This document shows, piece after piece, positions 1 to 64,000 of a stretch of 64,000 bases of DNA; the first letter of the stretch is position 1; each line of letters starts with the position of its first letter. The DNA lies in the NCBI GenBank assembly GCA_035403785.1, contig DAONFW010000002.1:12676-76675 (forward strand). Direction: 5' to 3'. This DNA comes from Minisyncoccota bacterium (GTDB taxonomy: Bacteria > Patescibacteriota > Minisyncoccia > Phycocordibacterales > UBA9973). The translations under genes and the position numbers were made by a program. The notes beneath the pieces are model-generated. The model saw nothing but the letters and a program-made list of their open reading frames with translations, was not told where the DNA came from and searched no databases.

Positions 1-101
1 AAGAAGCAATTGAAATTTTCAAAAATAAAGGTTTCAAATTTGATAGAGAAATAGACGCAGGGGAACATCATTATGGTATTATATTAATAAAAGAAAAATA
101 A
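1..101 (+). CDS. 3' end of an upstream gene (partial, product unknown)
   Basis: Frame 3 is open from the window edge to TAA at 99-101 (...EAIEIFKNKGFKFDREIDAGEHHYGIILIKEK*). 33 residues are too few to assign a family. Confidence 0.3.
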   Translation, partial: EAIEIFKNKGFKFDREIDAGEHHYGIILIKEK

Positions 102-102
102 A

Positions 103-1407
103 ATGAAAGGTAATTTTCAAATAATAATTTTAGTAATCTTTGTAGCAGCAGCGGTTTTTGGACTTTTGGTTTTTTCTGGCACTATTCCGTTGGGCAACAA
201 AACCGACACGGCTGGTTCTTTGGGTACAGTTACTTTGTGGGGGACAGCCAAAGCAGACGCTCTAGCTGCTCCTATTGATGATTTCAATAGAGCAAATCCA
301 ACTTTTGTGGTTAAGTATGTTCAAAAAGATCCAGAAACTTTCGATCAGGATTTGCTTGAAGCAATGGCTTCAGGAGTTGGTCCGGATATGTTTTTCTTGC
401 CAGATAATTTAGTTTTTGATTATGCTAATAAAATTTATGTAATTCCTTATGAAAGCTATTCAGCCGCTTCTTTTCAAAATACTTTCAGTAGTGCAGGAGA
501 AGTATTTATGTTTTCAAAAGGAATTTTAGCTTTTCCGATTACAGTTGATCCACTAATGATGTATTACAACAGAAGTATGCTGGAATCTAATGGAATTATT
601 TATCCTCCAGCTACCTGGGATGATGTTGTGAGTTACACGGCTAGTTTAACCAAAAAAGATGAATTAAATAAAATCACAAAAAGTACAGTTGCCTTGGGTC
701 AATTTTCTAATGTAGCTCATGCAAAAGATATATTGTCTGCTTTGTTTATGCAAGCTGGCAATCAGATAATTACAGAAAAAGATGGCTCTTTTTCATCTGT
801 TCTTGGAGAAAGTGGAGCTAGCCAAATTAGCTTAGATACAATGCTTTCTTTCTTTACAAGCTTTTCTGATCCACTCAAGAATGTTTATTCCTGGAATCGA
901 TCTTTTGCAAATTCTAGAGATACTTTTAGTTCAGATAATTTAGCTTTTTATTTCGGTTATGCTAGTGAATTACAAACTTTAGTAAATAAAAATCCAAATC
1001 TTAACTTTGCTGTTGCTCCGTTTCCACAAATAAAAAATACTAATTTTAAATTGACTTCTGGAAAAGTTACAGGAATAGCTGTTTCTAACTTTTCAAAAAA
1101 TTTAAGCACAGCCCTTACTGCAGCTAGTCTGTTGGCAACGAGTGATTTTGCCTCGAAATATGCTGAAATAACACAAACTCCACCAGCTAGAAAAGATTTG
1201 CTCTCAAAAAAAATGACAGATGCTTATAATCCATATTTTTACTCGTCAGCTCTTTATGCTCGAAGTTGGTTAGATCCTTCTACTAATGATACTGATAATA
1301 TATTTAAAAATATGATTGAAGGAACGCTTTCTAATAATTTTACAGCGCAAGATGCTATCAGAGATGCCGGCGCGAAAATAAATCTTTTATTAATGAAATA
1401 TAGATAA
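103..1407 (+). CDS. ABC-transporter extracellular solute-binding protein (family 1-like)
   Basis: 434-aa ORF with an N-terminal hydrophobic anchor/signal (IIILVIFVAAAVFGLLVF). Length and composition are typical of periplasmic/lipoprotein solute-binding proteins. No permease or ATPase partner is visible in the window. Confidence 0.5.
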   Translation: MKGNFQIIILVIFVAAAVFGLLVFSGTIPLGNKTDTAGSLGTVTLWGTAKADALAAPIDDFNRANPTFVVKYVQKDPETFDQDLLEAMASGVGPDMFFLPDNLVFDYANKIYVIPYESYSAASFQNTFSSAGEVFMFSKGILAFPITVDPLMMYYNRSMLESNGIIYPPATWDDVVSYTASLTKKDELNKITKSTVALGQFSNVAHAKDILSALFMQAGNQIITEKDGSFSSVLGESGASQISLDTMLSFFTSFSDPLKNVYSWNRSFANSRDTFSSDNLAFYFGYASELQTLVNKNPNLNFAVAPFPQIKNTNFKLTSGKVTGIAVSNFSKNLSTALTAASLLATSDFASKYAEITQTPPARKDLLSKKMTDAYNPYFYSSALYARSWLDPSTNDTDNIFKNMIEGTLSNNFTAQDAIRDAGAKINLLLMKYR

Positions 1408-1439
1408 TTATAAATTTAAATTAAGTTTAGAGATTTAGT

Positions 1440-1835
1440 ATGAAAATTTTAAACAAACAAAATAAAAAAAATACATTTTTTGTTACCGGAACTTTTTTGT
1501 TACTTGTGCCAATTATTTCTTTTGGAGCAGGGCTTGTTCCATGTGGTGGTCAGGGAGAGAGTGAATGTAATTTTAATTTTCTTTTAATTTTAATTAATAA
1601 TATAGTTAAGTTTGTTTTATTTAGGTTAGCTGTTCCAATAGCTGCGATTATGTTTGCTTACGCTGGTATTTTACTTCTGACTTCTGGTGGCAATACATCA
1701 CAAAAAGAAAAATCAAAAAAAATATTTACTGGTGTGGCAATAGGTATTGTAATAGCCGCAGCTGCTTGGATTATCGTTCACTTGATTGTTTCTGTTTTGG
1801 GCTGTGGAGATAGCTGCAGTTGGATTGGTTTTTAA
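1440..1835 (+). CDS. TrbC/VirB2-like pilin-type small membrane protein (paralog 1 of 5)
   Basis: 131 aa. N-terminal signal/TM, a Cys-containing segment (PCGGQGESEC), then two hydrophobic helices separated by a short basic loop (SQKEKSKK). This is the conjugative-pilin (VirB2/TrbC) topology. First gene of a tandem array of similar genes. Confidence 0.5.
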   Translation: MKILNKQNKKNTFFVTGTFLLLVPIISFGAGLVPCGGQGESECNFNFLLILINNIVKFVLFRLAVPIAAIMFAYAGILLLTSGGNTSQKEKSKKIFTGVAIGIVIAAAAWIIVHLIVSVLGCGDSCSWIGF

Positions 1836-1854
1836 TAATTAGTATAATAAAAAT

Positions 1855-2262
1855 ATGAAATCTATAATAAAAAATTTTTTTGCGGTTACTTTAGCGGCTT
1901 TTGTTCTTTTTGCTCCAATTTTATCTTTTGCGCAGCAGACGGGAGATTTGTCAGGTGGTAGCCAGACAGGAGATTTATCTCCTTCTACCACCACGATTAA
2001 TAATCCAATAGGAGTCAGTGATGTTAATAGTTTTATCAGAGTGATTTTGGTTGGCGTTGTTAAAATTGGAATACCAATAGTCGCTTTGGCTATTATTTAT
2101 TCTGGTTTTCTTTTTGTAACAGCTAGAGGAAATCCTGAAGCTCTTAAAAAAGCAAAAAGTGCTTTCTTATATACAGTTATCGGTGCAGCTATTTTGTTGG
2201 GTTCTTGGGCAATTGCTCAGTTAATATCTAGTACAGTTTTAGAAATAGGTAAAAGTGTTTAA
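1855..2262 (+). CDS. TrbC/VirB2-like pilin-type small membrane protein (paralog 2)
   Basis: 135 aa. Signal peptide ending in AQQ, then two hydrophobic helices (VILVGVVKIGIPIVALAIIYSGFLF / LYTVIGAAILLGSWAIAQL) flanking the charged loop ARGNPEALKKAKS. Confidence 0.5.
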   Translation: MKSIIKNFFAVTLAAFVLFAPILSFAQQTGDLSGGSQTGDLSPSTTTINNPIGVSDVNSFIRVILVGVVKIGIPIVALAIIYSGFLFVTARGNPEALKKAKSAFLYTVIGAAILLGSWAIAQLISSTVLEIGKSV

Positions 2263-2273
2263 TAGATAAAAAA

Positions 2274-3005
2274 ATGAAAAACAATTTTTCTAATAAAATA
2301 TTATTGTGTATAATTCTTTCAGCTTTTTTTGTGCCATGTTTATCTTTTGCTCAGAATTCTGGTTTTCAGGCACAAGTTCAAGTCGCTCCGAATTATAATT
2401 ATTCTGGTTCAATTACAGGGGTACAAGCAGATGTGACTCAAGGAGAAGAATCATCTCTTGGTGGTGATATAAATGTTACAAATAATGCATCTGCTACGGC
2501 ACAAGCTCAGGGCGAAGTAGTTGGTGTTTCCGCTAGGTATAACACCAGCATCTCAAGTGGATTTACCTGTGCTTTGCCTAATAATCCAGTATTGAAAGAT
2601 TTGATAAATTATGCAACATGTTTGCTTTCAAAATCCATTGTTCCACTTATTTTTGGTGCAGCTATGGTTTTGTTTATCTGGGGCGTTGTTCAGTATGTTA
2701 TTGGAACAGACGATGAAACAAAAAAGAAAAAAGGAAAAACTTTTATGATTTGGGGTCTTGTTTCTTTAGCCGTAATGACTTCTGTTTGGGGTTTGGTTCG
2801 TATTTTGGGTAATACTTTTGGAGTAAATACAACGGTGATTCCTCAACTTAATACACAAAAATCTGCCAATACTGGTAATAGTATATATGAAGCCCCAGAA
2901 CAAACTGCTCCGTCTTTTTCCAGTGAGATTCAAACAATGCCTACTTTACCTGCGGGACAAATTCAGACAACAAACAGCTCTTTTTCAGGTCAAATAAGAC
3001 AATAA
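2274..3005 (+). CDS. TrbC/VirB2-like pilin-type protein with N- and C-terminal extensions (paralog 3)
   Basis: 243 aa. Signal peptide, Cys pair (FTCALPN...YATCLL), and the core IWGVVQYVIGTDDETKKKKGKTFMIWGLV shared almost verbatim with paralogs 4 and 5. There is a Ser/Thr/Gln-rich C-terminal tail. Confidence 0.5.
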   Translation: MKNNFSNKILLCIILSAFFVPCLSFAQNSGFQAQVQVAPNYNYSGSITGVQADVTQGEESSLGGDINVTNNASATAQAQGEVVGVSARYNTSISSGFTCALPNNPVLKDLINYATCLLSKSIVPLIFGAAMVLFIWGVVQYVIGTDDETKKKKGKTFMIWGLVSLAVMTSVWGLVRILGNTFGVNTTVIPQLNTQKSANTGNSIYEAPEQTAPSFSSEIQTMPTLPAGQIQTTNSSFSGQIRQ

Positions 3006-3250
3006 ACTATTTGCTTTTAAGCTCAGTATGTTATAATTAATAGGTGCTTAATTATTTAGGCAAGTTATAAATTATTATTAGGTCGCTAATTATTATAAAT
3101 TATTTCAGCTAAGATTAGCTGATTCGTTATTAACGGAAAAAATATGAATCCCGTTAGAAGTTAACTTTCGGGAATCGTAATTTTTAAAAATAAAATAAGT
3201 TGTCTAGCATATTTTGTAAGTAAAGTAAGTTAGTATAACTTCTAAACGGG

Positions 3251-3640
3251 ATGAAAAAGAAATTAATTACATTATTTAGTTTTGTTCTTGGTTTTGCTCC
3301 ATTAGCATTGTTTGCTCAACAGCAAGTAGGTAATGCTTCAGGATGTGCGGGTGTTGAGAGTGGAACTCTTCAGTCAGTAATTTGTACTGTTGGAAATGTT
3401 CTAGATACTCTTATTCCAATTCTTATAGTGTTGGGTATTGTGTATTTCGTATGGGGCGTTGTTCAGTATGTTATTGGTGACGATGAAGAAGCAAAAAAGA
3501 AAGGGAAAAATAGAATGATTTATGGAATCATTGGTCTAGTTGTAATCGTTGCAATGTGGGGTCTAGTTGGAATTATCACAAAGACTTTCGGTTTGAGTGG
3601 AACAACAAACGTTACTATTCCAACTCTTCCAATAAACTAA
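3251..3640 (+). CDS. TrbC/VirB2-like pilin-type small membrane protein (paralog 4)
   Basis: 129 aa. Signal peptide, Cys pair, and the core VWGVVQYVIGDDEEAKKKGKNRMIYGIIGLV between two hydrophobic helices. Preceded by a 245-bp AT-rich leader. Confidence 0.55.
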   Translation: MKKKLITLFSFVLGFAPLALFAQQQVGNASGCAGVESGTLQSVICTVGNVLDTLIPILIVLGIVYFVWGVVQYVIGDDEEAKKKGKNRMIYGIIGLVVIVAMWGLVGIITKTFGLSGTTNVTIPTLPIN

Positions 3641-3649
3641 ATATTTATT

Positions 3650-3994
3650 ATGATAGATTTGTTTTTACCAAATATTGCGTATGCTAGTGTAGACACATTT
3701 ATTGCCAAGGTTAATGAGGTAATTATTAATCCGCTTATCTTGTTGATGTTTGCATTAGCTTTAGTTTTCTTCTTTTATGGAATAGTAGAATTTCTTGCAA
3801 ATCCAGAAAGTGACGAGAAGAAGACAAAAGGTAAAAGCCATATGATTTGGGGAATAGTTGGTATTACGATTATGATGGGAGTATGGTTTATTATGCATCT
3901 TGTTATGAATACTCTAAATATAGAAGGAATTAATCCGGAAAAAGGAGAAGTGAAACTAAATGAGTATGCTCCAAATTATAATTGGAATCCTTAA
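3650..3994 (+). CDS. TrbC/VirB2-like pilin-type small membrane protein, short-leader variant (paralog 5)
   Basis: 114 aa. Only a 12-aa N-terminal leader (MIDLFLPNIAYA) before the conserved core (...FYGIVEFLANPESDEKKTKGKSHMIWGIVGI...). The ATG lies 9 nt after the stop of paralog 4. Confidence 0.5.
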   Translation: MIDLFLPNIAYASVDTFIAKVNEVIINPLILLMFALALVFFFYGIVEFLANPESDEKKTKGKSHMIWGIVGITIMMGVWFIMHLVMNTLNIEGINPEKGEVKLNEYAPNYNWNP

Positions 3995-4026
3995 AAACTA
4001 AAAACAAATTTTTAAATAAGAAATTT

Positions 4027-4060
4027 AAAAAGGCGATCCACATCCATGAATCGCCTTTTG
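4027..4060. terminator. Bidirectional rho-independent terminator hairpin
   Basis: AAAAGGCGAT-(12 nt loop)-ATCGCCTTTT: a 10-bp stem with an A-run 5' and a T-run 3'. It sits between convergent genes ending at 3994 (+) and 4068 (-). Confidence 0.5.
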
Positions 4061-4067
4061 AGTTACC

Positions 4068-4463
4068 TCATTTATTTATTTTGTATACAACGACCCGAAC
4101 ATGAGGTTTATTCGGATTAGCAGATTTGATACTAACTGTTCCTCCTTTTGCACCGGCAGGAGTGCCGGGGTTGTCCTTTCCGTCAAAGAAAAATTCTTCT
4201 GAGACACCTGTAAATTTTTCATAGACAGGTTCCCCAAAAGTTTCAAGCCGGAACTTGAAGTTAATGACAGGATCACATGGTGTAAAACCATCGAATACAA
4301 TGATTTCAGTTCCTGTGCTGTTTTCGGAATATTGCTCTGTCTGGTCGGTTGCTTTTTTATCATTTGAATTATCTTTTTTATCAAAAGATTTTACCCAGAA
4401 AATAAAAAGAAACGCCATTACAAGAATGATAACTAGACGAATAATTTTTACAGTATTTTTCAT
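4068..4463 (-). CDS. Small membrane-anchored protein co-transcribed with the SPFH gene (possible NfeD-like partner)
   Basis: 131 aa with an N-terminal TM (IIRLVIILVMAFLFIFWV) and a beta-rich C-terminal half. Its start overlaps the stop of the upstream SPFH gene by 1 nt. The NfeD assignment rests on gene context only. Confidence 0.4.
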   Translation of the reverse strand: MKNTVKIIRLVIILVMAFLFIFWVKSFDKKDNSNDKKATDQTEQYSENSTGTEIIVFDGFTPCDPVINFKFRLETFGEPVYEKFTGVSEEFFFDGKDNPGTPAGAKGGTVSIKSANPNKPHVRVVVYKINK

Positions 4464-5365
4464 TATTTTTTTCCTCCAAATTTTTCAATGAGTAAAGTAA
4501 TTGCTTTTACCACTTCAGGTGAAATTTCAATTCCCTCGAGATTTAGTTTTGCTTCGCCTCCAAGCACGATTTCTTTTATTTCTTTTGTTAGACTAATATC
4601 TTTGTCTAACAAAGGAGCGAGAGTTCGTGCTTCTTTATCTGAGTACCCAGCTTTTTTTAAAGTTTCCACCATTTCTTTTACGGCATTTGCTTTAGAAGCG
4701 GCATTTCTTGCACGTTGAACTTCTTCATTATAATCAACGTCTTTTATAGGGCATTCAATGACAATAATAGAAAGCTCTTTAGCAACTTCATCGAAGTCCT
4801 TTTTTTTAAGGATTTGTTCATGAGTGAAACTTTTTACATTAGTGCAAGTTTCATCTTTTACTTTTTCCCTGATGGTTTTTTCAGCAACAGCTGTTTGCAT
4901 GCTGTTAATTGCTTCTTGTGTGTACCTTACATAATTGATCATTCTTTCTGATCTTTTCTTTTCTGATGCTCCCGCAGCAGAATCAGGTTTTGACATGATT
5001 GCTGCTTCGATTTCCATACTGCCATCAATCGTTGGAAAAGTTCCACGTACTTTCGCGTGTATGATTGCTTCAAGGTTTACAATGAATTCGATTGATTCCC
5101 ACGGTAATTTAAAATAGAAGCCTTCGAACACAGCACGCCTTTTTTTAGTGAAATAATTTAATAAGACGTGACAGTCGTTCATCTTAACGTTTCCGACAAA
5201 AGAATTGAGACTGATTAAGGAAACGAAAAGGAATACAATAGTCCCAGGAAGTAAATATGCTTCTGAAGTAACAAGCAGAATTAAGAGCTGAATAACAGCC
5301 CATATGGCAGTTAGTGTTACGAACAACCAAAAACTTGCCGAACCGGAGGTTGAAATTTTTTCCAT
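4463..5365 (-). CDS. SPFH/band-7 (stomatin/prohibitin/HflC-like) membrane protein
   Basis: 300 aa. N-terminal TM followed by an SPFH-like core (KLPWESIEFIVNLEAIIHAKVRGTFPTIDG...) and a coiled-coil/Ala-Lys-rich C-terminus. Confidence 0.65.
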   Translation of the reverse strand: MEKISTSGSASFWLFVTLTAIWAVIQLLILLVTSEAYLLPGTIVFLFVSLISLNSFVGNVKMNDCHVLLNYFTKKRRAVFEGFYFKLPWESIEFIVNLEAIIHAKVRGTFPTIDGSMEIEAAIMSKPDSAAGASEKKRSERMINYVRYTQEAINSMQTAVAEKTIREKVKDETCTNVKSFTHEQILKKKDFDEVAKELSIIVIECPIKDVDYNEEVQRARNAASKANAVKEMVETLKKAGYSDKEARTLAPLLDKDISLTKEIKEIVLGGEAKLNLEGIEISPEVVKAITLLIEKFGGKK

Positions 5366-5393
5366 TTTTTTTGTTTTTTAAATTATTAATTAT

Positions 5394-5473
5394 TGTTTGA
5401 TTTGTTTGTTCCAATTGCTAATCTATTTTATTTTTTAAGAGAGGGGATTAGCGACAAAAACAAACAAATCAAG
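5394..5473. promoter_or_regulatory. Nested AT-rich inverted repeats in the SPFH gene leader
   Basis: Outer arms TTGATTTGTTTGTT (5397-5410) and AACAAACAAATCAA (5459-5472). Inner arms GCTAATC (5417-5423) and GATTAGC (5446-5452). Located 30-110 bp upstream of the minus-strand start at 5365. Confidence 0.3.
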
Positions 5474-5533
5474 ATAACTAATAACTTGTTTTTCAAGTAT
5501 CAAATTCTACATAAAGTATATCACAAATAATAC

Positions 5534-5563
5534 AAAAAGTCAACCCTATTGGGCTGACTTTTT
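5534..5563 (-). terminator. Terminator hairpin downstream of the surface-protein gene
   Basis: AAAAAGTCAACCC-TATT-GGGCTGACTTTTT: a stem with one mismatch. On the minus strand it is followed by a T-run. Confidence 0.45.
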
Positions 5564-5581
5564 GTATTATTTGTAAAGGTT

Positions 5582-6352
5582 TTAGGCGTGTTTCAGTGGT
5601 TGTGCCTTGTATTTTTCACCTGCGTGAGTAAGCTTTCTCCAAACTATTACTATTAGTAATACTAAGATTATTAGTAGCAACCATCCTAGAAAACTTGTTG
5701 GCAAGAAACTGTCTGAAGAGAATAGGGCATTAGCTGCTAAATTACTATCAGTATCTTCATCTGTTGTTTCTGACACACAAGCTGGTGTGGTTGTTGTTTT
5801 TGGTTTTGCAGTTGAACTTGGTTTTGGCTTGCTTGTAGTTGTAGCTGAAGTGGTTGGTGCTTTCTTGAGTGTGTAATATGCTGTGTTTGAAAGTCCACCA
5901 TTTGAAGTGTGATTGTATACAGTGATTGATTGTGAGCCTAAACCTGTCATATCAGCATCTGTTGTGTGCATGATAATTTGGCTAGAACTTACATAACTTG
6001 TATTTCTATCACTACCATTCCATCTAGCTACAGAGCCTGGGATAAAGTTATAACCGTTAATTGTTATATCTTTAGCGCCTGTTTTGGTGATTCCTGAAGT
6101 TGGACTAATTGAAGTAATGTGTGGAACCAAACTCGTATTCTGGGTGTTATTAGTATTATTGTTTGTATTACCACTATTATTATTACTGTTGTTATTTCCA
6201 GAGTTATCATTATTCCAATGATCAAATTCAGTATTTGCACCGAAGTCAACTGTAACTGTTCTTGCTGAAACTGTGTTAGTTAAAGAAAAGCTTAACACTA
6301 ACGCAAAGATGGCGAAAATCAATATTAAGTTTTTGTTTAATAATTTTTTCAT
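5582..6352 (-). CDS. Cell-surface protein with Asn-rich low-complexity region, Thr/Ser/Pro-rich stalk and C-terminal membrane anchor (possible sortase-type sorting signal)
   Basis: 256 aa. Signal peptide, NNDNSGNNNSNNNSGNTNNNTNNTQNT, an Ig-like middle region, a TTSATTTSKPKPSSTAKPKTTTTP stalk, then LPTSF + hydrophobic helix + WRK near the C-terminus. Confidence 0.45.
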   Translation of the reverse strand: MKKLLNKNLILIFAIFALVLSFSLTNTVSARTVTVDFGANTEFDHWNNDNSGNNNSNNNSGNTNNNTNNTQNTSLVPHITSISPTSGITKTGAKDITINGYNFIPGSVARWNGSDRNTSYVSSSQIIMHTTDADMTGLGSQSITVYNHTSNGGLSNTAYYTLKKAPTTSATTTSKPKPSSTAKPKTTTTPACVSETTDEDTDSNLAANALFSSDSFLPTSFLGWLLLIILVLLIVIVWRKLTHAGEKYKAQPLKHA

Positions 6353-6419
6353 ACTAAGAGTATATCATAAACAAAATTATTTGTCAAGTAGTTTTTTACC
6401 TTATAAAATAAGGATTTTG

Positions 6420-6503
6420 TGCCGGGAGGGAGACTTGAACTCCCATGAGATTTCTCTCGCTTGCTCCTAAGGCAAGTGCGTCTGCCAATTTCGCCATCCC
6501 GGC
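6420..6503 (-). tRNA. tRNA-Leu(TAG)
   Basis: Cloverleaf read by eye on the reverse complement: acceptor GCCGGGA/TCCCGGC, anticodon loop CTTAGGA, long variable arm, T-loop GGGAGTTCAAGTCTCCC. Confidence 0.85.
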
Positions 6504-6551
6504 TTATTCTCTATTATAAATCAAAAACTTAATAAAATAAATCTTTAATTT

Positions 6552-6626
6552 GTCCGCCCAGTAGGGATCGAACCTACGACCTTACGCTTAAGAGGCGTCT
6601 GCTCTACCAGCTGAGCTATGGGCGGA
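6552..6626 (-). tRNA. tRNA-Lys(CTT)
   Basis: Reverse complement TCCGCCCATAGCTCAGCTGGTAGAGCAGACGCCTCTTAAGCGT...GGTTCGATCCCTACTGGGCGGA. Anticodon loop CTCTTAA. Confidence 0.85.
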
Positions 6627-6643
6627 TTAAATATTTAATTGTG

Positions 6644-6725
6644 TGCCCGAGGTGGGGGTCGAACCCACATCCCTTGCGAGACACGATTTTAAGTCGTGCG
6701 CGTATACCAATTCCGCCACTCGGGC
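6644..6725 (-). tRNA. tRNA-Leu(TAA)
   Basis: Reverse complement GCCCGAGTGGCGGAATTGGTA...CACGACTTAAAATCGTG...GGGTTCGACCCCCACCTCGGGCA. Anticodon TAA, long variable arm. Confidence 0.85.
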
Positions 6726-6795
6726 TTCCAAACTAACTCTTATATTATAAACATTTTTTTATAAAATACAATCCAAAACACACTTTCTGTCTACT

Positions 6796-6869
6796 GAGGC
6801 CTGGGCCGGAATTGAACCGGCGTATGGAGATTTTGCAGATCTCTGCCTTACCACTTGGCTACCAGGCCT
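6796..6869 (-). tRNA. tRNA-Cys(GCA)
   Basis: Reverse complement AGGCCTGGTAGCCAAGTGGTAAGGCAGAGATCTGCAAAATCTCCATACGCCGGTTCAATTCCGGCCCAGGCCT. Anticodon loop CTGCAAA. Confidence 0.85.
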
Positions 6870-6890
6870 TATTTTTATTCTAACTTAATA

Positions 6891-7214
6891 TTACTTTTCT
6901 CTTAATAATTCGTCAATTTTTTGTCTATTCTTTTCTCCAGTATCTATTTCAAAATCTATAAACGGAATTAATTTAGACTTCATATTTTTTTTCAAAAAAT
7001 CTCTAAATTCCGCTCGTTTTCTTTTTGTAAAATCTAGAGCACTTTTTTCTTTTGAAGCAGGCAAGACTGTAATAAAAATAGTAGCTCTCTTCAAATCAGA
7101 AGACGCATGACAGTCGGTAACTGTTACAAGGGAAGTCCTGTTACTTTCTTTGCTCAAAAAACGAGCCGCAAGCTCTTTTATCAAATTTGATACTTTTTCT
7201 TTTCTTTCAGCCAT
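6891..7214 (-). CDS. rbfA: Ribosome-binding factor A
   Basis: 107 aa, KH-like RbfA signature region (KRATIFITVLP...). Immediately downstream of infB, which is the canonical infB-rbfA arrangement. Confidence 0.7.
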   Translation of the reverse strand: MAERKEKVSNLIKELAARFLSKESNRTSLVTVTDCHASSDLKRATIFITVLPASKEKSALDFTKRKRAEFRDFLKKNMKSKLIPFIDFEIDTGEKNRQKIDELLREK

Positions 7215-8716
7215 TATTTTTTAACAATAGAAAATGATTCTATTACATCTCCCGGTGCGATTTCTATCTTTGATTCGAGCATCATTCCGAATTCAGCCCC
7301 TTCTTCAACCTCAGAAGTTTTTGATTTATTTTTTTCCAGATTTACGATTTTTCCTTTGCCAATTTCATTTTCACGACGTATTATTTTTACCGTGCTATTT
7401 AGCGCGATTCTGCCTTCTATCACTTTTCCTCCAAGAACCTGTTTTTCCTTTGTTTTACTGAAAGCTTTTAAAATTTTCGCTTTTCCTGTAATTTCTACTG
7501 TTTCTATTTTTGGTCTGCGGTTTTCCATTTCTTCTTCTAACCATTCAGTCATTTTGTAAATAATTTGGAAGAAAGAAATAGTAATACCTCTTGTTTCAGC
7601 TAGCTCAGTTGCATTTCTGTCAGCTTTTACATTAAAGCCTATTACAATGGCATTTTCACAAGAAGCAACAGACTTTATATCTGATTCTGAAATAGGCCCC
7701 ACTCCTTTTTGTACTATTCTGAATTCAGCGCTTTCGCTTGTTATTTTATTAATTTCTTTTTCGATTGCCTCTATTGAACCAAGCACATCAGCTTTTAAAA
7801 CTATTGGTATAATTTTTTTGTCAGAATTTTCAGCAACATTTTTATCGCAAATTATATTTGCTTTGAAATTTTCCGCATATTCTTCTGCGTCTCTCTTTTT
7901 TTCAAAAGACTTAAATTCTGCACCAACATTTGGCATTTTACTAAAACCAGTTAGCCTGATAGGGGAAGAGAAAGTCGCTTCGTTTATAGGTTTACCAAGA
8001 AAATTTTCCATTATACGAGTGGCACAAACTGAGTCTTCTACAACCACCGTCATGCCTTTTTTAAGAGTTCCATTTTTTATAACCAAAGAAGCTTGAATTC
8101 CTCTTTTTGGATCAAGGTTTGTTTCTATTACAGAACCAGAAGCTGTTTCGTTTGGATTACCAGTGAAATTTTCCATTTCAGCAAGAATAAGAATCAAAGA
8201 AAGTAAATTTTCAACGCCAGTTCCTTGTTTGGCTGATATTTCAGCAAATGGAATTTTTCCTCCAAAATTTTCTAGGTAAATTTCATTTTCAGCTAATTCG
8301 ATTTTTGTTTTTTCAACATTAGCGCCCGGTTTGTCTATTTTATTAATAGCGACGATGCATGGAGTTTTGCTTGCTTCGATGGTTTTCCAAGCTTCAATTG
8401 TCTGTGGTTTAACGCCGTCTTCTGCTGAAACTATTAAAATAGCGATATCTGCGACATTCGCACCACGTTCTCGCATTTTGGAAAAAGCGGCATGCCCTGG
8501 AGTATCTAAAAAAGTTATTCTTTTTTCTTCTCCTTTTTCATCTTTGTGGACAACCTCATACGCAGAAATACGTTGGGTTATTCCTCCAGCTTCTTGTTCA
8601 ACGACATTTGTTTTTCGAATATAATCGAGCAAAGTGGACTTACCATGGTCAATGTGTCCCATCACTACAACTATTGGCGGTCGTTCTGTATTCTGTTGTT
8701 TTTTCTTCTTGTCCAT
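7214..8716 (-). CDS. infB: Translation initiation factor IF-2 (minimal form lacking the N-terminal region)
   Basis: 500 aa. The G domain starts at residue ~14 (VVVMGHIDHGKSTLLD, DTPGH, NKID), followed by the IF-2 beta-barrel and C-terminal domains. Confidence 0.9.
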   Translation of the reverse strand: MDKKKKQQNTERPPIVVVMGHIDHGKSTLLDYIRKTNVVEQEAGGITQRISAYEVVHKDEKGEEKRITFLDTPGHAAFSKMRERGANVADIAILIVSAEDGVKPQTIEAWKTIEASKTPCIVAINKIDKPGANVEKTKIELAENEIYLENFGGKIPFAEISAKQGTGVENLLSLILILAEMENFTGNPNETASGSVIETNLDPKRGIQASLVIKNGTLKKGMTVVVEDSVCATRIMENFLGKPINEATFSSPIRLTGFSKMPNVGAEFKSFEKKRDAEEYAENFKANIICDKNVAENSDKKIIPIVLKADVLGSIEAIEKEINKITSESAEFRIVQKGVGPISESDIKSVASCENAIVIGFNVKADRNATELAETRGITISFFQIIYKMTEWLEEEMENRRPKIETVEITGKAKILKAFSKTKEKQVLGGKVIEGRIALNSTVKIIRRENEIGKGKIVNLEKNKSKTSEVEEGAEFGMMLESKIEIAPGDVIESFSIVKK

Positions 8717-8740
8717 CTTTTTAAAAAATTAAAAACTTTT

Positions 8741-9199
8741 TTATTTTACTTCTGCTTTATTTAGAGCCTCTTTTTCTTCTTCAGATAATTCATATTCTGA
8801 TTTTCCGTTTTTGATTGGTTTAGCAAAAATACTCATTCTTTCTCTAGAATATAAACTAGAAATTACGACGCCGTCTTTTTCTTCGTTTAGAATCCCAATA
8901 GCAAAACTTTGGTTACTGCCTTGGTCTGGAAAAGGATTAAATCTTATTGTTTCAACTCCACGAATGCTTTTCTTTAATTTTTTATTAACAACTACTAATT
9001 CTTTTTCAGCTGCCTCTTTTGCTATTTTTAATACAGCTATATCTTTCTCTAAAATGTTAATAGTATCTTCTAAATCTTTAGCTTTTTTACCCATGAAGAA
9101 TTTTTTTAGACGTCTTTCTGTTTTGACAATCCAAAACAATTCCACTAAAATGGCAATTCCAGCAAAAACAAAAAAAGCGATTTGGAGCTTTATATTCAT
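8741..9199 (-). CDS. Hypothetical membrane protein with coiled-coil segment
   Basis: 152 aa. N-terminal TM (IAFFVFAGIAILVELFWIV), then a Lys/Glu-rich helical region. Confidence 0.4.
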   Translation of the reverse strand: MNIKLQIAFFVFAGIAILVELFWIVKTERRLKKFFMGKKAKDLEDTINILEKDIAVLKIAKEAAEKELVVVNKKLKKSIRGVETIRFNPFPDQGSNQSFAIGILNEEKDGVVISSLYSRERMSIFAKPIKNGKSEYELSEEEKEALNKAEVK

Positions 9200-9223
9200 A
9201 CTGATTCAATATATACTATTTTT

Positions 9224-10423
9224 ATGGAAAAATCAAAGAAAATTTATCTAGATAATGCTTCTGCCACACCAATAGACAATCGGGTTCTTTCTGTTATGAC
9301 AAAAATAAGCAAAGAAATTTTTGCCAACGCTAGCGCGATTCACGATTTGGGCATAACTGCAAAGAATAAATTAGAACAAGCAAGAAAAGAAATCGCTACT
9401 ATTTTAAATGCGCATACTGATGAAATAATTTTTACCTCAGGTTCTACTGAATCAAATAATTTGGCAATCAGAGGAATTTTAGAAATTTTGAAAAATAGCA
9501 CAGTAGAAAAAGATTTTATTCCTCATATTATTACAACAAACATAGAGCACGCTTCTGTTTTGGAAGTTTGCAAATATTTAGAAAAAAACAAAAAAGCTGA
9601 ACTTACTTATGTGCCAGTTGAATCAAATGGAATTATAGAGCCAAAGAAAATGAGGAAAGCCTTGAGATCTAACACGGTTTTGGTTTCTGTAATGTATGCA
9701 AACAATGAAATAGGCACTGTTCAGCCAATCCAAGAAATAGCAAAAGAAATCAGATATTTTAACAAAGTAAATAATAAAAAAGTTTTACTTCATACAGATG
9801 CAACGCAGGCTGTAAATTATTTGTTACTTAATGTTGAAAAATTAGGGGTAGACTTAATGTCTTTTAATTCTGGAAAAATTTATGGACCAAAAGGTGTTGG
9901 AGTTTTGTTTATAAAAAGAAGAACAGAAATTGGCCCAATTCTTTTTGGAGGAGAGCAGGAATTTAATTTTCGACCGGGGACTGAAAATTTAGTAAACATA
10001 GTTGGTTTGGCAGAAGCATTAAAAATCACAGAAAAAATAAAAGAGAAAGAAATTAGAAGACTAATTAGTTTGAGAGATTATTTTATTGGAAAACTTTTAG
10101 AATTAAGTGCTGATTTAAAAATAAATATAAACATAAATGGTGATTTGAAAAATAGACTGGCTAATAACGTAAATATAACTATTCCAAAAATTCCAAGCGA
10201 ACTTTTGGTGTTAGAATTATCAGCTAGGGGAATTTATGTTTCAGAAAAAAGTGCTTGTAAATCTGGTGACAAAAAGAGTTCGCACGTTATTCGGGCTATT
10301 ACAGGAAAAAATATTGGTAGTGTCAGATTTTCTTTAGGCAGACAGACAAAAAAAGAGGACTTAGATTATGCAATTAAAGCTTTAAGTCAAATTTTGAAAA
10401 AACTAGAAAAATGGTATTATTAG
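9224..10423 (+). CDS. Cysteine desulfurase (class V aminotransferase, IscS/NifS family)
   Basis: The ORF opens at 9182, but the likely start is Met15 (MEKSKKIYLDNASATP). Typical NifS N-terminus, with the PLP-lysine region later (SFNSGKIYGPKGVG). Confidence 0.8.
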   Translation: MEKSKKIYLDNASATPIDNRVLSVMTKISKEIFANASAIHDLGITAKNKLEQARKEIATILNAHTDEIIFTSGSTESNNLAIRGILEILKNSTVEKDFIPHIITTNIEHASVLEVCKYLEKNKKAELTYVPVESNGIIEPKKMRKALRSNTVLVSVMYANNEIGTVQPIQEIAKEIRYFNKVNNKKVLLHTDATQAVNYLLLNVEKLGVDLMSFNSGKIYGPKGVGVLFIKRRTEIGPILFGGEQEFNFRPGTENLVNIVGLAEALKITEKIKEKEIRRLISLRDYFIGKLLELSADLKINININGDLKNRLANNVNITIPKIPSELLVLELSARGIYVSEKSACKSGDKKSSHVIRAITGKNIGSVRFSLGRQTKKEDLDYAIKALSQILKKLEKWYY

Positions 10424-10426
10424 GGC

Positions 10427-11053
10427 ATGGATATTAAAGAACTAAACAAAGCGCAGTTAGTAATGCTTTTGGTTTTACTTAGTTTCGTGGTTTCGATCGC
10501 GACGAGTATTATCACTGTGTCATTAATGCAAGAAGCCCCGTCTGTTTCTTTGCCGATTAATAAAATAGTAAAAGAAACGGTTGAAAAAATAGTTCCGGCT
10601 GATGTCCAAGAAGAGCCGACTTTATCATCTGAACAACAAAAATTACTTGAAGAACTGAAAGCGATAAAACCACTAACTGTTTCTGTTTACCTAAAAGGAA
10701 TCACAGAAGATAAAATATTGGGAACAGGTTTGTTTTTGGGAAATAATAAAGTAGTTGTTGCTTCACTGATTGCTGCGCCGAAAGAAGGAGAAAGTTATGT
10801 AGTAAAAAGTGTTCTAGGCGAACAAAAAGTTTCAAAAGTGACTCAAGAAAAAGATTTTACTATTATTGAAATAAATCAAGCGGAAAATACTGTAAATACT
10901 TCAAATGATAATAGTACAAATACAACAAATACAGGCACAGATACGAATACGAATCCTAATACAACAAATACAAACACAAACACAAACACAAACACGAACT
11001 CCACGACTTCGTCAGGAATAAACTTATCTACTACGAGTCCTGCGATACAATAA
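10427..11053 (+). CDS. Hypothetical membrane-anchored protein with Thr/Asn-rich C-terminal tail
   Basis: 208 aa. N-terminal TM, then a C-terminal NTSNDNSTNTTNTGTDTNTNPNTTNTNTNTNTNTN encoded by short tandem nucleotide repeats. Confidence 0.4.
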   Translation: MDIKELNKAQLVMLLVLLSFVVSIATSIITVSLMQEAPSVSLPINKIVKETVEKIVPADVQEEPTLSSEQQKLLEELKAIKPLTVSVYLKGITEDKILGTGLFLGNNKVVVASLIAAPKEGESYVVKSVLGEQKVSKVTQEKDFTIIEINQAENTVNTSNDNSTNTTNTGTDTNTNPNTTNTNTNTNTNTNSTTSSGINLSTTSPAIQ

Positions 11054-11092
11054 AAAATAAAAAAATAAAAATTAATTTTTAAATAAAAAAAT

Positions 11093-13792
11093 ATGCCACC
11101 ATTAAATAAATTCACAACCAAAGCAAAAGAGGCGATAAAAAAAGCGCATGAGTTAGCAATAGAGCGGGGACAAGACCACGTTTCCTCGATGCATCTTCTC
11201 GTTGCTCTTTTGGTGCAAGAAGAAAGTATGGTCAATTCTATTTTGGATAGACTAGAAGTAGACACAATGCTTTTAGCTGATTCTTCTCTTGAAGCAATCG
11301 AGTTGCCAGAATCAAAAAGTACACTTTCGCCTGCATATCAGATTTATTTAACAGCAGATTTGGCACAGGTTATTGAACATTCTGTAAAAGTAGCGGAATT
11401 TTTGAAAGATAATTTTGTATCAACAGAGCATTTATTTATTTCAATGCTTGAAGTGCAAGGTGAAGCAAAAGAACTTTTGGCTAGATTCAAAATTAATAAA
11501 GAATTAGTTTTGAAAATTTTAGAACAACTTCGCAGTCAGGATATTACAGGAAATGAAGAACCAAAAAAGTTCAGATTACTTTTGAAATATACTAGAAATC
11601 TAACCAAACTTGCGAAAGAAGATAAATTAGACCCAGTTATTGGTCGTGATAGTGAAATAATGCGCATAATGCAGATTCTTTCACGACGTACTAAAAATAA
11701 TCCGATTTTGATTGGAGAAGCGGGAACAGGAAAGACTGCAGTTGTTGAAGGTTTGGCTCAAAGAATAGCAAAAGGAGATGTTCCAGAATCTTTGAAAGAA
11801 AAAGAAATTGTTTCTCTTGATTTAGGATTGCTTATTGCTGGAACAAAATACAGAGGAGAATTTGAAGAAAGACTAAAAGGCATTATGAAAGAAATCGAAA
11901 GAGCAGAAGGAAAAATTATTTTATTCATAGATGAAATTCATACTATAGTTGGTGCTGGTGGCGGAGAAGGAACACTCGATGCTTCTAACATGCTAAAACC
12001 AACTTTGGCTCGAGGAGAATTAAGAGCAGTCGGTGCGACAACTTTGAAAGAATATCAGAAATATATAGAAAAAGATCCAGCGTTGGCTAGAAGATTTCAA
12101 CCTGTTTATATCGACGAGCCTTCTGTGGAAGATGCGATTGCAATTTTGCGTGGACTAAAAGAAAAATATGAATTATTCCATGGTGTGAGAATTACAGATG
12201 ATGCTATTGTTTCTGCTGTTAACTTATCTTCGAGATATATCACAAATAGATTTTTGCCAGATAAGGCTGTAGATTTGATAGATGAAGCTTCTTCTTCTTT
12301 AAAAATTTCTTTGGAAAATAAACCGCCAGTTCTAGAAGATGCACACAGAAAGATAATGAGATTAGAGATAGAAAAAGAAGCGCTCAAAAAAGAAATTTCT
12401 TCTTCAGGTTTAAGCGGAGAAAAAGAAAGCGGAAAACACGCTAAAGCTAGAATAAAAGAAATTGAAAAAGAAATTGCTAATTTAAATGAAAAGACGAAAG
12501 AACTTGAATTGAAATGGCAAAACGAAAAAAGTGTTGTTACTGAAATTGGTAAAATTAAAAAAGAATTAGAGGCTCTAAGATTAGAAGCTGAAAGCGCGGA
12601 AATGAAAGCTGATTTATCAAAAGCAGCGGAGATTCGCTATGGAAAAATTCCTACTCTTAAAAAAGATTTAGATACAAAACTTGCAAAATTGAAAAAATTG
12701 CAGAAGTCTAGAAGAATTCTAAAAGAAGAAATTACAGCAGAAGATATTGCAGAAGTTGTAGCACGCTGGACTGGAATTCCATTACGCAAAATGCTTGAAG
12801 AAGAACGCGCAAAATTAGAAAGAATGGAAGAAGAATTAAACAAAAGAGTAATTGGTCAAGATGATGCTATTCACAGAATAGCAGATGTGATTAGAAGATC
12901 TCGTGCTGGAATTTCTGATCCGAACAGGCCGATAGGTTCTTTTATTTTCTTGGGACCGACTGGAGTTGGAAAAACTGAACTTACAAAAGCTTTGAGCCAG
13001 TTTATGTTCAATGATGATAGAGCGTTAATTCGTGTTGATATGTCTGAATATATGGAAAAGCATTCTGTTTCGAAATTAATTGGTTCACCACCGGGTTATG
13101 TTGGTTATGATGAAGCAGGACAACTTACTGAAGCTATCAGGCACAGACCGTATGCTGTAGTTTTGTTTGATGAAATAGAAAAAGCGCATCCAGAAGTTTT
13201 TAACATGCTTTTGCAAGTAATAGATGAAGGAAGACTGACAGACGGAAAAGGTAGAATAGTAAATTTCAAAAATGCGATAATTATTTTGACTTCAAATATT
13301 GGCTCGCAGTTTGTTGAAAAAATGGAATCAATTGGATTTACAAATAGTTCAAGTAAAGAAGATTACAGTAATATGAAAGGAAAAGTATTGGAAGCTCTGA
13401 AAGAAAATTTCCGCCCAGAATTTATAAACAGAATAGATGAGACTATCGTGTTTGATGTTCTTTCTGAAGATGCTATTAGAAAAATAGTTGATCTAAGAAT
13501 TCAGGTTGTGCGAGACAGATTACTATCAAAAAATATTGGTTTTCAAATTTCTGAAGATGCTTTGAATTATTTGGCAAAAGAAGGATATAATCCACACTAT
13601 GGCGCACGGCCATTAAACAGACTGATTCAAAATAAAATTTTAAATCCAGTTGCTTCTTATATTATTTCTAATGATGTTAAGAAAAATGATGTAGTCTTTG
13701 TTTCTGTAAAAAATAATGAGCTTCTTATTGAAACTAAAAGAGGGAAAGTGAAAAGTAATGTTTCAGTAAAATTAAGAAGTTCTATTAAATAA
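11093..13792 (+). CDS. clpB: ATP-dependent chaperone ClpB (two AAA+ modules plus middle coiled-coil)
   Basis: 899 aa. N-domain, Walker A GEAGTGKT, long coiled-coil M-domain, second Walker A GPTGVGKT and sensor regions. The length matches ClpB rather than ClpA/C. Confidence 0.9.
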
Positions 13793-13840
13793 AGCTCTCA
13801 AAAGATGCAAAAAATATAATTTTATGTTATTTTAGAGCTA

Positions 13841-13925
13841 TGCGTCGGTGGCGGAGTGGTCAATCGCAACTGACTGTAAATCAGTCGCCCTTCGGGCTAC
13901 GTAGGTTCGAATCCTACCCGGCGCA
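13841..13925 (+). tRNA. tRNA-Tyr(GTA)
   Basis: GCGTCGGTGGCGGAGTGGTCAATCGCAACTGACTGTAAATCAGT...GTAGGTTCGAATCCTACCCGGCGCA. Anticodon GTA, long variable arm. Confidence 0.85.
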
Positions 13926-14013
13926 CAATTTTAATCTTATTTTTAGCTTTTTAAAAAACTTCTTTTTGCATATGTGATATAATATATGTATTAGTAATTT
14001 TTAAGATAATTAT

Positions 14014-15690
14014 ATGAAAAAATATTTTAGCTCCTTAGGTTTTTTTCCTTTCTTTTTTGCTTTATTTTTATTTCCTTCAATTATTTTTGCACAAATAACA
14101 GAACCTGCTCAGGTTACTGGTCTTTTAGCTAGCGTTAGTGAATATAAACAAATTGATTTATCTTGGGTAGCACCAGATGATGGTGGTTCGCCAATTATTG
14201 GTTATCAAATTGAAAGAGAATCTCCAATTGGAAGTGGTTTTTCTGTTGTTATGCCAAATACAGGGGGTCCTGGAACTACTTATAGTGATACTGAACTTAA
14301 TCAAAATACAGAATATAATTATCGTGTTTCTGCTATTAACACTATCGGAACTGGTATTGCTTCAAACGAAGCAAGTGCTATTACAGAAAATGTTCTTAGT
14401 TATTTTGCAGGTGGTTCTGGTATTTCAGAAGATCCTTTTTTAATAACAACTTGTCAACAATTACAAAATGTTAATCATTTTGGAGGTCAGAGTAATCATT
14501 ATTATTTTAAAGTAATGAACGATATTAATTGTTCAGATACTGTAAATTGGAACAGCGGAGCAGGTTTTATTCCAATTGGACCATGGTTCGGTGGTTCTGT
14601 TGATGGAAATAAGAAAACAGTTTCTAATTTATTTATTAATAATTTTAATGAATCTGGAGGTACTGGACTGTTTGGATCTATAGATAGCGCAATTGTTTCA
14701 GAAATTGGTTTAGTAAATGTAGATATTACTGGATCATCAGGTGATGTTGGAGGGTTAGTTGGATATAGTATTCAAAGTCATTTAGAAAATAATTATGTAC
14801 AAGGTAACATTACTGGTGGAAGTAATGTTGGAGGGTTAGTTGGTAAAGTTTCTTCCCTTGGTCCAAAAACTATAGTTAATTCATATACCGATACGGTTGT
14901 TGTGGGGCAAGAGAATGTTGGAGGATTAGCAGGATATCTTGAAGAAGATAATATTTATAATTCATACGCTGTTGGAACAACTACTTCTACAATAAGTGGT
15001 AATGTTGGAGGGTTGGTTGGATATTGTAAAGGTGGTTATTCGAATTTAATTCATAATTCTGGTTGGTATAAAGGAAATAAAACAATTTCTGGAATTGGAT
15101 ATGATTCTGGCACAGATAATTTTGCTGAGGTAACTTATCCTGAAACAAATAAAAATGTTTTTTATGATAAAAATCATGCTATTTATACAGTAGGTGATTT
15201 ATATAAATGGTCGTTTGATGGTAATCCTTGGTATGAATATACTAATAGTTATCCAAAGTTTACAGAACAAGAAATAATTCCTGTAATTCTTCGTCACACA
15301 ACCACTGGCTCTTATCCAACAGGAAAAAATCCATTTATAACTTCTTCATCTTCTATCCCACCCACCGACTGTTTAGCAGGATATCTATTTAGTCCAAGTA
15401 CAGGTAAAGCATGTGGAACAACATCTGCTCCAACTACACCTAAATTCACATTCACAAAGAACTTAAAATACCTACAGATAGACAATGAAGTAAAAGAACT
15501 TCAAAAGTTCTTAAACACTCATGGCTATCAAGTATCTACTACAGGAGCAGGTTCACTAGATAATGAGACAAATTATTTTGGACCAAAAACTAAACAAACT
15601 GTAATTAAGTTTCAATTCGCTAATAATTTGACAGGAGATGGATTAGTTGGACCAATAACTAGGGGAGTATTGAATTCTTTGGTAAAATAA
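14014..15690 (+). CDS. Secreted protein: fibronectin type III domain + GLUG-motif repeats + C-terminal peptidoglycan-binding domain
   Basis: 558 aa. Signal peptide; FN3-like segment (DLSWVAPDDGGSPIIGYQIERE...YRVSAINTIGTG); at least five NVGGL(V/A)GY/K repeats (GLUG-like); C-terminal PG_binding_1-like segment (ELQKFLNTHGYQ...GPKTKQTVIKFQFANNLTGDGLVGPIT). Confidence 0.6.
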   Translation: MKKYFSSLGFFPFFFALFLFPSIIFAQITEPAQVTGLLASVSEYKQIDLSWVAPDDGGSPIIGYQIERESPIGSGFSVVMPNTGGPGTTYSDTELNQNTEYNYRVSAINTIGTGIASNEASAITENVLSYFAGGSGISEDPFLITTCQQLQNVNHFGGQSNHYYFKVMNDINCSDTVNWNSGAGFIPIGPWFGGSVDGNKKTVSNLFINNFNESGGTGLFGSIDSAIVSEIGLVNVDITGSSGDVGGLVGYSIQSHLENNYVQGNITGGSNVGGLVGKVSSLGPKTIVNSYTDTVVVGQENVGGLAGYLEEDNIYNSYAVGTTTSTISGNVGGLVGYCKGGYSNLIHNSGWYKGNKTISGIGYDSGTDNFAEVTYPETNKNVFYDKNHAIYTVGDLYKWSFDGNPWYEYTNSYPKFTEQEIIPVILRHTTTGSYPTGKNPFITSSSSIPPTDCLAGYLFSPSTGKACGTTSAPTTPKFTFTKNLKYLQIDNEVKELQKFLNTHGYQVSTTGAGSLDNETNYFGPKTKQTVIKFQFANNLTGDGLVGPITRGVLNSLVK

Positions 15691-15930
15691 AATTTAATCT
15701 TTATCCTATAAATACTATTAAGTTAAGTTTGGGATACAAACAATAGTGTCTAAAGCTGCTGGGTAAACATTACTGAATTTGGCACACAAAACTCTCTTGT
15801 AATTAATTAATTTAGTTTGAACATTCTCTAAAACGGCGCACAAAATTAAAACCCGCATATTTAATGCGTGCTCTACACTAAATTATTAAGAAGCATGATT
15901 TTTAACTTTATTTATGCTAATATTTTCAAC

Positions 15931-16926
15931 ATGTCATTAAGTATAGGAATAGTAGGTTTGCCAAACGTAGGAAAAAGCACGTTGTTTAACGCGCTTACAA
16001 AAAAAGGCGTTCCAGCGGAAAATTATCCATTTTGTACGATTGATCCATCTGTCGGAATAGTGCCAGTGCCAGACGAGAGGGTAGAATTGCTTTCTAATTT
16101 TTCTAAATCAAAAAAAACTATTCCAGCAGTTATTGAATTCGTTGATATTGCTGGTTTGGTTGCAGGTGCGTCAAAAGGTGAAGGTTTGGGAAATAAATTT
16201 CTTTCTAATATTCGCGAAGTAGATGCTATTGCTCATGTTGTGAGAACTTTCGAAGACAATTCTGTAATTCATGTTGCAAATAAAGTTGATCCGTCTAATG
16301 ATATTGGCGTGATAAATCTAGAATTAGTTTTGGCTGACATGGAAAGTGTTACAAAAAGAATTGCTAATCTCACAAAAGATGTAAAAAGAGGCGACAAAGA
16401 AGCAGTTGCTGAAAATAATATTTTAGAAAAATTAGTAAAAATTTTAGAAGCTGGAAGATTGGCAATAGAAGCAAATTTGAGTGAAGAAGAAAAATTTAAA
16501 ATAAAATCTTTAAACTTACTCACACTCAAGCCTATGTTGTATGTCTTGAATGTTTCAGAAGCGAATGAAAATGTCGAAATAAATTTGCCGACCGGAAGTA
16601 TTTCTGTGAAAGTTGATCCAGTTTTTGAAAAAGGTTTTGATGATTTAATTAAAAAAAGTTATGAGCTTTTGGGTTTGGAAACTTTTTTGACTACGGGGGA
16701 AGACGAAACTCGCGCTTGGACTATCAAGAAAAATTCTACTGCGCCGATTGCCGGCACAGCTATTCACACTGATTTTCGAGATAAATTCATTCGCGCTGAT
16801 GTGATTAATTGGAAAGATTTACTAGATGCTGGAAGCTATGCAAATGCCCGCGCAAAAGGTTTGGTCAGAACAGAAGGGAAAGAATATGTTGTGAAAGATG
16901 GGGATGTGATTGAGTTTAAAATCTAA
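15931..16926 (+). CDS. ychF: Ribosome-binding ATPase YchF (Obg-family GTPase)
   Basis: The ORF opens at 15868, but the likely start is MSLSIGIVGLPNVGKSTLFNALT. G-motifs are present, and the TGS-like C-terminus (EYVVKDGDVIEFK). Confidence 0.85.
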   Translation: MSLSIGIVGLPNVGKSTLFNALTKKGVPAENYPFCTIDPSVGIVPVPDERVELLSNFSKSKKTIPAVIEFVDIAGLVAGASKGEGLGNKFLSNIREVDAIAHVVRTFEDNSVIHVANKVDPSNDIGVINLELVLADMESVTKRIANLTKDVKRGDKEAVAENNILEKLVKILEAGRLAIEANLSEEEKFKIKSLNLLTLKPMLYVLNVSEANENVEINLPTGSISVKVDPVFEKGFDDLIKKSYELLGLETFLTTGEDETRAWTIKKNSTAPIAGTAIHTDFRDKFIRADVINWKDLLDAGSYANARAKGLVRTEGKEYVVKDGDVIEFKI

Positions 16927-17653
16927 TGAAAATATGCACAAAAAGTCCGTTTTAATAATTGCGCACAATGAGGAAAAATACATTTCAAAATGCGTTGAGT
17001 CTGTTTTAAGCCAAACTCAAAAAGCAGATGAGATTGTTTTGCTAATACATAATTCTTCTGATGATACTTTAAATTTGGCGAAAAAATATCAAGATATAAT
17101 TAAGATTATTGAATACAAAGGACCAGAAGGAATAGTTTACGCAAGAGTAGAAGGATTGAAAAATGTGACAGGTGATATTGTTTTGTGTATAGACGGTGAT
17201 TCTTATGCAAAGAAAAATTGGATTGAAGTTATGACTAAATTATTAGAGCAGAATAATATTTTAGTTGCTTCTTGGGTAAAAATAAAAGGTGCTAATTTTA
17301 ATTTTTTTCATAATCTTTTAAATAAATATTTATGCGTTTGGAATTTTAGAAGAAAAGCACGTTGGGTTTGGGGACCAAGTTTTGCTTTTTGGGGAAGAGA
17401 TAAAAATAAAGTTTCAGAAATTTTTATAAAAAGTATTGAATTAAGTAAACATTTAAATTTAACTAGAAACCCAGAAGATTTGTGGCTCGCTCTGTTTTTA
17501 GAACAAGATGGTAAAATAGAAATTACAAACAAAACCTTTGTTGTTGCAAATCAAAAAGAAAAAGGAAGCAGAGAAGCTTTTTCGAGAAATTTAGAAAATG
17601 TGCGAAATGGAAAAATTATTGAAAGATATTGGAAAGAAAATTATGGAAAATAA
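16910..17653 (+). CDS. Family-2 glycosyltransferase
   Basis: 247 aa. N-terminal GT-A motif (SVLIIAHNEEKYISKCVESVLSQT) and a DGD triad (CIDGDS). Confidence 0.65.
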   Translation: MSLKSNENMHKKSVLIIAHNEEKYISKCVESVLSQTQKADEIVLLIHNSSDDTLNLAKKYQDIIKIIEYKGPEGIVYARVEGLKNVTGDIVLCIDGDSYAKKNWIEVMTKLLEQNNILVASWVKIKGANFNFFHNLLNKYLCVWNFRRKARWVWGPSFAFWGRDKNKVSEIFIKSIELSKHLNLTRNPEDLWLALFLEQDGKIEITNKTFVVANQKEKGSREAFSRNLENVRNGKIIERYWKENYGK

Positions 17654-18158
17654 AGAAATTCTAAAAATCCTAAAATCCGACGGAATTGGCGTAATGCCGA
17701 CTGATACTTTGTATGGCTTGGTTGGAAGTGCTTTTTCCAAGAAAGCTATAAATAGAATTTACAAAGTAAAAAATAGAAATAAAAGCAAAAAGTTGATTGT
17801 TTTGATTTCTAATTTGAAAGATTTGGAAAAATTTAATATAAAAATAACTAAAGAGCAGAAAGAAGTTTTGCATAAATTCTGGCCCGGAAAAGTGAGTTTT
17901 GTTTTGAATAATATTGCTTTCAGATTGCCGAATAAGCAAAAGCTTATAGAAATTTTGAAAAAGACCGGGCCACTTGTTGCGCCATCCGCTAATCCAGAAG
18001 GTTTGAAACCAGCTAAGAATATTACAGAAGCCAAAAAATATTTTGGAGATTTAGTGGATTTTTATATTGCTGGAGGAAATTTAGAATCAGAGCCGTCTAC
18101 TTTATTAAAAGTAAACAAAAAGGGAGAAATAGAAATTCTTCGTGGTAAAATAAAATAA
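17643..18158 (+). CDS. tsaC: L-threonylcarbamoyladenylate synthase (YrdC/TsaC family)
   Basis: YrdC-fold signature (GIGVMPTDTLYGLVGSA ... PSANPEG). The ORF opens at 17598; the likely start is MENKEILK. Confidence 0.65.
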   Translation: MENKEILKILKSDGIGVMPTDTLYGLVGSAFSKKAINRIYKVKNRNKSKKLIVLISNLKDLEKFNIKITKEQKEVLHKFWPGKVSFVLNNIAFRLPNKQKLIEILKKTGPLVAPSANPEGLKPAKNITEAKKYFGDLVDFYIAGGNLESEPSTLLKVNKKGEIEILRGKIK

Positions 18159-19045
18159 TGGAGGAAACAAAAATTTATTATTCAAAAGATTGGAAAGATT
18201 ACGAACTTCTCGATACGGGAGAAGGAGAAAAATTAGAACGCGTTGGTAATTATAAATTTGTTAGGCCGTTTGAGGATGCTGTTTGGGTAAAAAGTTTGGC
18301 AAAGAAAGATTGGGCAGAAATAGATGGAAAATTTTTTACTTCTAAAAATAACAAGAACGAAAAGTCTGGTTGGAAACTAAATAAATCTTTGCCAAAAAAA
18401 TGGGAAATTAATTATAAAGATATAAAATTTTCTGTTACGCCAACGCCATTTAGGCATTTTGGTTTTTTTGGAGAACAGGCGAGCCATTGGGATTTTATAG
18501 AAAACAGTATAAAAAATTCAGGCAGGCATATAAAATTTCTAAATCTTTTTGGCTACACTGGCGTTGCGAGTTTGTTTGCATTACGAGCTGGGGCAGAAGT
18601 TACGCATTTAGATGCATCAAAAACCAGTCTTACTTGGGCGAAAGAAAATCAGGAACTTTCTGGCTTGAGTAATCTACCAATGAGAATTATTTGCGACGAT
18701 GCTTTGAAATTTTTAGAACGTGAAGCAAAAAGGGGAAATAAATATGATGCTGTTATTATGGACCCACCGAAGCACGGCAGAGGGCCAAACGGTGAAATTT
18801 GGAAAATAGAAGAAATGTTGCCAAAGCTTTTAGAAAACGTGAGAAAAGTTTTATCTGACAAGCCACTATTTGTGATTCTTACTTCTTATGCTATTGATGC
18901 ATCTTCTTTGTCTTTAAAATACGCACTTGAAGATGCATTAAAAGATTTTCACGGCAAAGTAGAAAATGGAGAATTGTGTTTATTAGAAACTTCTAAAAAA
19001 AGAACGATTCCTTCAGCTAATACAGCTATTTGGAAATCTTTTTAG
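18158..19045 (+). CDS. Class I SAM-dependent RNA methyltransferase (RlmI/RlmK-like)
   Basis: 295 aa. SAM-binding fold with a DPP motif (VIMDPPKHGRG). Its start overlaps the tsaC stop (TAATG). Confidence 0.55.
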   Translation: MEETKIYYSKDWKDYELLDTGEGEKLERVGNYKFVRPFEDAVWVKSLAKKDWAEIDGKFFTSKNNKNEKSGWKLNKSLPKKWEINYKDIKFSVTPTPFRHFGFFGEQASHWDFIENSIKNSGRHIKFLNLFGYTGVASLFALRAGAEVTHLDASKTSLTWAKENQELSGLSNLPMRIICDDALKFLEREAKRGNKYDAVIMDPPKHGRGPNGEIWKIEEMLPKLLENVRKVLSDKPLFVILTSYAIDASSLSLKYALEDALKDFHGKVENGELCLLETSKKRTIPSANTAIWKSF

Positions 19046-19598
19046 TTTTTGAATTTTTTATTTTATTATTTGCTTTTTCAGTAGCTCTTGTTTTTCTGGT
19101 TTGACTTTGTTCTTTTAACTCTAGAACTTCTTCTATTAGTTTTCCTAAATTTTCTTCTATCTTTTGCATTAGTTCATCGTCTTTCTTTTGTTCTGATTCT
19201 TCATTTTCAGAGTCTTCTTGGATTTCTTCCACATCTTCTTGAATCTCGTCCACATCTTCTTGGATTTCATCGACATCTTTTTGAATCTCATCAACATCTT
19301 TTTCAATTTCTTCAACGTCTTCTTGAATTTCTTCAATATCTTCCGAAACTTCTTCTAGTTCTTCTGCGTGCTTATTTACAGTCATTTGAATAAAAATAGA
19401 AAGATAAATAGCTTCGAGAGAAACTATAGTAGTAAGAACAAGCATGACTTTGTCAAAATTTACGCTATTGTTTAAAGCGAGTCCCATCATGATAGCAAAG
19501 AAAACGGTATGAACAAAAAGGGAACTGGGTGAACCAATCCATCTCACAAATTTATCTGATGCTTTTCTAATTCTTATTTTTCTTTCTTTTCTGGTCAT
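19026..19598 (-). CDS. Membrane protein with acidic heptad-repeat region
   Basis: 190 aa. Two TM helices in the N-terminal half, then about 8 tandem heptads of (D/E)V(E/D)EI(Q/E)(E/K). Confidence 0.45.
   Translation of the reverse strand: MTRKERKIRIRKASDKFVRWIGSPSSLFVHTVFFAIMMGLALNNSVNFDKVMLVLTTIVSLEAIYLSIFIQMTVNKHAEELEEVSEDIEEIQEDVEEIEKDVDEIQKDVDEIQEDVDEIQEDVEEIQEDSENEESEQKKDDELMQKIEENLGKLIEEVLELKEQSQTRKTRATEKANNKIKNSKTKKISK
19215..19350. repeat. Approx. 21-bp imperfect tandem repeat (about 6-7 copies) encoding the acidic heptads
   Basis: Plus-strand units such as TCTTGGATTTCTTCCACATCT / TCTTGAATCTCGTCCACATCT / TCTTGGATTTCATCGACATCT, read directly. Confidence 0.6.
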
Positions 19599-19707
19599 AG
19601 TATAGATGTGTTGCTTTTGTTATTTTGTATTTTGGCAAAAACAAAATAGCTCAAGAAGCTTAATTTATAACGTTTTCATTATAGCACAATTTTGCTATAA
19701 TAAGTCA

Positions 19708-20781
19708 ATGGAAAATCAACAAAATTTACAAACGAACAAGCCAAAACTTAGTATAAGTTTTTTCTTTTTGTGCTTGGGTGTTTTGATTTCTTTAATAACT
19801 TCTGTTGTTTCTTTTCTTAATTTAGTTTTCAGTACATTAGATAAACGTTTTCCGGATGTTTTGAATGCAACTTATCAGTATGGTTATAATACTTATAATT
19901 ATGAAACGATGCGTATTGCTCTCGCAACGCTAATAATTTTCTTTCCGATTTTTCTAATAGTGTTTCATTTTTGGAAAAAATTTACGAAAAAAGAAATTGG
20001 GCACATAGATCAGGTGTTAAAAAAATGGCTAGTGTATGTAGTTTTATTTTTGTCTACTTTAGTAGTTCTTATTGATCTTGTAACACTTGTAAAATATTTT
20101 GTTTCTGGAGAAATAACTATTAGATTTGTTTATAAAGTTTTAGCTACTTTTGTAACAGCTGTGATTATTGGTAAATATTTTTATATTTCAGAATTCTGGT
20201 CAGCTGAGAAAAAATTATTTAAAAAAATAAATATCAAAAAATTAAATACAATAATTAATCCAATTGCCGGTTCGGTTTTGGTTATTTTGGCTGTTATTTG
20301 GAGTTTCTCAGTTATGGGAAGTCCTATGAAACAAAGAATGCTTAGATTGGACGATAAGAGGGTTTCTGATTTGCAGAGTATTCAGTATCAGGTTATAAAT
20401 TATTGGCAGCAAAAAGAAAAACTGCCAGTTAGATTAGTTGATTTGGCAAATCCAATTTCCGGTTATTCTTTGCCTGTTGACCCAGAATTTGAGAAGGGAA
20501 AAGTTTATGAATATAATTTAAAAGACGAGAAAAATTTAACTTTTGAATTATGTGCAGATTTTTCTTTACCAATGCCAAAAGGTTGGCAAGAATCACAAAA
20601 TTATTATAAAGTAACAGGCTCAGCTGTGCCCATGGAAACAACAACTGATGTGGCTGTTTCTTCTTATCCTTATGCTGGTGGAGTTGGAGAATCATGGGAT
20701 CACCAAACAGGCAGAACTTGCTTTGAAAGAACGATAGATAAAGATTTGTATCCACCTTTTCCGAAAGTATTAAAAAATTAA
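19708..20781 (+). CDS. Hypothetical polytopic membrane protein
   Basis: The ORF opens at 19606; the likely start is MENQQNLQ at 19708. About five predicted TM helices in the N-terminal half and a soluble C-terminal domain. Confidence 0.45.
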   Translation: MENQQNLQTNKPKLSISFFFLCLGVLISLITSVVSFLNLVFSTLDKRFPDVLNATYQYGYNTYNYETMRIALATLIIFFPIFLIVFHFWKKFTKKEIGHIDQVLKKWLVYVVLFLSTLVVLIDLVTLVKYFVSGEITIRFVYKVLATFVTAVIIGKYFYISEFWSAEKKLFKKINIKKLNTIINPIAGSVLVILAVIWSFSVMGSPMKQRMLRLDDKRVSDLQSIQYQVINYWQQKEKLPVRLVDLANPISGYSLPVDPEFEKGKVYEYNLKDEKNLTFELCADFSLPMPKGWQESQNYYKVTGSAVPMETTTDVAVSSYPYAGGVGESWDHQTGRTCFERTIDKDLYPPFPKVLKN

Positions 20782-20822
20782 AAGATTTATAAGTTATAAA
20801 AATTAAAGATAGCTAGTATAGA

Positions 20823-23660
20823 ATGAAAAATTACGATCATAAAAAAATTGAAAAAAAATGGCAGAAAGTTTGGGAAGACAAAAAAATTTATCAAGCCAAG
20901 AATAATTCCAAAAAGAAGAAGTTTTATTCTTTGATTGAATTTCCATATCCGTCTGGTGCTGGGTTGCATGTCGGTCATCCTCGTCCGTATATTGGGATGG
21001 ATATTGTTTCTCGTAAAAAGAGAATGGAAGGATATAATGTTCTTTTCCCAATTGGTTGGGATGCTTTTGGTTTACCAACAGAAAACTATGCTATTAAAAC
21101 TGGAATTCATCCATCAAAAGTCACAAAACAAAATACTGACAATTTTCGTCGTCAAATAAAAATGTTTGGTCCGTCTTTTGATTGGACACGAGAAATAAAC
21201 ACAACTGATCCGACTTATTACAAATGGACGCAGTGGATTTTTTTACAGATGTATAAAAAAGGTTTGGCTTACAAATCAGAAATGCCAATCAATTGGTGTC
21301 CAAAATGTAAAATTGGTCTAGCAAACGAAGAAGTAATAAACGGCAAATGTGAACGATGTGGCGCTGATACAGAAAGAAGATTAAAAAAACAATGGATGTT
21401 GGGAATTACAAAATATGCTGACAGATTAGATAAAGATTTGGATTTAGTTGATTACCCTGAAAGTATAAAATTACAGCAGAGAAACTGGATCGGCAGATCA
21501 GAGGGAAGTGAAATAGAATTTAAAATAAAAAATTCTGATCAGAAAATAAAAGTTTTCACTACACGTGCAGATACTTTGTTCGGTGCGACTTATGTTGTGC
21601 TTGCGCCTGAGCATGAATTGGTGCAGAAGTTAAATTTTGAAAATAAAAAAGAAGTTGAAAATTATATTAAGTCAGTAAAAAGTAAAACTGATATTGAAAG
21701 AACAGATGAGAAAAAAGAAAAAACAGGAGTTGAATTGAAGGGCTTGAAAGCTATCAATCCAGCTAACAGTGAAGAGATTCCAGTTTGGGTTGCTGATTAC
21801 GTTTTAGTTGGTTACGGAACTGGTGCAGTAATGGCAGTACCGGCGCATGATGAGAGAGACTTCGCGTTTGCGAAGAAATATGGGTTAGAAATTAGGCAGG
21901 TAATTGCTCCATTTTTTACTGAAAAAGAAGATGGTAAAGATAAAGTTAGACCTGATAAAAAAACTGTTACTCGAAAAACTGCTTATGCTTTAGTTTTTGA
22001 TAAAAAGAATAATAGATTTTTGTGTTTAGATTGGGAAAAGTTTAATTGGCATTCTGGAATAATTGGTGGTGTCGATGAAGGAGAAACTTATCTAGAAGCA
22101 GCATTAAGAGAAATAAAAGAAGAAACTGGTTATACTAACCTTAAATTTATAAAAGAATTAGGGATGGAACAACATAATAATTTTTTTGCTGCTCATAAAG
22201 ATGAAAATAGGTATGCAATAGGTCGTGGAATGCTTTTTGAACTCATTGATGAAGATAAAATAGAAACAGAAGAAGAACATACTTGTAATCATAAACTTGT
22301 TTGGATAAGAGCTGAGGAGATGAAAGATTGGTTAAATCTTTCGGCTTTTGAGTATATGTGGAAAGCGTATATTTCTGGTTCTGATTGTTTTATTGACGAT
22401 GGAATTTTAATGAACTCTGGAAATTTTAATGACTTAAATTCAGATGAAGCTCGAAATAAAATTACAGAATTTGTTGGGGGAAAAATAGTTACGAAATACA
22501 AATTACGCGATTGGGTCTTTTCAAGACAGAGATATTGGGGAGAACCGATTCCACTTATTCACTGCGAGAAGTGCGGTTGGGTTGCAGTTCCTGAAAAAGA
22601 TTTGCCGGTAAAATTACCAGAAGTAAAAAATTACAAGCCGACCGATACGGGAGAATCGCCGCTTTCTTTAATTTCAAAATGGGTGAATGTAAAATGCCCG
22701 AAGTGTAAAGGGAAAGCGGTGAGAGAAACAGACACAATGCCAAACTGGGCGGGAAGTTCTTGGTATTATTTAAGATACACAGATCCGAAAAATAAAAAAG
22801 AATTTGCGAATAAAAATATTCTAAAATACTGGACGCCGGTAGATTGGTATAACGGTGGCATGGAGCACGTTACTTTGCACTTATTGTATTCAAGATTTTG
22901 GCATAAGTTTTTGTATGATTTGAAATTAGTGCCAACAAAAGAACCGTACAAAAAAAGAACAGCACATGGAATGGTTCTTGCTGCAAACGGCGAAAAGATG
23001 TCTAAATCAAGAGGCAACGTAGTGAACCCAGATGATGTAATAAAATTATACGGAGCTGATACTTTGAGAATTTACGAAATGTTTATTGGGCCTTTCGGTG
23101 ATACTGTTGCTTGGAATGATGAAAGTATAATCGGCCCAAGAAGATTTATTGAGAAAGTTTGGAGAATCAGTCAGAAAGTTTCAAAAGAAAAAACTTCTGG
23201 TGATGTTGTAAAATTGTTGCACAAGACTATCAAGAAAGTAGGAGAAGATATAGAAGAAATGCGTTTCAATACAGCAGTTTCTGCGATGATGATTCTAGCT
23301 AGTGAGTTTGAAAAAGTTGAAGATATAAATATAAAAGATTTTAAATTATTCTTGCAGATTTTGGCACCGTTTACACCGCACGTTGCCGAAGAACTTTGGA
23401 TTTCTTTGGGCGAGAAAAAAACGATACATCTTTCAAGTTGGCCAAAATTTGATAAAAATTTAATAAAAGATGATGAAGTAAAAATAGCTGTTCAGGTAAA
23501 CGGAAAAGTTCGAGCAGAAATGTTGATTCAGATAGATGAGAAAGAAGAAAATATAAAAGAAAAAGCGCTAAAAATAGAGCAAGTTGTTAAATTTACTGAA
23601 AATAAAGAAATAAGAAAAGTAATTTATGTAAAAAACAGACTTGTGAATATCGTAGTGTAG
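20823..23660 (+). CDS. leuS: Leucyl-tRNA synthetase carrying an inserted Nudix-box domain in the CP1 region
   Basis: 945 aa. HIGH motif HVGHPRPY, Zn knuckles CPKCK..CERCG, editing-site TTRADT and GTGAVMAVPAHDERD, KMSKS. About 160 extra residues (aa ~365-525, nt ~21915-22398) contain GGVDEGETYLEAALREIKEETGY, a perfect match to the Nudix box GX5EX7REUXEEXGU. Confidence 0.9.
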   Translation: MKNYDHKKIEKKWQKVWEDKKIYQAKNNSKKKKFYSLIEFPYPSGAGLHVGHPRPYIGMDIVSRKKRMEGYNVLFPIGWDAFGLPTENYAIKTGIHPSKVTKQNTDNFRRQIKMFGPSFDWTREINTTDPTYYKWTQWIFLQMYKKGLAYKSEMPINWCPKCKIGLANEEVINGKCERCGADTERRLKKQWMLGITKYADRLDKDLDLVDYPESIKLQQRNWIGRSEGSEIEFKIKNSDQKIKVFTTRADTLFGATYVVLAPEHELVQKLNFENKKEVENYIKSVKSKTDIERTDEKKEKTGVELKGLKAINPANSEEIPVWVADYVLVGYGTGAVMAVPAHDERDFAFAKKYGLEIRQVIAPFFTEKEDGKDKVRPDKKTVTRKTAYALVFDKKNNRFLCLDWEKFNWHSGIIGGVDEGETYLEAALREIKEETGYTNLKFIKELGMEQHNNFFAAHKDENRYAIGRGMLFELIDEDKIETEEEHTCNHKLVWIRAEEMKDWLNLSAFEYMWKAYISGSDCFIDDGILMNSGNFNDLNSDEARNKITEFVGGKIVTKYKLRDWVFSRQRYWGEPIPLIHCEKCGWVAVPEKDLPVKLPEVKNYKPTDTGESPLSLISKWVNVKCPKCKGKAVRETDTMPNWAGSSWYYLRYTDPKNKKEFANKNILKYWTPVDWYNGGMEHVTLHLLYSRFWHKFLYDLKLVPTKEPYKKRTAHGMVLAANGEKMSKSRGNVVNPDDVIKLYGADTLRIYEMFIGPFGDTVAWNDESIIGPRRFIEKVWRISQKVSKEKTSGDVVKLLHKTIKKVGEDIEEMRFNTAVSAMMILASEFEKVEDINIKDFKLFLQILAPFTPHVAEELWISLGEKKTIHLSSWPKFDKNLIKDDEVKIAVQVNGKVRAEMLIQIDEKEENIKEKALKIEQVVKFTENKEIRKVIYVKNRLVNIVV

Positions 23661-23701
23661 ATTTGCTTTGGTTAGTTGTGTTATAATTAAACTAAATAAT
23701 T

Positions 23702-25408
23702 ATGGTAAAAAAAATCAGAAACTTTCTCAAGAAAAACTTTCTACTTACTGCTAGCTTAATGTTTCTAGTTGTTTTTTCAGGTACAATGCAGTTATTTGCT
23801 GCTGATCCACCACCTCCAGTAGGTGGTTATCCGGCAGGTACAGTTCTTGATCCAGGTTGTACACCAGGAAGTGTAGATTGTATAGTTGCTCAAGCTGTAT
23901 ATAATGCTGGAGATATTATGTATGATAATTCAACTTCTGGTTTAACTGCTACTGATACTCAGGCTGCGATTGATGAGATAGATGGGGTTGTGGATAATAT
24001 AAACGATTTTACAATTGATGTAAATAATAATATGTTTGCCGGAACTGGAGCGGGAAGTTCTTTGTCTGGTGGCCAAAATAATTTTTTTGCAGGTATTGGT
24101 GCTGGGCAGAATACAACAACGGGAAGTAATAATATCGCTATTGGTTATCAAACACTTTATTCAAACTTAACAGGAAATAAAAATACGTCGAATGGATTTC
24201 AAACACTTTTTTTAAATACAATAGGATATGATAATACAGCCAACGGGTATTTATCCCTTGCTTCGAACACGACAGGATTTCAAAATACTGCTATTGGCCT
24301 TCAATCTCTTACTACAAATACAATTGGATATCAAAATGTAGCTAACGGTGTTCAATCACTTGGCATAAATACAACAGGATATCAAAATACTGCTAATGGG
24401 TATAATGCACTTGTTGGTAACACAACGGGTTGGGCCAACAGTGCTATTGGATATCAAACTCTTTCCACTAATACTACAGGGTCTTATAATACGGCTATCG
24501 GTTATAATGCAGATGTAACTGTAAATAATCTAATTAATGCAACAGCTATTGGTTACAATGCAAAGGTTGGTTCAAGCAATAGTTTGGTCCTTGGAGGAAC
24601 TGGGGCAGATGCTGTGAAAGTTGGAATCGGTACAACAACACCAACTAATGTTCTAGATATTGTTGGGCCAGCATTGGATACAACAGTAGTAAGTATTTCA
24701 ACAACTGGAGGAAATACTTGCACTTTTAATACAGGAGTTAATCCGGGAGTTTGGTCCTGTGCTTCAGATAGAAGATTGAAAAATAGTATTTCTGCTATAG
24801 ATAACAATTTAGCTTTAACAAAGATAAACGCACTTAATCCAGTAATGTTTCATTATAATTGGCAAGAATCTTCAGACCCTTTAGTTCCAGGATTTATTGC
24901 CCAAGAATTCGAAGAAATTTTTCCAGATATGGTTTCAACAAATCCAGAAACTGGTTACAAATCTCTTTCTTACACTCCACTTATTCCATATACAGTGAAA
25001 GCTATTCAAGAACTTGATCTAAAAGTAGAAGACTTAATTGTTGAAAAACAAAATCTATTTAATAATTTAATTGCTTGGTTTGGAAATGTGGGGAATGGAA
25101 TAGAAAAATTATTTGCAAAAGAAATACATACAGATATGATTTGTGTTAAAAAATCAGATGGTACAGAGAGATGTGTCACAGGAGATGAATTAGACCAAGT
25201 TCTTTCAAACTCTGGATTGAATAATATTACTCCTACACAAGCACAAGAACCTATTAGGTCTAATAATGCTGGTGATGTAACAGAAGAAGGAATAGACGGA
25301 ACTGCTCCTAATGAAGCCCAAAATCCAACTACCGAAACTCCTCAATCAGAAACGCCGCTTAGTGATACCCCTACAACAGATACAACAAACCCAACAGAAA
25401 GTGCTTAA
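23702..25408 (+). CDS. Secreted tail-fibre-like protein: ~14-residue Asn/Thr/Gly repeats plus C-terminal Peptidase-S74-type intramolecular chaperone domain
   Basis: 568 aa. Signal peptide; about 10 repeats of the form NTxGxxNTAxGxxxL (aa ~140-270). CASDRRLKNSISAIDNNLALTKINALNPVMFHYNW at nt 24764 onward matches the SDxRxK auto-cleavage motif and downstream pattern of phage tail-spike chaperone domains. Thr/Pro-rich C-terminal tail. Confidence 0.55.
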   Translation: MVKKIRNFLKKNFLLTASLMFLVVFSGTMQLFAADPPPPVGGYPAGTVLDPGCTPGSVDCIVAQAVYNAGDIMYDNSTSGLTATDTQAAIDEIDGVVDNINDFTIDVNNNMFAGTGAGSSLSGGQNNFFAGIGAGQNTTTGSNNIAIGYQTLYSNLTGNKNTSNGFQTLFLNTIGYDNTANGYLSLASNTTGFQNTAIGLQSLTTNTIGYQNVANGVQSLGINTTGYQNTANGYNALVGNTTGWANSAIGYQTLSTNTTGSYNTAIGYNADVTVNNLINATAIGYNAKVGSSNSLVLGGTGADAVKVGIGTTTPTNVLDIVGPALDTTVVSISTTGGNTCTFNTGVNPGVWSCASDRRLKNSISAIDNNLALTKINALNPVMFHYNWQESSDPLVPGFIAQEFEEIFPDMVSTNPETGYKSLSYTPLIPYTVKAIQELDLKVEDLIVEKQNLFNNLIAWFGNVGNGIEKLFAKEIHTDMICVKKSDGTERCVTGDELDQVLSNSGLNNITPTQAQEPIRSNNAGDVTEEGIDGTAPNEAQNPTTETPQSETPLSDTPTTDTTNPTESA

Positions 25409-25431
25409 TAATTAAGCACTTTTTATTTTTT
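25400..25431 (+). terminator. Rho-independent terminator overlapping the stop codon
   Basis: AGTGCTTA-ATAAT-TAAGCACT followed by TTTTATTTTTT. Confidence 0.55.
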
Positions 25432-25496
25432 ATGGTAATATTAGTATATTAATAAAGTTATTAGTATAGTTTTTTAATTTTTATAAAATAAATAAT

Positions 25497-27653
25497 ATGT
25501 CAAAAATCTTCGATAAAATATCTTTTTGGTCGCTATTCGTTACAATAATTTCTCTGCCGTTTTTCTTTTTACCATTTACTAAAATTCCAGTAGAAATTTC
25601 CAAAAGTTTTATTTTGGTTTTAGGTCTTTCTGTTTCTATAATTTTTTGGGCAATCGCAAGATTTTTTGATAGAAAAATAACTGTTCCAAAGTCATGGATT
25701 TTTTTGTCTAGCTCGATCGTTTTGTTTGTGATGCTTCTATCTAGTATTTTTTCTAAAGCTGCCGGTTTTTCTTTTTTTGGAACAATCTTAGATACAAGTT
25801 CTTTCTTTTTTGCACTGTCAGCATTTTTGCTGATGTTCTTTTCATCTTTGATTTTTAAAGACAAAAAAGCTGTTGGTCTAGTTTTTAAAGGTTTAATTAT
25901 TTCATTTTTTGCTTCTGTAGTTTTTCAACTTACACATGTGTTTTTCCCTAAAATATTATCTTTTAATACACTCTTTCAAAAAACAGATAACTTAATTGGA
26001 AGTTTTAATTCTTTCAGCATTTTTGCTGGGTTAGTTATTATTTTTTCAATGCTCGTCCTTTCTTTTGTTTCAGTTTCAAGATTGAATAAAAATATTTTAG
26101 GTTTAACTATTTTAGTTTCTACTTTTCTGATAGCGCTAAATAATTTCTCTTTCATTTGGCTAGTTCTTGGAATTTTTTCTTTGTTTATTTTTATCTATAA
26201 AATTTCTTTTACTTCAGGAATTAAACCAGAGATAGAAAACGCAAAGACAGATACAAATACAGATATTAGTATAAATACAAAAATGAATGTAGAAGAAAAA
26301 AACAAAAATAAATTTGCAGTCATTCCATTTTTGATGGTGATTGTTTCAGTTTTCTTTTTGCTTGGTGGTAGTAATATAAGCAATTTTGCGCCTACGTATT
26401 TTGGAATTTCTAATGCAGAAATCAGACCTTCTTTTTCCGCCACTTTTGATATTGCTAAAAGCACATTAATAAAAAATCCAATATTAGGCTTGGGCCCGAA
26501 TACTTTTTCAAGCTCTTGGGACTTGTATAAGACTGCTTCTATAAACGATACCAATTTTTGGGGAACTTCTTTCGAATTTGGATCTGGAATTTTACCAACT
26601 TATATGACTACGGGAGGTTTTCTTGGGCTGTTAGCTTGGGCGTTCTTTATTTTAGTAATTTCTCTATTTATTCTTAAAAATTTATTTTCGAAAAAAATTA
26701 AAAATTTGTCAGACTGGAGAATTCCTTTGTTCTTAATAATGTCTTTGTACTTATTTGTAGTTTCATTTTTCTACGCAGTGAGTCCAGTTTTAATTTTGTT
26801 AGCGTTTGCTTTCCTTGGAATTTACATCGGTGCATCTGGTTTTAGTAAAGAAATAAATTTTCAGTTTTTGAATAACTCAAGAAAAACTTTCATAGCAGTA
26901 GTTGCTTTAACTATTATCATTCTTGCAGTTATTACAGCTTGTTTCAAATATACTGAAAGATTTATTTCTATTTCTTATTTCCAAAAAACTGTTTCTGCAA
27001 GTTCTGTTGAATTAGCTGAGAAAAATATAAATAAAGCAGTAGCTCTTTATCCTAACGATTTATATTTGCGTACTTACACACAAGTTTATTTGTTAAAATT
27101 TAAAACTATTTCAGCAAAAGGCGCTTCGATTACAGATTCTGAAAAAGCTGAATTAAAAGATAGTTTTGATAAAACTATCGCTGCTGGAGAATTGGCTATC
27201 AAATACAATAGAAATAATTATTTGAATTTCAAATCTCTTGGGATCGCTTATGAAACTTTTGCAACATATGGGATACAAAATGCAGGGAATATGGCAGTAG
27301 AAGCATACAAAAAAGCTTCTGAACTTAACCCTAAAAATCCTGGTTTAAAATTAGATATTGCCCGCGCTGCTTTTGCTATAAGCAATACTGAAGAGGCAAA
27401 AAAGTACGCGTTAGAATCATTTGATCTTAAAAAAGATTATATCGATGCAATGGTTATGCTTGCACAAATTTTAAAGAGTGAAGGAAATTTGAAAGAAGCA
27501 ATGATGTATGGAGATTTGGCTTTGTCTTACAATCCTACAAATACTCAGCTGGCTCAATTTGTTGATTCACTAAGTATTCAAAACATTTCTCCTGTTGGTT
27601 CTGAAAAAGATACTGATAAAACAGGGAAAGAAACAGAATCAAAAAAACAGTAA
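25497..27653 (+). CDS. O-antigen ligase/polymerase-like (Wzy_C-type) polytopic membrane protein with C-terminal TPR repeats
   Basis: 718 aa. At least 10 TM helices, a large extracytoplasmic loop with LGLGPNTF (typical of Wzy_C/O-antigen ligase-like proteins), and a C-terminal ~220 aa with TPR-like repeats (AYKKASELNPKNPG..., ALSYNPTN). Confidence 0.55.
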   Translation: MSKIFDKISFWSLFVTIISLPFFFLPFTKIPVEISKSFILVLGLSVSIIFWAIARFFDRKITVPKSWIFLSSSIVLFVMLLSSIFSKAAGFSFFGTILDTSSFFFALSAFLLMFFSSLIFKDKKAVGLVFKGLIISFFASVVFQLTHVFFPKILSFNTLFQKTDNLIGSFNSFSIFAGLVIIFSMLVLSFVSVSRLNKNILGLTILVSTFLIALNNFSFIWLVLGIFSLFIFIYKISFTSGIKPEIENAKTDTNTDISINTKMNVEEKNKNKFAVIPFLMVIVSVFFLLGGSNISNFAPTYFGISNAEIRPSFSATFDIAKSTLIKNPILGLGPNTFSSSWDLYKTASINDTNFWGTSFEFGSGILPTYMTTGGFLGLLAWAFFILVISLFILKNLFSKKIKNLSDWRIPLFLIMSLYLFVVSFFYAVSPVLILLAFAFLGIYIGASGFSKEINFQFLNNSRKTFIAVVALTIIILAVITACFKYTERFISISYFQKTVSASSVELAEKNINKAVALYPNDLYLRTYTQVYLLKFKTISAKGASITDSEKAELKDSFDKTIAAGELAIKYNRNNYLNFKSLGIAYETFATYGIQNAGNMAVEAYKKASELNPKNPGLKLDIARAAFAISNTEEAKKYALESFDLKKDYIDAMVMLAQILKSEGNLKEAMMYGDLALSYNPTNTQLAQFVDSLSIQNISPVGSEKDTDKTGKETESKKQ

Positions 27654-27674
27654 AGAATAAAAATTAAAAAATAA

Positions 27675-29357
27675 ATGGAGAAAATTTTAAAAATCTTTAA
27701 CAAAGAATTTATAAACGTAAATCAGGCGGCTTTGTTGCTGGGAATTTTTACTTTGCTTTCGCAGATTCTTGCATTGTTCCGTGATAGATTCATTGCACAT
27801 TTTGTTGGACCATCAGCGGGACTAGACGCTTATTATGCTGCTTTTAGAATTCCTGATTTGATTTTCATTTCAATTGCATCTCTTGCTTCTGTAACTGTTT
27901 TGATTCCATTTATTTCTGCAAAAATGAAAGACGGCAAAGTTACAGAAGAGTCAAAAAAATTCATGAACAGCGTTTTTACTGTATTTTTAGGTGCGATGAT
28001 TATCGTTTCTGTTGTTATCTTTTTTCTTATGCCAGTTTTGGCAAAATTAGTAGCGCCAGGATTTAGTCCAGAAATGCAAGCTAAATTGGTAATGCTTTCT
28101 AGAATCATGCTTTTTTCACCGATTCTCATGGGGCTTTCTAATCTATTTGGTACTGTTACGCAACTTTTCAGGAGATTTTTCTTTTATTCTTTGAGTCCGA
28201 TATTTTACAATCTTGGCATAATTTTTGGTGTGATAATTCTTTATCCGATTTTTGGAATCAAAGGCATGGCGATAGGTGTTGCTTTTGGTGCTTTTCTACA
28301 TTTTTTGATTCAAGCTTTTGCATCTTCCGGTTGCGGTTTTAGACCAAGATTTTCTTTCAAGATAGATTTCAAAGAAATCAGAAAAGTTGTTGCAACTTCT
28401 TTACCTAGGACTTTAGGTCTTGCTTTCAACAGTATTTCTTTGGTTTGCATAATTGCGTTGGCATCTTTTCAAAAAAGCGGTTCTATTTCTATTTTTAATT
28501 TTTCTTATAACTTGCAATCTGTGCCACTTAATATTATTGGCGTTTCTTATGCAGTTGCTTCTTTTCCGATTTTAGTAAAATCTTTTAGTCCAGGGAAATT
28601 AGAGCAGTTTAAATTGCATTTGAAAAACACAGCAAGACAGATTATTTTTTGGTCTTTGCCAGTTACTTTTTTGTTTATAGTTTTGAGAGCACAAATAGTG
28701 CGTGTAATTTTGGGATCTAGAACTTTTTCTTGGGATAATACAAGACTCGTTGCGGCTTCACTTGCGATATTTTCTATATCAGTTTTAGCTCAGGGCATGG
28801 TAGCGCTTTTGTCTCGAGCTTATTATGCGACAGGGAACACGAAGAGGCCGCTAACAATAAACTTAATTAGTTCTATTTCTATAATTATTTTAGCTTATGT
28901 TTTCACGCATGTATTTAATTCTGTGCCGATGTTCAGATATATAATAGAATCGATGTTTAAAGTTACAGACATCCCCGGCACTTCAGTGCTTATGTTACCG
29001 CTTGCATATTCAGTCGGATCTATTATTAATTTTATCTTACAGTGGGTTTTTATAAAAAGAGATTTTATGGAAAAGAAAGAACAGTTTATTGCAAAAACTT
29101 TTTTCCAGAGCTTGGGTGCATCTTTCTTTATTGGTATAGTTTCTTACTTGAGCTTAAATGCTTTTTCATCGGTTTTTGGTTTAGGAACTTTCTGGGGAGT
29201 TTTCTTACAGGGATTTATTTCTGGAATTTTCGGAATATCAGCTGGCGCGGTGGTTTTGTATATGTTAAAAAATAAAGAATTCAGTGATTTGATCAAAACT
29301 CTAAAATCAAAATTCTGGAAGCAGAAAGTTATCGCGCCAGAACAGCAGGAACTTTAG
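27675..29357 (+). CDS. murJ: Lipid II flippase MurJ (MviN)
   Basis: 560 aa, 14-TM MOP-superfamily profile. N-terminus LLLGIFTLLSQILALFRDRFIAHFVGPSAGLDAYYAAFRIPDL is typical of MurJ. Confidence 0.8.
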   Translation: MEKILKIFNKEFINVNQAALLLGIFTLLSQILALFRDRFIAHFVGPSAGLDAYYAAFRIPDLIFISIASLASVTVLIPFISAKMKDGKVTEESKKFMNSVFTVFLGAMIIVSVVIFFLMPVLAKLVAPGFSPEMQAKLVMLSRIMLFSPILMGLSNLFGTVTQLFRRFFFYSLSPIFYNLGIIFGVIILYPIFGIKGMAIGVAFGAFLHFLIQAFASSGCGFRPRFSFKIDFKEIRKVVATSLPRTLGLAFNSISLVCIIALASFQKSGSISIFNFSYNLQSVPLNIIGVSYAVASFPILVKSFSPGKLEQFKLHLKNTARQIIFWSLPVTFLFIVLRAQIVRVILGSRTFSWDNTRLVAASLAIFSISVLAQGMVALLSRAYYATGNTKRPLTINLISSISIIILAYVFTHVFNSVPMFRYIIESMFKVTDIPGTSVLMLPLAYSVGSIINFILQWVFIKRDFMEKKEQFIAKTFFQSLGASFFIGIVSYLSLNAFSSVFGLGTFWGVFLQGFISGIFGISAGAVVLYMLKNKEFSDLIKTLKSKFWKQKVIAPEQQEL

Positions 29358-29369
29358 TTTTGGATTTTT

Positions 29370-30314
29370 ATGAATTTTTTTAACAAATTTTTAAGATTAA
29401 AAAATAATTTACTAGTAATTTCTAATTTAGATATTAGTGAATCTATTTATATACCAGAACCAACAAAGTCTTTATTATGGGTAACCAATGAAGATATTTC
29501 AAAAATTTCGTCACCCTTCCAAATCAAGATTACTTTTGATCTAAACCAAGGGAAATCTGAAATTAATGATGGACATAATTTTTTTGGAGAACCAAGTTTA
29601 ATTTGGACTAAATTGCCAATAGAGAAAAATAATGAATTAGAAAATAAACCCATGTATTATCCTTCCTATTCTTCATTATCTCCAAAAAATAGATATCAAT
29701 ATTTAAATTGGTTAAGAGATATAACACAACCAACAAATCTAAGTTATGTTTTTCTTTATTATTATGGGTTGGAAAGACAATTACTTATTGGTAATTTTGA
29801 TTTAGCAGTACAAGAAATATTTAAGTTGTTGAAATATCACGACAAGGGTACATTTAGAGCTTATGCACAAAATGCATTAATAGTTTCAGCTTTGTACAAA
29901 AATAGGACGGATATTTTTGAAGAAAACTCTTTTCTTTTTGAGAGTGTTTCAAATGAATCTTTAATTGTTAGAAAAAAGTTTGGTTATAAATTAACCGCTG
30001 TCGAATTAATGAACTTATCATATTCTCTAAAATTGAAAAACAAGAGATATATAAAATTATATCCAGAAGATTTTGTAAACGAATTAGACAAATTATTAAT
30101 ATCTTATGAAAAAAATAACGGTTCTTTACTTGATATTGTTTCTTTGGAAGAAATGAAATTTCAAGATTCTATGGTTTTTGCCAATGGTTCTTTGCCTAAA
30201 AATATAAGAACAATAAAAGTTCCTCAACTTATTTTAAATCCAAAATTTAGAGATATGTGTCTTAGTCTATTAGAGAAAGCACATGAAAATTTGAAAATCA
30301 AACATACAAAATAG
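29370..30314 (+). CDS. Hypothetical protein
   Basis: 314 aa, soluble. Aromatic-rich segment YYPSYSSLSPKNRYQYLNWL. I recognise no family. Confidence 0.35.
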   Translation: MNFFNKFLRLKNNLLVISNLDISESIYIPEPTKSLLWVTNEDISKISSPFQIKITFDLNQGKSEINDGHNFFGEPSLIWTKLPIEKNNELENKPMYYPSYSSLSPKNRYQYLNWLRDITQPTNLSYVFLYYYGLERQLLIGNFDLAVQEIFKLLKYHDKGTFRAYAQNALIVSALYKNRTDIFEENSFLFESVSNESLIVRKKFGYKLTAVELMNLSYSLKLKNKRYIKLYPEDFVNELDKLLISYEKNNGSLLDIVSLEEMKFQDSMVFANGSLPKNIRTIKVPQLILNPKFRDMCLSLLEKAHENLKIKHTK

Positions 30315-30345
30315 CAATTTTCAAAAAATCTGTTATATTTAAAGG

Positions 30346-32160
30346 ATGGATTTAAAAAATATCAGAAATTTCAGTATTATCGCGCATATAGACCACGGTA
30401 AGAGTACTTTGGCTGATAGAATGCTTGAAATTACACACACTATTGAGAAAAGAAAAATGAAGGATCAGGTGCTGGATTCTATGGATCTTGAACGTGAAAG
30501 AGGTATTACTATCAAGATGCAGCCGGTGCGTATGGAATACGGTTTAAACGGCCAAAATTACGTTTTAAACCTGATTGATACGCCAGGGCATATAGATTTC
30601 TCATATGAAGTTTCTCGCGCGTTAAAAGCTGTTGAGGGCTCTATTTTGTTAGTAGATGCAACGCAGGGAGTTCAAGCACAGACTCTCACTACGCTTGAGA
30701 TGGCGAGAGAATCTGGGCTAGTTATAATTCCGGTTTTGTCAAAAATAGATTCGCCACTTGCGCGAGTTGATGAAATAAAAATGGAAGTTGCTGTTTTGCT
30801 TGATATAGATCCGGATAGTATTTTGACTGTCTCTGGAAAAACAGGAGAAGGCGTAGAAAATTTATTGCAAGAAATTATAAAAAGAATTCCTGCGCCAAAA
30901 GAGAGAGAAGTAATAAAAGATAGTGCGAGGGCTCTAGTTTTCGATTTCAAATATGATAATCACAGAGGCGTGATAGTGTATGTGCGAGTTTTTGACGGAG
31001 CGGTGAAGAAAGGCGATCACTTACTTTTTTCAGTCTCTGGAGAAAAATTTATTTGTCTGGAAGTTGGAACTTTTTCGCCGCAGGAAAGTCCAAAAGATTC
31101 TGTCGGCTCTGGAGAAATTGGTTACATAGTAACTGGAATTAAAAAGCCAGGAATCGCATCTGTTGGAGATACTATTACTTTTAGTAAAAAGCCGCTTTCT
31201 GCTTTATCTGGTTACATGAATCCAAAGCCAGTTGTATGGGCTTCTGTTTATCCTGAAGACGCAGATGATTTTGCTAATTTGAAATTAGCTTTAGGTAAAC
31301 TTAGACTTTCTGATTCTGCTTTCTCATATGAAGAAGAATCTTCAGGAACTTTGGGAAAAGGATTCAGATGTGGCTTTTTAGGAATGTTACATCTTGAGAT
31401 TATTACGGAAAGGTTAAGAAGAGAGTTTAATTTACATCTTGTTGTGACAATGCCGTCTATTACTTACAAGGTTTTGCTGAGAAATAACAAAGAGCAAATG
31501 ATTTATTCGCCGCACTTTTTCCCAGATGACAGTCAGGTTTTGAAAATTTATGAACCATGGGTCTCTGTAAAAATTATCGCGCCGCAAATTTATTCTGGAG
31601 TTCTAATGCCGTTCTTATTTGAGCACGAAGCAGAAGTGCACAGTACTGAGAACTTCGGAGATAACAGAACTGCTATTACTTTAGAAATGCCACTAAGAGA
31701 GCTTATGCGAAACTTTTTTGATGATTTGAAAAGTATAACTTCTGGTTACGCTTCTATTTCTTATGAGTTAGGTGAGTATAGAGAAGCAGATGTTGTAAGA
31801 TTAGATATTTTAGTCGCAGATGAGCCGGTTGTCGCTTTTTGTCGAGTTGTGTCAAGAAGAAGAATAGAAGAAGAAGCTCGTGCGCAGGTTGAAAAACTCA
31901 AGTCTATTATTCCAAGACAGCAGTTTGCTTTTAAAATTCAAGGTAAGGCTTTGGGTAGAATTATAGCTTCTGAGACTGTTTCTGCTTTTAGAAAAGATGT
32001 TTTGATGTTTGGTAGCAAGATGGTCGGAGGAGGTGATGTTAGTAGAAAAAAGAAAGTATTAGAAAAGCAGAAGAAAGGAAAAGCCAGAATGAAAGAAAAC
32101 GCCAAGGTAAATATTACACAAGACGTTTTCTTAAAAATGATGCGGTCTAATAAAGATTAA
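30346..32160 (+). CDS. lepA: Elongation factor 4 (LepA)
   Basis: 604 aa. G domain (IIAHIDHGKSTLADR, DTPGH, SKID) and the LepA-specific C-terminal domain. Confidence 0.9.
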   Translation: MDLKNIRNFSIIAHIDHGKSTLADRMLEITHTIEKRKMKDQVLDSMDLERERGITIKMQPVRMEYGLNGQNYVLNLIDTPGHIDFSYEVSRALKAVEGSILLVDATQGVQAQTLTTLEMARESGLVIIPVLSKIDSPLARVDEIKMEVAVLLDIDPDSILTVSGKTGEGVENLLQEIIKRIPAPKEREVIKDSARALVFDFKYDNHRGVIVYVRVFDGAVKKGDHLLFSVSGEKFICLEVGTFSPQESPKDSVGSGEIGYIVTGIKKPGIASVGDTITFSKKPLSALSGYMNPKPVVWASVYPEDADDFANLKLALGKLRLSDSAFSYEEESSGTLGKGFRCGFLGMLHLEIITERLRREFNLHLVVTMPSITYKVLLRNNKEQMIYSPHFFPDDSQVLKIYEPWVSVKIIAPQIYSGVLMPFLFEHEAEVHSTENFGDNRTAITLEMPLRELMRNFFDDLKSITSGYASISYELGEYREADVVRLDILVADEPVVAFCRVVSRRRIEEEARAQVEKLKSIIPRQQFAFKIQGKALGRIIASETVSAFRKDVLMFGSKMVGGGDVSRKKKVLEKQKKGKARMKENAKVNITQDVFLKMMRSNKD

Positions 32161-32303
32161 TTATTTTATTTTACTTTAATCTGAAAATAGGAGAATAAAG
32201 CAATATCATACTCAAGATTATGAGTACACACAAAACTGACCAAATTATCCTTATTTTCTTTTGATGTTTTTTATCGAAAAGCATATAATGATTCTATCAG
32301 AAT

Positions 32304-32684
32304 ATGAGTAATTTTCAAGATAAAAAAAGTCGTAAAAAATTTTTTCAATCTAAGCCAGTTTTGGTGATACTTAGTCTGTTGCTCATACTTTTTCTTTTTG
32401 ATGTTGTAAAACTTGCAAGTAAAGCATCAGAAACTAAGAAAAATAAAGAAATAGCTCAAGCAAAAATTACTGAATTGCAAGAGCAAAAAGTCAAATTAGA
32501 GGCTGATATTCAGAAGTTAAACACAGAAAAGGGGATCGAAGAAAATATTCGTGAAAAATTTGGTTTGGCAAAAGAAGGCGAAGGGATGATCGTGATAGTT
32601 GATGATGAAAGTAAAAGTACTGAAGAAAATTTAGAAAAAAAGAGTGGCTTCCTTGAATTTTTCAAAAAAATGTTTAGTATGTAG
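32304..32684 (+). CDS. Septum-formation initiator (FtsB/DivIC-like) protein
   Basis: 126 aa. Single N-terminal TM, then a coiled coil (ITELQEQKVKLEADIQKLNTEKGIEENIREKFGLAKEGE), the FtsB/DivIC hallmark. Confidence 0.5.
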   Translation: MSNFQDKKSRKKFFQSKPVLVILSLLLILFLFDVVKLASKASETKKNKEIAQAKITELQEQKVKLEADIQKLNTEKGIEENIREKFGLAKEGEGMIVIVDDESKSTEENLEKKSGFLEFFKKMFSM

Positions 32685-32689
32685 TTAAT

Positions 32690-33178
32690 ATGAAAAATTT
32701 AAAGGATTCAATAAAAGTTGGTTTGACGTTCGGTTTGACTTCTGGAGTTATTACGACTTTAGGTCTTATGGTTGGCTTAAATTCAGGAACTCAGTCAAAA
32801 TTGGCAGTTGTTGCTGGTATCTTAACTATTGCAATTGCAGATGCTTTTTCTGATGCGTTGGGAATTCACATTTCACAAGAATCAGCAAACAAACATTCTT
32901 CAAAAGATATCTGGGCTTCTACTTTTTCTACTTTCTTGTTTAAATTTATTTTTGCGATGACTTTTGTTATTCCAGTTTTAATCTTCAGTTTAGGTACAGC
33001 AGTAATTGTTAGTATCTTGTGGGGAATTCTTTTGATAACAGTGGCGAGTTATCTTATCGCAAAAGAAACGAACCAAAAGCCGTTCCATGTAATCTTCGAG
33101 CACTTACTTATTTCTGCTGTAGTTATTGTGATTGCAAATTATTTGGGAGTTTTGATAAACAGTGTATTTCTAAAGTAG
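32690..33178 (+). CDS. Hypothetical 5-TM membrane protein (weakly VIT/CCC1-like)
   Basis: 162 aa. Gly-rich TM helices (GLTFGLTSGVITTLGLMVG) plus the AIADAFSDALG motif. Confidence 0.3.
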   Translation: MKNLKDSIKVGLTFGLTSGVITTLGLMVGLNSGTQSKLAVVAGILTIAIADAFSDALGIHISQESANKHSSKDIWASTFSTFLFKFIFAMTFVIPVLIFSLGTAVIVSILWGILLITVASYLIAKETNQKPFHVIFEHLLISAVVIVIANYLGVLINSVFLK

Positions 33179-33192
33179 TTTCTTGAGTTTTT

Positions 33193-33414
33193 ATGTATAT
33201 AAAAGCAGAAGTTAAAACTAATGCTAAAAAAGAGAAACTCGAAGTAAAAGACGAGAATCGTTTTATTATTTCAGTAAAAGAAAAATCTGAAAGAAATATA
33301 GCTAATGAGAGAGTTATCCAGGTTTTAGCGGATTATTTTAAAATTTCTCCTTCAAAAATAAGGATAATTAACGGGCATCATAAATCTCACAAGCTTTTAA
33401 ATATATTTGAATAA
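33193..33414 (+). CDS. DUF167 (YggU-like) small protein
   Basis: 73 aa. The pattern ...GKANERVIQVLADYFKISPSKIRIINGHHKSHKLL matches the YggU/DUF167 family. Confidence 0.5.
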   Translation: MYIKAEVKTNAKKEKLEVKDENRFIISVKEKSERNIANERVIQVLADYFKISPSKIRIINGHHKSHKLLNIFE

Positions 33415-33430
33415 ATGCTATAATATTTTT

Positions 33431-34441
33431 ATGAAAATAGTATTTTTTGAAGTTCCAAAATCGGAACAAGAAATCTTTTTAAATTATTTTAAAGATCAGG
33501 ATGTTATTCTTTATGAAGATAAATTAGAAATAGAAAATATTAATTTAGCCAAAGACGCTGATATAATTTCGGTTTTTGTTAATTCTGAAGTAAATAAAAA
33601 TATTATAGATTCTTTACCGAATTTAAAATATATAACTACCAGATCAACCGGTTTTGATCACATTGATATTGATTATTGCAAGACAAAGAATATAAAAGTT
33701 TCTAGTGTGCCAGCTTATGGATCGCACACTGTTGCTGAATTTGCTTTTGCTTTATTGCTAAATTTATCAAGAAAAATTTATGACGCTTATCATAATTTAA
33801 GAGAAGGCGCTGATTTTTCTATTTTTGATTTACAGGGATTTGATTTGTTTGGAAAAACTTTTGGCGTGATAGGCACAGGAAAAATTGGAAAAAATTCAGT
33901 AAAGATAGCAAAAGGATTTGGTATGAACGTAATTGCTTATGACTTACATCCGGATTTAGAATTTGCAAAAGAAAATAATTTTGAATACAAAACTTTTGAC
34001 GAAGTAATTAGTAACTCAGATGTTATAACTCTTCATGCGCCTTTTTGCAAAGAAAACTGTCACATAATAAATAAAGAAGCTATTTCAAAAATGAAAAAAG
34101 GTGTTTATTTGATAAATACAGCTCGTGGTGAATTGATAGACACAGAAGCATTGATTTGGGGATTGGATCAGAAAATTATTGCTGGCGCTGGACTAGATGT
34201 GTTAGAAGGCGAAAGAGATCTGAAAGAAGAGTTTGAAATTTTAGCTCACGCTGATAAAGGAAACAAGATTATTGATTATAAAAAATTATTAGAAGATAGA
34301 GTTTTAATAGACATGCCGAATGTGATAGTCACGCCACACATTGCTTTTTATTCAAAAGAAGCTGAATTTGAGATAATAAAAACAACAGAAGAAAATATTA
34401 AGAATTTTATTGATAATAAACCACAGAATTTGGTTAATTAA
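33431..34441 (+). CDS. D-isomer-specific 2-hydroxyacid dehydrogenase (NAD-binding)
   Basis: Rossmann motif GVIGTGKIGKNSVKIAKGFGMNVIAYD and catalytic-domain pattern (ARGELID ... VTPHIAFYS). The ORF opens at 33407; the likely start is MKIVFFEV. Confidence 0.75.
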   Translation: MKIVFFEVPKSEQEIFLNYFKDQDVILYEDKLEIENINLAKDADIISVFVNSEVNKNIIDSLPNLKYITTRSTGFDHIDIDYCKTKNIKVSSVPAYGSHTVAEFAFALLLNLSRKIYDAYHNLREGADFSIFDLQGFDLFGKTFGVIGTGKIGKNSVKIAKGFGMNVIAYDLHPDLEFAKENNFEYKTFDEVISNSDVITLHAPFCKENCHIINKEAISKMKKGVYLINTARGELIDTEALIWGLDQKIIAGAGLDVLEGERDLKEEFEILAHADKGNKIIDYKKLLEDRVLIDMPNVIVTPHIAFYSKEAEFEIIKTTEENIKNFIDNKPQNLVN

Positions 34442-34460
34442 AAATTTTTAAATCAAAATA

Positions 34461-34492
34461 GATAAAAAGCCTTAATTATAAGGCTTTTTATC
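34461..34492. terminator. Terminator hairpin after the dehydrogenase gene
   Basis: GATAAAAAGCCTTA-ATT-ATAAGGCTTTTTATC: a perfect 13-bp inverted repeat flanked by A/T runs. Confidence 0.5.
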
Positions 34493-34649
34493 TATTGACT
34501 TTTTATAAAATATATGATAAACTATGTCTCGTAAATAGTATTTTGAAAAAAATTTGTTTTTAGGTTTCAATATAGCTTTTTGGACGTTAATTTTTTAGCT
34601 TTTAGAAAGCTATATTGAATTTAATGAACTAAACTAAAAAACAAATAAT

Positions 34650-35291
34650 ATGAAAAAAAGATTTAAGATTGCTTTAGTGATATTTTTTTTCGTCACATTT
34701 TTTTCTGAGGTAAGCGCTCAGTATGTAAACAATGTTGATTCTTTAACCAGAAAAAGCTGCATTTTTGTAAATGCAGGACTGCAGGAATCTTTCCTGTTTT
34801 CGGAATCAGCTTTCGGGGCGAATTTCTCGGTTGGCTTTGGGGCCAGCTGGGGTAGGAAAATATCATTTGGTGTCGAAACAGAAATTAGTGACTGGAATAT
34901 GGCCACTAATTTTTATGGCTCTGGTGGTAGGGAGTCGGTTTTAAAGAATTTGTCCAACGTAAAAATTGGACCAAGTTTAATTTTGAATATTAAAAAGATG
35001 TCTTTTTCTACTACTGCTTCTGTTGGTTGGTTAACCGGCAGTGTGGAGCAATACAAAAGCAACGGAACTGAAACAAAAAGAGGAAAATCAGAAATCAGTC
35101 TGGTTACTCTTGGAGTTTCCGAAAGGATATCCTATTCTTTCGTTTCCTGGAAAAATATGTCTGTTTCTGCTTTTGTAAAAGTAGGAATAGACGCGATGAA
35201 AGATTGCTTACTTTTGCGTCCTAAAGGAAAAATTACATATGCTGCAACGGGTATGTTTGGAATAGAAATTTCAATTTTCCCCAAAAAATAA
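34650..35291 (+). CDS. Secreted hypothetical protein (beta-rich)
   Basis: 213 aa. Signal peptide ending VSAQ, then alternating hydrophobic beta-strand-like segments. Confidence 0.4.
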   Translation: MKKRFKIALVIFFFVTFFSEVSAQYVNNVDSLTRKSCIFVNAGLQESFLFSESAFGANFSVGFGASWGRKISFGVETEISDWNMATNFYGSGGRESVLKNLSNVKIGPSLILNIKKMSFSTTASVGWLTGSVEQYKSNGTETKRGKSEISLVTLGVSERISYSFVSWKNMSVSAFVKVGIDAMKDCLLLRPKGKITYAATGMFGIEISIFPKK

Positions 35292-35314
35292 AATAAGTTT
35301 TAAAAAGAAATATA

Positions 35315-35354
35315 AAGCGTCAAAAAGTTAAACTTTTTGACGCTTTTTTTTTTT
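35315..35354 (+). terminator. Rho-independent terminator
   Basis: AAGCGTCAAAAAGTT-TAA-ACTTTTTGACGCTT followed by T11. Confidence 0.6.
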
Positions 35355-35447
35355 ATTTTTAAAAACAAATCAATTATGTTAACATTAATAATAACAATAG
35401 TTTAAAAATTAGAAGGAAATTTATTATATTTTATATAAGTAATTAAC

Positions 35448-36248
35448 ATGAATTCAAAAGCACAAATAGTAGCAACAATAGGTCCAGCGTCGAGAGACAG
35501 AAATGTTTTGAAAAAAATGATAGAACACAACATGGATGTTGCGCGTATTAATTTTTCTTGGGGAACTTATGCTGAACACGCTGAGCTTATAAAAACTATC
35601 AAAGAGGTTGCACAAGAAGTTGGCAGAAGAATTCCAATTATTCAGGATCTTTCTGGTCCAAGAGTGCAAGAAGAACATGGGCATGAATTCAAGGCTGGCG
35701 CGACTCAAGTAGTTACAGAAAAAGATGTTGCCGATTTGAAATTTGGCCTAGAGCAAGGAATAGATTATGTTGCTATGTCTTTTGTTGGCAGTGCTGGTGA
35801 CGTTTTAGAATTAAAAAATAAAATGAAAGAATTTGGCAGAGAAGTGCCAATAATTGCAAAAATAGAAAGAAAGGTAGCTGTAGAAAATTTAAAAGAAATA
35901 ATAAAAGTTTCTGATGCTATTATGGTTGCGCGTGGAGATTTGGGTAATGAATTTCCATTAGAGCAAATTCCGTTTGTTGAAAAAGATATTATAGAAAAAA
36001 GTAAAAAAGCAGGGAAGCCAGTGATTGTTGCTACCCAGATGATGCTTTCTATGACTGAAAATCTAGTGCCGACAAGAGCTGAAATGACTGACGTTGCTTA
36101 TGCTATTTTGACCGGTGCAGATGCTGTTATGCTTTCAGAAGAAAGTGCATTGGGTAAGCATCCCGTTGAAGTTGTAGAAATGATGGAAAGAGAAGTATTT
36201 GAATCAGAAAAGTATTTGCCAGCTGATGCAAAATTTAATCTTTTGTAA
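35448..36248 (+). CDS. Minimal pyruvate-kinase-like protein (A-domain TIM barrel only; no B lid or C-terminal domain)
   Basis: 266 aa with clear PK signatures: IVATIGPAS; IIAKIE with catalytic Lys; MVARGDLG; [13 protein letters not shown]; [12 protein letters not shown]. About 100 aa of B domain between GPR and DLKFG are absent, and the protein stops where the C domain would start. The NFSHG histidine is replaced by W (NFSWG). Confidence 0.6.
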
Positions 36249-36306
36249 CTTTTTACTTAATTTTGCTTAATTTAACTTAATTTATTTTAATAATTTTATA
36301 ATTAAT

Positions 36307-36377
36307 GCGGGATTAGTTTAGTGGTAGAATGAGTCCTTCCCAAGGATTAGACACGGGTTCGATTCCCGTATCCCGCA
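36307..36377 (+). tRNA. tRNA-Gly(CCC)
   Basis: GCGGGATTAGTTTAGTGGTAGAATGAGTCCTTCCCAAGGATTAGACACGGGTTCGATTCCCGTATCCCGCA. Anticodon loop TTCCCAA. Confidence 0.85.
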
Positions 36378-36554
36378 CAGGATGTTTAAATATTTAGCTC
36401 AAATATTTTTTATTTTCTATTTTTTAATAAAAATAAGCTGATTAAAGATGAAAAAATAGGATGTTTTATTTTTTCTGAAAAAGTGTTAAAATAGCTAAAC
36501 TAGTATTGAAATTATTAGGATTTTTAGAACTTAATTTAATAAGATTTAATAAAC

Positions 36555-37985
36555 ATGAATGAAATAATAAAAAAGACAAAAATAGTTTGTACAATCGGAC
36601 CTGCGACTGAAAGTGAAGAAATGCTGACAAGATTGGTATCGGCTGGAATGAATGTTATGCGTTTGAACTTTTCTCATGGAGATTTCAAAGAACATCAGAA
36701 TAGAGTTAATAATTTGAAAAAAGTTGAAAAGAAATTAGAAAAACCAGTTGCTATTTTGCAAGATTTGGCTGGACCAAAAATCAGAATTGGAAATTTTGAA
36801 AAAGGTTTTACTGTGTTAGAAGAGGGAAAATTTTTTACTTTGACTACGAAAGACATAGTGGGCACGGATGAGAAAGTAAGTATAAATTACAAAAATTTTA
36901 GTAAAGAAGTAAAAAAAGGTGATGCAGTATTGTTGCATGACGGAAAGAAAAAACTTGAAGTAATAGAAGTAAAGGGTGATGAAGTAAAATGTAAAGTAAT
37001 AATTGGCGGTGAGATAAAAGATCGCAGAGGTGTGAACTTGCCAGATACTGACTTATCTATCAGCGCGTTGACTGATAAAGATAAAAAAGATCTAGAATTT
37101 GGAGTAAAAAACAAAGTTGATTTTTTCGCGCTCTCTTTTGTGAGAAAACCAGAAGATATTACTGAATTGCGAAATATTTTAAATAAGAAAAAAAGTGACG
37201 CACATATTATTGCAAAAATAGAAACTCCGCAGGCTGTTGCAAATATTGATGAAATAATAAAATTAGCAGATGGTATCATGGTCGCGCGTGGAGATTTGGC
37301 AATAGAAATTCCAGCAGAAAGTGTGCCATCAGTGCAAAAAAATATAATTAAAAAATGTAATTTGGCTGGCAAACCGGTTATCACAGCAACACAAATGCTT
37401 GAATCTATGATAACTTCTCCAGTGCCTACTCGTGCAGAAGTTTCTGATATTGCAAATGCTATTCTAGATGGGACAGATGCGATTATGCTTTCAGAAGAGA
37501 CTACTTTGGGTAAATTTCCAGTAAAAGCAGTAGAAGTAATGAACCGAGTTGCGAAGAAAGTTGAAGTTGATTATTCACAAGGACAAATACCGATGATCAG
37601 AAAGAAATTTGAAAATACGCATGATGGAATTGCAGAATCTATAATTTACGAAGCTGTGAACGTTGCAACGAATGTGAAAGCAAAAAGAATAATAGTCTTA
37701 ACAAATTCTGGTTATTCTGCAAGAATGATGTCTAGATTAAGACCAAATCAATCTGTCTGGGCTTTGACTCCAAATATTCGCACTTATAGAAAAATGGTAT
37801 TAAGTTCTGGAGTTCAGCCAGTTTTGATTAAAAAATTTAAAACTTTTACAGAAGTTGTCAGTCTAGTTAGAAATTATTTGTTGAAAAATAAAAAAGTAGA
37901 AAAAGGTGACAATATAGTAATTCTTGCTGGTATGCCGTTCAATAAAATGATTGAGACTAATATGGTATTAGTAGAAAAAATATAA
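36555..37985 (+). CDS. pyk: Pyruvate kinase (full length, A+B+C domains)
   Basis: 476 aa. NFSHG, B-domain insert, IIAKIETPQAV, MVARGDLAIEIP, MLSEETTLGKFP, C-terminal alpha/beta domain. Confidence 0.9.
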   Translation: MNEIIKKTKIVCTIGPATESEEMLTRLVSAGMNVMRLNFSHGDFKEHQNRVNNLKKVEKKLEKPVAILQDLAGPKIRIGNFEKGFTVLEEGKFFTLTTKDIVGTDEKVSINYKNFSKEVKKGDAVLLHDGKKKLEVIEVKGDEVKCKVIIGGEIKDRRGVNLPDTDLSISALTDKDKKDLEFGVKNKVDFFALSFVRKPEDITELRNILNKKKSDAHIIAKIETPQAVANIDEIIKLADGIMVARGDLAIEIPAESVPSVQKNIIKKCNLAGKPVITATQMLESMITSPVPTRAEVSDIANAILDGTDAIMLSEETTLGKFPVKAVEVMNRVAKKVEVDYSQGQIPMIRKKFENTHDGIAESIIYEAVNVATNVKAKRIIVLTNSGYSARMMSRLRPNQSVWALTPNIRTYRKMVLSSGVQPVLIKKFKTFTEVVSLVRNYLLKNKKVEKGDNIVILAGMPFNKMIETNMVLVEKI

Positions 37986-39314
<1,329 letters not shown>

Positions 39315-39346
39315 AAAATAATAAAATAAAATGCTATAATTAAAAT

Positions 39347-40870
39347 ATGCAAAAAAAGCCAGTTTGCCTTGTTGTCCTAGATGGTTGGGGTTTCAGGGAA
39401 GAAAAAGAAAATAACGCTATTGCAGAGGCAAATTTGCCTTTTTATAACAAGCTGTGGCAAGAATTTCCGCATACTTTACTCAAAGCTAGTGGGCTTGCTG
39501 TTGGTTTACCAGAAGGGCAGATGGGGAATAGCGAAGTTGGTCACATGATAATCGGCGCGGGAAAGATTATTTATACAGATTTGGTGAGAATAAATAAATC
39601 CATAGAAGATAAAAGTTTTTTCGAAAATGAGACTATTTTGAAATTATTCGAGCATGCTAAAAAAAATGATTCTACTTTTCATGCGCTTGGATTGATTGGT
39701 CCTGGTGGTGTACACGCATATAGTGAACATCTGTTTGCTTTAATTAAAGCAGCGAAGGAATTTGGATTAAAAAAATTTACTATTCATGCTTTTACGGATG
39801 GACGTGACACTCCACCACAAAGCGCAGCTGAATATCTGATAGATTTAGAAAAAGAAATTTCAGATATTGGAATTGGTTTTATTGCTTCTATGACTGGTAG
39901 ATATTATGCGATGGATCGAGATAAAAACTGGGATAGATTAAAAAAAGCAGAAGACGCAATTTTTTCTGGAGAAGGAATGCAGGCAGGTGCCCAAAAAGCT
40001 GAAGATGTTGCTAAATTGCTTTATTCAAAAAATATAACAGATGAATATTTTGAACCAGTTGTTTTTTTAGATAAAGAAGGTCAGAAAGAATTAATTAGAG
40101 AAAACGATGCTGTGTTTTTCTTTAATTTCAGAGCAGACAGAGCAAGAATGCTTTCAGAAAAAATAATAAATTTTGCGAAAGATAGAAATATTTTATTTGG
40201 CACTATGACCGAATATGATAAAAATTTTGATTGTTTAGTCGCTTTTAAGCCAATAGAAATTGAGACTACTTTAGCAAAAGAAATTTCAAGAGCAGGTTTA
40301 ACTCAAGCCCATGTTGCTGAAACAGAAAAATATGCTCATGCTACTTATTTCTTAAACGGTGGCAAAGAAGAAACTTATGAAGGCGAGCAAGATATTCTTG
40401 TGCCATCTCGTAAAGATGTGGCGACGCATGATCTCGCACCAGAAATGAAAGCAGTAGAGATAGCAGATGAAGTGATAAAGCAGATAGAATCTGGTGTTGA
40501 TTTTATATTCGTTAATTTTGCAAATGCTGATATGGTAGGGCATACGGCAAATAAAGAAGCTATTATAACCGGATTAGAAACTGTAGATAAACAGCTTGAA
40601 AGAATTTTTGCTGAAGTAAACAAGAAAAATGGAATCATGTTTATTACAGCAGATCACGGAAATGCAGAATTAAATTTTGATACTAAAACAGGGAAGAAGC
40701 ATACTGCGCATACTACTAACCCCGTGCCTTTTATTTGTACAGACAAAGATAAAAAATTAAAAGAAAATAGTGGTACTTTGGCAGATATTACCCCGACTGT
40801 ATTTGATGAATTAGATATAAAAAAACCAGAATCTATGACGGGGATTTCTCTTTTTGAAAAAAATAGCTAG
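39347..40870 (+). CDS. gpmI: 2,3-bisphosphoglycerate-independent phosphoglycerate mutase
   Basis: 507 aa. N-terminus PVCLVVLDGWG, Mn-binding phosphatase-domain motifs (GNSEVGHM, ITADHGN). Confidence 0.9.
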   Translation: MQKKPVCLVVLDGWGFREEKENNAIAEANLPFYNKLWQEFPHTLLKASGLAVGLPEGQMGNSEVGHMIIGAGKIIYTDLVRINKSIEDKSFFENETILKLFEHAKKNDSTFHALGLIGPGGVHAYSEHLFALIKAAKEFGLKKFTIHAFTDGRDTPPQSAAEYLIDLEKEISDIGIGFIASMTGRYYAMDRDKNWDRLKKAEDAIFSGEGMQAGAQKAEDVAKLLYSKNITDEYFEPVVFLDKEGQKELIRENDAVFFFNFRADRARMLSEKIINFAKDRNILFGTMTEYDKNFDCLVAFKPIEIETTLAKEISRAGLTQAHVAETEKYAHATYFLNGGKEETYEGEQDILVPSRKDVATHDLAPEMKAVEIADEVIKQIESGVDFIFVNFANADMVGHTANKEAIITGLETVDKQLERIFAEVNKKNGIMFITADHGNAELNFDTKTGKKHTAHTTNPVPFICTDKDKKLKENSGTLADITPTVFDELDIKKPESMTGISLFEKNS

Positions 40871-40916
40871 TAGTGATAAAATATATAAACATTATTAATT
40901 TAATTTTAGTAAAATT

Positions 40917-41153
40917 ATGAAAAAAGTAGAAATTTATTCAACTCCGTCTTGTCATTTTTGTCACATGGCAAAAGATTTTTTTGCTGCAAATGGTGTAGCT
41001 TATACAGAATATAATGTTGCTGCTGATTTAGAAAAGAGAAAAGAAATGATGGAATTAACAGGACAAATGGGGGTTCCAGTAATTGTTATAGATGGTGATT
41101 GGATTGTTGGTTTTAATAAAGTAGATATTGCTAAAAAGTTGGGATTTATATAG
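40917..41153 (+). CDS. Glutaredoxin-family small redox protein (CxxC)
   Basis: 78 aa. VEIYSTPSCHFCHMAKDFF ... GVPVIVIDGDWIVGF, a thioredoxin-fold Grx/NrdH pattern. Confidence 0.65.
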   Translation: MKKVEIYSTPSCHFCHMAKDFFAANGVAYTEYNVAADLEKRKEMMELTGQMGVPVIVIDGDWIVGFNKVDIAKKLGFI

Positions 41154-41297
41154 TCTGTTTTATTTTGGTCACAGATAATTTCTCGCCGTCGCTCGAAATT
41201 TCCGCGACCCCGCCTCGCTGTTTTGTCAGTTGACAAAACATGCTCCGGCTCACAAATCGCCCGCAGGCAAATCAGTTTGCCTGCTTTACTCGATTTG

Positions 41298-41369
41298 TGC
41301 CCCCACTCCGAATCGAACGGGGATCTATTCCTTAGGACGGAACTGTTCTATCCATTGAACTATGGGGGC
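41298..41369 (-). tRNA. tRNA-Arg(CCT)
   Basis: Reverse complement GCCCCCATAGTTCAATGGATAGAACAGTTCCGTCCTAAGGAATAGATCCCCGTTCGATTCGGAGTGGGGGCA. Anticodon loop GTCCTAA. Confidence 0.8.
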
Positions 41370-41444
41370 TTTACACTTTAATTTAACATAAAAAAGCTTA
41401 TTCTGTAAATTGGATTTTAAATTATTTTATGCTAATATAAAAAT

Positions 41445-41693
41445 ATGGACCTAGAAGAAAGACAGTTAATTGAGAATACTTATAATCTTGTGAAGGAAAA
41501 TAATCAAATGCTTCACAAAATTAGACGTTCTCAAAGAATAGCAAATTTCACACGTTTTCTTTATTGGTTGATAATTATAGGAATTACTGTCGGCGCGTTT
41601 TACTTTGTCCAGCCATATATAGATCAATTGCAAGGACTTATGGGTAATACCGGAGATGCTCTTGATGGTTTTAAGCAGTTTTTGCCAAAATAA
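41445..41693 (+). CDS. Hypothetical small membrane protein
   Basis: 82 aa. One central TM (FLYWLIIIGITVGAFYFV). Confidence 0.35.
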   Translation: MDLEERQLIENTYNLVKENNQMLHKIRRSQRIANFTRFLYWLIIIGITVGAFYFVQPYIDQLQGLMGNTGDALDGFKQFLPK

Positions 41694-41707
41694 AAAAGTA
41701 TTAGTTT

Positions 41708-41780
41708 GCTCAGGTAGCTCAGTTGGTAGAGCGCTCCCCTGAAGAGGGATAGGTCGCCAGTTCGATCCTGGCCCTGAGCA
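41708..41780 (+). tRNA. tRNA-Phe(GAA)
   Basis: GCTCAGGTAGCTCAGTTGGTAGAGCGCTCCCCTGAAGAGGGATAGGTCGCCAGTTCGATCCTGGCCCTGAGCA. Anticodon loop CTGAAGA. Confidence 0.85.
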
Positions 41781-41788
41781 CATAAATT

Positions 41789-41823
41789 AAAAAAGCTACT
41801 TAATTAAATTAAGTAGCTTTTTT
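41789..41823. terminator. Strong bidirectional terminator
   Basis: AAAAAGCTACTTAATT-AA-ATTAAGTAGCTTTTT: a 13-bp perfect stem with A-run and T-run flanks. It lies between tRNA-Phe (+) and the hsp20 gene (-). Confidence 0.65.
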
Positions 41824-41852
41824 AATAATTTTAGTTTCTTTTAGAATTTAAT

Positions 41853-42320
41853 TTATAGAGATTTTACTTTTACACTGGTTTTCTTTTCTTTGTCTATCTT
41901 AGGAAGTTTGATAGTTAGTAAACCGTGTTTTTCTGTTGCTTCAGCTTCTTCTGGGTCAATTTCTTGAGGAAGGAGAATAGTTCTTGAAAAAGCTCCCCAA
42001 TATAGTTCTTTCGAAAAATAATTTTCTTCTTCCACTTTTCTGCTTTCCTCTCTTTTTCCTCGAATAGTTACCATATCTCTTGCGATAACTAATTCAATAT
42101 CTTCTGGTTTTACTCCAGCGACCATTGTCTGTACAATAACATCAGTAGGAGTTTGATAAACATCGACAGTTAGTTCTGCTTCTTCGTTTTCATCCTCCAT
42201 CCAATCGTTGTTGTTTTCTTTTTCAGATTTAACTGCTAATTTTTTAAAATCTTCTTCGTCATCGTCCATTTTCATACTGCCGGACAATTTTTCAAAAAAA
42301 CCTCTTTTTTTATGTAACAT
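41853..42320 (-). CDS. Hsp20/alpha-crystallin small heat-shock protein
   Basis: 155 aa. ACD pattern VDVYQT...VIVQTMVAGVKPEDIELVIARDMVTIRGKRE...GAFSRTILLP...GLLTIKLPK. Confidence 0.8.
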   Translation of the reverse strand: MLHKKRGFFEKLSGSMKMDDDEEDFKKLAVKSEKENNNDWMEDENEEAELTVDVYQTPTDVIVQTMVAGVKPEDIELVIARDMVTIRGKREESRKVEEENYFSKELYWGAFSRTILLPQEIDPEEAEATEKHGLLTIKLPKIDKEKKTSVKVKSL

Positions 42321-42346
42321 AATTTTTATGATAGATTAAGTGAATT

Positions 42347-43048
42347 TTAATTTTCACCACTCATTCTTCTTAATTTTTCGAAAAGTAATAAATTAATAAT
42401 TGTTGCGACCCACAAGAAAGCGAGAACTTTTAGAAAGTCGCTTCCGCTATTAGTAATTATAAAAAAATTAAAAGCACTATGCAAGAAAATTGCGAGTAGT
42501 AATCCAACTAATAAGTACAATTTTTTATTTAAAGAATTCATGTAGAAAGAAAGTCCTAGCATTATGCCAAGTATTCCGCTAGAAACAGCGTGAAGTAGGG
42601 TAGAACCGAGAAATCTTAACTGACCTGTTAATAATCCCACCACAGCTTGCCCAAGAGAGATTGGTTCGATTAAGAACAAAGTATTTTCTAAAGCAGCGAA
42701 ACCAAGAGCTGCCGTAATCATAAAAATTGGCCAATCTATCGGTCTGTTAAGGTATTTAGTTTTATTTATTATAGCCAAAACAAGCAGATATTTTATAGAT
42801 TCTTCTATTACTGCCCAGCCGATTATTTGTAATTCACTAGAATTGGTGGCTCTTTGAATAAATCTTTCTACTGGTAAAACAAAAATTACTGAGATCATTC
42901 CTAAAATAAAACAGAAGATTAAAAGTCCGGTTGGTTCTGATTTCTTCCTGCATTCTTTCAGCCAGAACCAAAGCCAAATACCAGACGGAATTATCCCTCC
43001 CAGAAAAGCCAATCCAATTGTTTGTGGATCTTTGATTAGCATGGCCAC
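42347..43048 (-). CDS. PrsW-family intramembrane protease-like protein
   Basis: 233 aa, polytopic. Motifs EESIKYLLVL (EExxK), GFAALEN (FxxxE), LHAVSSG and LHSAFN (HxxxN/D). Confidence 0.55.
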   Translation of the reverse strand: MAMLIKDPQTIGLAFLGGIIPSGIWLWFWLKECRKKSEPTGLLIFCFILGMISVIFVLPVERFIQRATNSSELQIIGWAVIEESIKYLLVLAIINKTKYLNRPIDWPIFMITAALGFAALENTLFLIEPISLGQAVVGLLTGQLRFLGSTLLHAVSSGILGIMLGLSFYMNSLNKKLYLLVGLLLAIFLHSAFNFFIITNSGSDFLKVLAFLWVATIINLLLFEKLRRMSGEN

Positions 43049-45216
43049 TTTTCAACCATTAATAATTTTTTATTTTCGGTTGGTAGTGAACTCCAAATTT
43101 CTTCCGTTATGAATGGAACAAACGGATGAAGTGCTTTTAATAGGGTAGTAAGTTGAATATACAACAGTGCTTTAGCAGAATCAGGGTTATTGTTTTCAGC
43201 TATTTTTTTCTTTGCGTGTTCTATGATAATATCAGCAAAAGTATGCCAGAAGTATTGATATAATTTTTCAGCGACAATAGAAAATCTAAATTCTTCCATT
43301 TCTTTCTTTGTTTCTTGCAGTAAGTCTTCTAGTGCTTTTTGGTAATTTTTATCTTCTTCATCTAATTCTGGTAAATTTTCAAAATCTAAATTTTCTATTT
43401 TTTCTAAAACAAAACGAGAAGCATTCCAGATTTTATTACAGAATTTTCCGTAGCCTCTAATATCATTTTCATTTAGTTTTAAGTCATTGCCCGGCGTGTT
43501 TCCGATAATCATCGCCATTCTGAGTGCGTCGTTTCCATATTTTTTAATAATATCTAAAGGATCAATAGCTTTGTTGCCAAGAGATTTAGACATCTTTTTT
43601 CCATCTGCAGTTCTAATCATTCCGTGTAAATAAACATTTTCAAAAGGTATTTCGTTTAATAAATACTGAGACATAAGAACCATTCTAGCGATCCAAAAGA
43701 ATAAAATATCATGGCCTGTTTCTAGCACAGTAGTAGGATGATAATTTTTAAGATCTTCTGTTTTTTCTGGCCAGCCAAGAGTTGAGAAAGTCCAAAGTCC
43801 CGAAGAAAACCAAGTATCGAGAGTGTCTTCGTCTTGTGTCCAGCCAGATTCTTTTGGTGCTTCTATATCGCAATAAATTTCATTTTCTTTATACCAAACA
43901 GGAATTCTGTGACCGTACCAAATCTGTCTTGAAATACACCAGTCTCTTAAATTCTCAATCCAATTGAAATAAACTTTTTCAAAATGATTCGGTAAGATTT
44001 TTATTTTGCCATCACGAACTGGCTCGAGCATCAGTTCTTTCAGGCTTTTATTATCTCGATCCTTTATCTTTTTATTAACATCTATAAACCACTGCAATTT
44101 TGGCATTGGCTCTATTATTGCGCCAGTTCTTTCAGCAGTAGAAACATTTTGAACAACTTCTTGTTCTTCTTTCATTAAACCTTCAGATCTGAGCCAGTCA
44201 ACGATTATTTCTCGTGCTTCAGTAGTTTTCTTATTTAAAATTCTTTCGTCGCCTACGGTCATTTTTGCGAACTCATTGATAACTTGTTTGGAAGGAAGTT
44301 TGTGTCTTTGTGCTATTTCTGCGTCTATTTGGCTGTGCGCTGGAGTCACTCCGAGTGCGCCTGTACCAAAATCTTTCTCAACAGAATAATCTGCGATTAT
44401 TTTTATTTCTAATTTTACACCACAAAAATCTGCAACTTCATAAGTTTTGCCAATATATGCTTGATATCTTTCATCATCAGGATGCACGGCAACTGCTGTA
44501 TCACCAACTTTTGTTTCTGGCCTTGTAGTAGAAATATAAATAGGGAAGTCTTTTGAATATTTGAAAGTATAAAGCTTTGCCTTGCGTTCTTCATAAACTA
44601 TCTCATCATCTGAAATAACAGTCTGTCCTTTTGGGTCCCAATTAATCACTTTGTATCCTCTGTAAATCAATTCGTCATCATACATTTTTTTGAAAGCAGT
44701 TCTGACAGCCAAACTTCTTTTTTCATCAAGCGTAAAAGCTTCGCGTGACCAATCCAAAGAAGCTCCCATTTTTTTACATTGGTTCACAATAGAGTCGTGA
44801 GAGTTTTGTGCAAAATCTTGCACTCGTTTTAAAAATTCTTCTCTGCCTAAATCTCTTTTTTTAATCCCTTCTTTTTCTAAAAGTTTTTCAACTTTCGTTT
44901 GTGTTGCAATAGCCGCGTGATCTGTCCCTGGAAGCCAAAGAGTTTTTTTTCCTTGCATGCGCGCATGACGAACCATGATGTCTTCAAGAATCAAAGTTAA
45001 TGCATGTCCCGTGTGCAAAGTTCCAGTTACATTCGGTGGTGGCAAAACTATAGAAAAAGTTTCTGCGTCTGGTTCTGTAACTTTTTTTTCTACGCAGACA
45101 TCTGGATTAAAAAAACCACTTTCTTCCCAAAGTTTGTAAATTTTATCTTCAGTTTCTTGCGGACTGTAAGGTTTTAAGAATTTATCATCCATTTTCATAT
45201 TGGATAATAATAGCAT
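43036..45216 (-). CDS. valS: Valyl-tRNA synthetase (compact, no C-terminal coiled-coil)
   Basis: 726 aa. PPPNVTGTLHTGHAL (HIGH region), editing-site TTRPET, KMSKSLGN. It ends within/after the anticodon-binding domain. Confidence 0.9.
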   Translation of the reverse strand: MLLLSNMKMDDKFLKPYSPQETEDKIYKLWEESGFFNPDVCVEKKVTEPDAETFSIVLPPPNVTGTLHTGHALTLILEDIMVRHARMQGKKTLWLPGTDHAAIATQTKVEKLLEKEGIKKRDLGREEFLKRVQDFAQNSHDSIVNQCKKMGASLDWSREAFTLDEKRSLAVRTAFKKMYDDELIYRGYKVINWDPKGQTVISDDEIVYEERKAKLYTFKYSKDFPIYISTTRPETKVGDTAVAVHPDDERYQAYIGKTYEVADFCGVKLEIKIIADYSVEKDFGTGALGVTPAHSQIDAEIAQRHKLPSKQVINEFAKMTVGDERILNKKTTEAREIIVDWLRSEGLMKEEQEVVQNVSTAERTGAIIEPMPKLQWFIDVNKKIKDRDNKSLKELMLEPVRDGKIKILPNHFEKVYFNWIENLRDWCISRQIWYGHRIPVWYKENEIYCDIEAPKESGWTQDEDTLDTWFSSGLWTFSTLGWPEKTEDLKNYHPTTVLETGHDILFFWIARMVLMSQYLLNEIPFENVYLHGMIRTADGKKMSKSLGNKAIDPLDIIKKYGNDALRMAMIIGNTPGNDLKLNENDIRGYGKFCNKIWNASRFVLEKIENLDFENLPELDEEDKNYQKALEDLLQETKKEMEEFRFSIVAEKLYQYFWHTFADIIIEHAKKKIAENNNPDSAKALLYIQLTTLLKALHPFVPFITEEIWSSLPTENKKLLMVEKWPC

Positions 45217-45219
45217 TTT

Positions 45220-46308
45220 TTATAGCTTTAATCCACCTTCAGCTTTTATTTTATTGTGTTTAGTGCCTTTTTGTTTTTTATCTAAAAATCTAAAGTATCC
45301 AGCGATTCCAATCATAATAGAATTATCTGTAGACATATTTTTTGACGGAAAGAAAAGATTTTGTTTGCTTTTTGTGAGTTTGGCCATTTCTTTTCTAAGA
45401 TATTTATTAGAAGAAACACCACCAGCGACGATTACTGTTTTTATATTATATTTTTCTATTGCTTTTTTTGTTTTGTGAATTAAAGTTTCTGTTACTGCAT
45501 TTTCGAATTCTAAACAAATAGCTTTTTTAATTTCTATATCTTGCAAAATTTTTGGATTTTCTTTCATTAAGTCTCTTATCAAATAAAGCACAGCTGTCTT
45601 TAAGCCAGAAAAAGAAAAATCAAAGTTTTTACTATGAATCATCGGTCGTGGCAGTTTTATGTTATATCTTTCTAAGTCATCTTTTTTAAAATTCTTTCTG
45701 CCTTGTTCTGCTAATTTAGAAATTTCTGGACCGCCAGGATATGGAAGCCCAAGCATCCTAGCAACCTTGTCAAAAGCCTCACCAGCTGCGTCGTCGAGAG
45801 TTTCACCTATAATTTGGTATTTCATCCAATCTCGCATCAAAACAAGCTCTGTGTGGCCTCCTGATACTAGAAGAGAAAGAACTGGAAAGTTAATTTTTGG
45901 TATAGAAAAAGTCTTTTTGTCTTCAGCAAAAACTGACAAAATATGACCTTCCATATGATTTACTGGCATGATTGGAATCTTGTATTTAGTAGAGATTTCT
46001 TTCGCGAAAACAATTCCAGTCCAGAGTGCTGGTTCTAAACCTGGTCCAGAAGTTACTGAAATTAAATCTATGCTTTCTATTTTTAATTTTGCTTTTTTGA
46101 GAGTTTTTGCGAAAAGTATTGGTAGATTTTTTTGATGTTCTCTTTTTGCGAGAGCAGGGAAAACACCGCCGTATTCTTTGTGAATATCTATTTGAGAATT
46201 TAAACTGTTAGCCAAAATCTTGAAAACGGTTTTGTTTTTAGTTTTTTTAACTTCCAGAATACTTATTCCAGTTTCATCACAACTTGTTTCTATGCTTAAT
46301 ATCTTCAT
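45220..46308 (-). CDS. tsaD: tRNA N6-adenosine threonylcarbamoyltransferase TsaD (Kae1/Gcp)
   Basis: 362 aa. N-terminus MKILSIETSCDETGISIL, His pair (VNHMEGH), ASKH-fold. Confidence 0.85.
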   Translation of the reverse strand: MKILSIETSCDETGISILEVKKTKNKTVFKILANSLNSQIDIHKEYGGVFPALAKREHQKNLPILFAKTLKKAKLKIESIDLISVTSGPGLEPALWTGIVFAKEISTKYKIPIMPVNHMEGHILSVFAEDKKTFSIPKINFPVLSLLVSGGHTELVLMRDWMKYQIIGETLDDAAGEAFDKVARMLGLPYPGGPEISKLAEQGRKNFKKDDLERYNIKLPRPMIHSKNFDFSFSGLKTAVLYLIRDLMKENPKILQDIEIKKAICLEFENAVTETLIHKTKKAIEKYNIKTVIVAGGVSSNKYLRKEMAKLTKSKQNLFFPSKNMSTDNSIMIGIAGYFRFLDKKQKGTKHNKIKAEGGLKL

Positions 46309-46324
46309 TTTTTAGGTTTTTTTA

Positions 46325-47260
46325 TTAAAAGCTATTTACTATAAATTCAACAATAGCATAAATTACCCAAAATAGTAAAAGAAGATAGCCTTCTTTTTTT
46401 GAAATAACACGTTCAGTTCGCATAAATCTTATTAAAACAATAGAAAAAATTACCATAAAAGTGCCAGTTACATATATAATTTTTACTGGGAAATAGAATG
46501 GATCTATGGTAGCAAGTACACCAACAACAATAGTAGCATCAGCTAAAACTGAACCTAATATGTCTCCAATAGCCAAATCGTCTTCTTTTTTTCTTAGTGC
46601 TTTTAGAGAAAAAAAGAATTCAGGCATAGTTGTTCCTAACCCAACGATAAGCATTCCTATTAAAATTGGTGCTATTTTTAAAGAAAGAGCTAGTTCTGTG
46701 GCAGAAGTTACAGTAAAATGTGAACCAATTAGCAAAAGAGACATTGCAAAAATTAAAAATAAAAAGTTTTTTATTTTTTTATCATTAGTGTTAGGTGGAA
46801 TATTTGAGGTGTCTACATTTTTTTTAAATATCAAATAGTAAAAAATTATTCCTGATATTATAAGAACTAACCCTTCGGCTCGTGAATAATATCCGTTTAA
46901 TCCTAGGATTATTGGCAGTAAAAGAAAAAATGGATATAATTCAACATTTTTCAATATTCTACTTTTTATTTTTATTCCTCTTTTTGCGTAAATTATTAAG
47001 ATTCCAAAAATTAACGTTAAATCAGCGACATTAGATCCTAATAGAGTTCCGAGACCAAATTCTGGTGAGTTTTCGATTGCAGAATTTATAGAAATAAAAG
47101 TTTCAGGTAATATTGAAATAAAAGCAATTACAATGAAACCGATAGTATGTTTAGGAATATTAAAATTTTCCGCCAATTTAGCAGAATATTTTGTTGCAAG
47201 TGTTGCTCCTCTAAGGACTAAAAATATTGATATTGTAAAAATAAATAAGTTTTCTAACAT
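46325..47260 (-). CDS. Ca2+:cation antiporter (CaCA/YrbG-like) membrane protein
   Basis: 311 aa, about 10 TM. Two alpha-repeat signatures (GTTMPEFFFS and ISILPETFIS), plus GSNVADLTL / GSVLADATI. Confidence 0.6.
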   Translation of the reverse strand: MLENLFIFTISIFLVLRGATLATKYSAKLAENFNIPKHTIGFIVIAFISILPETFISINSAIENSPEFGLGTLLGSNVADLTLIFGILIIYAKRGIKIKSRILKNVELYPFFLLLPIILGLNGYYSRAEGLVLIISGIIFYYLIFKKNVDTSNIPPNTNDKKIKNFLFLIFAMSLLLIGSHFTVTSATELALSLKIAPILIGMLIVGLGTTMPEFFFSLKALRKKEDDLAIGDILGSVLADATIVVGVLATIDPFYFPVKIIYVTGTFMVIFSIVLIRFMRTERVISKKEGYLLLLFWVIYAIVEFIVNSF

Positions 47261-47324
47261 TTTATGTTTTTATTATATAATATTATTTTTATAACACAAA
47301 AATGATATTTGAGTTCTATTTTTG

Positions 47325-47397
47325 TGCGCGATACAGGATTCGAACCTGTGGCCTACTCAACGTCAATGAGTCGCTCTACCAACTGAGCTAACCGCGC
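47325..47397 (-). tRNA. tRNA-Val(GAC)
   Basis: Reverse complement GCGCGGTTAGCTCAGTTGGTAGAGCGACTCATTGACGTTGAGTAGGCCACAGGTTCGAATCCTGTATCGCGCA. Anticodon loop TTGACGT. Confidence 0.85.
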
Positions 47398-47419
47398 AAT
47401 AGTTTTATCTTACAAAAAA

Positions 47420-47471
47420 ATACAAACAAAAACAAATCCCGCTAATTAGTTGGATTTGTTTTTGTTTGTAT
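47420..47471 (-). terminator. Long AT-rich hairpin (20-bp perfect stem) downstream of the dehydrogenase gene
   Basis: ATACAAACAAAAACAAATCC-(12 nt loop)-GGATTTGTTTTTGTTTGTAT, flanked by an A-run (plus strand 5') and a T-run. Its arms resemble those at 5397-5472. Confidence 0.5.
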
Positions 47472-47501
47472 TTTTACAAATACTGATATTATCAGAATTA
47501 A

Positions 47502-48464
47502 CTAGATATTATTTTTTTTGATATTTTTTAAATTTTTTATCATTTCAACTGAAATTTGATCGAGATCAAATTTATGTTGCCAACCCCAATCTTCTCTTGC
47601 TTTTGAGTCATCGATTGTTTTTGGCCAAGAGTCTGCAATTTTTTGTCTACTATCTGGACTGAAAGTGCATTTAAAGTTTTCTACATGTTTAGCAACATTC
47701 TCAGCAAGTTCTTTTGCAGAGAAACTTATTGCAGTCAAATTGTAAGCAGTTCTGATTTTTATTTTTTCTGGATCTGCTTCCATCAGTTGAAGTGTGGCAT
47801 CGACTGCATCGTCCATATACATCATTGGCAAAACTGTTTTTTCATTTACAAAACATTCATAATTTCCTTTTTCTATTGCGTCATAATAAATAGCTACTGC
47901 GTAATCTGTAGTTCCTCCACCTGGGGGAGTTTTCCAAGATATTATTCCAGGATATCTAATACTTCTTACATCTAGACCGTATTTGATGTGATAATACTGA
48001 CATAATAGTTCACCAGAAACTTTTGTGACGCCGTACATTGTTGTTGGTTCCAGTACTGTTTGTTGGGGCGTGTTAAAAAGGGGAGTTGTTGGCCCAAATG
48101 CTGCAATAGAGCTTGGCCAAAACATTCTGTTTATTTTATATTCTACAGCCAAATCTAAAACATTTTTTAAACTGTTCATGTTTGTTTCCCAGGCAAGATT
48201 AGGATATTTTTCTCCAGTAGCTGATAAAATTCCAACAAGATGATAAATAGTGTTAATCTGATATTTTTCTATTAGTGCTTTTATTTCTTCTTTATTACTC
48301 GCGTCAGCTTTTTCAAATGGTCCAGAGTTTTTGAATTCTTCGCTTGGTTCTTTGTGATGACCTACAGCAATAACATTTTCTCTTCCGAATTTTTCTCTTA
48401 ATTTTGGGATAAGTTCTGATCCTATTTGTCCAAGTGCTCCCGTTACTAATATTTTTCTTTGCAT
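47502..48464 (-). CDS. NAD-dependent epimerase/dehydratase-family protein (L-threonine 3-dehydrogenase-like extended SDR)
   Basis: 320 aa. N-terminal Rossmann LVTGALGQIGSEL, catalytic YxxxK region (YGVTKVSGELLCQYY). Confidence 0.6.
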   Translation of the reverse strand: MQRKILVTGALGQIGSELIPKLREKFGRENVIAVGHHKEPSEEFKNSGPFEKADASNKEEIKALIEKYQINTIYHLVGILSATGEKYPNLAWETNMNSLKNVLDLAVEYKINRMFWPSSIAAFGPTTPLFNTPQQTVLEPTTMYGVTKVSGELLCQYYHIKYGLDVRSIRYPGIISWKTPPGGGTTDYAVAIYYDAIEKGNYECFVNEKTVLPMMYMDDAVDATLQLMEADPEKIKIRTAYNLTAISFSAKELAENVAKHVENFKCTFSPDSRQKIADSWPKTIDDSKAREDWGWQHKFDLDQISVEMIKNLKNIKKNNI

Positions 48465-48497
48465 AATTTTTTATTTTGTTAATTATTAATAATAAAT

Positions 48498-49265
48498 TTA
48501 TTTTTTCGCGAACTTCTCTAATATTTCTAGTTCTTCTTTTGTGTTTGCACCCAATGCTTCTTTTGGTTCTATTTTTACTGTTTCTATTTTTTCATTATTT
48601 TCAGAAGCTATTTTAAATAAATCTGTCAGATAGTATTCGTTTTGAATATTAGTATTTTTAATTTTAGTTAGATTTTTCCAGAGCCAATCTGCTTTGAAAA
48701 TATAACATCCAGCATTCACTTCTTTGATTAATCTTTCTTGCTCATTTGCATCTTTGAATTCTCTAATTCCAATTACTTTTCCGTCTTTTCTTAAAATTCT
48801 TCCAAAAGCGATAAAAGACTTTCGCCACTCTTCAAAATCCGGTAGAACTGTCGTTGTGAATGTTATGACAGCATTTGAATTTTTATGCTTTGTAATTAGA
48901 TTTTTTAGTGTTTCAGAAGAAATGAACGGTTGATCGCCAGACAGAACAAGAATGTTTTCGGCGTTAGCACATTCTGCTTTAGCACAAGAGACAGCATGTC
49001 CCGTGCCAAGTGGCTCTGGTTGAAAAGCGTAATGACACGTTTCACCCAATTCTTTTTTGATAAATTCAGCCAAATGTCCAACTATCGCAACTGGCTTTTC
49101 TTTAGTAATTTCTGCCACAGAATCAACCAAATATTGAATCATGGGCTTATTGCAAACAGAGGAAAGGCATTTGGGTAGATCACTTTGCATGCGTTTTCCT
49201 TTACCTCCAGCTAAAATTAAAATTTTGATTTTTCCATTTTCAGTCATAATTTTTCCATTATACAC
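48498..49265 (-). CDS. Sugar-phosphate nucleotidyltransferase (GlmU-N/MobA-like fold)
   Basis: 255 aa. ILILAGGKGKRMQSDLPKCL signature. The ORF begins with GTG; an ATG six codons downstream (MTENGK) is an alternative start. Confidence 0.6.
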   Translation of the reverse strand: MYNGKIMTENGKIKILILAGGKGKRMQSDLPKCLSSVCNKPMIQYLVDSVAEITKEKPVAIVGHLAEFIKKELGETCHYAFQPEPLGTGHAVSCAKAECANAENILVLSGDQPFISSETLKNLITKHKNSNAVITFTTTVLPDFEEWRKSFIAFGRILRKDGKVIGIREFKDANEQERLIKEVNAGCYIFKADWLWKNLTKIKNTNIQNEYYLTDLFKIASENNEKIETVKIEPKEALGANTKEELEILEKFAKK

Positions 49266-49380
49266 CTAAAATATTTTTTTCATTGATTGACTAAATATTT
49301 TTTATGTGCTAATTTTATAGCTGTATTTGTACTTTAGGATAAATTAACTAAATAAAATAAAAACCTTAATTTTTGTAAAG

Positions 49381-49605
49381 ATGGAAGATAAAAATGATGA
49401 AAGTCTCGACAAGATTCCTCCAACGTTTTCGAAAGAAGATAAGTTGTTGGTAGGATTTTTTTTGGTGGCAACTATTTGTTTAGCTTTTGCTCCCACGATT
49501 TCTTCTTTTTCCCATGTTTTTGCCATTATAGTAGGAACCATTGGGGTAATTTGTGGCGTGTTGTGTTTTTTGTTAATCACAAAAGATTATTGGTTGCGTA
49601 AGTAG
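49381..49605 (+). CDS. Hypothetical small membrane protein
   Basis: 74 aa, two TM segments. No family recognised. Confidence 0.3.
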   Translation: MEDKNDESLDKIPPTFSKEDKLLVGFFLVATICLAFAPTISSFSHVFAIIVGTIGVICGVLCFLLITKDYWLRK

Positions 49606-49631
49606 TTTTTTTAAAATAAGGAGGGATACTT

Positions 49632-49847
49632 ATGAAAATAAAAATAAGTAAGCAAGTTGGAAATAAAGAAAAGTTTCAACTTGAAGAAAAACTTTTTTCT
49701 TTGTACGACCAGCGTTCCTCTTTGAGAAGGAAGATGAGAAGGGCAAAAGATAAATGCTGTTTCAAAAACAAACTAAAAAAAGTAAACAGTCAGATTCAAA
49801 ATCTGACCAAAAAAATTTTAATTCTTTCGACAACAAAAGCCGACTAA
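49632..49847 (+). CDS. Hypothetical small basic protein
   Basis: 71 aa, Lys/Arg-rich. Strong RBS AAGGAGGG 6 nt upstream of the ATG. Followed by a canonical terminator. Confidence 0.4.
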   Translation: MKIKISKQVGNKEKFQLEEKLFSLYDQRSSLRRKMRRAKDKCCFKNKLKKVNSQIQNLTKKILILSTTKAD

Positions 49848-49860
49848 TGTCGGCTTTTGT
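49834..49860 (+). terminator. Rho-independent terminator
   Basis: CAAAAGCCGAC-TAAT-GTCGGCTTTTG followed by TTATTTG. Confidence 0.6.
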
Positions 49861-49865
49861 TATTT

Positions 49866-49968
49866 GTGAGCCTTCTCGAGATAGAACCAATGCGATTCCT
49901 TACCCCGTAATGTTATTTTTAATGTTTTCAGTATAACATTTTGACCCTTCTCGTGAGATTGTAAAAAC
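49866..49968. repeat. Repeat copy A (~103 bp) of a two-copy element flanking the HD-hydrolase gene
   Basis: GTGAGCCTTCTCGAGATAGAACCA...TTTTCAG...GACCCTTCTCGTGAGATTGTAAAAACC. It contains two palindromic TCTCGNGAGA motifs (49874-49881, 49949-49958) and aligns at roughly 70% identity with copy B at 50688-50792. Confidence 0.6.
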
Positions 49969-49970
49969 CA

Positions 49971-50621
49971 TTATTGACAATCCCATTCCTTTTTAAATTT
50001 ATTTAAAAACAACTCCATAAATTCATGCCTTTCTTTAGCTATTTCTTTAGCTGTATCTGTATGCATTAAATCTTTTAATAAAAGTAGTTTTTCATAAAAA
50101 TGATTAATCGTAGTGCTTTTGTTGTTTTTATATTGTTCAGATGTTGTATGAAATTCTGGTTTAATATCAGGATTATATATTTCTCTATTTTTGCTTCCTC
50201 CGTAGGCAAATGCTCGTGCAATACCTATTGCACCGATAGCATCAAGTCTATCAGCATCTTGTAATATCTTACCCTCTAGTGTATTTATTTTATTTTCTAC
50301 ACCAGCCCCCTTGAAAGAACTATTAGCAATAATCTCACACACTTGATCAATTATTTCTTTATCAACAGATAGAGACTCAAGCCAATCTCTAGAGATTTTT
50401 GACCCAATTTCTTCATCACCATCATTAAACTTCCAATCAGCAATATCATGAAGAAGAGCAGATAATTCGACAACAAAAGAATTTGCTTTTTCTTTTTCTG
50501 CTATATTTTTTGCATTTTTCCATACTCTATAAACATGCCACCAATCATGACCAGTTCCTTCACCAGATAATTTCGATTTTGTGTATTCAATAGTCTTTTG
50601 TATTATTTCTTCTTTATTCAT
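49971..50621 (-). CDS. HD-domain metal-dependent phosphohydrolase
   Basis: 216 aa. H...HD...D pattern (GHDWWHVYRV ... LLHDIAD ... LQDADRLDAIGA). Confidence 0.75.
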   Translation of the reverse strand: MNKEEIIQKTIEYTKSKLSGEGTGHDWWHVYRVWKNAKNIAEKEKANSFVVELSALLHDIADWKFNDGDEEIGSKISRDWLESLSVDKEIIDQVCEIIANSSFKGAGVENKINTLEGKILQDADRLDAIGAIGIARAFAYGGSKNREIYNPDIKPEFHTTSEQYKNNKSTTINHFYEKLLLLKDLMHTDTAKEIAKERHEFMELFLNKFKKEWDCQ

Positions 50622-50635
50622 AATTTAATTGTATC

Positions 50636-50663
50636 ACTAAAACTCCCAAATTGGGAGTTTTTA
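50636..50663. other. Hairpin with plus-strand T-run inside the minus-strand HD gene leader
   Basis: AAAACTCCCAA-AT-TTGGGAGTTTTT. It reads as a plus-strand terminator although no plus-strand gene precedes it. Confidence 0.4.
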
Positions 50664-50687
50664 TGCTTCTCGTGCTAGCTCTAAAAG

Positions 50688-50792
50688 GTGAGCCCAGTCG
50701 AGATGCGACCATACGGTTCATTACCCTATAAGGTTTATTCCAAATCCTTAACATTTTCAGAACGACCCTTCTCGGGAGACTATAAAAAGTGA
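50688..50792. repeat. Repeat copy B (~105 bp)
   Basis: GTGAGCCCAGTCGAGATGCGACCA...TTTTCAG AACGACCCTTCTCGGGAGACTATAAAAAGTG. TCTCGGGAGA lies at 50770-50779. A related fragment, TGCTTCTCGTGC, lies at 50664-50675. Confidence 0.6.
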
Positions 50793-50869
50793 CAAAAGTG
50801 ACACAGAATAGCATGTAAATGTTACAGATAGTTATAACATTCCTTTTAATAATAAGGTTATAAAAACCC

Positions 50870-50897
50870 TTGACTTTTCTACAAAAAGTTTTATACT
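50870..50897 (+). promoter_or_regulatory. Near-consensus sigma70-type promoter upstream of the 51017 gene
   Basis: TTGACT-N16-TATACT read directly, about 120 bp upstream of the ATG. Confidence 0.4.
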
Positions 50898-51016
50898 ATA
50901 TACCATAAAATGTTCCTTAAAATATGGATTTTTAAGTAGTTAAATTGTTTATTTAAGCTTCTATTAATCAGGAAGTTTTAATAAACAATTTAATATTTAT
51001 CTTAAAAACTCCAGAA

Positions 51017-52183
51017 ATGAAAACAATTGATTTAAGCATTGACGACCTAAGAAATATGGTCGATGTACTATCTTCCCCGGAAGAAAAACTTCGTTTTTTA
51101 AGATCACTTTCTAAAACTAGCAACACTGCTGTCTTAGACTTAATCCTTGAACTCGACGAAGATCCCGGTACTGACACTTTGGAAAAAGGGCTGAAATTAG
51201 CTCTTAAGAAAAAAGATCAGGATTCAATTCTCAAATACGGCAGAAAAGCTATTGACTACTACATCGAAAATAATTTTTCCATTCTTCTCCCTGAGCAATT
51301 ACGTAAGTGGAAAAATGAAAAATTAACAGAGTATGCTGTAAGTAAATTCCCCCAATCTCAGACCCGGGATCACCTTTCAGAAGCAGTTGATTTTTATGAG
51401 AGAATGAAAATTGAAAATGATTCCTCAAAAAAGTTAACCGAAAAACTATTGGCCATGGAAATTCGTGATTCCCAGTATCCCTTTACTGCCTGCAAAATTT
51501 TAATGAAATTAGGCAGACATACCGAAGCAATTAAGCATTATCTTAAAATTGGTGAACCTTATTGTTTAAGAGATGCATGGAATATTGCCAGGGAGCATGT
51601 ACCTGAAATGAAAATAGGGATCGCCGAAAAAATTTGGAAAATGGGTGTTACAGAAGATACGCCTCTGGTAGTCTTCGTTGAGTCGGCATTACTGTTGGGT
51701 TACTCCGAAAGAGCAATAATACTTTTAAAAAAGTATATCGCAGGCTTGAAACCAAATACCGGCAGATTTTTTATTGGGCTTGTTGAGGCACTCAAGATTC
51801 TCGACTTATCTTATGAAATAAACAAGGTACTCGATATTGCTCGTAAACACACAAATTCCATTCACTCGTTTCCGTGGGATGCTTATAAAGAAATGGTTCA
51901 ATTGTGTGATGTTGCTGGAAAGGAAGAAGAAAGCAAACAGTGGATGATTACTAGGTTGAAGTATGAAATTGCTGAAACCAACCCTACTAATGTGCCGAGC
52001 ACGATTGCTGAATATGAAGAAAAAACTGGCGACAAATCACTTCGCATTCTGCTTTTCCCGCATTTTGAAAAACAACAAATGTATGGAGAAGCCGAAAAAC
52101 TTGCAGTTGAATTCGGTATGCCAGAAAAAGCTGAAAAGTATGCCAAGCTTGCTCAATTGTTTGTATCATCACACGTGAAATAA
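51017..52183 (+). CDS. Hypothetical all-helical protein of visibly higher GC content and different codon usage than its neighbours (probably horizontally acquired)
   Basis: 388 aa. Frequent CCC/CCG/CTC/TCC/GGC codons that are rare elsewhere in the window. No recognisable catalytic motif. Confidence 0.5.
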   Translation: MKTIDLSIDDLRNMVDVLSSPEEKLRFLRSLSKTSNTAVLDLILELDEDPGTDTLEKGLKLALKKKDQDSILKYGRKAIDYYIENNFSILLPEQLRKWKNEKLTEYAVSKFPQSQTRDHLSEAVDFYERMKIENDSSKKLTEKLLAMEIRDSQYPFTACKILMKLGRHTEAIKHYLKIGEPYCLRDAWNIAREHVPEMKIGIAEKIWKMGVTEDTPLVVFVESALLLGYSERAIILLKKYIAGLKPNTGRFFIGLVEALKILDLSYEINKVLDIARKHTNSIHSFPWDAYKEMVQLCDVAGKEEESKQWMITRLKYEIAETNPTNVPSTIAEYEEKTGDKSLRILLFPHFEKQQMYGEAEKLAVEFGMPEKAEKYAKLAQLFVSSHVK

Positions 52184-52206
52184 TCACAAGTGGTAATTAA
52201 AGCATT

Positions 52207-52241
52207 CAAGCCGTTTCCTTTTGGGGACGGCTTGTTTTTTT
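52207..52241 (+). terminator. Strong rho-independent terminator
   Basis: CAAGCCGTTTCC-TTTTGGGG-ACGGCTTG followed by T7. Confidence 0.65.
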
Positions 52242-52333
52242 ATCAGAAACATTAAAAATCTAGCTAAGATATTATAAAAGTTACCAACACTTTAAGGCTT
52301 AGCAAAAGACTAAATCTCTGACATTATTAAGAT

Positions 52334-52492
52334 ATGGAAACAAGCACAATTGGTAGAATTCATAGTCCATTATTAATAACGGAAACAAGAATTAGGTACT
52401 GTTTATATGCTCGTAAATCGACCGAATCCGACGAGCAACAAGCATTATCAATAGATTCTCAAGTTAAGGAAGGAAGCGAGTTTTCAGAATGA
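52334..52492 (+). pseudogene. N-terminal remnant (52 codons) of a serine recombinase (resolvase/integrase) gene
   Basis: Translation METSTIGRIHSPLLITETRIRYCLYARKSTESDEQQALSIDSQVKEGSEFSE* contains the serine-recombinase active-site pattern Y-x-R-x-S-T-(x)-Q...S-x-x-x-Q. It is truncated after about 50 aa by a TGA inside a 13-bp hairpin. Confidence 0.45.
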
Positions 52493-52504
52493 AAACTCGC
52501 TTCC
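52472..52504 (+). terminator. Hairpin terminating the recombinase remnant
   Basis: GGAAGCGAGTTTT-CAGAATG-AAAACTCGCTTCC: a perfect 13-bp inverted repeat. Confidence 0.45.
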
Positions 52505-52535
52505 TATTTCTAATTTCCACAATCTCTCTTTAGGT

Positions 52536-52606
52536 GACCCTACCGGGAATCGAACCCGGATTACCGGCTTGAAAAGCCGATGTCCTAACCGTTAGACGAT
52601 AGGGCC
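52536..52606 (-). tRNA. tRNA-Glu(TTC)
   Basis: Reverse complement GGCCCTATCGTCTAACGGTTAGGACATCGGCTTTTCAAGCCGGTAATCCGGGTTCGATTCCCGGTAGGGTCA. Anticodon loop TTTTCAA. Confidence 0.8.
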
Positions 52607-52690
52607 AAATTTAGAACATAGATATAATAACATTTTTTTAATAAAATGCAAAAGTTTTTGAAAAATGATAGATTAAATAAAGGGTAAATA

Positions 52691-52713
52691 GAACGAAGTG
52701 GGGAGGCGTGGCT
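52691..52713 (+). repeat. Partial duplicate of the tRNA-Ser 5' end plus 11 bp of its upstream flank
   Basis: GAACGAAGTGGGGAGGCGTGGCT (52691-52713) versus GAACGAAGTGAGGAGGCGTGGCT (52826-52848). The second copy runs into the real tRNA-Ser, which starts at 52837. Confidence 0.45.
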
Positions 52714-52836
52714 ATGAAATATGAACTGCTTCATATTTCATCCGGTTTTGCAAAAGCAAAAATGTTTGATATTCTTTGGGGTGAAAACATAGGGAAGGGT
52801 CCGAAAGGGCACGAAGCAAGCTGGCGAACGAAGTGA

Positions 52837-52923
52837 GGAGGCGTGGCTGAGTGGTTGAAGGCACCGGTTTCGAAAACCGGCATTGGGGAAACCTAATCGT
52901 GAGTTCAAATCTCACCGCCTCCG
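52837..52923 (+). tRNA. tRNA-Ser(CGA)
   Basis: GGAGGCGTGGCTGAGTGGTTGAAGGCACCGGTTTCGAAAACCGGCATTGGGGAAACCTAATCGTGAGTTCAAATCTCACCGCCTCCG. Anticodon CGA, long variable arm. Confidence 0.85.
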
Positions 52924-52977
52924 CAAAATTGAATCGTTTACATATTAATAGAATAGTTTTAATATATTTAATATAAT

Positions 52978-53352
52978 ATGAGAATGGAAAATTTATTTAA
53001 TTTTAATAAGAAAAAAATAGATGCAGGAAGGCAGCTTAATTTAAATTTCACTGATTTAGAAAAAGACAAAGACGGTAAGACTATTTATGATTTTTTAGAA
53101 AAAGCTGGAATAAAAGAAGGGGATGAAGATTATAAAAAAATCTTAAATAATCTTTCTTTTAGAAATGGTTATTTTTATGTTGGGGATGTTTATATAAAAG
53201 AATATTTATATTGGAAAAAAGTTTACAGTGAAGACAAAAAAAAGCTTTCTGATTCAAGTGATAAATTTGGCGTTAAAAAAGTACCAAAAAAGAAAATAAA
53301 TAGACATCTTTCGGATAAAGAAAGAGATTTTTTGTACGGCCACTGGGACTAA
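52978..53352 (+). CDS. Hypothetical small protein
   Basis: 124 aa, Lys-rich. No recognisable domain. Confidence 0.35.
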   Translation: MRMENLFNFNKKKIDAGRQLNLNFTDLEKDKDGKTIYDFLEKAGIKEGDEDYKKILNNLSFRNGYFYVGDVYIKEYLYWKKVYSEDKKKLSDSSDKFGVKKVPKKKINRHLSDKERDFLYGHWD

Positions 53353-54320
53353 TTTCTTTTCTTTTTATTATATATTTCAGGTTCTGAAGACTTGTACACA
53401 ACAAAAGTAGATATTCCCAAGCTAGGATATCTCCCAACTTTCGTATCTTTAATTAGACTCATTGGAGCTATTTTGGGTTCCTTGTCTTTTTCATAACTGT
53501 AATTTTGCCCAATGTTTACATTTCCAACTCTTGCGCAATCTTTTTGTTTAAATCCCATATTGTATATCACTAAAAGTCTGTATATTTCTTGTCCCAAATT
53601 TCCAGTTGTGTGATTACCGGGAGTTGCTTGCATGTGCTTTTCATCTTTATTTTTATTTTGAGTTTCTTTTGGGGCTAAATATAATCCTGGTTCGTAAATT
53701 TTGTTTATTTCTTTTTTAACTTCTTGATCAAAAGTATTAATTTCAAATTTTGGGGTTACACCTTCTTTGTATAGAAGCGCCATTGCTGCGCCTGGAACCA
53801 TTGCTCCGCCATCTATAGAAACAGGGATGTAATAGGCGATATAATCACCAGATTCTAAAGCTTCTTTTATTGTTTTTCCTTCAATCATTGAAGGCTGGTT
53901 TAATTCTGCTTCTGTTGGAAATTCAATATTACCAAACTCTATATGCATTCCTTTTTCGTTTGATATAGAATCAAGTTTCTGTGCGCTGAAATAATTTTTT
54001 ACTTCGCCAAATGTTTCATGAAAAGTTGAGTCTAATTTTTCTGGAGATATTTTTTCAAATTTATTAATATCTTCCCAAGTCATTTCGTATACGTCTTGCC
54101 CTAGAATTTCTCTAGCTTCTTTTTCTGCTTGAGCCTCTGTTTGATATTTTTTTAATAAATCCTGATTTGGTTTTTCCGAAGATGCGAAAGAAGTTTGTCC
54201 AAAAGCTTCAGCTGTCCCAAAAGATAGCACTCCGCTTAGCAACATTTTAATCATAATGTTTTTTATATTATGACTTTTCTTTTCTGGGCTAATATTTTTT
54301 TCTTTGAAAAAATTAAACAT
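53349..54320 (-). CDS. Secreted hypothetical protein
   Basis: 323 aa. Signal peptide (MLLSGVLSFGTAEAFGQ). No recognisable catalytic motif. Confidence 0.4.
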   Translation of the reverse strand: MFNFFKEKNISPEKKSHNIKNIMIKMLLSGVLSFGTAEAFGQTSFASSEKPNQDLLKKYQTEAQAEKEAREILGQDVYEMTWEDINKFEKISPEKLDSTFHETFGEVKNYFSAQKLDSISNEKGMHIEFGNIEFPTEAELNQPSMIEGKTIKEALESGDYIAYYIPVSIDGGAMVPGAAMALLYKEGVTPKFEINTFDQEVKKEINKIYEPGLYLAPKETQNKNKDEKHMQATPGNHTTGNLGQEIYRLLVIYNMGFKQKDCARVGNVNIGQNYSYEKDKEPKIAPMSLIKDTKVGRYPSLGISTFVVYKSSEPEIYNKKKRN

Positions 54321-54330
54321 TTTTGTTTTG

Positions 54331-55275
54331 TTATTTAGTGTGTAAAGTTAAATAAATATCTTCCAACGCTTTTACCGCATCGCCAGCTGCGATGTTGTTT
54401 TGATGATATAGAATATTAGTGCAGTCTCCAGCAGCCCAAATGCCAGCTGTTTTTGTTTTGTTTGTCCAAGGATCTATTACTATTCTGCCAATTTTGTCTA
54501 ATTCAACTATATTTTTCACAAAATCAGTATTTGGAATCTGACCGATTTCTACAAAAATTCCAGATACTTTTAAGTTTATCTGCGCATTGTTAGTTTTATC
54601 GTTTAATACTATTCCATCTACAAATTTTTCTCCTATTATTTCTAAAATATCTACGTTTTTTATAATTTTAAATTTAGGATTTTTAGAAAGTTTTTCTATT
54701 GTTATTTGGTCGGCTCTGAATGTTTCACTTCTGTTTATCAAAGTTACAGAATTGCAATAGGCGAGTAGTTGCGCTGCAGATTCAAAAGCTGCATTTCCCC
54801 CTCCAATCACAGCTACATCCATATCAGAAAACATTGGGCCATCGCAAGTTGCGCAGTAGGTTAAGCCTTTGTGTTCTAGCTTATCAGCATTTTTTGCATC
54901 TAGCTTTCTGCGTTTACTTCCTGTTGCGATCAAAACAGTTTTTGTTTCAAAATTTTCTCCAGCTTCAGTTTTGATTAAAAAATTCTCTCCAGATTTTTCG
55001 ATATTATTTACCAATAAACCTTCTTGCACTTTCAGTGTATCGGTTTCTTTTGCATTACTTAAAACATGATTTTTTAAATCTTCTGCAAGTTTTGATCCAG
55101 CGATAGCAGCTGTGCCGATCCAATTATAAATAGTTTCAGAGACGATAGACTGTCCGCCAAATTCTGATGTTATAAATAAAGCTTTGAGTCTTTTGCGTGA
55201 AGCATAAACAGCCGCTGCTGAGCCAGCCGGTCCACCACCGATAATTATTAAATCGTAAATATTATTATTAGTCAT
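54331..55275 (-). CDS. trxB: Thioredoxin-disulfide reductase
   Basis: 314 aa. FAD motif IIGGGPAGSAAAVYA, redox-active CATC, NADPH motif AVIGGGNAAFE. Confidence 0.85.
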   Translation of the reverse strand: MTNNNIYDLIIIGGGPAGSAAAVYASRKRLKALFITSEFGGQSIVSETIYNWIGTAAIAGSKLAEDLKNHVLSNAKETDTLKVQEGLLVNNIEKSGENFLIKTEAGENFETKTVLIATGSKRRKLDAKNADKLEHKGLTYCATCDGPMFSDMDVAVIGGGNAAFESAAQLLAYCNSVTLINRSETFRADQITIEKLSKNPKFKIIKNVDILEIIGEKFVDGIVLNDKTNNAQINLKVSGIFVEIGQIPNTDFVKNIVELDKIGRIVIDPWTNKTKTAGIWAAGDCTNILYHQNNIAAGDAVKALEDIYLTLHTK

Positions 55276-55392
55276 GTTTTGTATTCTACCAAAAAAGTCA
55301 AATTAACTCCATTTACAGACTAGTTAATTCATGATAATCTATTATTGAAACTCTCTTGTGAAATATAGTTCATTAATCTAAATCTACAGACT

Positions 55393-55620
55393 ATGGAATG
55401 TGAACAGTATCAAATTATTGGTTTTCGTGAAGCTACCAAAGAAAAAATTATAAAGATATTTTCGAATGGATTAGGGGTAATGATTCTCGGGAGGAAACTT
55501 CCTGATGTATCAGGAATAATAGGAGAATTTTATCCTGTTTATGATAACGATGAAAAGACGATTATTTCTTTCTTTGGTAAGTCTAGCAGAACCGCAAAAG
55601 CTCGCCCATCTTATGGGTGA
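55393..55620 (+). CDS. Hypothetical small protein (doubtful)
   Basis: 75 aa. Its 3' end runs into the ftsZ terminator hairpin. Weak support. Confidence 0.2.
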   Translation: MECEQYQIIGFREATKEKIIKIFSNGLGVMILGRKLPDVSGIIGEFYPVYDNDEKTIISFFGKSSRTAKARPSYG

Positions 55621-55627
55621 GCTTTTT
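55597..55627. terminator. Bidirectional terminator after ftsZ
   Basis: AAGCTCGCCCA-TCTTA-TGGGTGAGCTT (11-bp stem with one G-U) flanked by AAAA and TTTTT. Confidence 0.55.
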
Positions 55628-55649
55628 AAGTTAGATAGAGATATAAATT

Positions 55650-56894
55650 TTATTTTTTATTTCTTCTCAAGAATGCTGGTACTGCACTCCAGTCGTCTGT
55701 GTCATCGTCTATTATGATCTCTTCTATTTCTGGTTTTTTATCTAGTTTTTTTAAGAAATCATTATTGCTATTATTGTTGCTATTTGTTTCAGTATTCTGT
55801 TTTGGAAGACTATTGTGAATTTCTTTTTTTATTGAAATTACACCTTCTTCTTTTTTGGTATTGTTATTTGATTGATTTACTGGATTTATAACATTACTGA
55901 ACAAATTCTTTTTTGATAGTTCTGCTGGATTAGCTGGATTGGTAGGGAAGCTGGTAGCAATAACAGTAACTTTTAATTCGCCTTTCTTTAATTTTTCATC
56001 ATGGATAGTTCCGAAGATTACTTTTGCGTCCTTGTCGATACTTTCGGTGATTATTTTTGCAGCTTCTTGAATTTCATGAATAGTGATATCGTCGCCACCT
56101 GAGATTGCAAACAAAACTCCTTTTGCTCCGTTTATTGAAACTTCTAGAAGAGGGGAATTGATTGCTTGCAAAGCAGCTTTTTCTGCACGTTTTTCTCCAG
56201 ATGCCGAACCTATTCCCATAAGGGCTGAACCAGCGTCTGACATGATAGCTTTGATATCCGCAAAGTCTACGTTGATTATACCGGGAGTTGTAATTAAATC
56301 AGAAATTCCTTCAACTGCTTGTCTCAAGACATCGTCACAGTTTGCAAAAGCATCTTTGAAATTTGTATTTTTGTCTGAAATTTGTAGTAATTTATCGTTT
56401 GGAATTACTATGATTGCGTCAACTTCTTTTGCTAAATTATCCAATCCATTTTCTGCAATTTTCATTCTGTGATTTCCTTCAAAGAAGAAAGGTTTTGTTA
56501 CGACAGCTACTGTTAGGATACCTTGTTCTTTTGATGCTTTCGCAATGATTGGAGCTGCTCCTGTTCCTGTTCCTCCTCCCATACCGCAAGCGATGAAGAC
56601 CATGTCCGAACCTTTTATTGTGTCTTGGATTTCTGCTTTTGTTTCTTCTGCGGCTTTACGTCCAATTTCTGGATTCATACCGGCACCAAGACCTTTAGTC
56701 AAATTTTTTCCGATGTGTATTTTTTTCTCTGCCAAAGAATGATGTAAATCTTGAGTATCAGTATTCATACAGATAAACTCAACACCTTTCACTTTACTTG
56801 AGATCATGTGGTTAAGTGCGTTCTTTCCGGAACCTCCAATTCCGATTACTTTAATACGAGCGAATGTTTCTATTTCTGGATTTAATTTTGGCAT
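55650..56894 (-). CDS. ftsZ: Cell-division GTPase FtsZ
   Basis: 414 aa. IKVIGIGGSGKNALNHM, tubulin signature GGGTGTGAAP, T7 loop region. Asn/Ser-rich disordered C-terminal linker. Confidence 0.95.
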   Translation of the reverse strand: MPKLNPEIETFARIKVIGIGGSGKNALNHMISSKVKGVEFICMNTDTQDLHHSLAEKKIHIGKNLTKGLGAGMNPEIGRKAAEETKAEIQDTIKGSDMVFIACGMGGGTGTGAAPIIAKASKEQGILTVAVVTKPFFFEGNHRMKIAENGLDNLAKEVDAIIVIPNDKLLQISDKNTNFKDAFANCDDVLRQAVEGISDLITTPGIINVDFADIKAIMSDAGSALMGIGSASGEKRAEKAALQAINSPLLEVSINGAKGVLFAISGGDDITIHEIQEAAKIITESIDKDAKVIFGTIHDEKLKKGELKVTVIATSFPTNPANPAELSKKNLFSNVINPVNQSNNNTKKEEGVISIKKEIHNSLPKQNTETNSNNNSNNDFLKKLDKKPEIEEIIIDDDTDDWSAVPAFLRRNKK

Positions 56895-57048
56895 AATATT
56901 TTTTGGTTCACTTTTTAATTTTGATAGTGAACTCTGTTATTTTTAATAAAAATTTTAAATTAATATACTCCTTATAATAGCAGAAAATAAAAAAAAGCAA
57001 AATCCTTGCTTTTTTCTAAAAAGTGTATCTTTATAACGTGCTAATAAT

Positions 57049-58212
57049 TTATGGCATCAGCTGTTTTGTTATTGATTTTACTAGGTTTTTTAGATCTTTG
57101 AATGTCCCTTGAACTGAACTAGAATTATAATTCTCGCTAGTTTTACAAGAGATAACCAAACCTAAAACAACAAACCAAGCTGGATCTCGAAGTTTAGTTT
57201 TTACAATCCCGAAGAAGTCTGTTGTGCCAACTTTCGATGGAAGCTTGAGATGAGATTTAGAAGTTTCTTCTAATTTATTTATTCCTGATCCGCCACCGAT
57301 GAATACAACACCAGCTGGCAATAATTCATTTCTTTTTATTTTTTTCAAATGATTTTCTACTAGTTCAAAAATATCTGAAAGACGAGCGATAATAATTTCG
57401 TCTAATTTTTTCTTTGAAAATTCTTCTGGGTCATTTTTTACTTTCATGACTTCTGCTCTTTCTAAAGGAATTTTCAAACCCAAAGCAATATCGTTTGTGA
57501 TGTCAGATGAGCCAATAGAAAAAGTATGCAAATATACAGGCAATCCGTTTTCAAATATTGTCATAGAAACAGTTTCTGCTCCGATATTTATCAATCCGGC
57601 ACCAACCATTTTTTGTCTTTCAGAAAGAGCTAAGCAACTTCCAGCAATAGAAGAAGCAATAATGTCTATTGTTTCTACACCGGCTTCAGCGATAACAGAT
57701 AATAAATCATCTACATGTTGAGTTGAGCAGGTGATATAAAGCACTTTTGCTTCCAATTTGTTTCCGCGCATGCCTTCTGGTCTGCCGAGAACTTCTTTTC
57801 CGTCTAGTTTATACGAAATAGGGAACATTTGGATTATCTTTCTGTTTCCTAAATTTAAATTATTTTCACTTTCTTCAATTGCTTTTTTTACATCTAGATT
57901 CGTCACTTCGCTGTCTGCTTTTGTAATGACAGCCGCACCGGTACTTGATTCGGATTTTAAAGTTACACTGTTTATTGAAACAAAAGCTCTTTTTATTTTT
58001 AGTCCAGAACTTTTTTCAGCCATCGCAACTGCTTTTTTTACTGAGTTTACAGCGTCAGAAAAATTCACCACGTATCCATGGCGAACGCCTTTTGTTTCTG
58101 ATTCTCCAATTCCAATAATCTTAGGATTTTTTTCTCCCTTTAGAAATTCTCCCACCACGACTCTCGTCATTGATGAGCCTACATCGATTCCGATAGAAAT
58201 ATTTCTGATCAT
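57049..58212 (-). CDS. ftsA: Cell-division protein FtsA
   Basis: Actin-fold phosphate-1 motif ISIGIDVGSSMTRVVVGEF at the N-terminus. The ORF opens at 58242; the start is probably Met11 at 58212. It overlaps the ybeY 3' end by about 90 nt. Confidence 0.85.
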   Translation of the reverse strand: MIRNISIGIDVGSSMTRVVVGEFLKGEKNPKIIGIGESETKGVRHGYVVNFSDAVNSVKKAVAMAEKSSGLKIKRAFVSINSVTLKSESSTGAAVITKADSEVTNLDVKKAIEESENNLNLGNRKIIQMFPISYKLDGKEVLGRPEGMRGNKLEAKVLYITCSTQHVDDLLSVIAEAGVETIDIIASSIAGSCLALSERQKMVGAGLINIGAETVSMTIFENGLPVYLHTFSIGSSDITNDIALGLKIPLERAEVMKVKNDPEEFSKKKLDEIIIARLSDIFELVENHLKKIKRNELLPAGVVFIGGGSGINKLEETSKSHLKLPSKVGTTDFFGIVKTKLRDPAWFVVLGLVISCKTSENYNSSSVQGTFKDLKNLVKSITKQLMP

Positions 58213-58573
58213 ATTTTTTTTCTGCTCTCTCCATTTTATCACTATGTTCCATTCCTTTCAAATGTAGCATCCCGTGGATAACTAAAAATCCGATCATTTC
58301 TTTCAAATTTCTATCAAAATCTTTAAGTTGCGTTTTTACAATATTCGGACAAATCAAAATTTCTCCTTCGGTTTTTGAAAGGCAAAAAGATAAAATATTA
58401 GTCGGATTATTTTTATTTCTATATCTGTTATTAAATTCTTGAGATTGCTTTTCTGTTACAAAAACAATTGAGAGTTCAAATTTTTCTCCCAAGATATCTT
58501 TTTTTATATTAGAAAAAGGCAAGCTTGGTAGCTTGCACTTCGTCTTATTTATTACAGATAGATTTTCAGACAT
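58121..58573 (-). CDS. ybeY: Endoribonuclease YbeY
   Basis: 150 aa. Zn-binding HGMLHLKGMEH (H3xH5xH). Confidence 0.8.
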   Translation of the reverse strand: MSENLSVINKTKCKLPSLPFSNIKKDILGEKFELSIVFVTEKQSQEFNNRYRNKNNPTNILSFCLSKTEGEILICPNIVKTQLKDFDRNLKEMIGFLVIHGMLHLKGMEHSDKMERAEKKYDQKYFYRNRCRLINDESRGGRISKGRKKS

Positions 58574-58591
58574 TTGTTGTTCTGTTAAGTC

Positions 58592-58819
58592 TTATCTTAT
58601 TTTTCCAAGTTTTCTTAGTTTTTCTATTTCTGAGCGTCTCTGGATTCTCTTTAGTGTTGCTTTCTTTATCTTAACTTTTGATTCTTTTCTTTCGTTATAT
58701 CTGTTATTTTTTACTTTTGGAATAATACTTGATTCTTGAACTTTACGAGAAAAACGACGTAACACAGACGCGTTGTTTTCGTTTTGATTTTTCTTAACTT
58801 CTATTACTACTTTTGCCAT
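58592..58819 (-). CDS. rpsU: 30S ribosomal protein S21
   Basis: 75 aa, very basic. ...ASVLRRFSRKVQESSII...ERKESKVKIKKATLKRIQRR pattern. Confidence 0.7.
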   Translation of the reverse strand: MAKVVIEVKKNQNENNASVLRRFSRKVQESSIIPKVKNNRYNERKESKVKIKKATLKRIQRRSEIEKLRKLGKIR

Positions 58820-58941
58820 ATAGTCTATAGATTATCATAAAAAAAAATTATGGCAAGTAAGCCAGAATAAAACATCTTGCTTTTTAATAATATTATGAAA
58901 ATTAAGTAGACTTTTGGCTTAAAAAAAGTTAAGATTCATTT

Positions 58942-59409
58942 ATGTCAAAAAGTGGAGATTATATAACAGAAGAAAAAAAGAAAGCCCTTGAATTAGAGCT
59001 AGAAGATTTAAAAGGACCCAAAAGAATGGATCTTTTGGCAAAATTACAGTATGCAAAATCTCTTGGAGATCTTTCAGAAAACGCAGAATATCATCAAGTC
59101 AGAGAAGATCAGTCCAAGTTGGAAGCTAGAATTCAAAAGATCGAGCAGGTTTTGAAGTCTTCAGAAATTATTAAAGCAACAGGTGGAGATACTGTAGAAG
59201 TGGGCTCAAAAGTTTTAGTTCAAAAAGAAGGTACTAATGAAGAGAAGACTTATCAGATAGTTGGCTCAGAAGAAGCTGACACTTTAAACGGAAAAATTTC
59301 TAATAAATCACCAATCGGTGAAGCTTTGTATGGAAAGAAAAAAGGTGAAACTATTTCTTTCAAAACTCCAGGTGGAGTTGTTAATTACAAAATAATAAAC
59401 GTTTACTAA
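58942..59409 (+). CDS. greA: Transcription elongation factor GreA
   Basis: 155 aa. N-terminal coiled coil with an acidic tip (LGDLSENAEYH), C-terminal FKBP-like domain. Confidence 0.85.
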   Translation: MSKSGDYITEEKKKALELELEDLKGPKRMDLLAKLQYAKSLGDLSENAEYHQVREDQSKLEARIQKIEQVLKSSEIIKATGGDTVEVGSKVLVQKEGTNEEKTYQIVGSEEADTLNGKISNKSPIGEALYGKKKGETISFKTPGGVVNYKIINVY

Positions 59410-59446
59410 TTAATTTAATTTTTTAGAAAATAAAAACAAAAAGTAT

Positions 59447-60913
59447 ATGTCATCAATAGATGAAATTAGAGATGCGAGAATAAAAAAACTTGAGCTCTTA
59501 AAACAGAAGGGAATAAATCCATATCCAGCTGAAACAAAAAGAGAAATTTCTGTTAAAGAAGTTTTAGAGCAATTTGAAAATTTTGAAAAGTCTCCAGAAG
59601 AGCATCGTTGGATTGCTGGAAGAATAATGTCTATCAGAGGTCAGGGGGCTATTATCTTTTTAACTATCAATGATGGTACTGGTTCTTTTCAGGTTTTGCT
59701 AAAAAGAGATTCGTTAGAAGCTGATAAGTTTGAGCTTTTTAATGAAACTGTAGACATTGGAGATTTTGTTGAAGTTTACGGAAGTTTTTTTGTTACAAAA
59801 AGAGGAGAAAAAACGTTAGAAGCAAAAAATTGGGGAATACTTTCAAAAAGTTTGCGACCACTTCCAGAAAAATGGCACGGTTTGCAAGATGCTGAAGAAA
59901 GATTCAGAAAGCGATATTTAGATATTTTGATGAATCCAGAAATAAAAGATCTTTTTGAGAAAAAAGCCAAATTCTGGGATGTTGTGAGAAAATTTTTGAA
60001 AGACAGAGGATTTTTGGAAGTTGAAACACCAACTATTGAAATAACAACAGGGGGTGCTGAAGCAAATCCTTTTAAAACGCACCATAAAGATTTTGACGTA
60101 GATGTGTTCATGAGAATATCTGTGGGAGAACTTTGGCAAAAAAGATTAATGGCTGCTGGTTTTCCAAAAACCTTTGAAATCGGTAGAGTTTACAGAAACG
60201 AAGGAAGCAGCGCAGAACATCTTCAAGAATTTACTAATATGGAATTTTATTGGGCTTACGCTGATTATCAAAAAGGTATGAAATTAGTGCAAGAACTTTA
60301 TCAAAAAATTGCACTTGAAGTTTTTGGTAAAACAGAATTTGAAACTCGTGGACACAAATTTGATTTGAGCGGTGATTGGCCAATGATAGACTACCGTGAT
60401 GAAATTTTGAAGCAAACAGGAATTGATGTTCTAGAATCTTCTGAAAAAGAAATGGCAGAAAAATTAGACGAACTTGGTGTGCGATACGAAGGAAATAACA
60501 GAGAAAGATTAATGGATACACTTTGGAAATACTGTAGAAAAAATGTTGCAGGCCCAGCATTTCTTGTGCATCATCCAAAATTAGTTTCGCCGCTTTCAAA
60601 ATCTTGTTCTGAAAATCCTGAGCTTACAGAACGTTTTCAGATCATTATTGCTGGTAGTGAAGTCGGTAATGGATTTTCTGAATTAAACGATCCAATAGAT
60701 CAGGGTAACAGATTTGATACACAACAAAAGTTGATAGACAGGGGAGATGAAGAAGCCATGATGCCAGAATGGGATTTCGTTGAAATGCTAGAACACGGCA
60801 TGCCACCGACTTGTGGTTTTGGATTTGGAGAAAGACTGTTCGCTTTCATGGTAGATAAACCAATTCGTGATGTGCAGCTTTTCCCATTAATGAAACCAAA
60901 ACAAGAAGAATAA
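59447..60913 (+). CDS. lysS: Lysyl-tRNA synthetase (class II)
   Basis: 488 aa. N-terminal OB anticodon-binding domain, class II motifs (FLEVETP, RNEGSSAEHLQEFTNMEFY, GFGFGERL). Confidence 0.9.
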   Translation: MSSIDEIRDARIKKLELLKQKGINPYPAETKREISVKEVLEQFENFEKSPEEHRWIAGRIMSIRGQGAIIFLTINDGTGSFQVLLKRDSLEADKFELFNETVDIGDFVEVYGSFFVTKRGEKTLEAKNWGILSKSLRPLPEKWHGLQDAEERFRKRYLDILMNPEIKDLFEKKAKFWDVVRKFLKDRGFLEVETPTIEITTGGAEANPFKTHHKDFDVDVFMRISVGELWQKRLMAAGFPKTFEIGRVYRNEGSSAEHLQEFTNMEFYWAYADYQKGMKLVQELYQKIALEVFGKTEFETRGHKFDLSGDWPMIDYRDEILKQTGIDVLESSEKEMAEKLDELGVRYEGNNRERLMDTLWKYCRKNVAGPAFLVHHPKLVSPLSKSCSENPELTERFQIIIAGSEVGNGFSELNDPIDQGNRFDTQQKLIDRGDEEAMMPEWDFVEMLEHGMPPTCGFGFGERLFAFMVDKPIRDVQLFPLMKPKQEE

Positions 60914-60937
60914 AAAATAATAAAATTAAAATAAAAA

Positions 60938-60957
60938 ACCCAAGCGTAATGCAAGGG
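60938..60957. terminator. Weak hairpin between lysS (+) and the convergent 96-aa gene (-)
   Basis: CCCAAGCG-TAAT-GCAAGGG (imperfect) flanked by A6 and T6/T7 runs. Confidence 0.3.
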
Positions 60958-60981
60958 TTTTTTGTTTTTTTGCTGTAAAAG

Positions 60982-61272
60982 CTACCAACGAACGTTAGTT
61001 CCTTTAATATACACAAGATGAGCAGTACCGTATTTTTTTGGTTGCTTTTTTCTTCTTTTTACAATTTCTTCTAACCGTTTTAGCTCTTTTGTTGTAGCGG
61101 CGGTTGAGAATATATTTAAATTTCCCGATTTACTTTTTTTCTTGTGCCTTTTGAAGGCGGAAATGGTGAGGAAAGTGCCAATAATAAAAGCAACTGTTGC
61201 TGCAACGAGTAGAATCCATCCAAAGGTAGAGATTCCGCTCAAAAAATTTAAAAGTGTTTCAAACGTTTTCAT
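60982..61272 (-). CDS. Hypothetical small membrane protein
   Basis: 96 aa. One TM (ISTFGWILLVAATVAFIIGTFLTI), then a basic tail. Confidence 0.35.
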   Translation of the reverse strand: MKTFETLLNFLSGISTFGWILLVAATVAFIIGTFLTISAFKRHKKKSKSGNLNIFSTAATTKELKRLEEIVKRRKKQPKKYGTAHLVYIKGTNVRW

Positions 61273-61507
61273 TTTTTTTGTCCTCCTTGTTTTTTATTGT
61301 TTAATTAATATTTTTTTTGAAATTTTTAACAATAGTCTTCAATGAAGATATTGTCGAATTTTGGCTCCACTGTTTCTTCATCGTCAGGTGTAGGAACAGG
61401 AAATAAGAGTTGTTCAAGTTGGTCCATATGTTCACTATTTAAGTTTTCAATGTAAAATTTACTTTAAGTATACAATAGAATTATAAAAAAGCAAGGGAAA
61501 TAAAAAA

Positions 61508-61535
61508 GATCTGTTACACGAGTGTGTAACAGATC
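61508..61535 (-). terminator. Terminator hairpin (perfect palindrome)
   Basis: GATCTGTTACAC-GAGT-GTGTAACAGATC: a 12-bp stem. On the minus strand it is followed by a T-run. Confidence 0.55.
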
Positions 61536-61552
61536 AAGATTTGGGAAATGAA

Positions 61553-61834
61553 TTAATCAATAAATGCAGTTCCGTGTTTTTTGTCTCCAAATGCTTCCCA
61601 GAGACGAAGACGGTTTATTTCTTCGGGAGTGCGACTAGCCAGCCATTCGGCGGCTTCGTTTTTTGTTTCTTTTTTTGTTTTAATATTTAAATAAATTAAT
61701 TCGACAACAATAAACATTGTCATACCAATCCCGATAAGGGTAGTAAGGTTTTCAGAGAAAAAAACTAATGCGGTTTTCATGGTTGCTCCTTCTTTTTTAA
61801 AATTATTTATATATAAAAAAACTAAAATTTTCAA
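61553..61834 (-). CDS. Hypothetical small membrane protein
   Basis: 93 aa. One TM (LIGIGMTMFIVVELIYL). Confidence 0.35.
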   Translation of the reverse strand: MKILVFLYINNFKKEGATMKTALVFFSENLTTLIGIGMTMFIVVELIYLNIKTKKETKNEAAEWLASRTPEEINRLRLWEAFGDKKHGTAFID

Positions 61835-62003
61835 AACTCTAAAGCCAATATATCATATATTAATTAAAATGTCAATAGAAAAATAAAAAACCTGAGTTAT
61901 CCACAGAATTCGGGGGATTTTGGTTTGCTGTTATATATGAATAGTTTATAATATATCAAGTGGGAAAAAGTGGGAAATTAAAAAATAACTTATAAAAAAC
62001 TTT

Positions 62004-62444
62004 ATGCTTATTGGAGAATACACACATACAATAGACGAAAAAAATAGAGTTTCTTTGCCTGCAAAATTTAGAAAAGAAATGGGCAAAAAAGTTATTCTCA
62101 CCCCGGGATTAGATAAATGTTTGTTCGTTTTCACAATGAAAGAATGGAAAAAAGTTTCTAAAAGACTTTCTGATTCAGAAAGTGAATTATCTTTTTTGAA
62201 AGCAGATAAAAGAAGTTTTAACAGATATATGTTCGGTAGAGCAATTGATGTTGAAGTAGATTCTATCGGAAGAATTTTAGTACCAGATTTTTTGAAAGAA
62301 ATAATTAATCCAAATGGAAAAGTAACAGTGATTGGCGTGCAGGATAGATTGGAAATTTGGAACGATAAAGTTTGGGTTGAATATAAAGAAAATATCAGTA
62401 AAACAGCAGGGCAATTAGCAGAAAATCTTAGTAACGAAAAATAA
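62004..62444 (+). CDS. mraZ: Transcriptional regulator MraZ
   Basis: 146 aa. Duplicated DxxxR-containing halves (IDEKNRVSLPAKFR ... VDSIGRILVP). Confidence 0.85.
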   Translation: MLIGEYTHTIDEKNRVSLPAKFRKEMGKKVILTPGLDKCLFVFTMKEWKKVSKRLSDSESELSFLKADKRSFNRYMFGRAIDVEVDSIGRILVPDFLKEIINPNGKVTVIGVQDRLEIWNDKVWVEYKENISKTAGQLAENLSNEK

Positions 62445-62480
62445 TCAGAATAATTAACGGATAGTTAAATAGTAAAAAAG

Positions 62481-63431
62481 ATGAAAGAAGAAAAAGAAGG
62501 AAAAACAGAAACGGGTGAAGTGATTAGTAGTGTGCATAAGACAGTTCTTTTAAATGAAACAATAGATGGTTTGAATTTATCAGCCAAATCAAGAGCAGAG
62601 ATGACTGTTCTAGATGGAACTTTTGGTGGTGGTGGTCATAGTGCAGAAATCTGCAGAAAGTTTCCAGGGATAAAAATAATTGCTATCGATCAAGATAAAA
62701 GTGCTTTTAAGAAAGCTGAAAATAAATTCAAAGGTTTAAACTGCAAGCTTTCATTACACAATGTAAATTTTAAAGATTTGGCTGAAGTTTTGAAAGAAGA
62801 AGGAGTAGAAAAAGTTGATGGAATAATTCTTGATTTAGGTTTAAGTTCAGACCAGTTAGAAAATTCAGGACGAGGTTTTTCTTTTATGAAAGACGAGCCG
62901 TTATTGATGACGATGAAAGCAAGTCCAACTCCTGAAGATTTAACTGCTATCGATGTGGTAAATACTTGGGAAGAAAAAAATTTGGCAGATGTGATTTACG
63001 GTTATGGTGAAGAAAAATATGCCAGAAGAATCGCTCGAGAGATTGTCGCGGCTAGAAAAAATAAAAAGATAGAAACTACTTTTGATTTAGTTGAAATTAT
63101 AAAGAAAGCAGTGCCAGTTGGTTACCAGAGAGGAAGATTACATTTTGTCACAAGAACATTTCAGGCAATAAGAATAGCAGTAAATAACGAGTTGGGTGTC
63201 TTACAAGAAGGTTTGGTAAATGGGTTCGAAGTTTTGAAAGAAGGAGGAAGAATGTCAGTCATCTCATTTCACAGTTTAGAAGATAGAATCGTAAAAAATT
63301 TTTATAAACAGAAAGTAAAAGAAAGTAAAGCAGTATTAGTAAATAAAAAACCGATCTTGGCTTCAGATGAAGAACAAAAAGATAATCCAAGATCAAGAAG
63401 CGCAAAATTAAGAGTTTTAGAAAAAATTTAA
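62481..63431 (+). CDS. rsmH: 16S rRNA (cytosine1402-N4)-methyltransferase RsmH (MraW)
   Basis: 316 aa. VLDGTFGGGGHS, ILDLGLSSDQL, FHSLEDRIVK signatures. Confidence 0.9.
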   Translation: MKEEKEGKTETGEVISSVHKTVLLNETIDGLNLSAKSRAEMTVLDGTFGGGGHSAEICRKFPGIKIIAIDQDKSAFKKAENKFKGLNCKLSLHNVNFKDLAEVLKEEGVEKVDGIILDLGLSSDQLENSGRGFSFMKDEPLLMTMKASPTPEDLTAIDVVNTWEEKNLADVIYGYGEEKYARRIAREIVAARKNKKIETTFDLVEIIKKAVPVGYQRGRLHFVTRTFQAIRIAVNNELGVLQEGLVNGFEVLKEGGRMSVISFHSLEDRIVKNFYKQKVKESKAVLVNKKPILASDEEQKDNPRSRSAKLRVLEKI

Positions 63432-63468
63432 AAGTTAAAAATTATCAATAAAATTTAAAAATAAAATT

Positions 63469-63834
63469 ATGAAAACAGCAAAAGTAAAAATTCAAAAATA
63501 TACGAAAGGAGTAAGTAGTGTAAGTATTGTGAACAACAACGGTTTGGAAAGAAATATTTTGCGTGGAATTTTGGCTTCTGCAGGAGTTCTTGCCGCGTGT
63601 TATGTTTTCATAATGGGGAACATGGTCTTCAATATCATTGAAAGACGCGCTCTCGAATCTGATGCACGTGAGCTGACAAATCAGGTTGGAGAACTAGAAT
63701 TGCAGTATTTAAATATTTCAAAAAGTGTAGATTTGTCTTTGGCTGCCTCAAAAGGATTTAAAGAAACTGACACGAAAAAATTTGCTACTAGAAAATCTCT
63801 TGGAAGTATAAGTTTTGCTAAAAATGAGCTCTAA
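63469..63834 (+). CDS. FtsL-like small bitopic protein (by position in the mraZ-rsmH-ftsL-ftsI cluster)
   Basis: 121 aa. One TM (ILASAGVLAACYVFIMGNMVF) followed by a coiled-coil (ELTNQVGELELQYLN). The assignment rests mainly on gene order. Confidence 0.4.
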   Translation: MKTAKVKIQKYTKGVSSVSIVNNNGLERNILRGILASAGVLAACYVFIMGNMVFNIIERRALESDARELTNQVGELELQYLNISKSVDLSLAASKGFKETDTKKFATRKSLGSISFAKNEL

Positions 63835-64000
63835 TTCTCTTTTTAGAACAAAATTCGTATCTTTTTTTATCTTAGCTTTCGCTTTAATTTTAATTGGAAA
63901 GCTTTTTCTCGTTCAGATAGTGCACAAAAATTCTTATTCAGAAAAAGCCGACAGACAGTATGCCACACCATCTTCAAATATTTTTGAAAGAGGCACTATT
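63824..64000 (+). CDS. Peptidoglycan transpeptidase FtsI/PBP2-class (5' partial, runs off window)
   Basis: ATG at 63824. MSSNSLFRTKFVSFFILAFALILIGKLFLVQIVHKNSYSEKADRQYATPSSNIFERGTI... is the typical PBP N-terminal TM plus the Y-x-x-x-A-x-x-Q dimerisation-domain start. Overlaps the previous stop by 11 nt. Confidence 0.55.
   Translation, partial: MSSNSLFRTKFVSFFILAFALILIGKLFLVQIVHKNSYSEKADRQYATPSSNIFERGTI

Follow-up and report, generated by a model that had tools for sequence, protein, structure and literature searches.

The HD-domain phosphohydrolase gene in the 64-kb stretch of DNA analyzed here (the window) is bracketed by two repeats, A and B, that are best explained as old, diverged members of a hitherto undescribed family of boundary elements (E; ~100–140 bp) in Paceibacteria (CPR bacteria). 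The balance of evidence tips slightly toward the view that E and the tail that follows it are junction repeats of the att type, bounding cassettes that have accreted at tRNA-Glu genes, with the HD gene as one such cassette. CPR bacteria have tiny genomes, and their gain of accessory genes is little understood; no account of such arrays in Patescibacteria was found in the literature. If the arrays are active, they would represent a compact, tRNA-anchored route for the acquisition of single genes that is independent of classical integrons, and their conserved borders (the direct repeat DR, E, and the tail) would be handles for finding cassette pools in metagenomes and for testing the recombinase and its sites. 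Even if the arrays are now frozen, the E family supplies a rule by which hundreds of intergenic regions in Paceibacteria genomes, so far unexplained, can be annotated.

A first-pass annotation had placed two direct repeats of about 70% identity around the HD gene (A, 49866–49968; B, 50688–50792). Both copies are present at these positions and align with 67.9% identity over 109 columns (E = 1.3e-4; blastn of B against the window), and the same search found no third copy in the 64 kb. The unit reads on the minus strand, however, and extends beyond the limits originally assigned to it: in the minus-strand alignment, A and B are similar along a stretch that begins with a TTTTTAyArT box on the upstream side and extends to the end of a terminator hairpin, the stem of which differs in sequence between the two copies, and B is additionally preceded by the direct repeat TGTCACTTTTGTCAC (50789–50803). 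An nhmmer model of 43 family members from other metagenomes, from which the window sequence was excluded, matches only the two copies in the window, A at 49959–49866 (minus strand; E = 6.8e-24) and B at 50782–50687 (minus strand; E = 3.8e-18). The low G+C content of the window (32.6%) and the pairwise E-value of only 1.3e-4 would be compatible with ordinary, diverged promoter/terminator regions that resemble each other by chance in AT-rich DNA and lack conservation elsewhere, but this reading, which the first-pass annotation had itself named as a possible outcome, is refuted by the scores of the independent family model (7e-24 and 4e-18) and by ~63 copies across many metagenomes, which reduce its probability to almost nil. 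A and B are not a local duplication: their mutual identity in the unforced columns (0.54) lies below the family median (0.59), and their closest relatives are copies in other loci (A, L042, 0.79; B, L038, 0.69).

The ~63 copies of E are distributed over 47 loci. The loci were obtained by an exact-pattern scan that returned 69 metagenome loci, about 47 of them with true members; because the search pattern imposed two conserved blocks, the limits of the family are biased. An additional match is present in one Paceibacteria MAG. There is no match in IMG/VR, and a phage origin of E itself was rejected on these grounds. Thirteen loci contain two or three copies, yielding 16 intervals of 337–2814 bp between elements; copies of one locus are spaced 0.4–2.9 kb apart, and every pair is co-oriented. 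The intervals contain mostly, not always, one co-oriented gene (21 of the 27 intervening ORFs are co-oriented), and the distance between the end of the last ORF and the element that follows is −3 to +22 nt in 10 of the 16. Each element starts with C.CGAGAAGGGTC, identical to the right part of the tail downstream of tRNA-Glu genes, has a fixed spacing of 37 nt and an extended −10 box, and closes with a sequence that mimics the 3′ end of tRNA-Glu (GGTTCTATC...AGGsTCACC), after which another tail follows.

The corresponding island in the window (Table 1) comprises, in minus-strand order, the tRNA-Glu gene, a recombinase remnant, a 388-aa gene, DR with element B, its tail and terminator, the HD cassette with its own promoter, and element A with its terminator. 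The same layout is found in all seven contigs of the window species that carry the arrangement, with no presence/absence polymorphism of a cassette among them. The tRNA-Glu gene is proposed to be the anchor (attB side) of the array. By eye, the segment TAAAGAGAG that follows it is similar to the left-hand portion of the tail TTTTAGAGAG..., which is present downstream of tRNA-Glu in L083, of elements in L040, and of copy B; because the likeness ends abruptly beyond this segment, the segment is a candidate junction.

Table 1. Features of the tRNA-Glu-anchored island in the window
Feature	Position	Strand	Basis and remarks
tRNA-Glu(UUC)	52533..52606	−	ARAGORN, Rfam, sequence; co-oriented with both elements; 3′ end GTAGGGTCACC
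Post-tRNA segment TAAAGAGAG	52524..52532	−	Directly abuts the tRNA; compared by eye
N-terminal remnant of a large serine recombinase, 52 codons	52334..52489	+	tblastn; divergent from the array; remainder of the gene absent
DR, direct repeat TGTCAC-TTT-TGTCAC	50789..50803	−	Directly 5′ of element B
Element B	50687..50783	−	nhmmer (E = 3.8e-18) and family alignment
Tail of B, TTTTAGAGCTAGCACGAGAAGCAT	50663..50686	−	Same sequence class as after genuine tRNA-Glu genes
Intrinsic-terminator-like hairpin AAAACTCCCA-ATT-TGGGAGTTTT	50639..50662	−	Closes the B unit
Extended −10 box of the HD gene, TGATACAAT	50628..50636	−	6 nt ahead of the ATG; read from the sequence
HD-domain phosphohydrolase, 216 aa (cassette cargo)	49971..50621	−	PF01966 (E = 5.9e-14)
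Element A	49866..49962	−	nhmmer (E = 6.8e-24) and family column profile; begins 9 nt past the HD stop
Bidirectional terminator hairpin AACAAAAGCCGAC-ATTA-GTCGGCTTTTGTT	49832..49861		Common to element A and the convergent 71-aa gene

Element B consists of ATAG-TCTCC-CGAGAAGGGTC, 37 nt, and GGGTAATGAA, followed by GGTCGCATCTCGACTGGGCTCACC; element A terminates in GGTTCTATCTCGAGAAGGCTCAC and has an internal extended −10-like box, TGTTATACT, at 49930–49938. The degenerate palindrome recorded at 50664 turned out to lie inside the tail of B, which is of the tRNA-Glu type, and the hairpin with a T-run recorded on the plus strand at 50636–50663 is present and identical with the terminator-like hairpin of the B unit. 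The absence of a Shine-Dalgarno sequence suggests that the mRNA of the HD gene is probably leaderless. Within the window, DR occurs only once in intergenic DNA, a further near-match being a CxxC coding sequence, and each of its GTCAC units resembles the tRNA-Glu terminus GGTCAC.

A co-oriented tRNA-Glu gene is located 0.4–4.2 kb upstream of an element in nine loci (the window and eight others). In L062 and L070, the anchor is a tRNA-Lys gene instead, and the element ends in CGGGGCAC, which resembles GGGGGCAC of tRNA-Lys, in place of sTCAC. In the 45 nt beyond the tRNA, the motif C[AT]CGAGAAG of the tail is present for six of eight tRNA-Glu and one of three tRNA-Lys genes but for none of 18 other tRNAs; variants of the tail found after tRNA-Glu also occur after elements, and E and tRNA-Glu have both the terminal sTCACC and the tail beyond it in common. 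The 3′ end of E agrees with that of tRNA-Glu at 17 of 24 positions in the consensus and at 14 of 24 in copy B, the clear likeness being confined to the last ~10–24 nt. Smith-Waterman scores of the entire 3′ half against tRNA-Glu are modestly above those of shuffled sequences, with tRNA-Lys and tRNA-Arg scoring alike, and these scores lend little support to the view that this half is a recognizable copy of tRNA-Glu. The nhmmer family model does not link E to the tRNA-Glu of the window, and ARAGORN detects no tRNA within copies A or B.

The gain or loss of a cassette is evident from the comparison of an occupied with an empty site in two near-identical contigs. Loci L036 and L057 are 98.6–98.8% identical on both flanks, but L057 has 855 extra nucleotides directly after the CCA of tRNA-Glu, which comprise a new tail, a promoter, a 275-aa gene, and E. 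The two loci differ by exactly one gene and one element at the 3′ end of tRNA-Glu, and the tail after the tRNA in L036 is the tail after the element in L057. The difference could alternatively be a deletion caused by ordinary homologous recombination. Other pairs of loci are 87–99% identical across DR and E alone (L022/L025, 99.2%; L040/L050, 96.8%), with unrelated flanks, so that the borders of the module are sharp.

Among the readings offered in the first-pass annotation, the one that took the repeats for termini or att-like scars of a small unit of the cassette type is favored, since it agrees with the co-oriented arrays at tRNA-Glu, the shared 3′ end and tail, and the polymorphism of L036 and L057. 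Small gene cassettes would insert successively at the 3′ end of tRNA-Glu by recombination between the tRNA end and its tail (attB-like) and the E end and tail on an excised cassette (attP-like), each insertion leaving one further co-oriented element downstream. The enzyme would act in trans, and the candidate is a large serine recombinase, full genes for which are encoded near the array in five loci (L022, L025, L052, L056, and L070); alternatively, recombination might be driven by homology between the ~26-nt repeats. The membership in the family, the architecture of the arrays, their anchoring at tRNA-Glu, the common 3′ end and tail, and one gain or loss of a cassette are established; that the recombination is site-specific, which enzyme catalyzes it, and where the crossover lies are inferred. 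The recombinases of L070 and L025 possess the domains Resolvase, Recombinase, and Zn_ribbon_recom, and the remnant in the window is 65% identical to their residues 1–52 (tblastn; E about 1e-16). The vicinity of the array in L052 also encodes a terminase, an S24 repressor, and CBASS genes. Most single-gene units are devoid of an integrase; a tyrosine integrase did not turn up among the minority of neighboring ORFs that were scanned, and Pfam scans of the window neighbors and the recurrent neighbors of the other loci yielded no Phage_integrase domain. Large serine recombinases normally do not leave long direct repeats behind, which counts against accretion, as do the weak scores of E against tRNA and the fixed layout in the window species. 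Moreover, a pure recombination scar would need neither the strong −10 signature that E retains nor a fixed 37-nt spacing nor frequent terminators.

Several known systems share features with the arrays. The attC sites of integrons are imperfect inverted repeats (R''-L''/L'-R') that fold as single-stranded hairpins, and the head of an integron array comprises the tyrosine recombinase IntI and attI. Like integrons and CALINs, the E arrays are co-oriented and consist mostly of single-ORF cassettes, each followed by a site of ~60–140 bp; the extra cassette of L057 adjoins the anchor, and a divergent recombinase gene is present near some arrays. Unlike attC, E has no attC-type hairpin (RNAalifold within the range of shuffles; z = −1.3 to +1.6) and no GTTRRRY cores, the anchor is the 3′ end of a tRNA, many cassettes apparently have their own promoter, and no IntI-type tyrosine recombinase was found among the neighbors scanned with Pfam. 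Co-oriented repeats after single ORFs in arrays would also be expected of classical attC sites, or of a selfish repeat of the MITE/REP type, but the absence of a conserved hairpin on either strand, of R''/R' cores, of terminal inverted repeats, and of an IntI-type integrase among the scanned proteins makes both very improbable, and copies from the same genome resemble each other less than copies from different genomes do, which argues against recent bursts of transposition. It is a tentative possibility, of fairly low probability, that Paceibacteria possess a platform for gene capture that resembles integrons in its mode of action but not in its construction, with the 3′ end and tail of tRNA-Glu or tRNA-Lys as the insertion point, the ~100-bp E as the cassette-borne site, single promoter-bearing genes as cassettes, and a large serine recombinase acting in trans.

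Archaeal tRNA gene capture, reportedly described by She et al. in 2001, is said to involve direct-repeat series of tRNA 3′ segments that mark successive trapped integrations. Serial direct repeats of this kind are a common feature with the E arrays, whereas the partitioning tyrosine integrase of the archaeal system and the conserved E-type module beyond the tRNA sequence set the two apart. Islands in tRNA genes, which are bounded by a regenerated tRNA and a displaced fragment (Islander definition; PMC4383910), resemble the arrays in having an intact tRNA at one end, which is co-oriented in the window and eight other loci, and co-oriented putative copies of its 3′ end downstream, in the recombinase or phage-like genes near some arrays, in their mixed cargo, and in polymorphism exactly at the tRNA 3′ end. 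By contrast, E units are mostly single genes (0.4–2.9 kb) that lack an integrase of their own, E is a conserved family element of ~100–140 bp, with mimicry of the tRNA confined to its last ~10–24 nt, rather than a near-identical displaced tRNA fragment, and the recombinase near the arrays is of the serine and not the tyrosine type. Cis-mobilizable elements (CIMEs) and the accretion-mobilization model (review PMC5704250) likewise involve segments without integrase that are bounded by att-type direct repeats and would depend on the recombinase of a neighboring element, and tandem arrays formed by repeated site-specific integration. CIMEs, however, are as a rule ICEs or IMEs in decay that span several kb and are found in Firmicutes, whereas the E units of CPR bacteria each consist of one gene with a promoter, and no conjugation genes were seen.

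An alternative explanation is that E acts chiefly at the RNA level, as a multi-copy small RNA or a 3′-UTR module equipped with an extended −10 promoter and a terminator; the arrays and the link to tRNA would then be of secondary importance. Such a role can coexist with cassette accretion but is unlikely to be the main one of E. In the column profile, the classic −10 signature TGnTAnnnT is evident (T29, 82%; A30, 89%; T34, 87%; TG, 76–78%), with an A-rich stretch after it, and E lies downstream of the stop codon of a co-oriented gene and upstream of a hairpin that resembles a terminator (within 110 nt downstream of 17 of 56 copies, ~30% by strict criteria, vs 3 of 53 upstream controls). E is 53–69% identical where neighboring proteins are just 53–62% identical, and a 5-bp hairpin, GAAyy/rGUUC, is kept (paired in 85% of cells vs 20–58% when slid), with nine double changes from CG to UA. 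The covariation of this hairpin, however, is no higher than in shuffles, copy B lacks the −10 box, and the anchoring at tRNA-Glu, the shared tail, the match of E subtype and tRNA type, and the difference between L036 and L057 would remain unexplained. The earlier proposal of two copies of a structured RNA found no support, and the covariation analysis recommended with it revealed no conserved fold on either strand: no Rfam family matched the repeats, either in the region with a threshold of E ≤ 10 or in the window and 20 loci at the gathering score, the fold energies of single copies are not unusual (z = −1.3 to +1.6), and the RNAalifold energies of the two strands (−1.2 and 0.0 kcal/mol) lie within the range of column shuffles. 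Together with a mutual-information scan and helix counts, these results led to the rejection of a structured RNA. A riboswitch or cis-regulatory leader would show a covarying structure and a coherent set of downstream genes; neither was observed. Also rejected were a pairing of E with LOOT RNA, whose duplex energies are no better than those of shuffles, and a small ORF, because differences in loop length break all frames and the one long frame of A is interrupted by stops in other copies (both strands, by eye).

The palindromes TCTCGAGA (49874) and TCTCGNGAGA (49949 and 50770, without further occurrence in the window) are present as described, but their interpretation as operators of a dimeric binding protein is not supported. 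Among 45 members, the left half TCTC varies (ACTC, GCTC, ATGC, ACGC, and others), only the right half C.CGAGAAGGsTC is conserved, and the dyad symmetry is not. The 71-aa basic protein suggested as a binding partner has no homolog in any other locus fetched. E and DR may still form a conserved promoter/operator module that controls the flanking accessory genes. DR would then be bound by a dedicated regulator, for instance an S24 repressor, and three C.CGAGAAGG repeats would provide further sites. DR is present in about 30 of the fetched loci with no more than two mismatches to the 15-mer, across deeply diverged genomes whose neighboring proteins are only 53–62% identical. It lies at the place expected of a −35 box for genes that start directly after it, which is the case in nine loci; the 13-nt motif is present three times in a single orientation, and one array has a gene for an S24 repressor nearby. 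The motifs lack palindromic symmetry, however, many cassette genes apparently have their own −10-like box 6–8 nt ahead of the ATG (by eye, other loci), terminators often separate E from the next gene, and no regulator gene recurs beside E. Such a module, which is quite improbable, would also leave the tRNA end mimic and the gain or loss of cassettes unexplained. TGTCAC as a general promoter motif was rejected, as there is only one intergenic site in the window.

The cargo of the arrays is heterogeneous. Homologs of the HD protein with 81–86% identity are encoded in tight operons without the element in other genomes, so that the copies are not tied to the HD gene, and led to the rejection of an HD leader or HD-linked cassette; relatives of the 388-aa neighbor (67–70% identity) likewise lack the element. 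The genes downstream and upstream of E belong to more than 30 unrelated Pfam families, and the cassettes encode, among others, HD (three times), NUDIX, HAD, IMPase, CutA, TauE, and OLD proteins, about half of the cargo being without a Pfam match.

The two direct repeats A and B lie, as the first-pass annotation described, on either side of the minus-strand HD gene, and the palindromes and the hairpin reported there are present in the window sequence. A blastn search with B against the window aligned the two copies over 109 columns (67.9% identity, E=1.3e-4) and found no third copy of this type within the 64 kb. Alignment of both regions on the minus strand extends the similarity beyond the limits drawn originally, upstream to TTTTTAyArT-CTCnCGAGAAGGGTC and downstream to a hairpin with a T-run, with stems GCCGAC/GTCGGC in one copy vs. 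CTCCCA/TGGGAG in the other. Each copy is therefore a minus-strand unit with a terminator-like end, and the plus-strand hairpin that had appeared puzzling is the terminator of unit B. The likeness is not due to chance: a family model of 43 metagenome members, with the window sequences left out, matches A (E=6.8e-24) and B (E=3.8e-18). The palindromes, proposed earlier as a feature of the repeats, are not family-wide, and their left half is variable among members. The identity between A and B (0.54) is below the family median (0.59), and each copy is nearer to copies in other genomes, so that the two did not arise by a recent local duplication. Judging by the name that the source gives to the neighboring protein, the window belongs to a Candidatus Paceibacterota MAG; identical contigs for the A/B region occur in several digester metagenomes.

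Coordinates of the features (window positions unless a locus from another genome or metagenome is named)
Feature	Sequence	Positions	Strand	Basis or remark
Domain D	window	41150-41296	minus	directly after tRNA-Arg(CCU)
tRNA-Arg(CCU)	window	41297-41369		
Repeat A (E_A)	window	49866-49968	minus	
HD gene	window	49971-50621	minus	PF01966, E=5.9e-14
Extended -10 box of HD gene, TGATACAAT	window	50636-50628	minus	by eye
Terminator hairpin of unit B	window	50636-50663		
Repeat B (E_B)	window	50688-50792	minus	
Inverted repeat, TTAAATTGTTTATTTAAGCTTC / GAAGTTTTAATAAACAATTTAA	window	50940-50993	plus	22-nt arms; upstream of 388-aa gene
Recombinase remnant (first 52 residues)	window	52334-52489	plus	65% identity to full-length genes of L025 and L070, E about 1e-16
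tRNA-Glu	window	52533-52606	minus	ARAGORN
LOOT RNA	L015	1476-1603		RF03000, 77-97 bits
LOOT RNA	L022	1532-1653		RF03000, 77-97 bits
LOOT RNA	L072	4855-4976		RF03000, 77-97 bits

A and B belong to a family of boundary elements (E) of ~100-140 bp. Exact-pattern scans yielded one further copy among species-representative genomes (L015, a Paceibacteria MAG) and 69 loci, about 47 of them genuine, among JGI metagenome contigs; nhmmer recovered ~63 distinct copies, with two or three copies at 13 loci. The search pattern behind this collection fixed two consensus blocks, most of its contigs are short, and its taxonomy is taken from two named records. The consensus (minus strand in the window) comprises, in this order, an often present direct repeat (DR; TGTCACTTTTGTCAC), TTTTTATAG, nCnCnCGAGAAGGGTC, a spacer of exactly 37 nt in most members (range 36-38), GGGTAAnGAA, a short hairpin, and GGTTCTATCnnGAGAAGGCTCAC(C). 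Conservation that was not forced by the search pattern includes C8, C10, T54, T55, GTTCTATC, G.TCAC, the DR, and a -10-like box, whose column profile reveals an extended signature (T29 82%, A30 89%, T34 87%, TG 76-78%). Terminator-like hairpins follow 17 of 56 elements vs. 3 of 53 upstream control segments. Because the -10 signature, the fixed internal spacing, and the frequent terminators are kept, a role in transcription may coexist with that of a junction between cassettes: it is rather unlikely that E is transcribed as a small RNA or 3' UTR, and more doubtful still that the DR and CGAGAAGG repeats form a promoter/operator module.

The suggestion of a conserved structured RNA did not hold up. 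Rfam 15 gave zero matches in the A/B region at E<=10 and, across the window as a whole, matches to tRNAs alone, ARAGORN found no tRNA in A or B, and the single-copy fold energies of both are ordinary. A conserved fold is lacking on both strands, with RNAalifold energies (-1.19 and 0.0 kcal/mol) inside the column-shuffle range. The signal in a mutual-information scan of E reflects mostly subfamilies, and 85% of cells retain one 5-bp hairpin (GAAyy/rGUUC), with covariation no higher than in shuffles.

The elements form arrays. Neighboring elements are co-oriented in all 16 pairs, at spacings of 337-2814 bp; 21 of the 27 ORFs between them are co-oriented, and in 10 of the 16 intervals the stop codon of the final ORF falls -3 to +22 nt before the following element. 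The cargo is mixed (HD in three cases, HD_3/YfbR, NUDIX, HAD, His_Phos, Metallophos, IMPase, CutA, TauE, UbiA, a response regulator, and an OLD-family nuclease), and about half of it has no Pfam match. When all loci were compared pairwise by megablast, the identity shared by many pairs (87-99%) was confined to DR and E, between unrelated flanks. The element is absent both from relatives with the 388-aa neighbor of E_B at 67-70% identity and from genomes with HD homologs at 81-86% identity, so that A and B are not a leader of the HD gene and do not move together with it. Across phyla, conservation of the HD protein is unusually high (64-72% identity to hundreds of proteins from other Patescibacteria and from Bacteroidales/Bacteroidetes), which is compatible with a horizontal spread of this cargo gene.

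One pair of loci, L036 and L057, stands apart: both start with tRNA-Glu(UUC), and they are 98.6-98.8% identical on either side of an 855-nt difference. In L036, the tRNA 3' end (GGGTCACCA) is followed by the tail ATTAGTGCCAGCACGAGAACGC..., which in L057 stands only behind the element; there, a second version of the tail adjoins the tRNA, and behind it come a promoter, a gene for 275 aa, and an element with the end CTCTCACCA. A single cassette made up of tail, promoter, gene, and E is thus present or absent exactly at the 3' end of tRNA-Glu; the extra unit adjoins the tRNA, with the tRNA end as one border and the end of the element as the other. ARAGORN located a co-oriented tRNA-Glu 0.4-4.2 kb upstream of an element in L017, L036, L057, L058, L063, L064, L079, L083, and the window. 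All Glu-linked elements end sTCAC(C), resembling GGTCACC of tRNA-Glu; in L062 and L070, tRNA-Lys takes its place, and the elements end CGGGGCAC, resembling GGGGGCAC of tRNA-Lys. Sequences directly 3' of genuine tRNA-Glu genes are tail variants also found behind elements (TTCAACAGCTAGCACGAG.., TTTTAGAGAGCGCTC.AGAAG, GAGAGCCAGTTCGAGCACTCGAGAAGG, or CAC with a long hairpin), and C[AT]CGAGAAG occurs <=45 nt 3' of 6/8 tRNA-Glu, 1/3 tRNA-Lys, and 0/18 other tRNAs. The right part of the tRNA-Glu tail is identical to the block at the 5' end of the element (nCnCACGAGAAGGGTC), and by inspection the GTCAC units of the DR resemble the tRNA-Glu terminus. The similarity of the E body to the tRNA is weak (17/24 matches in the last 24 nt for the consensus, 14/24 for B), with Smith-Waterman scores modestly above shuffles and unspecific to tRNA-Glu.

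The best-supported reading of these sequence patterns is that E and its tail form a putative att-type junction repeat. Cassettes would enter or leave by recombination between the tRNA-Glu end with its tail and the E end with its tail; judging from L036 and L057, the crossover seems to be situated to the left of the tail, inside TCACCA or ahead of it. Site-specific and homologous recombination are both compatible with this scheme. Such repeats are not a usual product of serine recombinases. The arrays fit the border logic of tDNA islands, which are bounded by a regenerated tRNA and a displaced fragment (PMC4383910), and the accretion of integrase-less units (PMC5704250). They work like tandem tDNA islands, CIMEs, and integron arrays but correspond to the definition of a tDNA island in part only, and they differ from integrons in that E lacks the attC hairpin and core sites and that the neighboring proteins scanned include no IntI. 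The searchable literature yielded no description of such arrays in Patescibacteria.

In five loci, the strand opposite the element encodes a large serine recombinase (Resolvase, Recombinase, Zn_ribbon_recom) nearby. Its gene lies upstream and is divergent in L025, L052, and L070, as well as in L022, where it was recognized by nucleotide similarity to its counterpart in L025. The L056 gene lies downstream, and the called ORF overlaps a tRNA-Arg. No tyrosine integrase was seen among the neighboring proteins scanned. The window retains a remnant 43 nt from tRNA-Glu, with the remaining ~390 codons deleted. The minus-strand order of its island is tRNA-Glu, tail remnant (TAAAGAGAG), recombinase remnant, 388-aa gene, E_B unit (DR, E_B, tail, terminator), HD cassette (promoter, HD), and E_A with terminator. 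The stretch from the recombinase end to the array in L052, and partly in L015, L022, and L072, carries several mobile-element features, namely LOOT RNA, a large terminase, a small-terminase-like HTH protein, an N6/N4 DNA methylase, an S24 repressor, and a CBASS pair (SMODS with HNH-SAVED).

Beside the L052 array, an integrative-element-like block (oriented 50-10336) encodes the serine recombinase, a DUF4268 protein, a Terminase_6C large terminase, an HTH protein, a homolog of N6/N4 methylases recognized by its similarity to the L022 gene, an S24 repressor, and a CBASS pair of HNH-SAVED effector and SMODS cyclase. In L015, L022, and L072, LOOT RNA is found on the strand of the element, 3.3-3.8 kb upstream of it and beside the small-terminase-like HTH and N6/N4 DNA methylase genes. 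It may be part of an integrative phage-like element of Paceibacteria and shows no particular complementarity to E. Past the third element of L032 (oriented 4369-4560), several partial tail and element-start motifs (..CACTCGAGAAGCAT.., ..CTCTCGAGAAGGGTTAG.., ..CAGAAGGGTCACCATCAACAGCTAGCACGAGTAGGG..) look like nested or abortive junctions.

In many cargo genes, including HD, an extended -10 box (TGnTAnnnT) lies 6-8 nt upstream of the ATG, and a Shine-Dalgarno sequence is missing (by eye; HD in the window and cassette genes in L020, L024, L036, L050, L054, L073, and L083). Such genes are probably leaderless units with their own promoters, and these gene starts suggest that leaderless mRNAs are widespread in these organisms. 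By contrast, a strong AAGGAGGG site belongs to the small ORF at 49632. The inverted repeat before the 388-aa gene, which follows a canonical TTGACT-N16-TATACT promoter and precedes the start codon, is possibly a 5'-UTR regulatory hairpin; promoter and hairpin are kept in the relatives L004 and L005 (67-70% protein identity).

Finally, the conserved ~150-nt domain D behind tRNA-Arg starts with a long hairpin, the base of which pairs with the 3' end of the tRNA; behind the hairpin stands ..CGAGGCGGGGTCGCGGAAATTTCGAGCGACGGCGAGAAA..TGTGACC. The domain has no Rfam match at E<=0.1. It is homologous to post-E sequences in L024 (E=9e-15) and L072 (E=5e-12) and, by eye, also related to the post-tRNA-Glu sequence of L017 and more loosely to post-E sequences in about 10 other loci. 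In L058-type relatives, a short hairpin shows, again by eye, a two-sided change (GACCAU/AUGGUC vs. GAACCU/AGGUUC).

Follow-up and report, generated by a model that had tools for sequence, protein, structure and literature searches.

A decayed large serine recombinase gene beside tRNA-Glu and a folded insert beside tRNA-Ser in a variable region of a Paceibacteria-type genome

Results

Two tRNA genes anchor the locus

The window, by which we mean the whole 64,000-nucleotide stretch of DNA that was analysed and to which all positions refer, comes from a small, uncultured bacterium of the Paceibacteria type. A tRNA-Glu(UUC) gene on its minus strand (52533–52606) points its 3′ end towards the remnant of a recombinase gene and is a conserved anchor, being present also in the compared loci L009, L015 and L089. 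An intact tRNA-Ser(CGA) gene (58 bits) occupies the plus strand at 52837–52924, and the two tRNA genes share a divergent promoter region (52607–52690) that is AT-rich, with a GC content of 15%, and partly conserved in L009 and L089. On the tRNA-Glu side, starting from the end of a nucleotidyltransferase gene, the window contains two small plus-strand ORFs without homologues (49381–49605 and 49632–49847), a bidirectional hairpin (~49834–49858), a gene for an HD-domain phosphohydrolase, a unit built around an ORF for a 388-aa protein, and an ORF of 52 codons. The first-pass annotation had interpreted roughly 49.3–52.9 kb as an accessory island, comprising cargo, a serine recombinase remnant and a partial tRNA-Ser duplication, whose mobilisation machinery had been lost. 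Every sequence feature that it named proved to be present; its interpretation is supported only in part.

The 52-codon ORF is the N-terminal remnant of a large serine recombinase gene

The 52-aa ORF at 52334–52492, which includes YARKSTESDEQQALSIDSQ, had been described as a gene fragment that carries a serine recombinase motif and ends within a hairpin. Both the motif and the hairpin are there: the stop codon (52490–52492) falls inside a plus-strand hairpin with a T-rich tail (52471–52505), whose stem has 16 pairs and not the 13 originally given. The minus-strand tRNA-Glu gene adjoins the ORF 40 bp past the stop codon, as had been noted, and the hairpin ends 27 nt from it. Similarity searches agree with the assignment of the fragment to the serine recombinases and place it specifically among the large serine recombinases (LSRs). 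The peptide matches the PHROGs integrase family phrog_95 (E=1.7e-5), and when LSR relatives were compared with the window by tblastn, 63/64 matched the remnant and nowhere else, with E values down to 5e-12. Searched alone against Pfam, NCBIfam and PDB sequences the peptide had no match, the Pfam Resolvase model included, and its identification came through PHROGs and direct homologues only. A protein search returned 35 related short proteins that have RYCLYARKSTESDEKQALSIDSQVKEM in common and diverge from one another at varying points, and several of the related fragments have a precomputed PF00239 match. The segment YARKST...SIDSQ, in which the Y-x-R-x-S-[ST] nucleophile motif is followed by S-x-x-x-Q, is invariant across 17 aligned relatives.

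The homology has a precise end. Nucleotide homology to ~45 LSR genes stops at 52470/52471, where the terminator hairpin begins, and protein homology stops after residue 46, so that the peptide falls short of a complete resolvase domain of ~140 aa. The remnant (52253–52471, plus strand) consists of ~80 nt of upstream region, which is homologous to L021, and codons 1–46, including the catalytic-serine motif YARKS; the hairpin starts at what appears to be a deletion junction. No further LSR piece was detected in the 64-kb window by tblastn with the 64 LSR relatives, and the Recombinase domain and zinc ribbon are absent. Because the C-terminal LSR domains are missing from the whole window, we regard the ORF as a pseudogene remnant and not as a functional member of the family, and with only residues 1–46 left, recombinase activity is impossible. 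The earlier statement that the mobilisation machinery has been lost thus holds, as no recombinase able to move the region remains in the window. Judged by homology, the 52-codon ORF represents the N-terminal end of an LSR of ~440 aa.

Intact relatives of the recombinase gene converge on tRNA genes

Our LSR comparison set comprised 64 loci from viral contigs in IMG/VR. A complete reading frame of 424–547 codons is found in 58 of these loci, while in 4 the gene runs off the contig and in 2 it stops at 230 codons. The relative in L001 is interrupted by an IS3 element, and that in L003 is frameshifted into separate Recombinase and Zn_ribbon_recom pieces. The protein encoded in L022 has Resolvase (PF00239), Recombinase (PF07508) and Zn_ribbon_recom (PF13408) domains; its nearest named relatives are CcrB and XisF, and the nearest solved structures are those of the SPbeta YokA recombinase and the TP901-1 integrase.

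Among the tRNAs in the LSR loci, 16/17 lie downstream of the integrase gene and convergent with it. Four are situated 95–143 bp from the LSR stop codon (in L022, L047, L049 and L068), and the one in L022 is a tRNA-Glu(ttc). Genes for a type III restriction-modification system and a reverse transcriptase lie on the integrase side of this tRNA, and host genes lie past it. The window remnant, which converges on the 3′ end of tRNA-Glu 40 bp away, has the same layout as the intact genes in these four loci. In the viral contigs that carry it, this compact serine integrase family (~440 aa) recurs beside tRNA genes for Glu, Gln, Asp, Ser, Asn and Trp, an association that could aid the definition of prophage or island boundaries in poorly annotated genomes. 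Characterized elements mobilized by serine recombinases mostly insert within protein-coding genes, and the repeats that they leave are very short (PMC5704250); location at the side of a tRNA gene is an atypical target choice for serine integrases. Even when up to 3 mismatches were allowed, the tRNA-Glu 3′ end was found only once in the window, leaving no att repeat at a far boundary, and the tRNA-Ser 3′ end had no second copy there either. Given the very short repeats that serine recombinases leave, the missing att repeat is not decisive.

No link was found between the 388-aa and HD-domain genes and the integrase

The 388-aa ORF (51017–52183) lies within a self-contained plus-strand unit (50869–52258) that has a promoter-like sequence, TTGACT-N16-TATACT, at 50870–50897, a 5′-UTR palindrome at 50940–50993, and a terminator with a 12-bp stem and a T7 run at 52207–52234. 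Both the near-consensus promoter and the terminator previously ascribed to this ORF were therefore located. As a class, promoter-like matches show no excess across the window (18 found versus 20.9 expected in shuffles), and the promoter at 50870 is credible because the homologous loci L004 and L005 have kept both of its hexamers; the palindrome is conserved together with the promoter in the homologous loci. Homology to L004 is confined to 50869–52258, with unrelated genes on either side, and the unit is present in unrelated contexts in the two other genomes (L004 and L005).

Family profile matches and a structural model identify the product of the 388-aa gene as a predicted TPR-repeat protein. 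The protein itself is below Pfam thresholds, and up to 13/40 members of its family match any one TPR model; its AF2 model has 23 helices (pLDDT 93.3), and the best PDB matches of this model are TPR superhelices, with TM-scores that are low (0.2–0.36). The gene had been singled out for its higher GC content and different codon usage. With a GC of 0.373 it lies above the mean of 0.331 (z = 1.5), and its GC3 of 0.338, compared with a mean of 0.235 (sd 0.049; z = 2.1), ranks second of 57 ORFs; since the ORF that tops the ranking is spurious and lies over tRNA-Phe, the 388-aa gene has the highest GC3 among real genes. The compositional signal is thus real but modest, and plain GC does not set the gene apart, because in 1-kb sliding windows its region reaches 0.37 and the interval at 30.5–31.5 kb reaches 0.383.

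The HD-domain phosphohydrolase gene (49971–50621, minus strand; 216 aa) was recognized by its Pfam HD match (E=5.9e-14) and is PRK10119-like in NCBIfam, below the cutoff. It is flanked by two plus-strand copies of a ~105-nt direct repeat, copy A at 49866–49967 and copy C at 50688–50790. The strain is present in several metagenome samples, JGI 3300010352 and ENA ERZ27257423 among them, and two assemblies obtained for it independently both break at 50694/50695, inside copy C. On neither strand of the repeats did we find a convincing conserved RNA fold, and there was no credible Rfam family for them. The composition of the HD gene is host-like (GC3 0.167), and the small ORFs are likewise without unusual composition.

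Neither gene could be tied to the integrase. No homologue of the 388-aa gene, the HD gene or any gene between 49.3 and 52.25 kb occurs in the LSR loci (0/64), and there is a sharp junction where the TPR unit (50869–52258) meets the integrase unit (~52253–52471). We therefore set aside the proposal that the 388-aa ORF was cargo of the integrase element, and we likewise found no tie for the HD gene.

Gene content varies between 49.3 and 54.3 kb around two fixed tRNA genes

In L009, the closest related genome, the nucleotidyltransferase gene, tRNA-Glu, tRNA-Ser, TrxB and FtsZ occur in order, with the gaps filled differently: first by a His-phosphatase gene and a 104-aa ORF and then, between the two tRNAs, by a lyase gene. 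L015 has a different ORF, of 207 aa, between the nucleotidyltransferase gene and tRNA-Glu. On a tblastx map, synteny with L009 and L010 stops at the left edge of the variable region (49286–49865), and that with L010 is lost at 49.28 kb. The DNA from the end of the nucleotidyltransferase gene (~49.29 kb) to tRNA-Glu is accordingly not conserved in the closest relatives. Outside the interval gene order is kept, over 54.3–60.8 kb in L009 and over 35–46 kb in L010, with the break falling exactly on the interval that the tRNAs bound; the left flank is covered by two informative relatives only (L009 and L010), at 71–78% protein identity, where some rearrangement is expected anyway.

The variability does not end at 52.9 kb, where the right end of the island had been placed. 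It continues through a lineage-specific segment of 1.4 kb (52934–54320) that lies between tRNA-Ser and the thioredoxin-reductase gene, contains ORFs of 124 aa (plus strand) and 323 aa (minus strand), and is absent from both L009 and L089. A PADLOC search assigned none of the TPR, HD, 124-aa, 323-aa and small ORFs to a defence system. What survives of the proposed accessory island at ~49.3–52.9 kb is that its DNA is variable and its recombinase lost; the cargo link, the inclusion of the tRNA-Ser repeat (see below) and the right-hand limit do not. Since L009 keeps the flanks and both tRNAs and has other genes between them, 49.3–54.3 kb is best described as a variable hotspot which, judged from the compared gene orders, is anchored at tRNA-Glu and tRNA-Ser, the only parts that stay fixed. 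The locus shows that even very small genomes retain tRNA-anchored hotspots with gene turnover.

A conserved folded insert separates tRNA-Ser from its promoter

A 23-nt plus-strand repeat is present upstream of tRNA-Ser at 52691–52713, where 11 nt precede a copy of tRNA-Ser nt 1–12, and again at 52826–52848, where 11 nt of upstream flank run into nt 1–12 of the tRNA itself and the repeat overlaps the tRNA start. The two copies match at 22/23 positions, and the two matches in the window compare with 0.00 expected (100 shuffles), which bears out the duplicated tRNA-Ser 5′ segment reported by the first-pass annotation. Between them the copies bracket a 112-nt insert (put at 112–122 nt) that is unique in the window and has a GC content of 41% versus 15% in the adjacent spacer. 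L089 carries the same insert; in L009 the site is uninterrupted, and the same promoter directly abuts nt 1 of tRNA-Ser.

The insert forms a predicted fold of five helices and 39 pairs in the tRNA-Ser leader (52702–52836, plus strand) that is common to the window and L089. Comparison of the two shows that 39/39 pairs are kept, 4 of them by two-sided changes and 3 by a one-sided change, with 0 broken, and G-U pairs favour the tRNA strand. This covariation rests on two sequences, and the observed score was reached by 28/500 shuffles; taken alone, the window copy has no folding advantage over shuffled sequence (z = -1.3). Scanning ~0.9 Mb of compared loci with a covariance model of the insert turned up no additional copy. 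A 40-codon ORF in the insert (52714–52836, plus strand) is probably non-coding, since its sole relative differs mainly at helix-compensating positions and the corresponding ORF in L089 runs into the tRNA.

The tRNA-Ser repeat had been counted as part of the same element as the recombinase. Its orientation is wrong for the layout of the LSR family, it brackets an insert that is conserved in L089, and serine-recombinase elements leave only very short repeats (PMC5704250), all of which argues against such an origin. The scar at tRNA-Ser is therefore separate from the element at tRNA-Glu, and it is the less ordinary of the two.

Short folded blocks also occur 3′ of other tRNA genes

Three genomes carry a different folded block, with the core AGCCGGA-hairpin-GAGGCGGGGTCGCG, immediately 3′ of a tRNA that is not the same in any two of them. 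In two of these genomes the block is followed by a 19–21-nt copy of the 3′ end of the same tRNA; the copy in the window, beside tRNA-Arg, has no tRNA repeat. L009 has a 19-nt copy of the tRNA-Glu 3′ end ~150 nt from tRNA-Glu, and L033 has 17-nt copies of both ends of tRNA-Ser(gct), ~100–165 nt away. Neither the 23-mer, nor three segments of the insert, nor the core of the 3′ block had a match in exact-pattern scans of IMG/VR, and no Rfam family was credible for the insert or the tRNA-Arg 3′ block. We consider it conceivable, if rather unlikely, that Paceibacteria-type genomes carry folded-RNA insertions of ~110–150 nt at the ends of tRNA genes that duplicate 12–21 nt of the terminus. Were this so, such insertions would represent either a novel type of miniature mobile unit that targets tRNAs or RNA modules with a function in the leaders and trailers of tRNAs, and not random leftovers of large elements. 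Nothing known accounts for the conserved folded insert within the leader of tRNA-Ser or for the comparable blocks located 3′ of other tRNAs, and these are the features worth pursuing.

Discussion

Taken together, these observations are probably best explained by a decayed LSR element at tRNA-Glu, a mosaic hotspot around it and an independent scar at tRNA-Ser. According to this scenario, an integrative element (a prophage or a genomic island) would once have inserted beside the 3′ end of tRNA-Glu(UUC). It would have encoded an LSR of ~440 aa, of a family that is common among viral contigs bearing integrases of this type, with the integrase gene at the end of the element and converging on the tRNA as in the layout seen in intact relatives. 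A later deletion of ~1.2 kb would have removed the gene from codon 47 to its end, thereby joining codon 46 to the terminator hairpin at the junction that is visible in the window. With no recombinase and no detectable att repeat, the DNA that remains is immobile. The DNA between the nucleotidyltransferase gene and tRNA-Glu would be a mosaic of independent pieces, namely the two orphan small ORFs, the repeat-bracketed HD gene and the TPR unit. In a second, independent event an insert of 112–122 nt would have entered the 5′ end of tRNA-Ser and duplicated nt 1–12 of the tRNA. The original promoter presumably now reads through the insert, which would have become the tRNA-Ser 5′ leader, and the fold, maintained by compensatory changes, most likely prevents the duplicated 5′ stretch from acting as a competitor of the genuine acceptor stem.

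The main feature of the locus is of a known and ordinary kind, a decayed tRNA-linked integrative element. Textbooks treat decayed integrases next to tRNA genes as evidence of earlier horizontal transfer, and the main finding is for that reason ordinary. Of modest value are the recurrence of one compact serine integrase family at tRNA genes and the persistence of tRNA-anchored hotspots in very small genomes.

An alternative view of the tRNA-Ser repeat and insert, which we hold to be unlikely, is that they are no passive scar but are directed at tRNA gene ends, either as a small non-autonomous mobile unit or as a functional RNA, and would be moved by a recombinase acting in trans, like att-flanked elements that no longer have an integrase of their own. 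The conservation of the insert, with compensatory changes, in a second genome would be accounted for in this way, as would the folded 3′ blocks at three tRNAs and the L033 copies of the tRNA-Ser(gct) ends, and independent decay to similar small sizes would otherwise be a coincidence. However, only two copies of the insert and three 3′ blocks occur in ~0.9 Mb of loci, the pattern scans of IMG/VR and the search of Rfam returned none, no candidate recombinase was identified, and the block in the window stands beside tRNA-Arg without a tRNA repeat.

It is less probable still that the interval is ordinary chromosome, that it differs from L009, L010 and L015 because gene order is generally lost among distant relatives, and that the recombinase fragment is an isolated pseudogene with no relation to its neighbours. 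The relatives are only 45–78% identical in flanking protein, the HD gene and small ORFs are of usual composition, and no att boundary was found, all as would be expected on this account. General loss of gene order is, however, difficult to reconcile with the retention of order over 54.3–60.8 kb (L009) and 35–46 kb (L010) and its disruption exactly at the tRNA-bounded interval. Moreover, the position of the fragment relative to tRNA-Glu mirrors that of intact integrases, and the TPR unit has sharp homology limits and different contexts elsewhere.

That an N-terminal integrase piece abuts a tRNA, and that many relatives from the protein search are also short, is reminiscent of the arrangement in archaeal SSV-type elements, in which attP lies inside the integrase gene and the N-terminal piece would be half of a gene made whole again by excision. 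We disfavour this idea as highly improbable, because the break points vary from genome to genome and can be traced to an IS3 insertion, to frameshifts and to contig ends, intact genes adjoin tRNAs in the integrated state with host genes past the tRNA, and the 64-kb window contains no C-terminal part. Equally far-fetched is the derivation of the upstream tRNA-Ser 5′ copy from a tandem tRNA-Ser duplicate (a pseudogene), to which a short anticodon-arm resemblance might point (CCGGTTTTGCAAA versus CCGGTTTCGAAAA), or from a lyase gene such as L009 has between its two tRNAs, since the edges of the repeat are sharp, the insert resembles the tRNA body no more than shuffles do (p = 0.13–0.28), and the 40-aa ORF gives a BLASTP E = 40 against the lyase and has no Pfam match.

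The decayed LSR element that we favour resembles several characterized systems. With SPbeta SprA/YokA, the TP901-1 integrase, SCCmec CcrB and XisF it shares the Resolvase, Recombinase and zinc-ribbon domains of its relatives and the Y-A-R-x-S motif of the fragment itself; in contrast to characterized LSRs, the family is short (~430–450 aa) and located beside tRNA genes, and the window copy retains residues 1–46 only. The tycheposon islands of Prochlorococcus are tRNA-seeded genomic islands that hold decayed elements (bioRxiv 10.1101/2020.12.28.424599), and here too a variable island in a streamlined genome is anchored at tRNA genes. The present case differs from them in phylum and integrase family, in having no intact element or replication module in the window, and in that the partial tRNA copy is of the 5′ end. 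The tRNA-Ser scar, for its part, can be compared with cis-mobilizable elements (CIMEs), which are att-flanked remnants without integration genes (PMC5704250). Like these, it is flanked by repeats and has no recombinase, and the corresponding site in L009 is uninterrupted; CIMEs, however, are normally kilobases in size and located at the 3′ end of their target, whereas the units described here are 112–150 nt, one is at a tRNA 5′ end, and there is a conserved RNA fold. In the classical scheme, which Williams is said to have set out in Nucleic Acids Res in 2002, tyrosine integrases direct integration into tRNA genes at anticodon-loop, T-loop and 3′-end sites. The window repeat, made up of tRNA nt 1–12 and upstream flank, parts the tRNA from its promoter, an outcome that this scheme avoids, whereas the 19–21-nt tRNA 3′ copies in L009 and L089, which start from the T-loop, fit the T-loop type.

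A truncated serine recombinase lies beside tRNA-Glu

All of the features listed in the first-pass annotation, which read 49.3–52.9 kb of this AT-rich window (32.6% GC) as a decayed integrative island, were found at the coordinates it gave. Among them is a 52-codon open reading frame (ORF; 52334–52492) described as a serine-recombinase remnant. The 52-aa peptide alone has no match in Pfam, NCBIfam or PDB searches; in PHROGs it is assigned to the integrase family phrog_95 (E = 1.7e-5). A protein search with the ORF returned 35 relatives, every one only 44–90 aa long, that have in common a nearly invariant RYCLYARKSTESDEKQALSIDSQVKEMLQIAERE...RRESHSAKDSGQRPVF followed by unrelated tails from differing break points. 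The local contexts account for these differences. Specifically, an IS3-type element interrupts the integrase gene in one comparison locus (L001, 6001–7049), separate Recombinase and Zn_ribbon_recom pieces come after the fragment in another (L003, 6001–7331), indicating a frameshifted integrase, the relative in a third (L081) overlaps a 202-aa Resolvase ORF, and some of the remaining short relatives checked end where their contig ends. We note that metagenome assemblies often contain broken copies of this family (truncated, frameshifted or IS-interrupted), and that a very large RHS/YD-repeat protein gene lies near the L003 remnants.

Scanning IMG/VR with an alignment of the short relatives yielded 64 large serine recombinase (LSR) loci, which supply the intact relatives: the reading frame is complete, at 424–547 codons, in 58 of them, while 4 frames leave the contig end and 2 stop at 230 codons. 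The LSR protein of one such locus, L022, has a Resolvase, Recombinase and zinc-ribbon architecture, is similar to the CcrB and XisF models, and has the SPbeta YokA recombinase and TP901-1 integrase as its nearest solved structures. Protein and nucleotide homology of the window ORF to ~45 LSR genes ends at 52470/52471, past codon 46, which is the first base of a hairpin (52471–52505) that holds the stop codon; this hairpin is present as annotated, although its stem has 16 pairs rather than 13. Upstream, ~80 nt 5′ of the start codon are also common to a further comparison locus (L021). The ORF retains the nucleophile-serine motif and ~90% of the LSR protein is missing, so it is a pseudogene remnant of an LSR. 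Searching the 64 kb by tblastn with all 64 LSR proteins gave no match besides this stump, in keeping with the proposed loss of the mobilisation machinery. On one viral contig (L027) the integrase N-terminal coding region occurs as two inverted copies (8031–8096, plus strand; 10501–10581, minus strand), the second of which sits at the contig end.

The stump lies at the site expected for the terminal integrase of an integrated element

Where tRNA genes occur in the 64 LSR loci they lie, in 16 of 17 cases, downstream of the recombinase on the opposite strand, and four are only 95–143 bp past its stop codon (tRNA-Glu(ttc) in L022, tRNA-Gln in L047 and L068, and tRNA-Asp in L049). The window has the L022 arrangement with the same tRNA species, tRNA-Glu(ttc) (52533–52606, minus strand). 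In L022 (1910–9466) a type III restriction-modification pair and a reverse transcriptase, a defence-island-like cargo, occupy the integrase side, whereas genes on the far side of the tRNA are of host type (e.g. an aminoacyl-tRNA synthetase and a Na/Pi transporter). Judged by this layout, the stump appears to sit where an integrated element has its terminal integrase gene. We suggest that insertion of an LSR-bearing element next to tRNA-Glu was followed by a deletion of ~1.2 kb, which would have taken LSR codons 47 to the end. A copy of the tRNA-Glu 3′ end was not found elsewhere in the window, which is compatible with a serine recombinase, given that these enzymes leave only very short repeats (PMC5704250). 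An SSV-style split of the integrase gene by its own integration is unlikely because intact related genes are found in the integrated state, the break points vary among relatives and the 64-kb window holds no C-terminal LSR half.

tRNA-Glu and tRNA-Ser anchor a variable hotspot

The closest genome found, L009 (JBDRFV010000036; its flanking nucleotidyltransferase is 78% identical), has nucleotidyltransferase, tRNA-Glu, tRNA-Ser, TrxB, FtsZ and beyond in the same order, and differs in what lies between. Between the nucleotidyltransferase gene and tRNA-Glu, L009 has a His-phosphatase gene and a 104-aa ORF, where the window has two orphan small ORFs, an HD-domain phosphohydrolase gene (49971–50621, minus strand), a 388-aa gene and the stump; between the tRNAs it has a 493-aa lyase gene in place of 230 bp without a gene; and between tRNA-Ser and TrxB it has nothing in place of a 1.4-kb segment (52934–54320) with two orphan ORFs (124 aa, plus strand; 323 aa, minus strand). 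This segment, also absent from a homologous contig of another genome (L089), has no att repeat, and its ORFs have no family match. Synteny with L010 (71% identity) is lost exactly at 49.28 kb, and in L015 the stretch from the nucleotidyltransferase gene to its tRNA-Glu holds a different 207-aa ORF (not searched against profile libraries). L009 has 19 nt of the tRNA-Glu 3′ end repeated (8814–8832 versus 8645–8663) ~150 nt from the parent tRNA, so tRNA-Glu has been an insertion site in a sister lineage too. The same strain was assembled on 11 contigs; the six places retrieved, from several samples, are 100% identical wherever they overlap, which rules out an assembly artefact. Taken together, homology, layout and synteny bear out the core reading of a decayed integrative element with a serine-integrase stump at a tRNA in a variable region. 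This region behaves as a hotspot anchored by both tRNAs, and it extends beyond the proposed 52.9 kb to 54.3 kb.

Within the hotspot, direct repeats of ~105 nt (GTGAGCC...GACCCTTCTCGTGAGACTATAAAAAGTGACA; 49866–49967 and 50688–50790) bracket the HD gene, and a third copy is present in an unrelated genome (L008, 1613–1718). Rfam has no hit for the repeats, nor do they share a convincingly conserved RNA fold. Two assemblies of the same strain break at 50694/50695, suggesting population variants or recombination between the copies.

The 388-aa gene behaves as a self-contained unit

The 388-codon ORF (51017–52183) has a promoter-like site (TTGACT-N16-TATACT, 50870–50897) and a terminator (12 bp + T7, 52207–52234). 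Its composition, described in the first-pass annotation as distinct, is weakly so: GC3 is the highest among the real genes of the window (0.338 versus 0.235 ± 0.049; z = 2.1), but gene GC is 0.373 (z = 1.5), which other 1-kb sliding windows in the 64 kb match or exceed. An exhaustive HMMER search gave 57 cluster representatives, most of them ~370–430 aa and matched nearly full length, about a dozen being shorter or part-matched. Any single TPR model is matched by at most 13 of 40 family members. An AlphaFold model built with 40 sequences (pLDDT 93.3) has 23 helices, and its PDB matches are TPR superhelices (among them OGT, LGN and IFIT) with low TM-scores; database searches found no catalytic domain and no defence-system match. 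The protein is best stated to be a putative TPR scaffold.

The two close homologues (70% and 67% identity) have unrelated genes around them, and nucleotide homology to one locus, L004, is limited to 50869–52258, from the −35 hexamer to ~25 nt beyond the terminator. The L004 homologue is also GC-richer than its surroundings (0.392 versus 0.297). The gene therefore behaves as a self-contained, horizontally moving unit. Its promoter hexamers are conserved in the close homologues, and a 5′-UTR palindrome (50940–50993, 22-nt arms), conserved in L004 and L005 with symmetric substitutions, could be a regulatory operator or RNA hairpin for the TPR gene. It is unproven that the integrase element brought the gene as cargo: neither this gene nor any of the others in 49.3–52.25 kb occurs at any of the 64 LSR loci.

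A folded insert in the probable tRNA-Ser leader

A direct repeat (52691–52713 and 52826–52848; 22 of 23 nt identical, with no second match expected by chance) includes the 5′ end of tRNA-Ser(cga) (52837–52924, plus strand). The 112 nt between its copies have 41% GC versus 15% in the adjoining spacer and are unique in the window. A 40-codon ORF here (52714–52836), called as a gene in public annotations, is probably not coding; the duplicated tRNA 5′ end (52702–52716) supplies a GGAGG 7 nt 5′ of its ATG that mimics a Shine-Dalgarno sequence. Its one relative is on L089 (579 bp), which reads: tRNA-Glu 5′ part, promoter region, GGAGGCGTGGCT (a copy of tRNA-Ser nt 1–12), 122-nt insert, tRNA-Ser, 130-nt GC-rich spacer, 21-nt tRNA-Ser 3′-end copy (443–463 versus 293–313) and the end of TrxB. 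The window repeat is 23 rather than 12 nt because the upstream copy is also preceded by the 11 nt that end the insert. In L009 the same promoter directly abuts tRNA-Ser nt 1, so the insertion is the derived state. This repeat, attributed to the integrase element by the first-pass annotation, is with its insert a separate event, an independent scar found also in L089.

We tested and ruled out that the insert is a remnant of the L009 lyase gene or a decayed tRNA (p = 0.13–0.28). The two inserts have a common fold of five helices with 39 of 39 pairs kept and none broken; 4 pairs are changed on both sides and 3 on one, GAAA becomes GAGA in a GNRA loop, and several G-U pairs favour the tRNA strand. 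Covariation between two sequences has limited power, the observed score being reached by 28 of 500 shuffles, and of the two inserts taken singly only that of L089 folds better than shuffles (z = −3.1, against −1.3 for the window insert). No promoter-like sequence lies between insert and tRNA-Ser, so the tRNA is probably transcribed through the insert. We favour an old insertion scar that has become the tRNA-Ser 5′ leader. The fold may have been kept because helix 1 pairs nt 6–12 of the copy and so sequesters the duplicated 5′ segment. Left unpaired, this segment would be a competitor for the 3′ acceptor strand of the tRNA, to judge from the minimum-free-energy structure of the full precursor. 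The insert is the sole element here that known categories do not fully explain.

Copies of tRNA ends flank short structured segments

The L089 spacer 3′ of tRNA-Ser (356–450) is homologous to the L009 spacer 3′ of tRNA-Glu (8706–8807) and to a window block (41162–41290, minus strand) 3′ of tRNA-Arg(cct) (41297–41369). The pattern, AGCCGGA, a variable hairpin, then GAGGCGGGGTCGCGGAATTTTT...AAAAAAATATCnGTGACC, is found in three genomes, each time 3′ of a different tRNA, and its common part is a 15-bp hairpin with compensatory changes (7 pairs changed on both sides). L010 lacks the block at this place: there tRNA-Arg is directly adjoined by a protein-coding match. Neither insert nor block has a Rfam match, or further copies in the compared loci or IMG/VR. 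In L033, 17-nt copies of both tRNA-Ser(gct) ends (14053–14069 and 14403–14419) lie ~100–165 nt away; across L009, L089 and L033, partial copies are 100–170 nt from the parent tRNA. Insertion at tRNA ends, the unusual 5′ side included, appears to be frequent in this group. With their small size and conserved folds, these segments could, less probably, be small mobile or functional RNA modules. Flanked by tRNA-end copies, they resemble very small att-flanked remnants such as CIMEs (PMC5704250) and the scattered 'partial tRNAs' of Prochlorococcus islands (10.1101/2020.12.28.424599).
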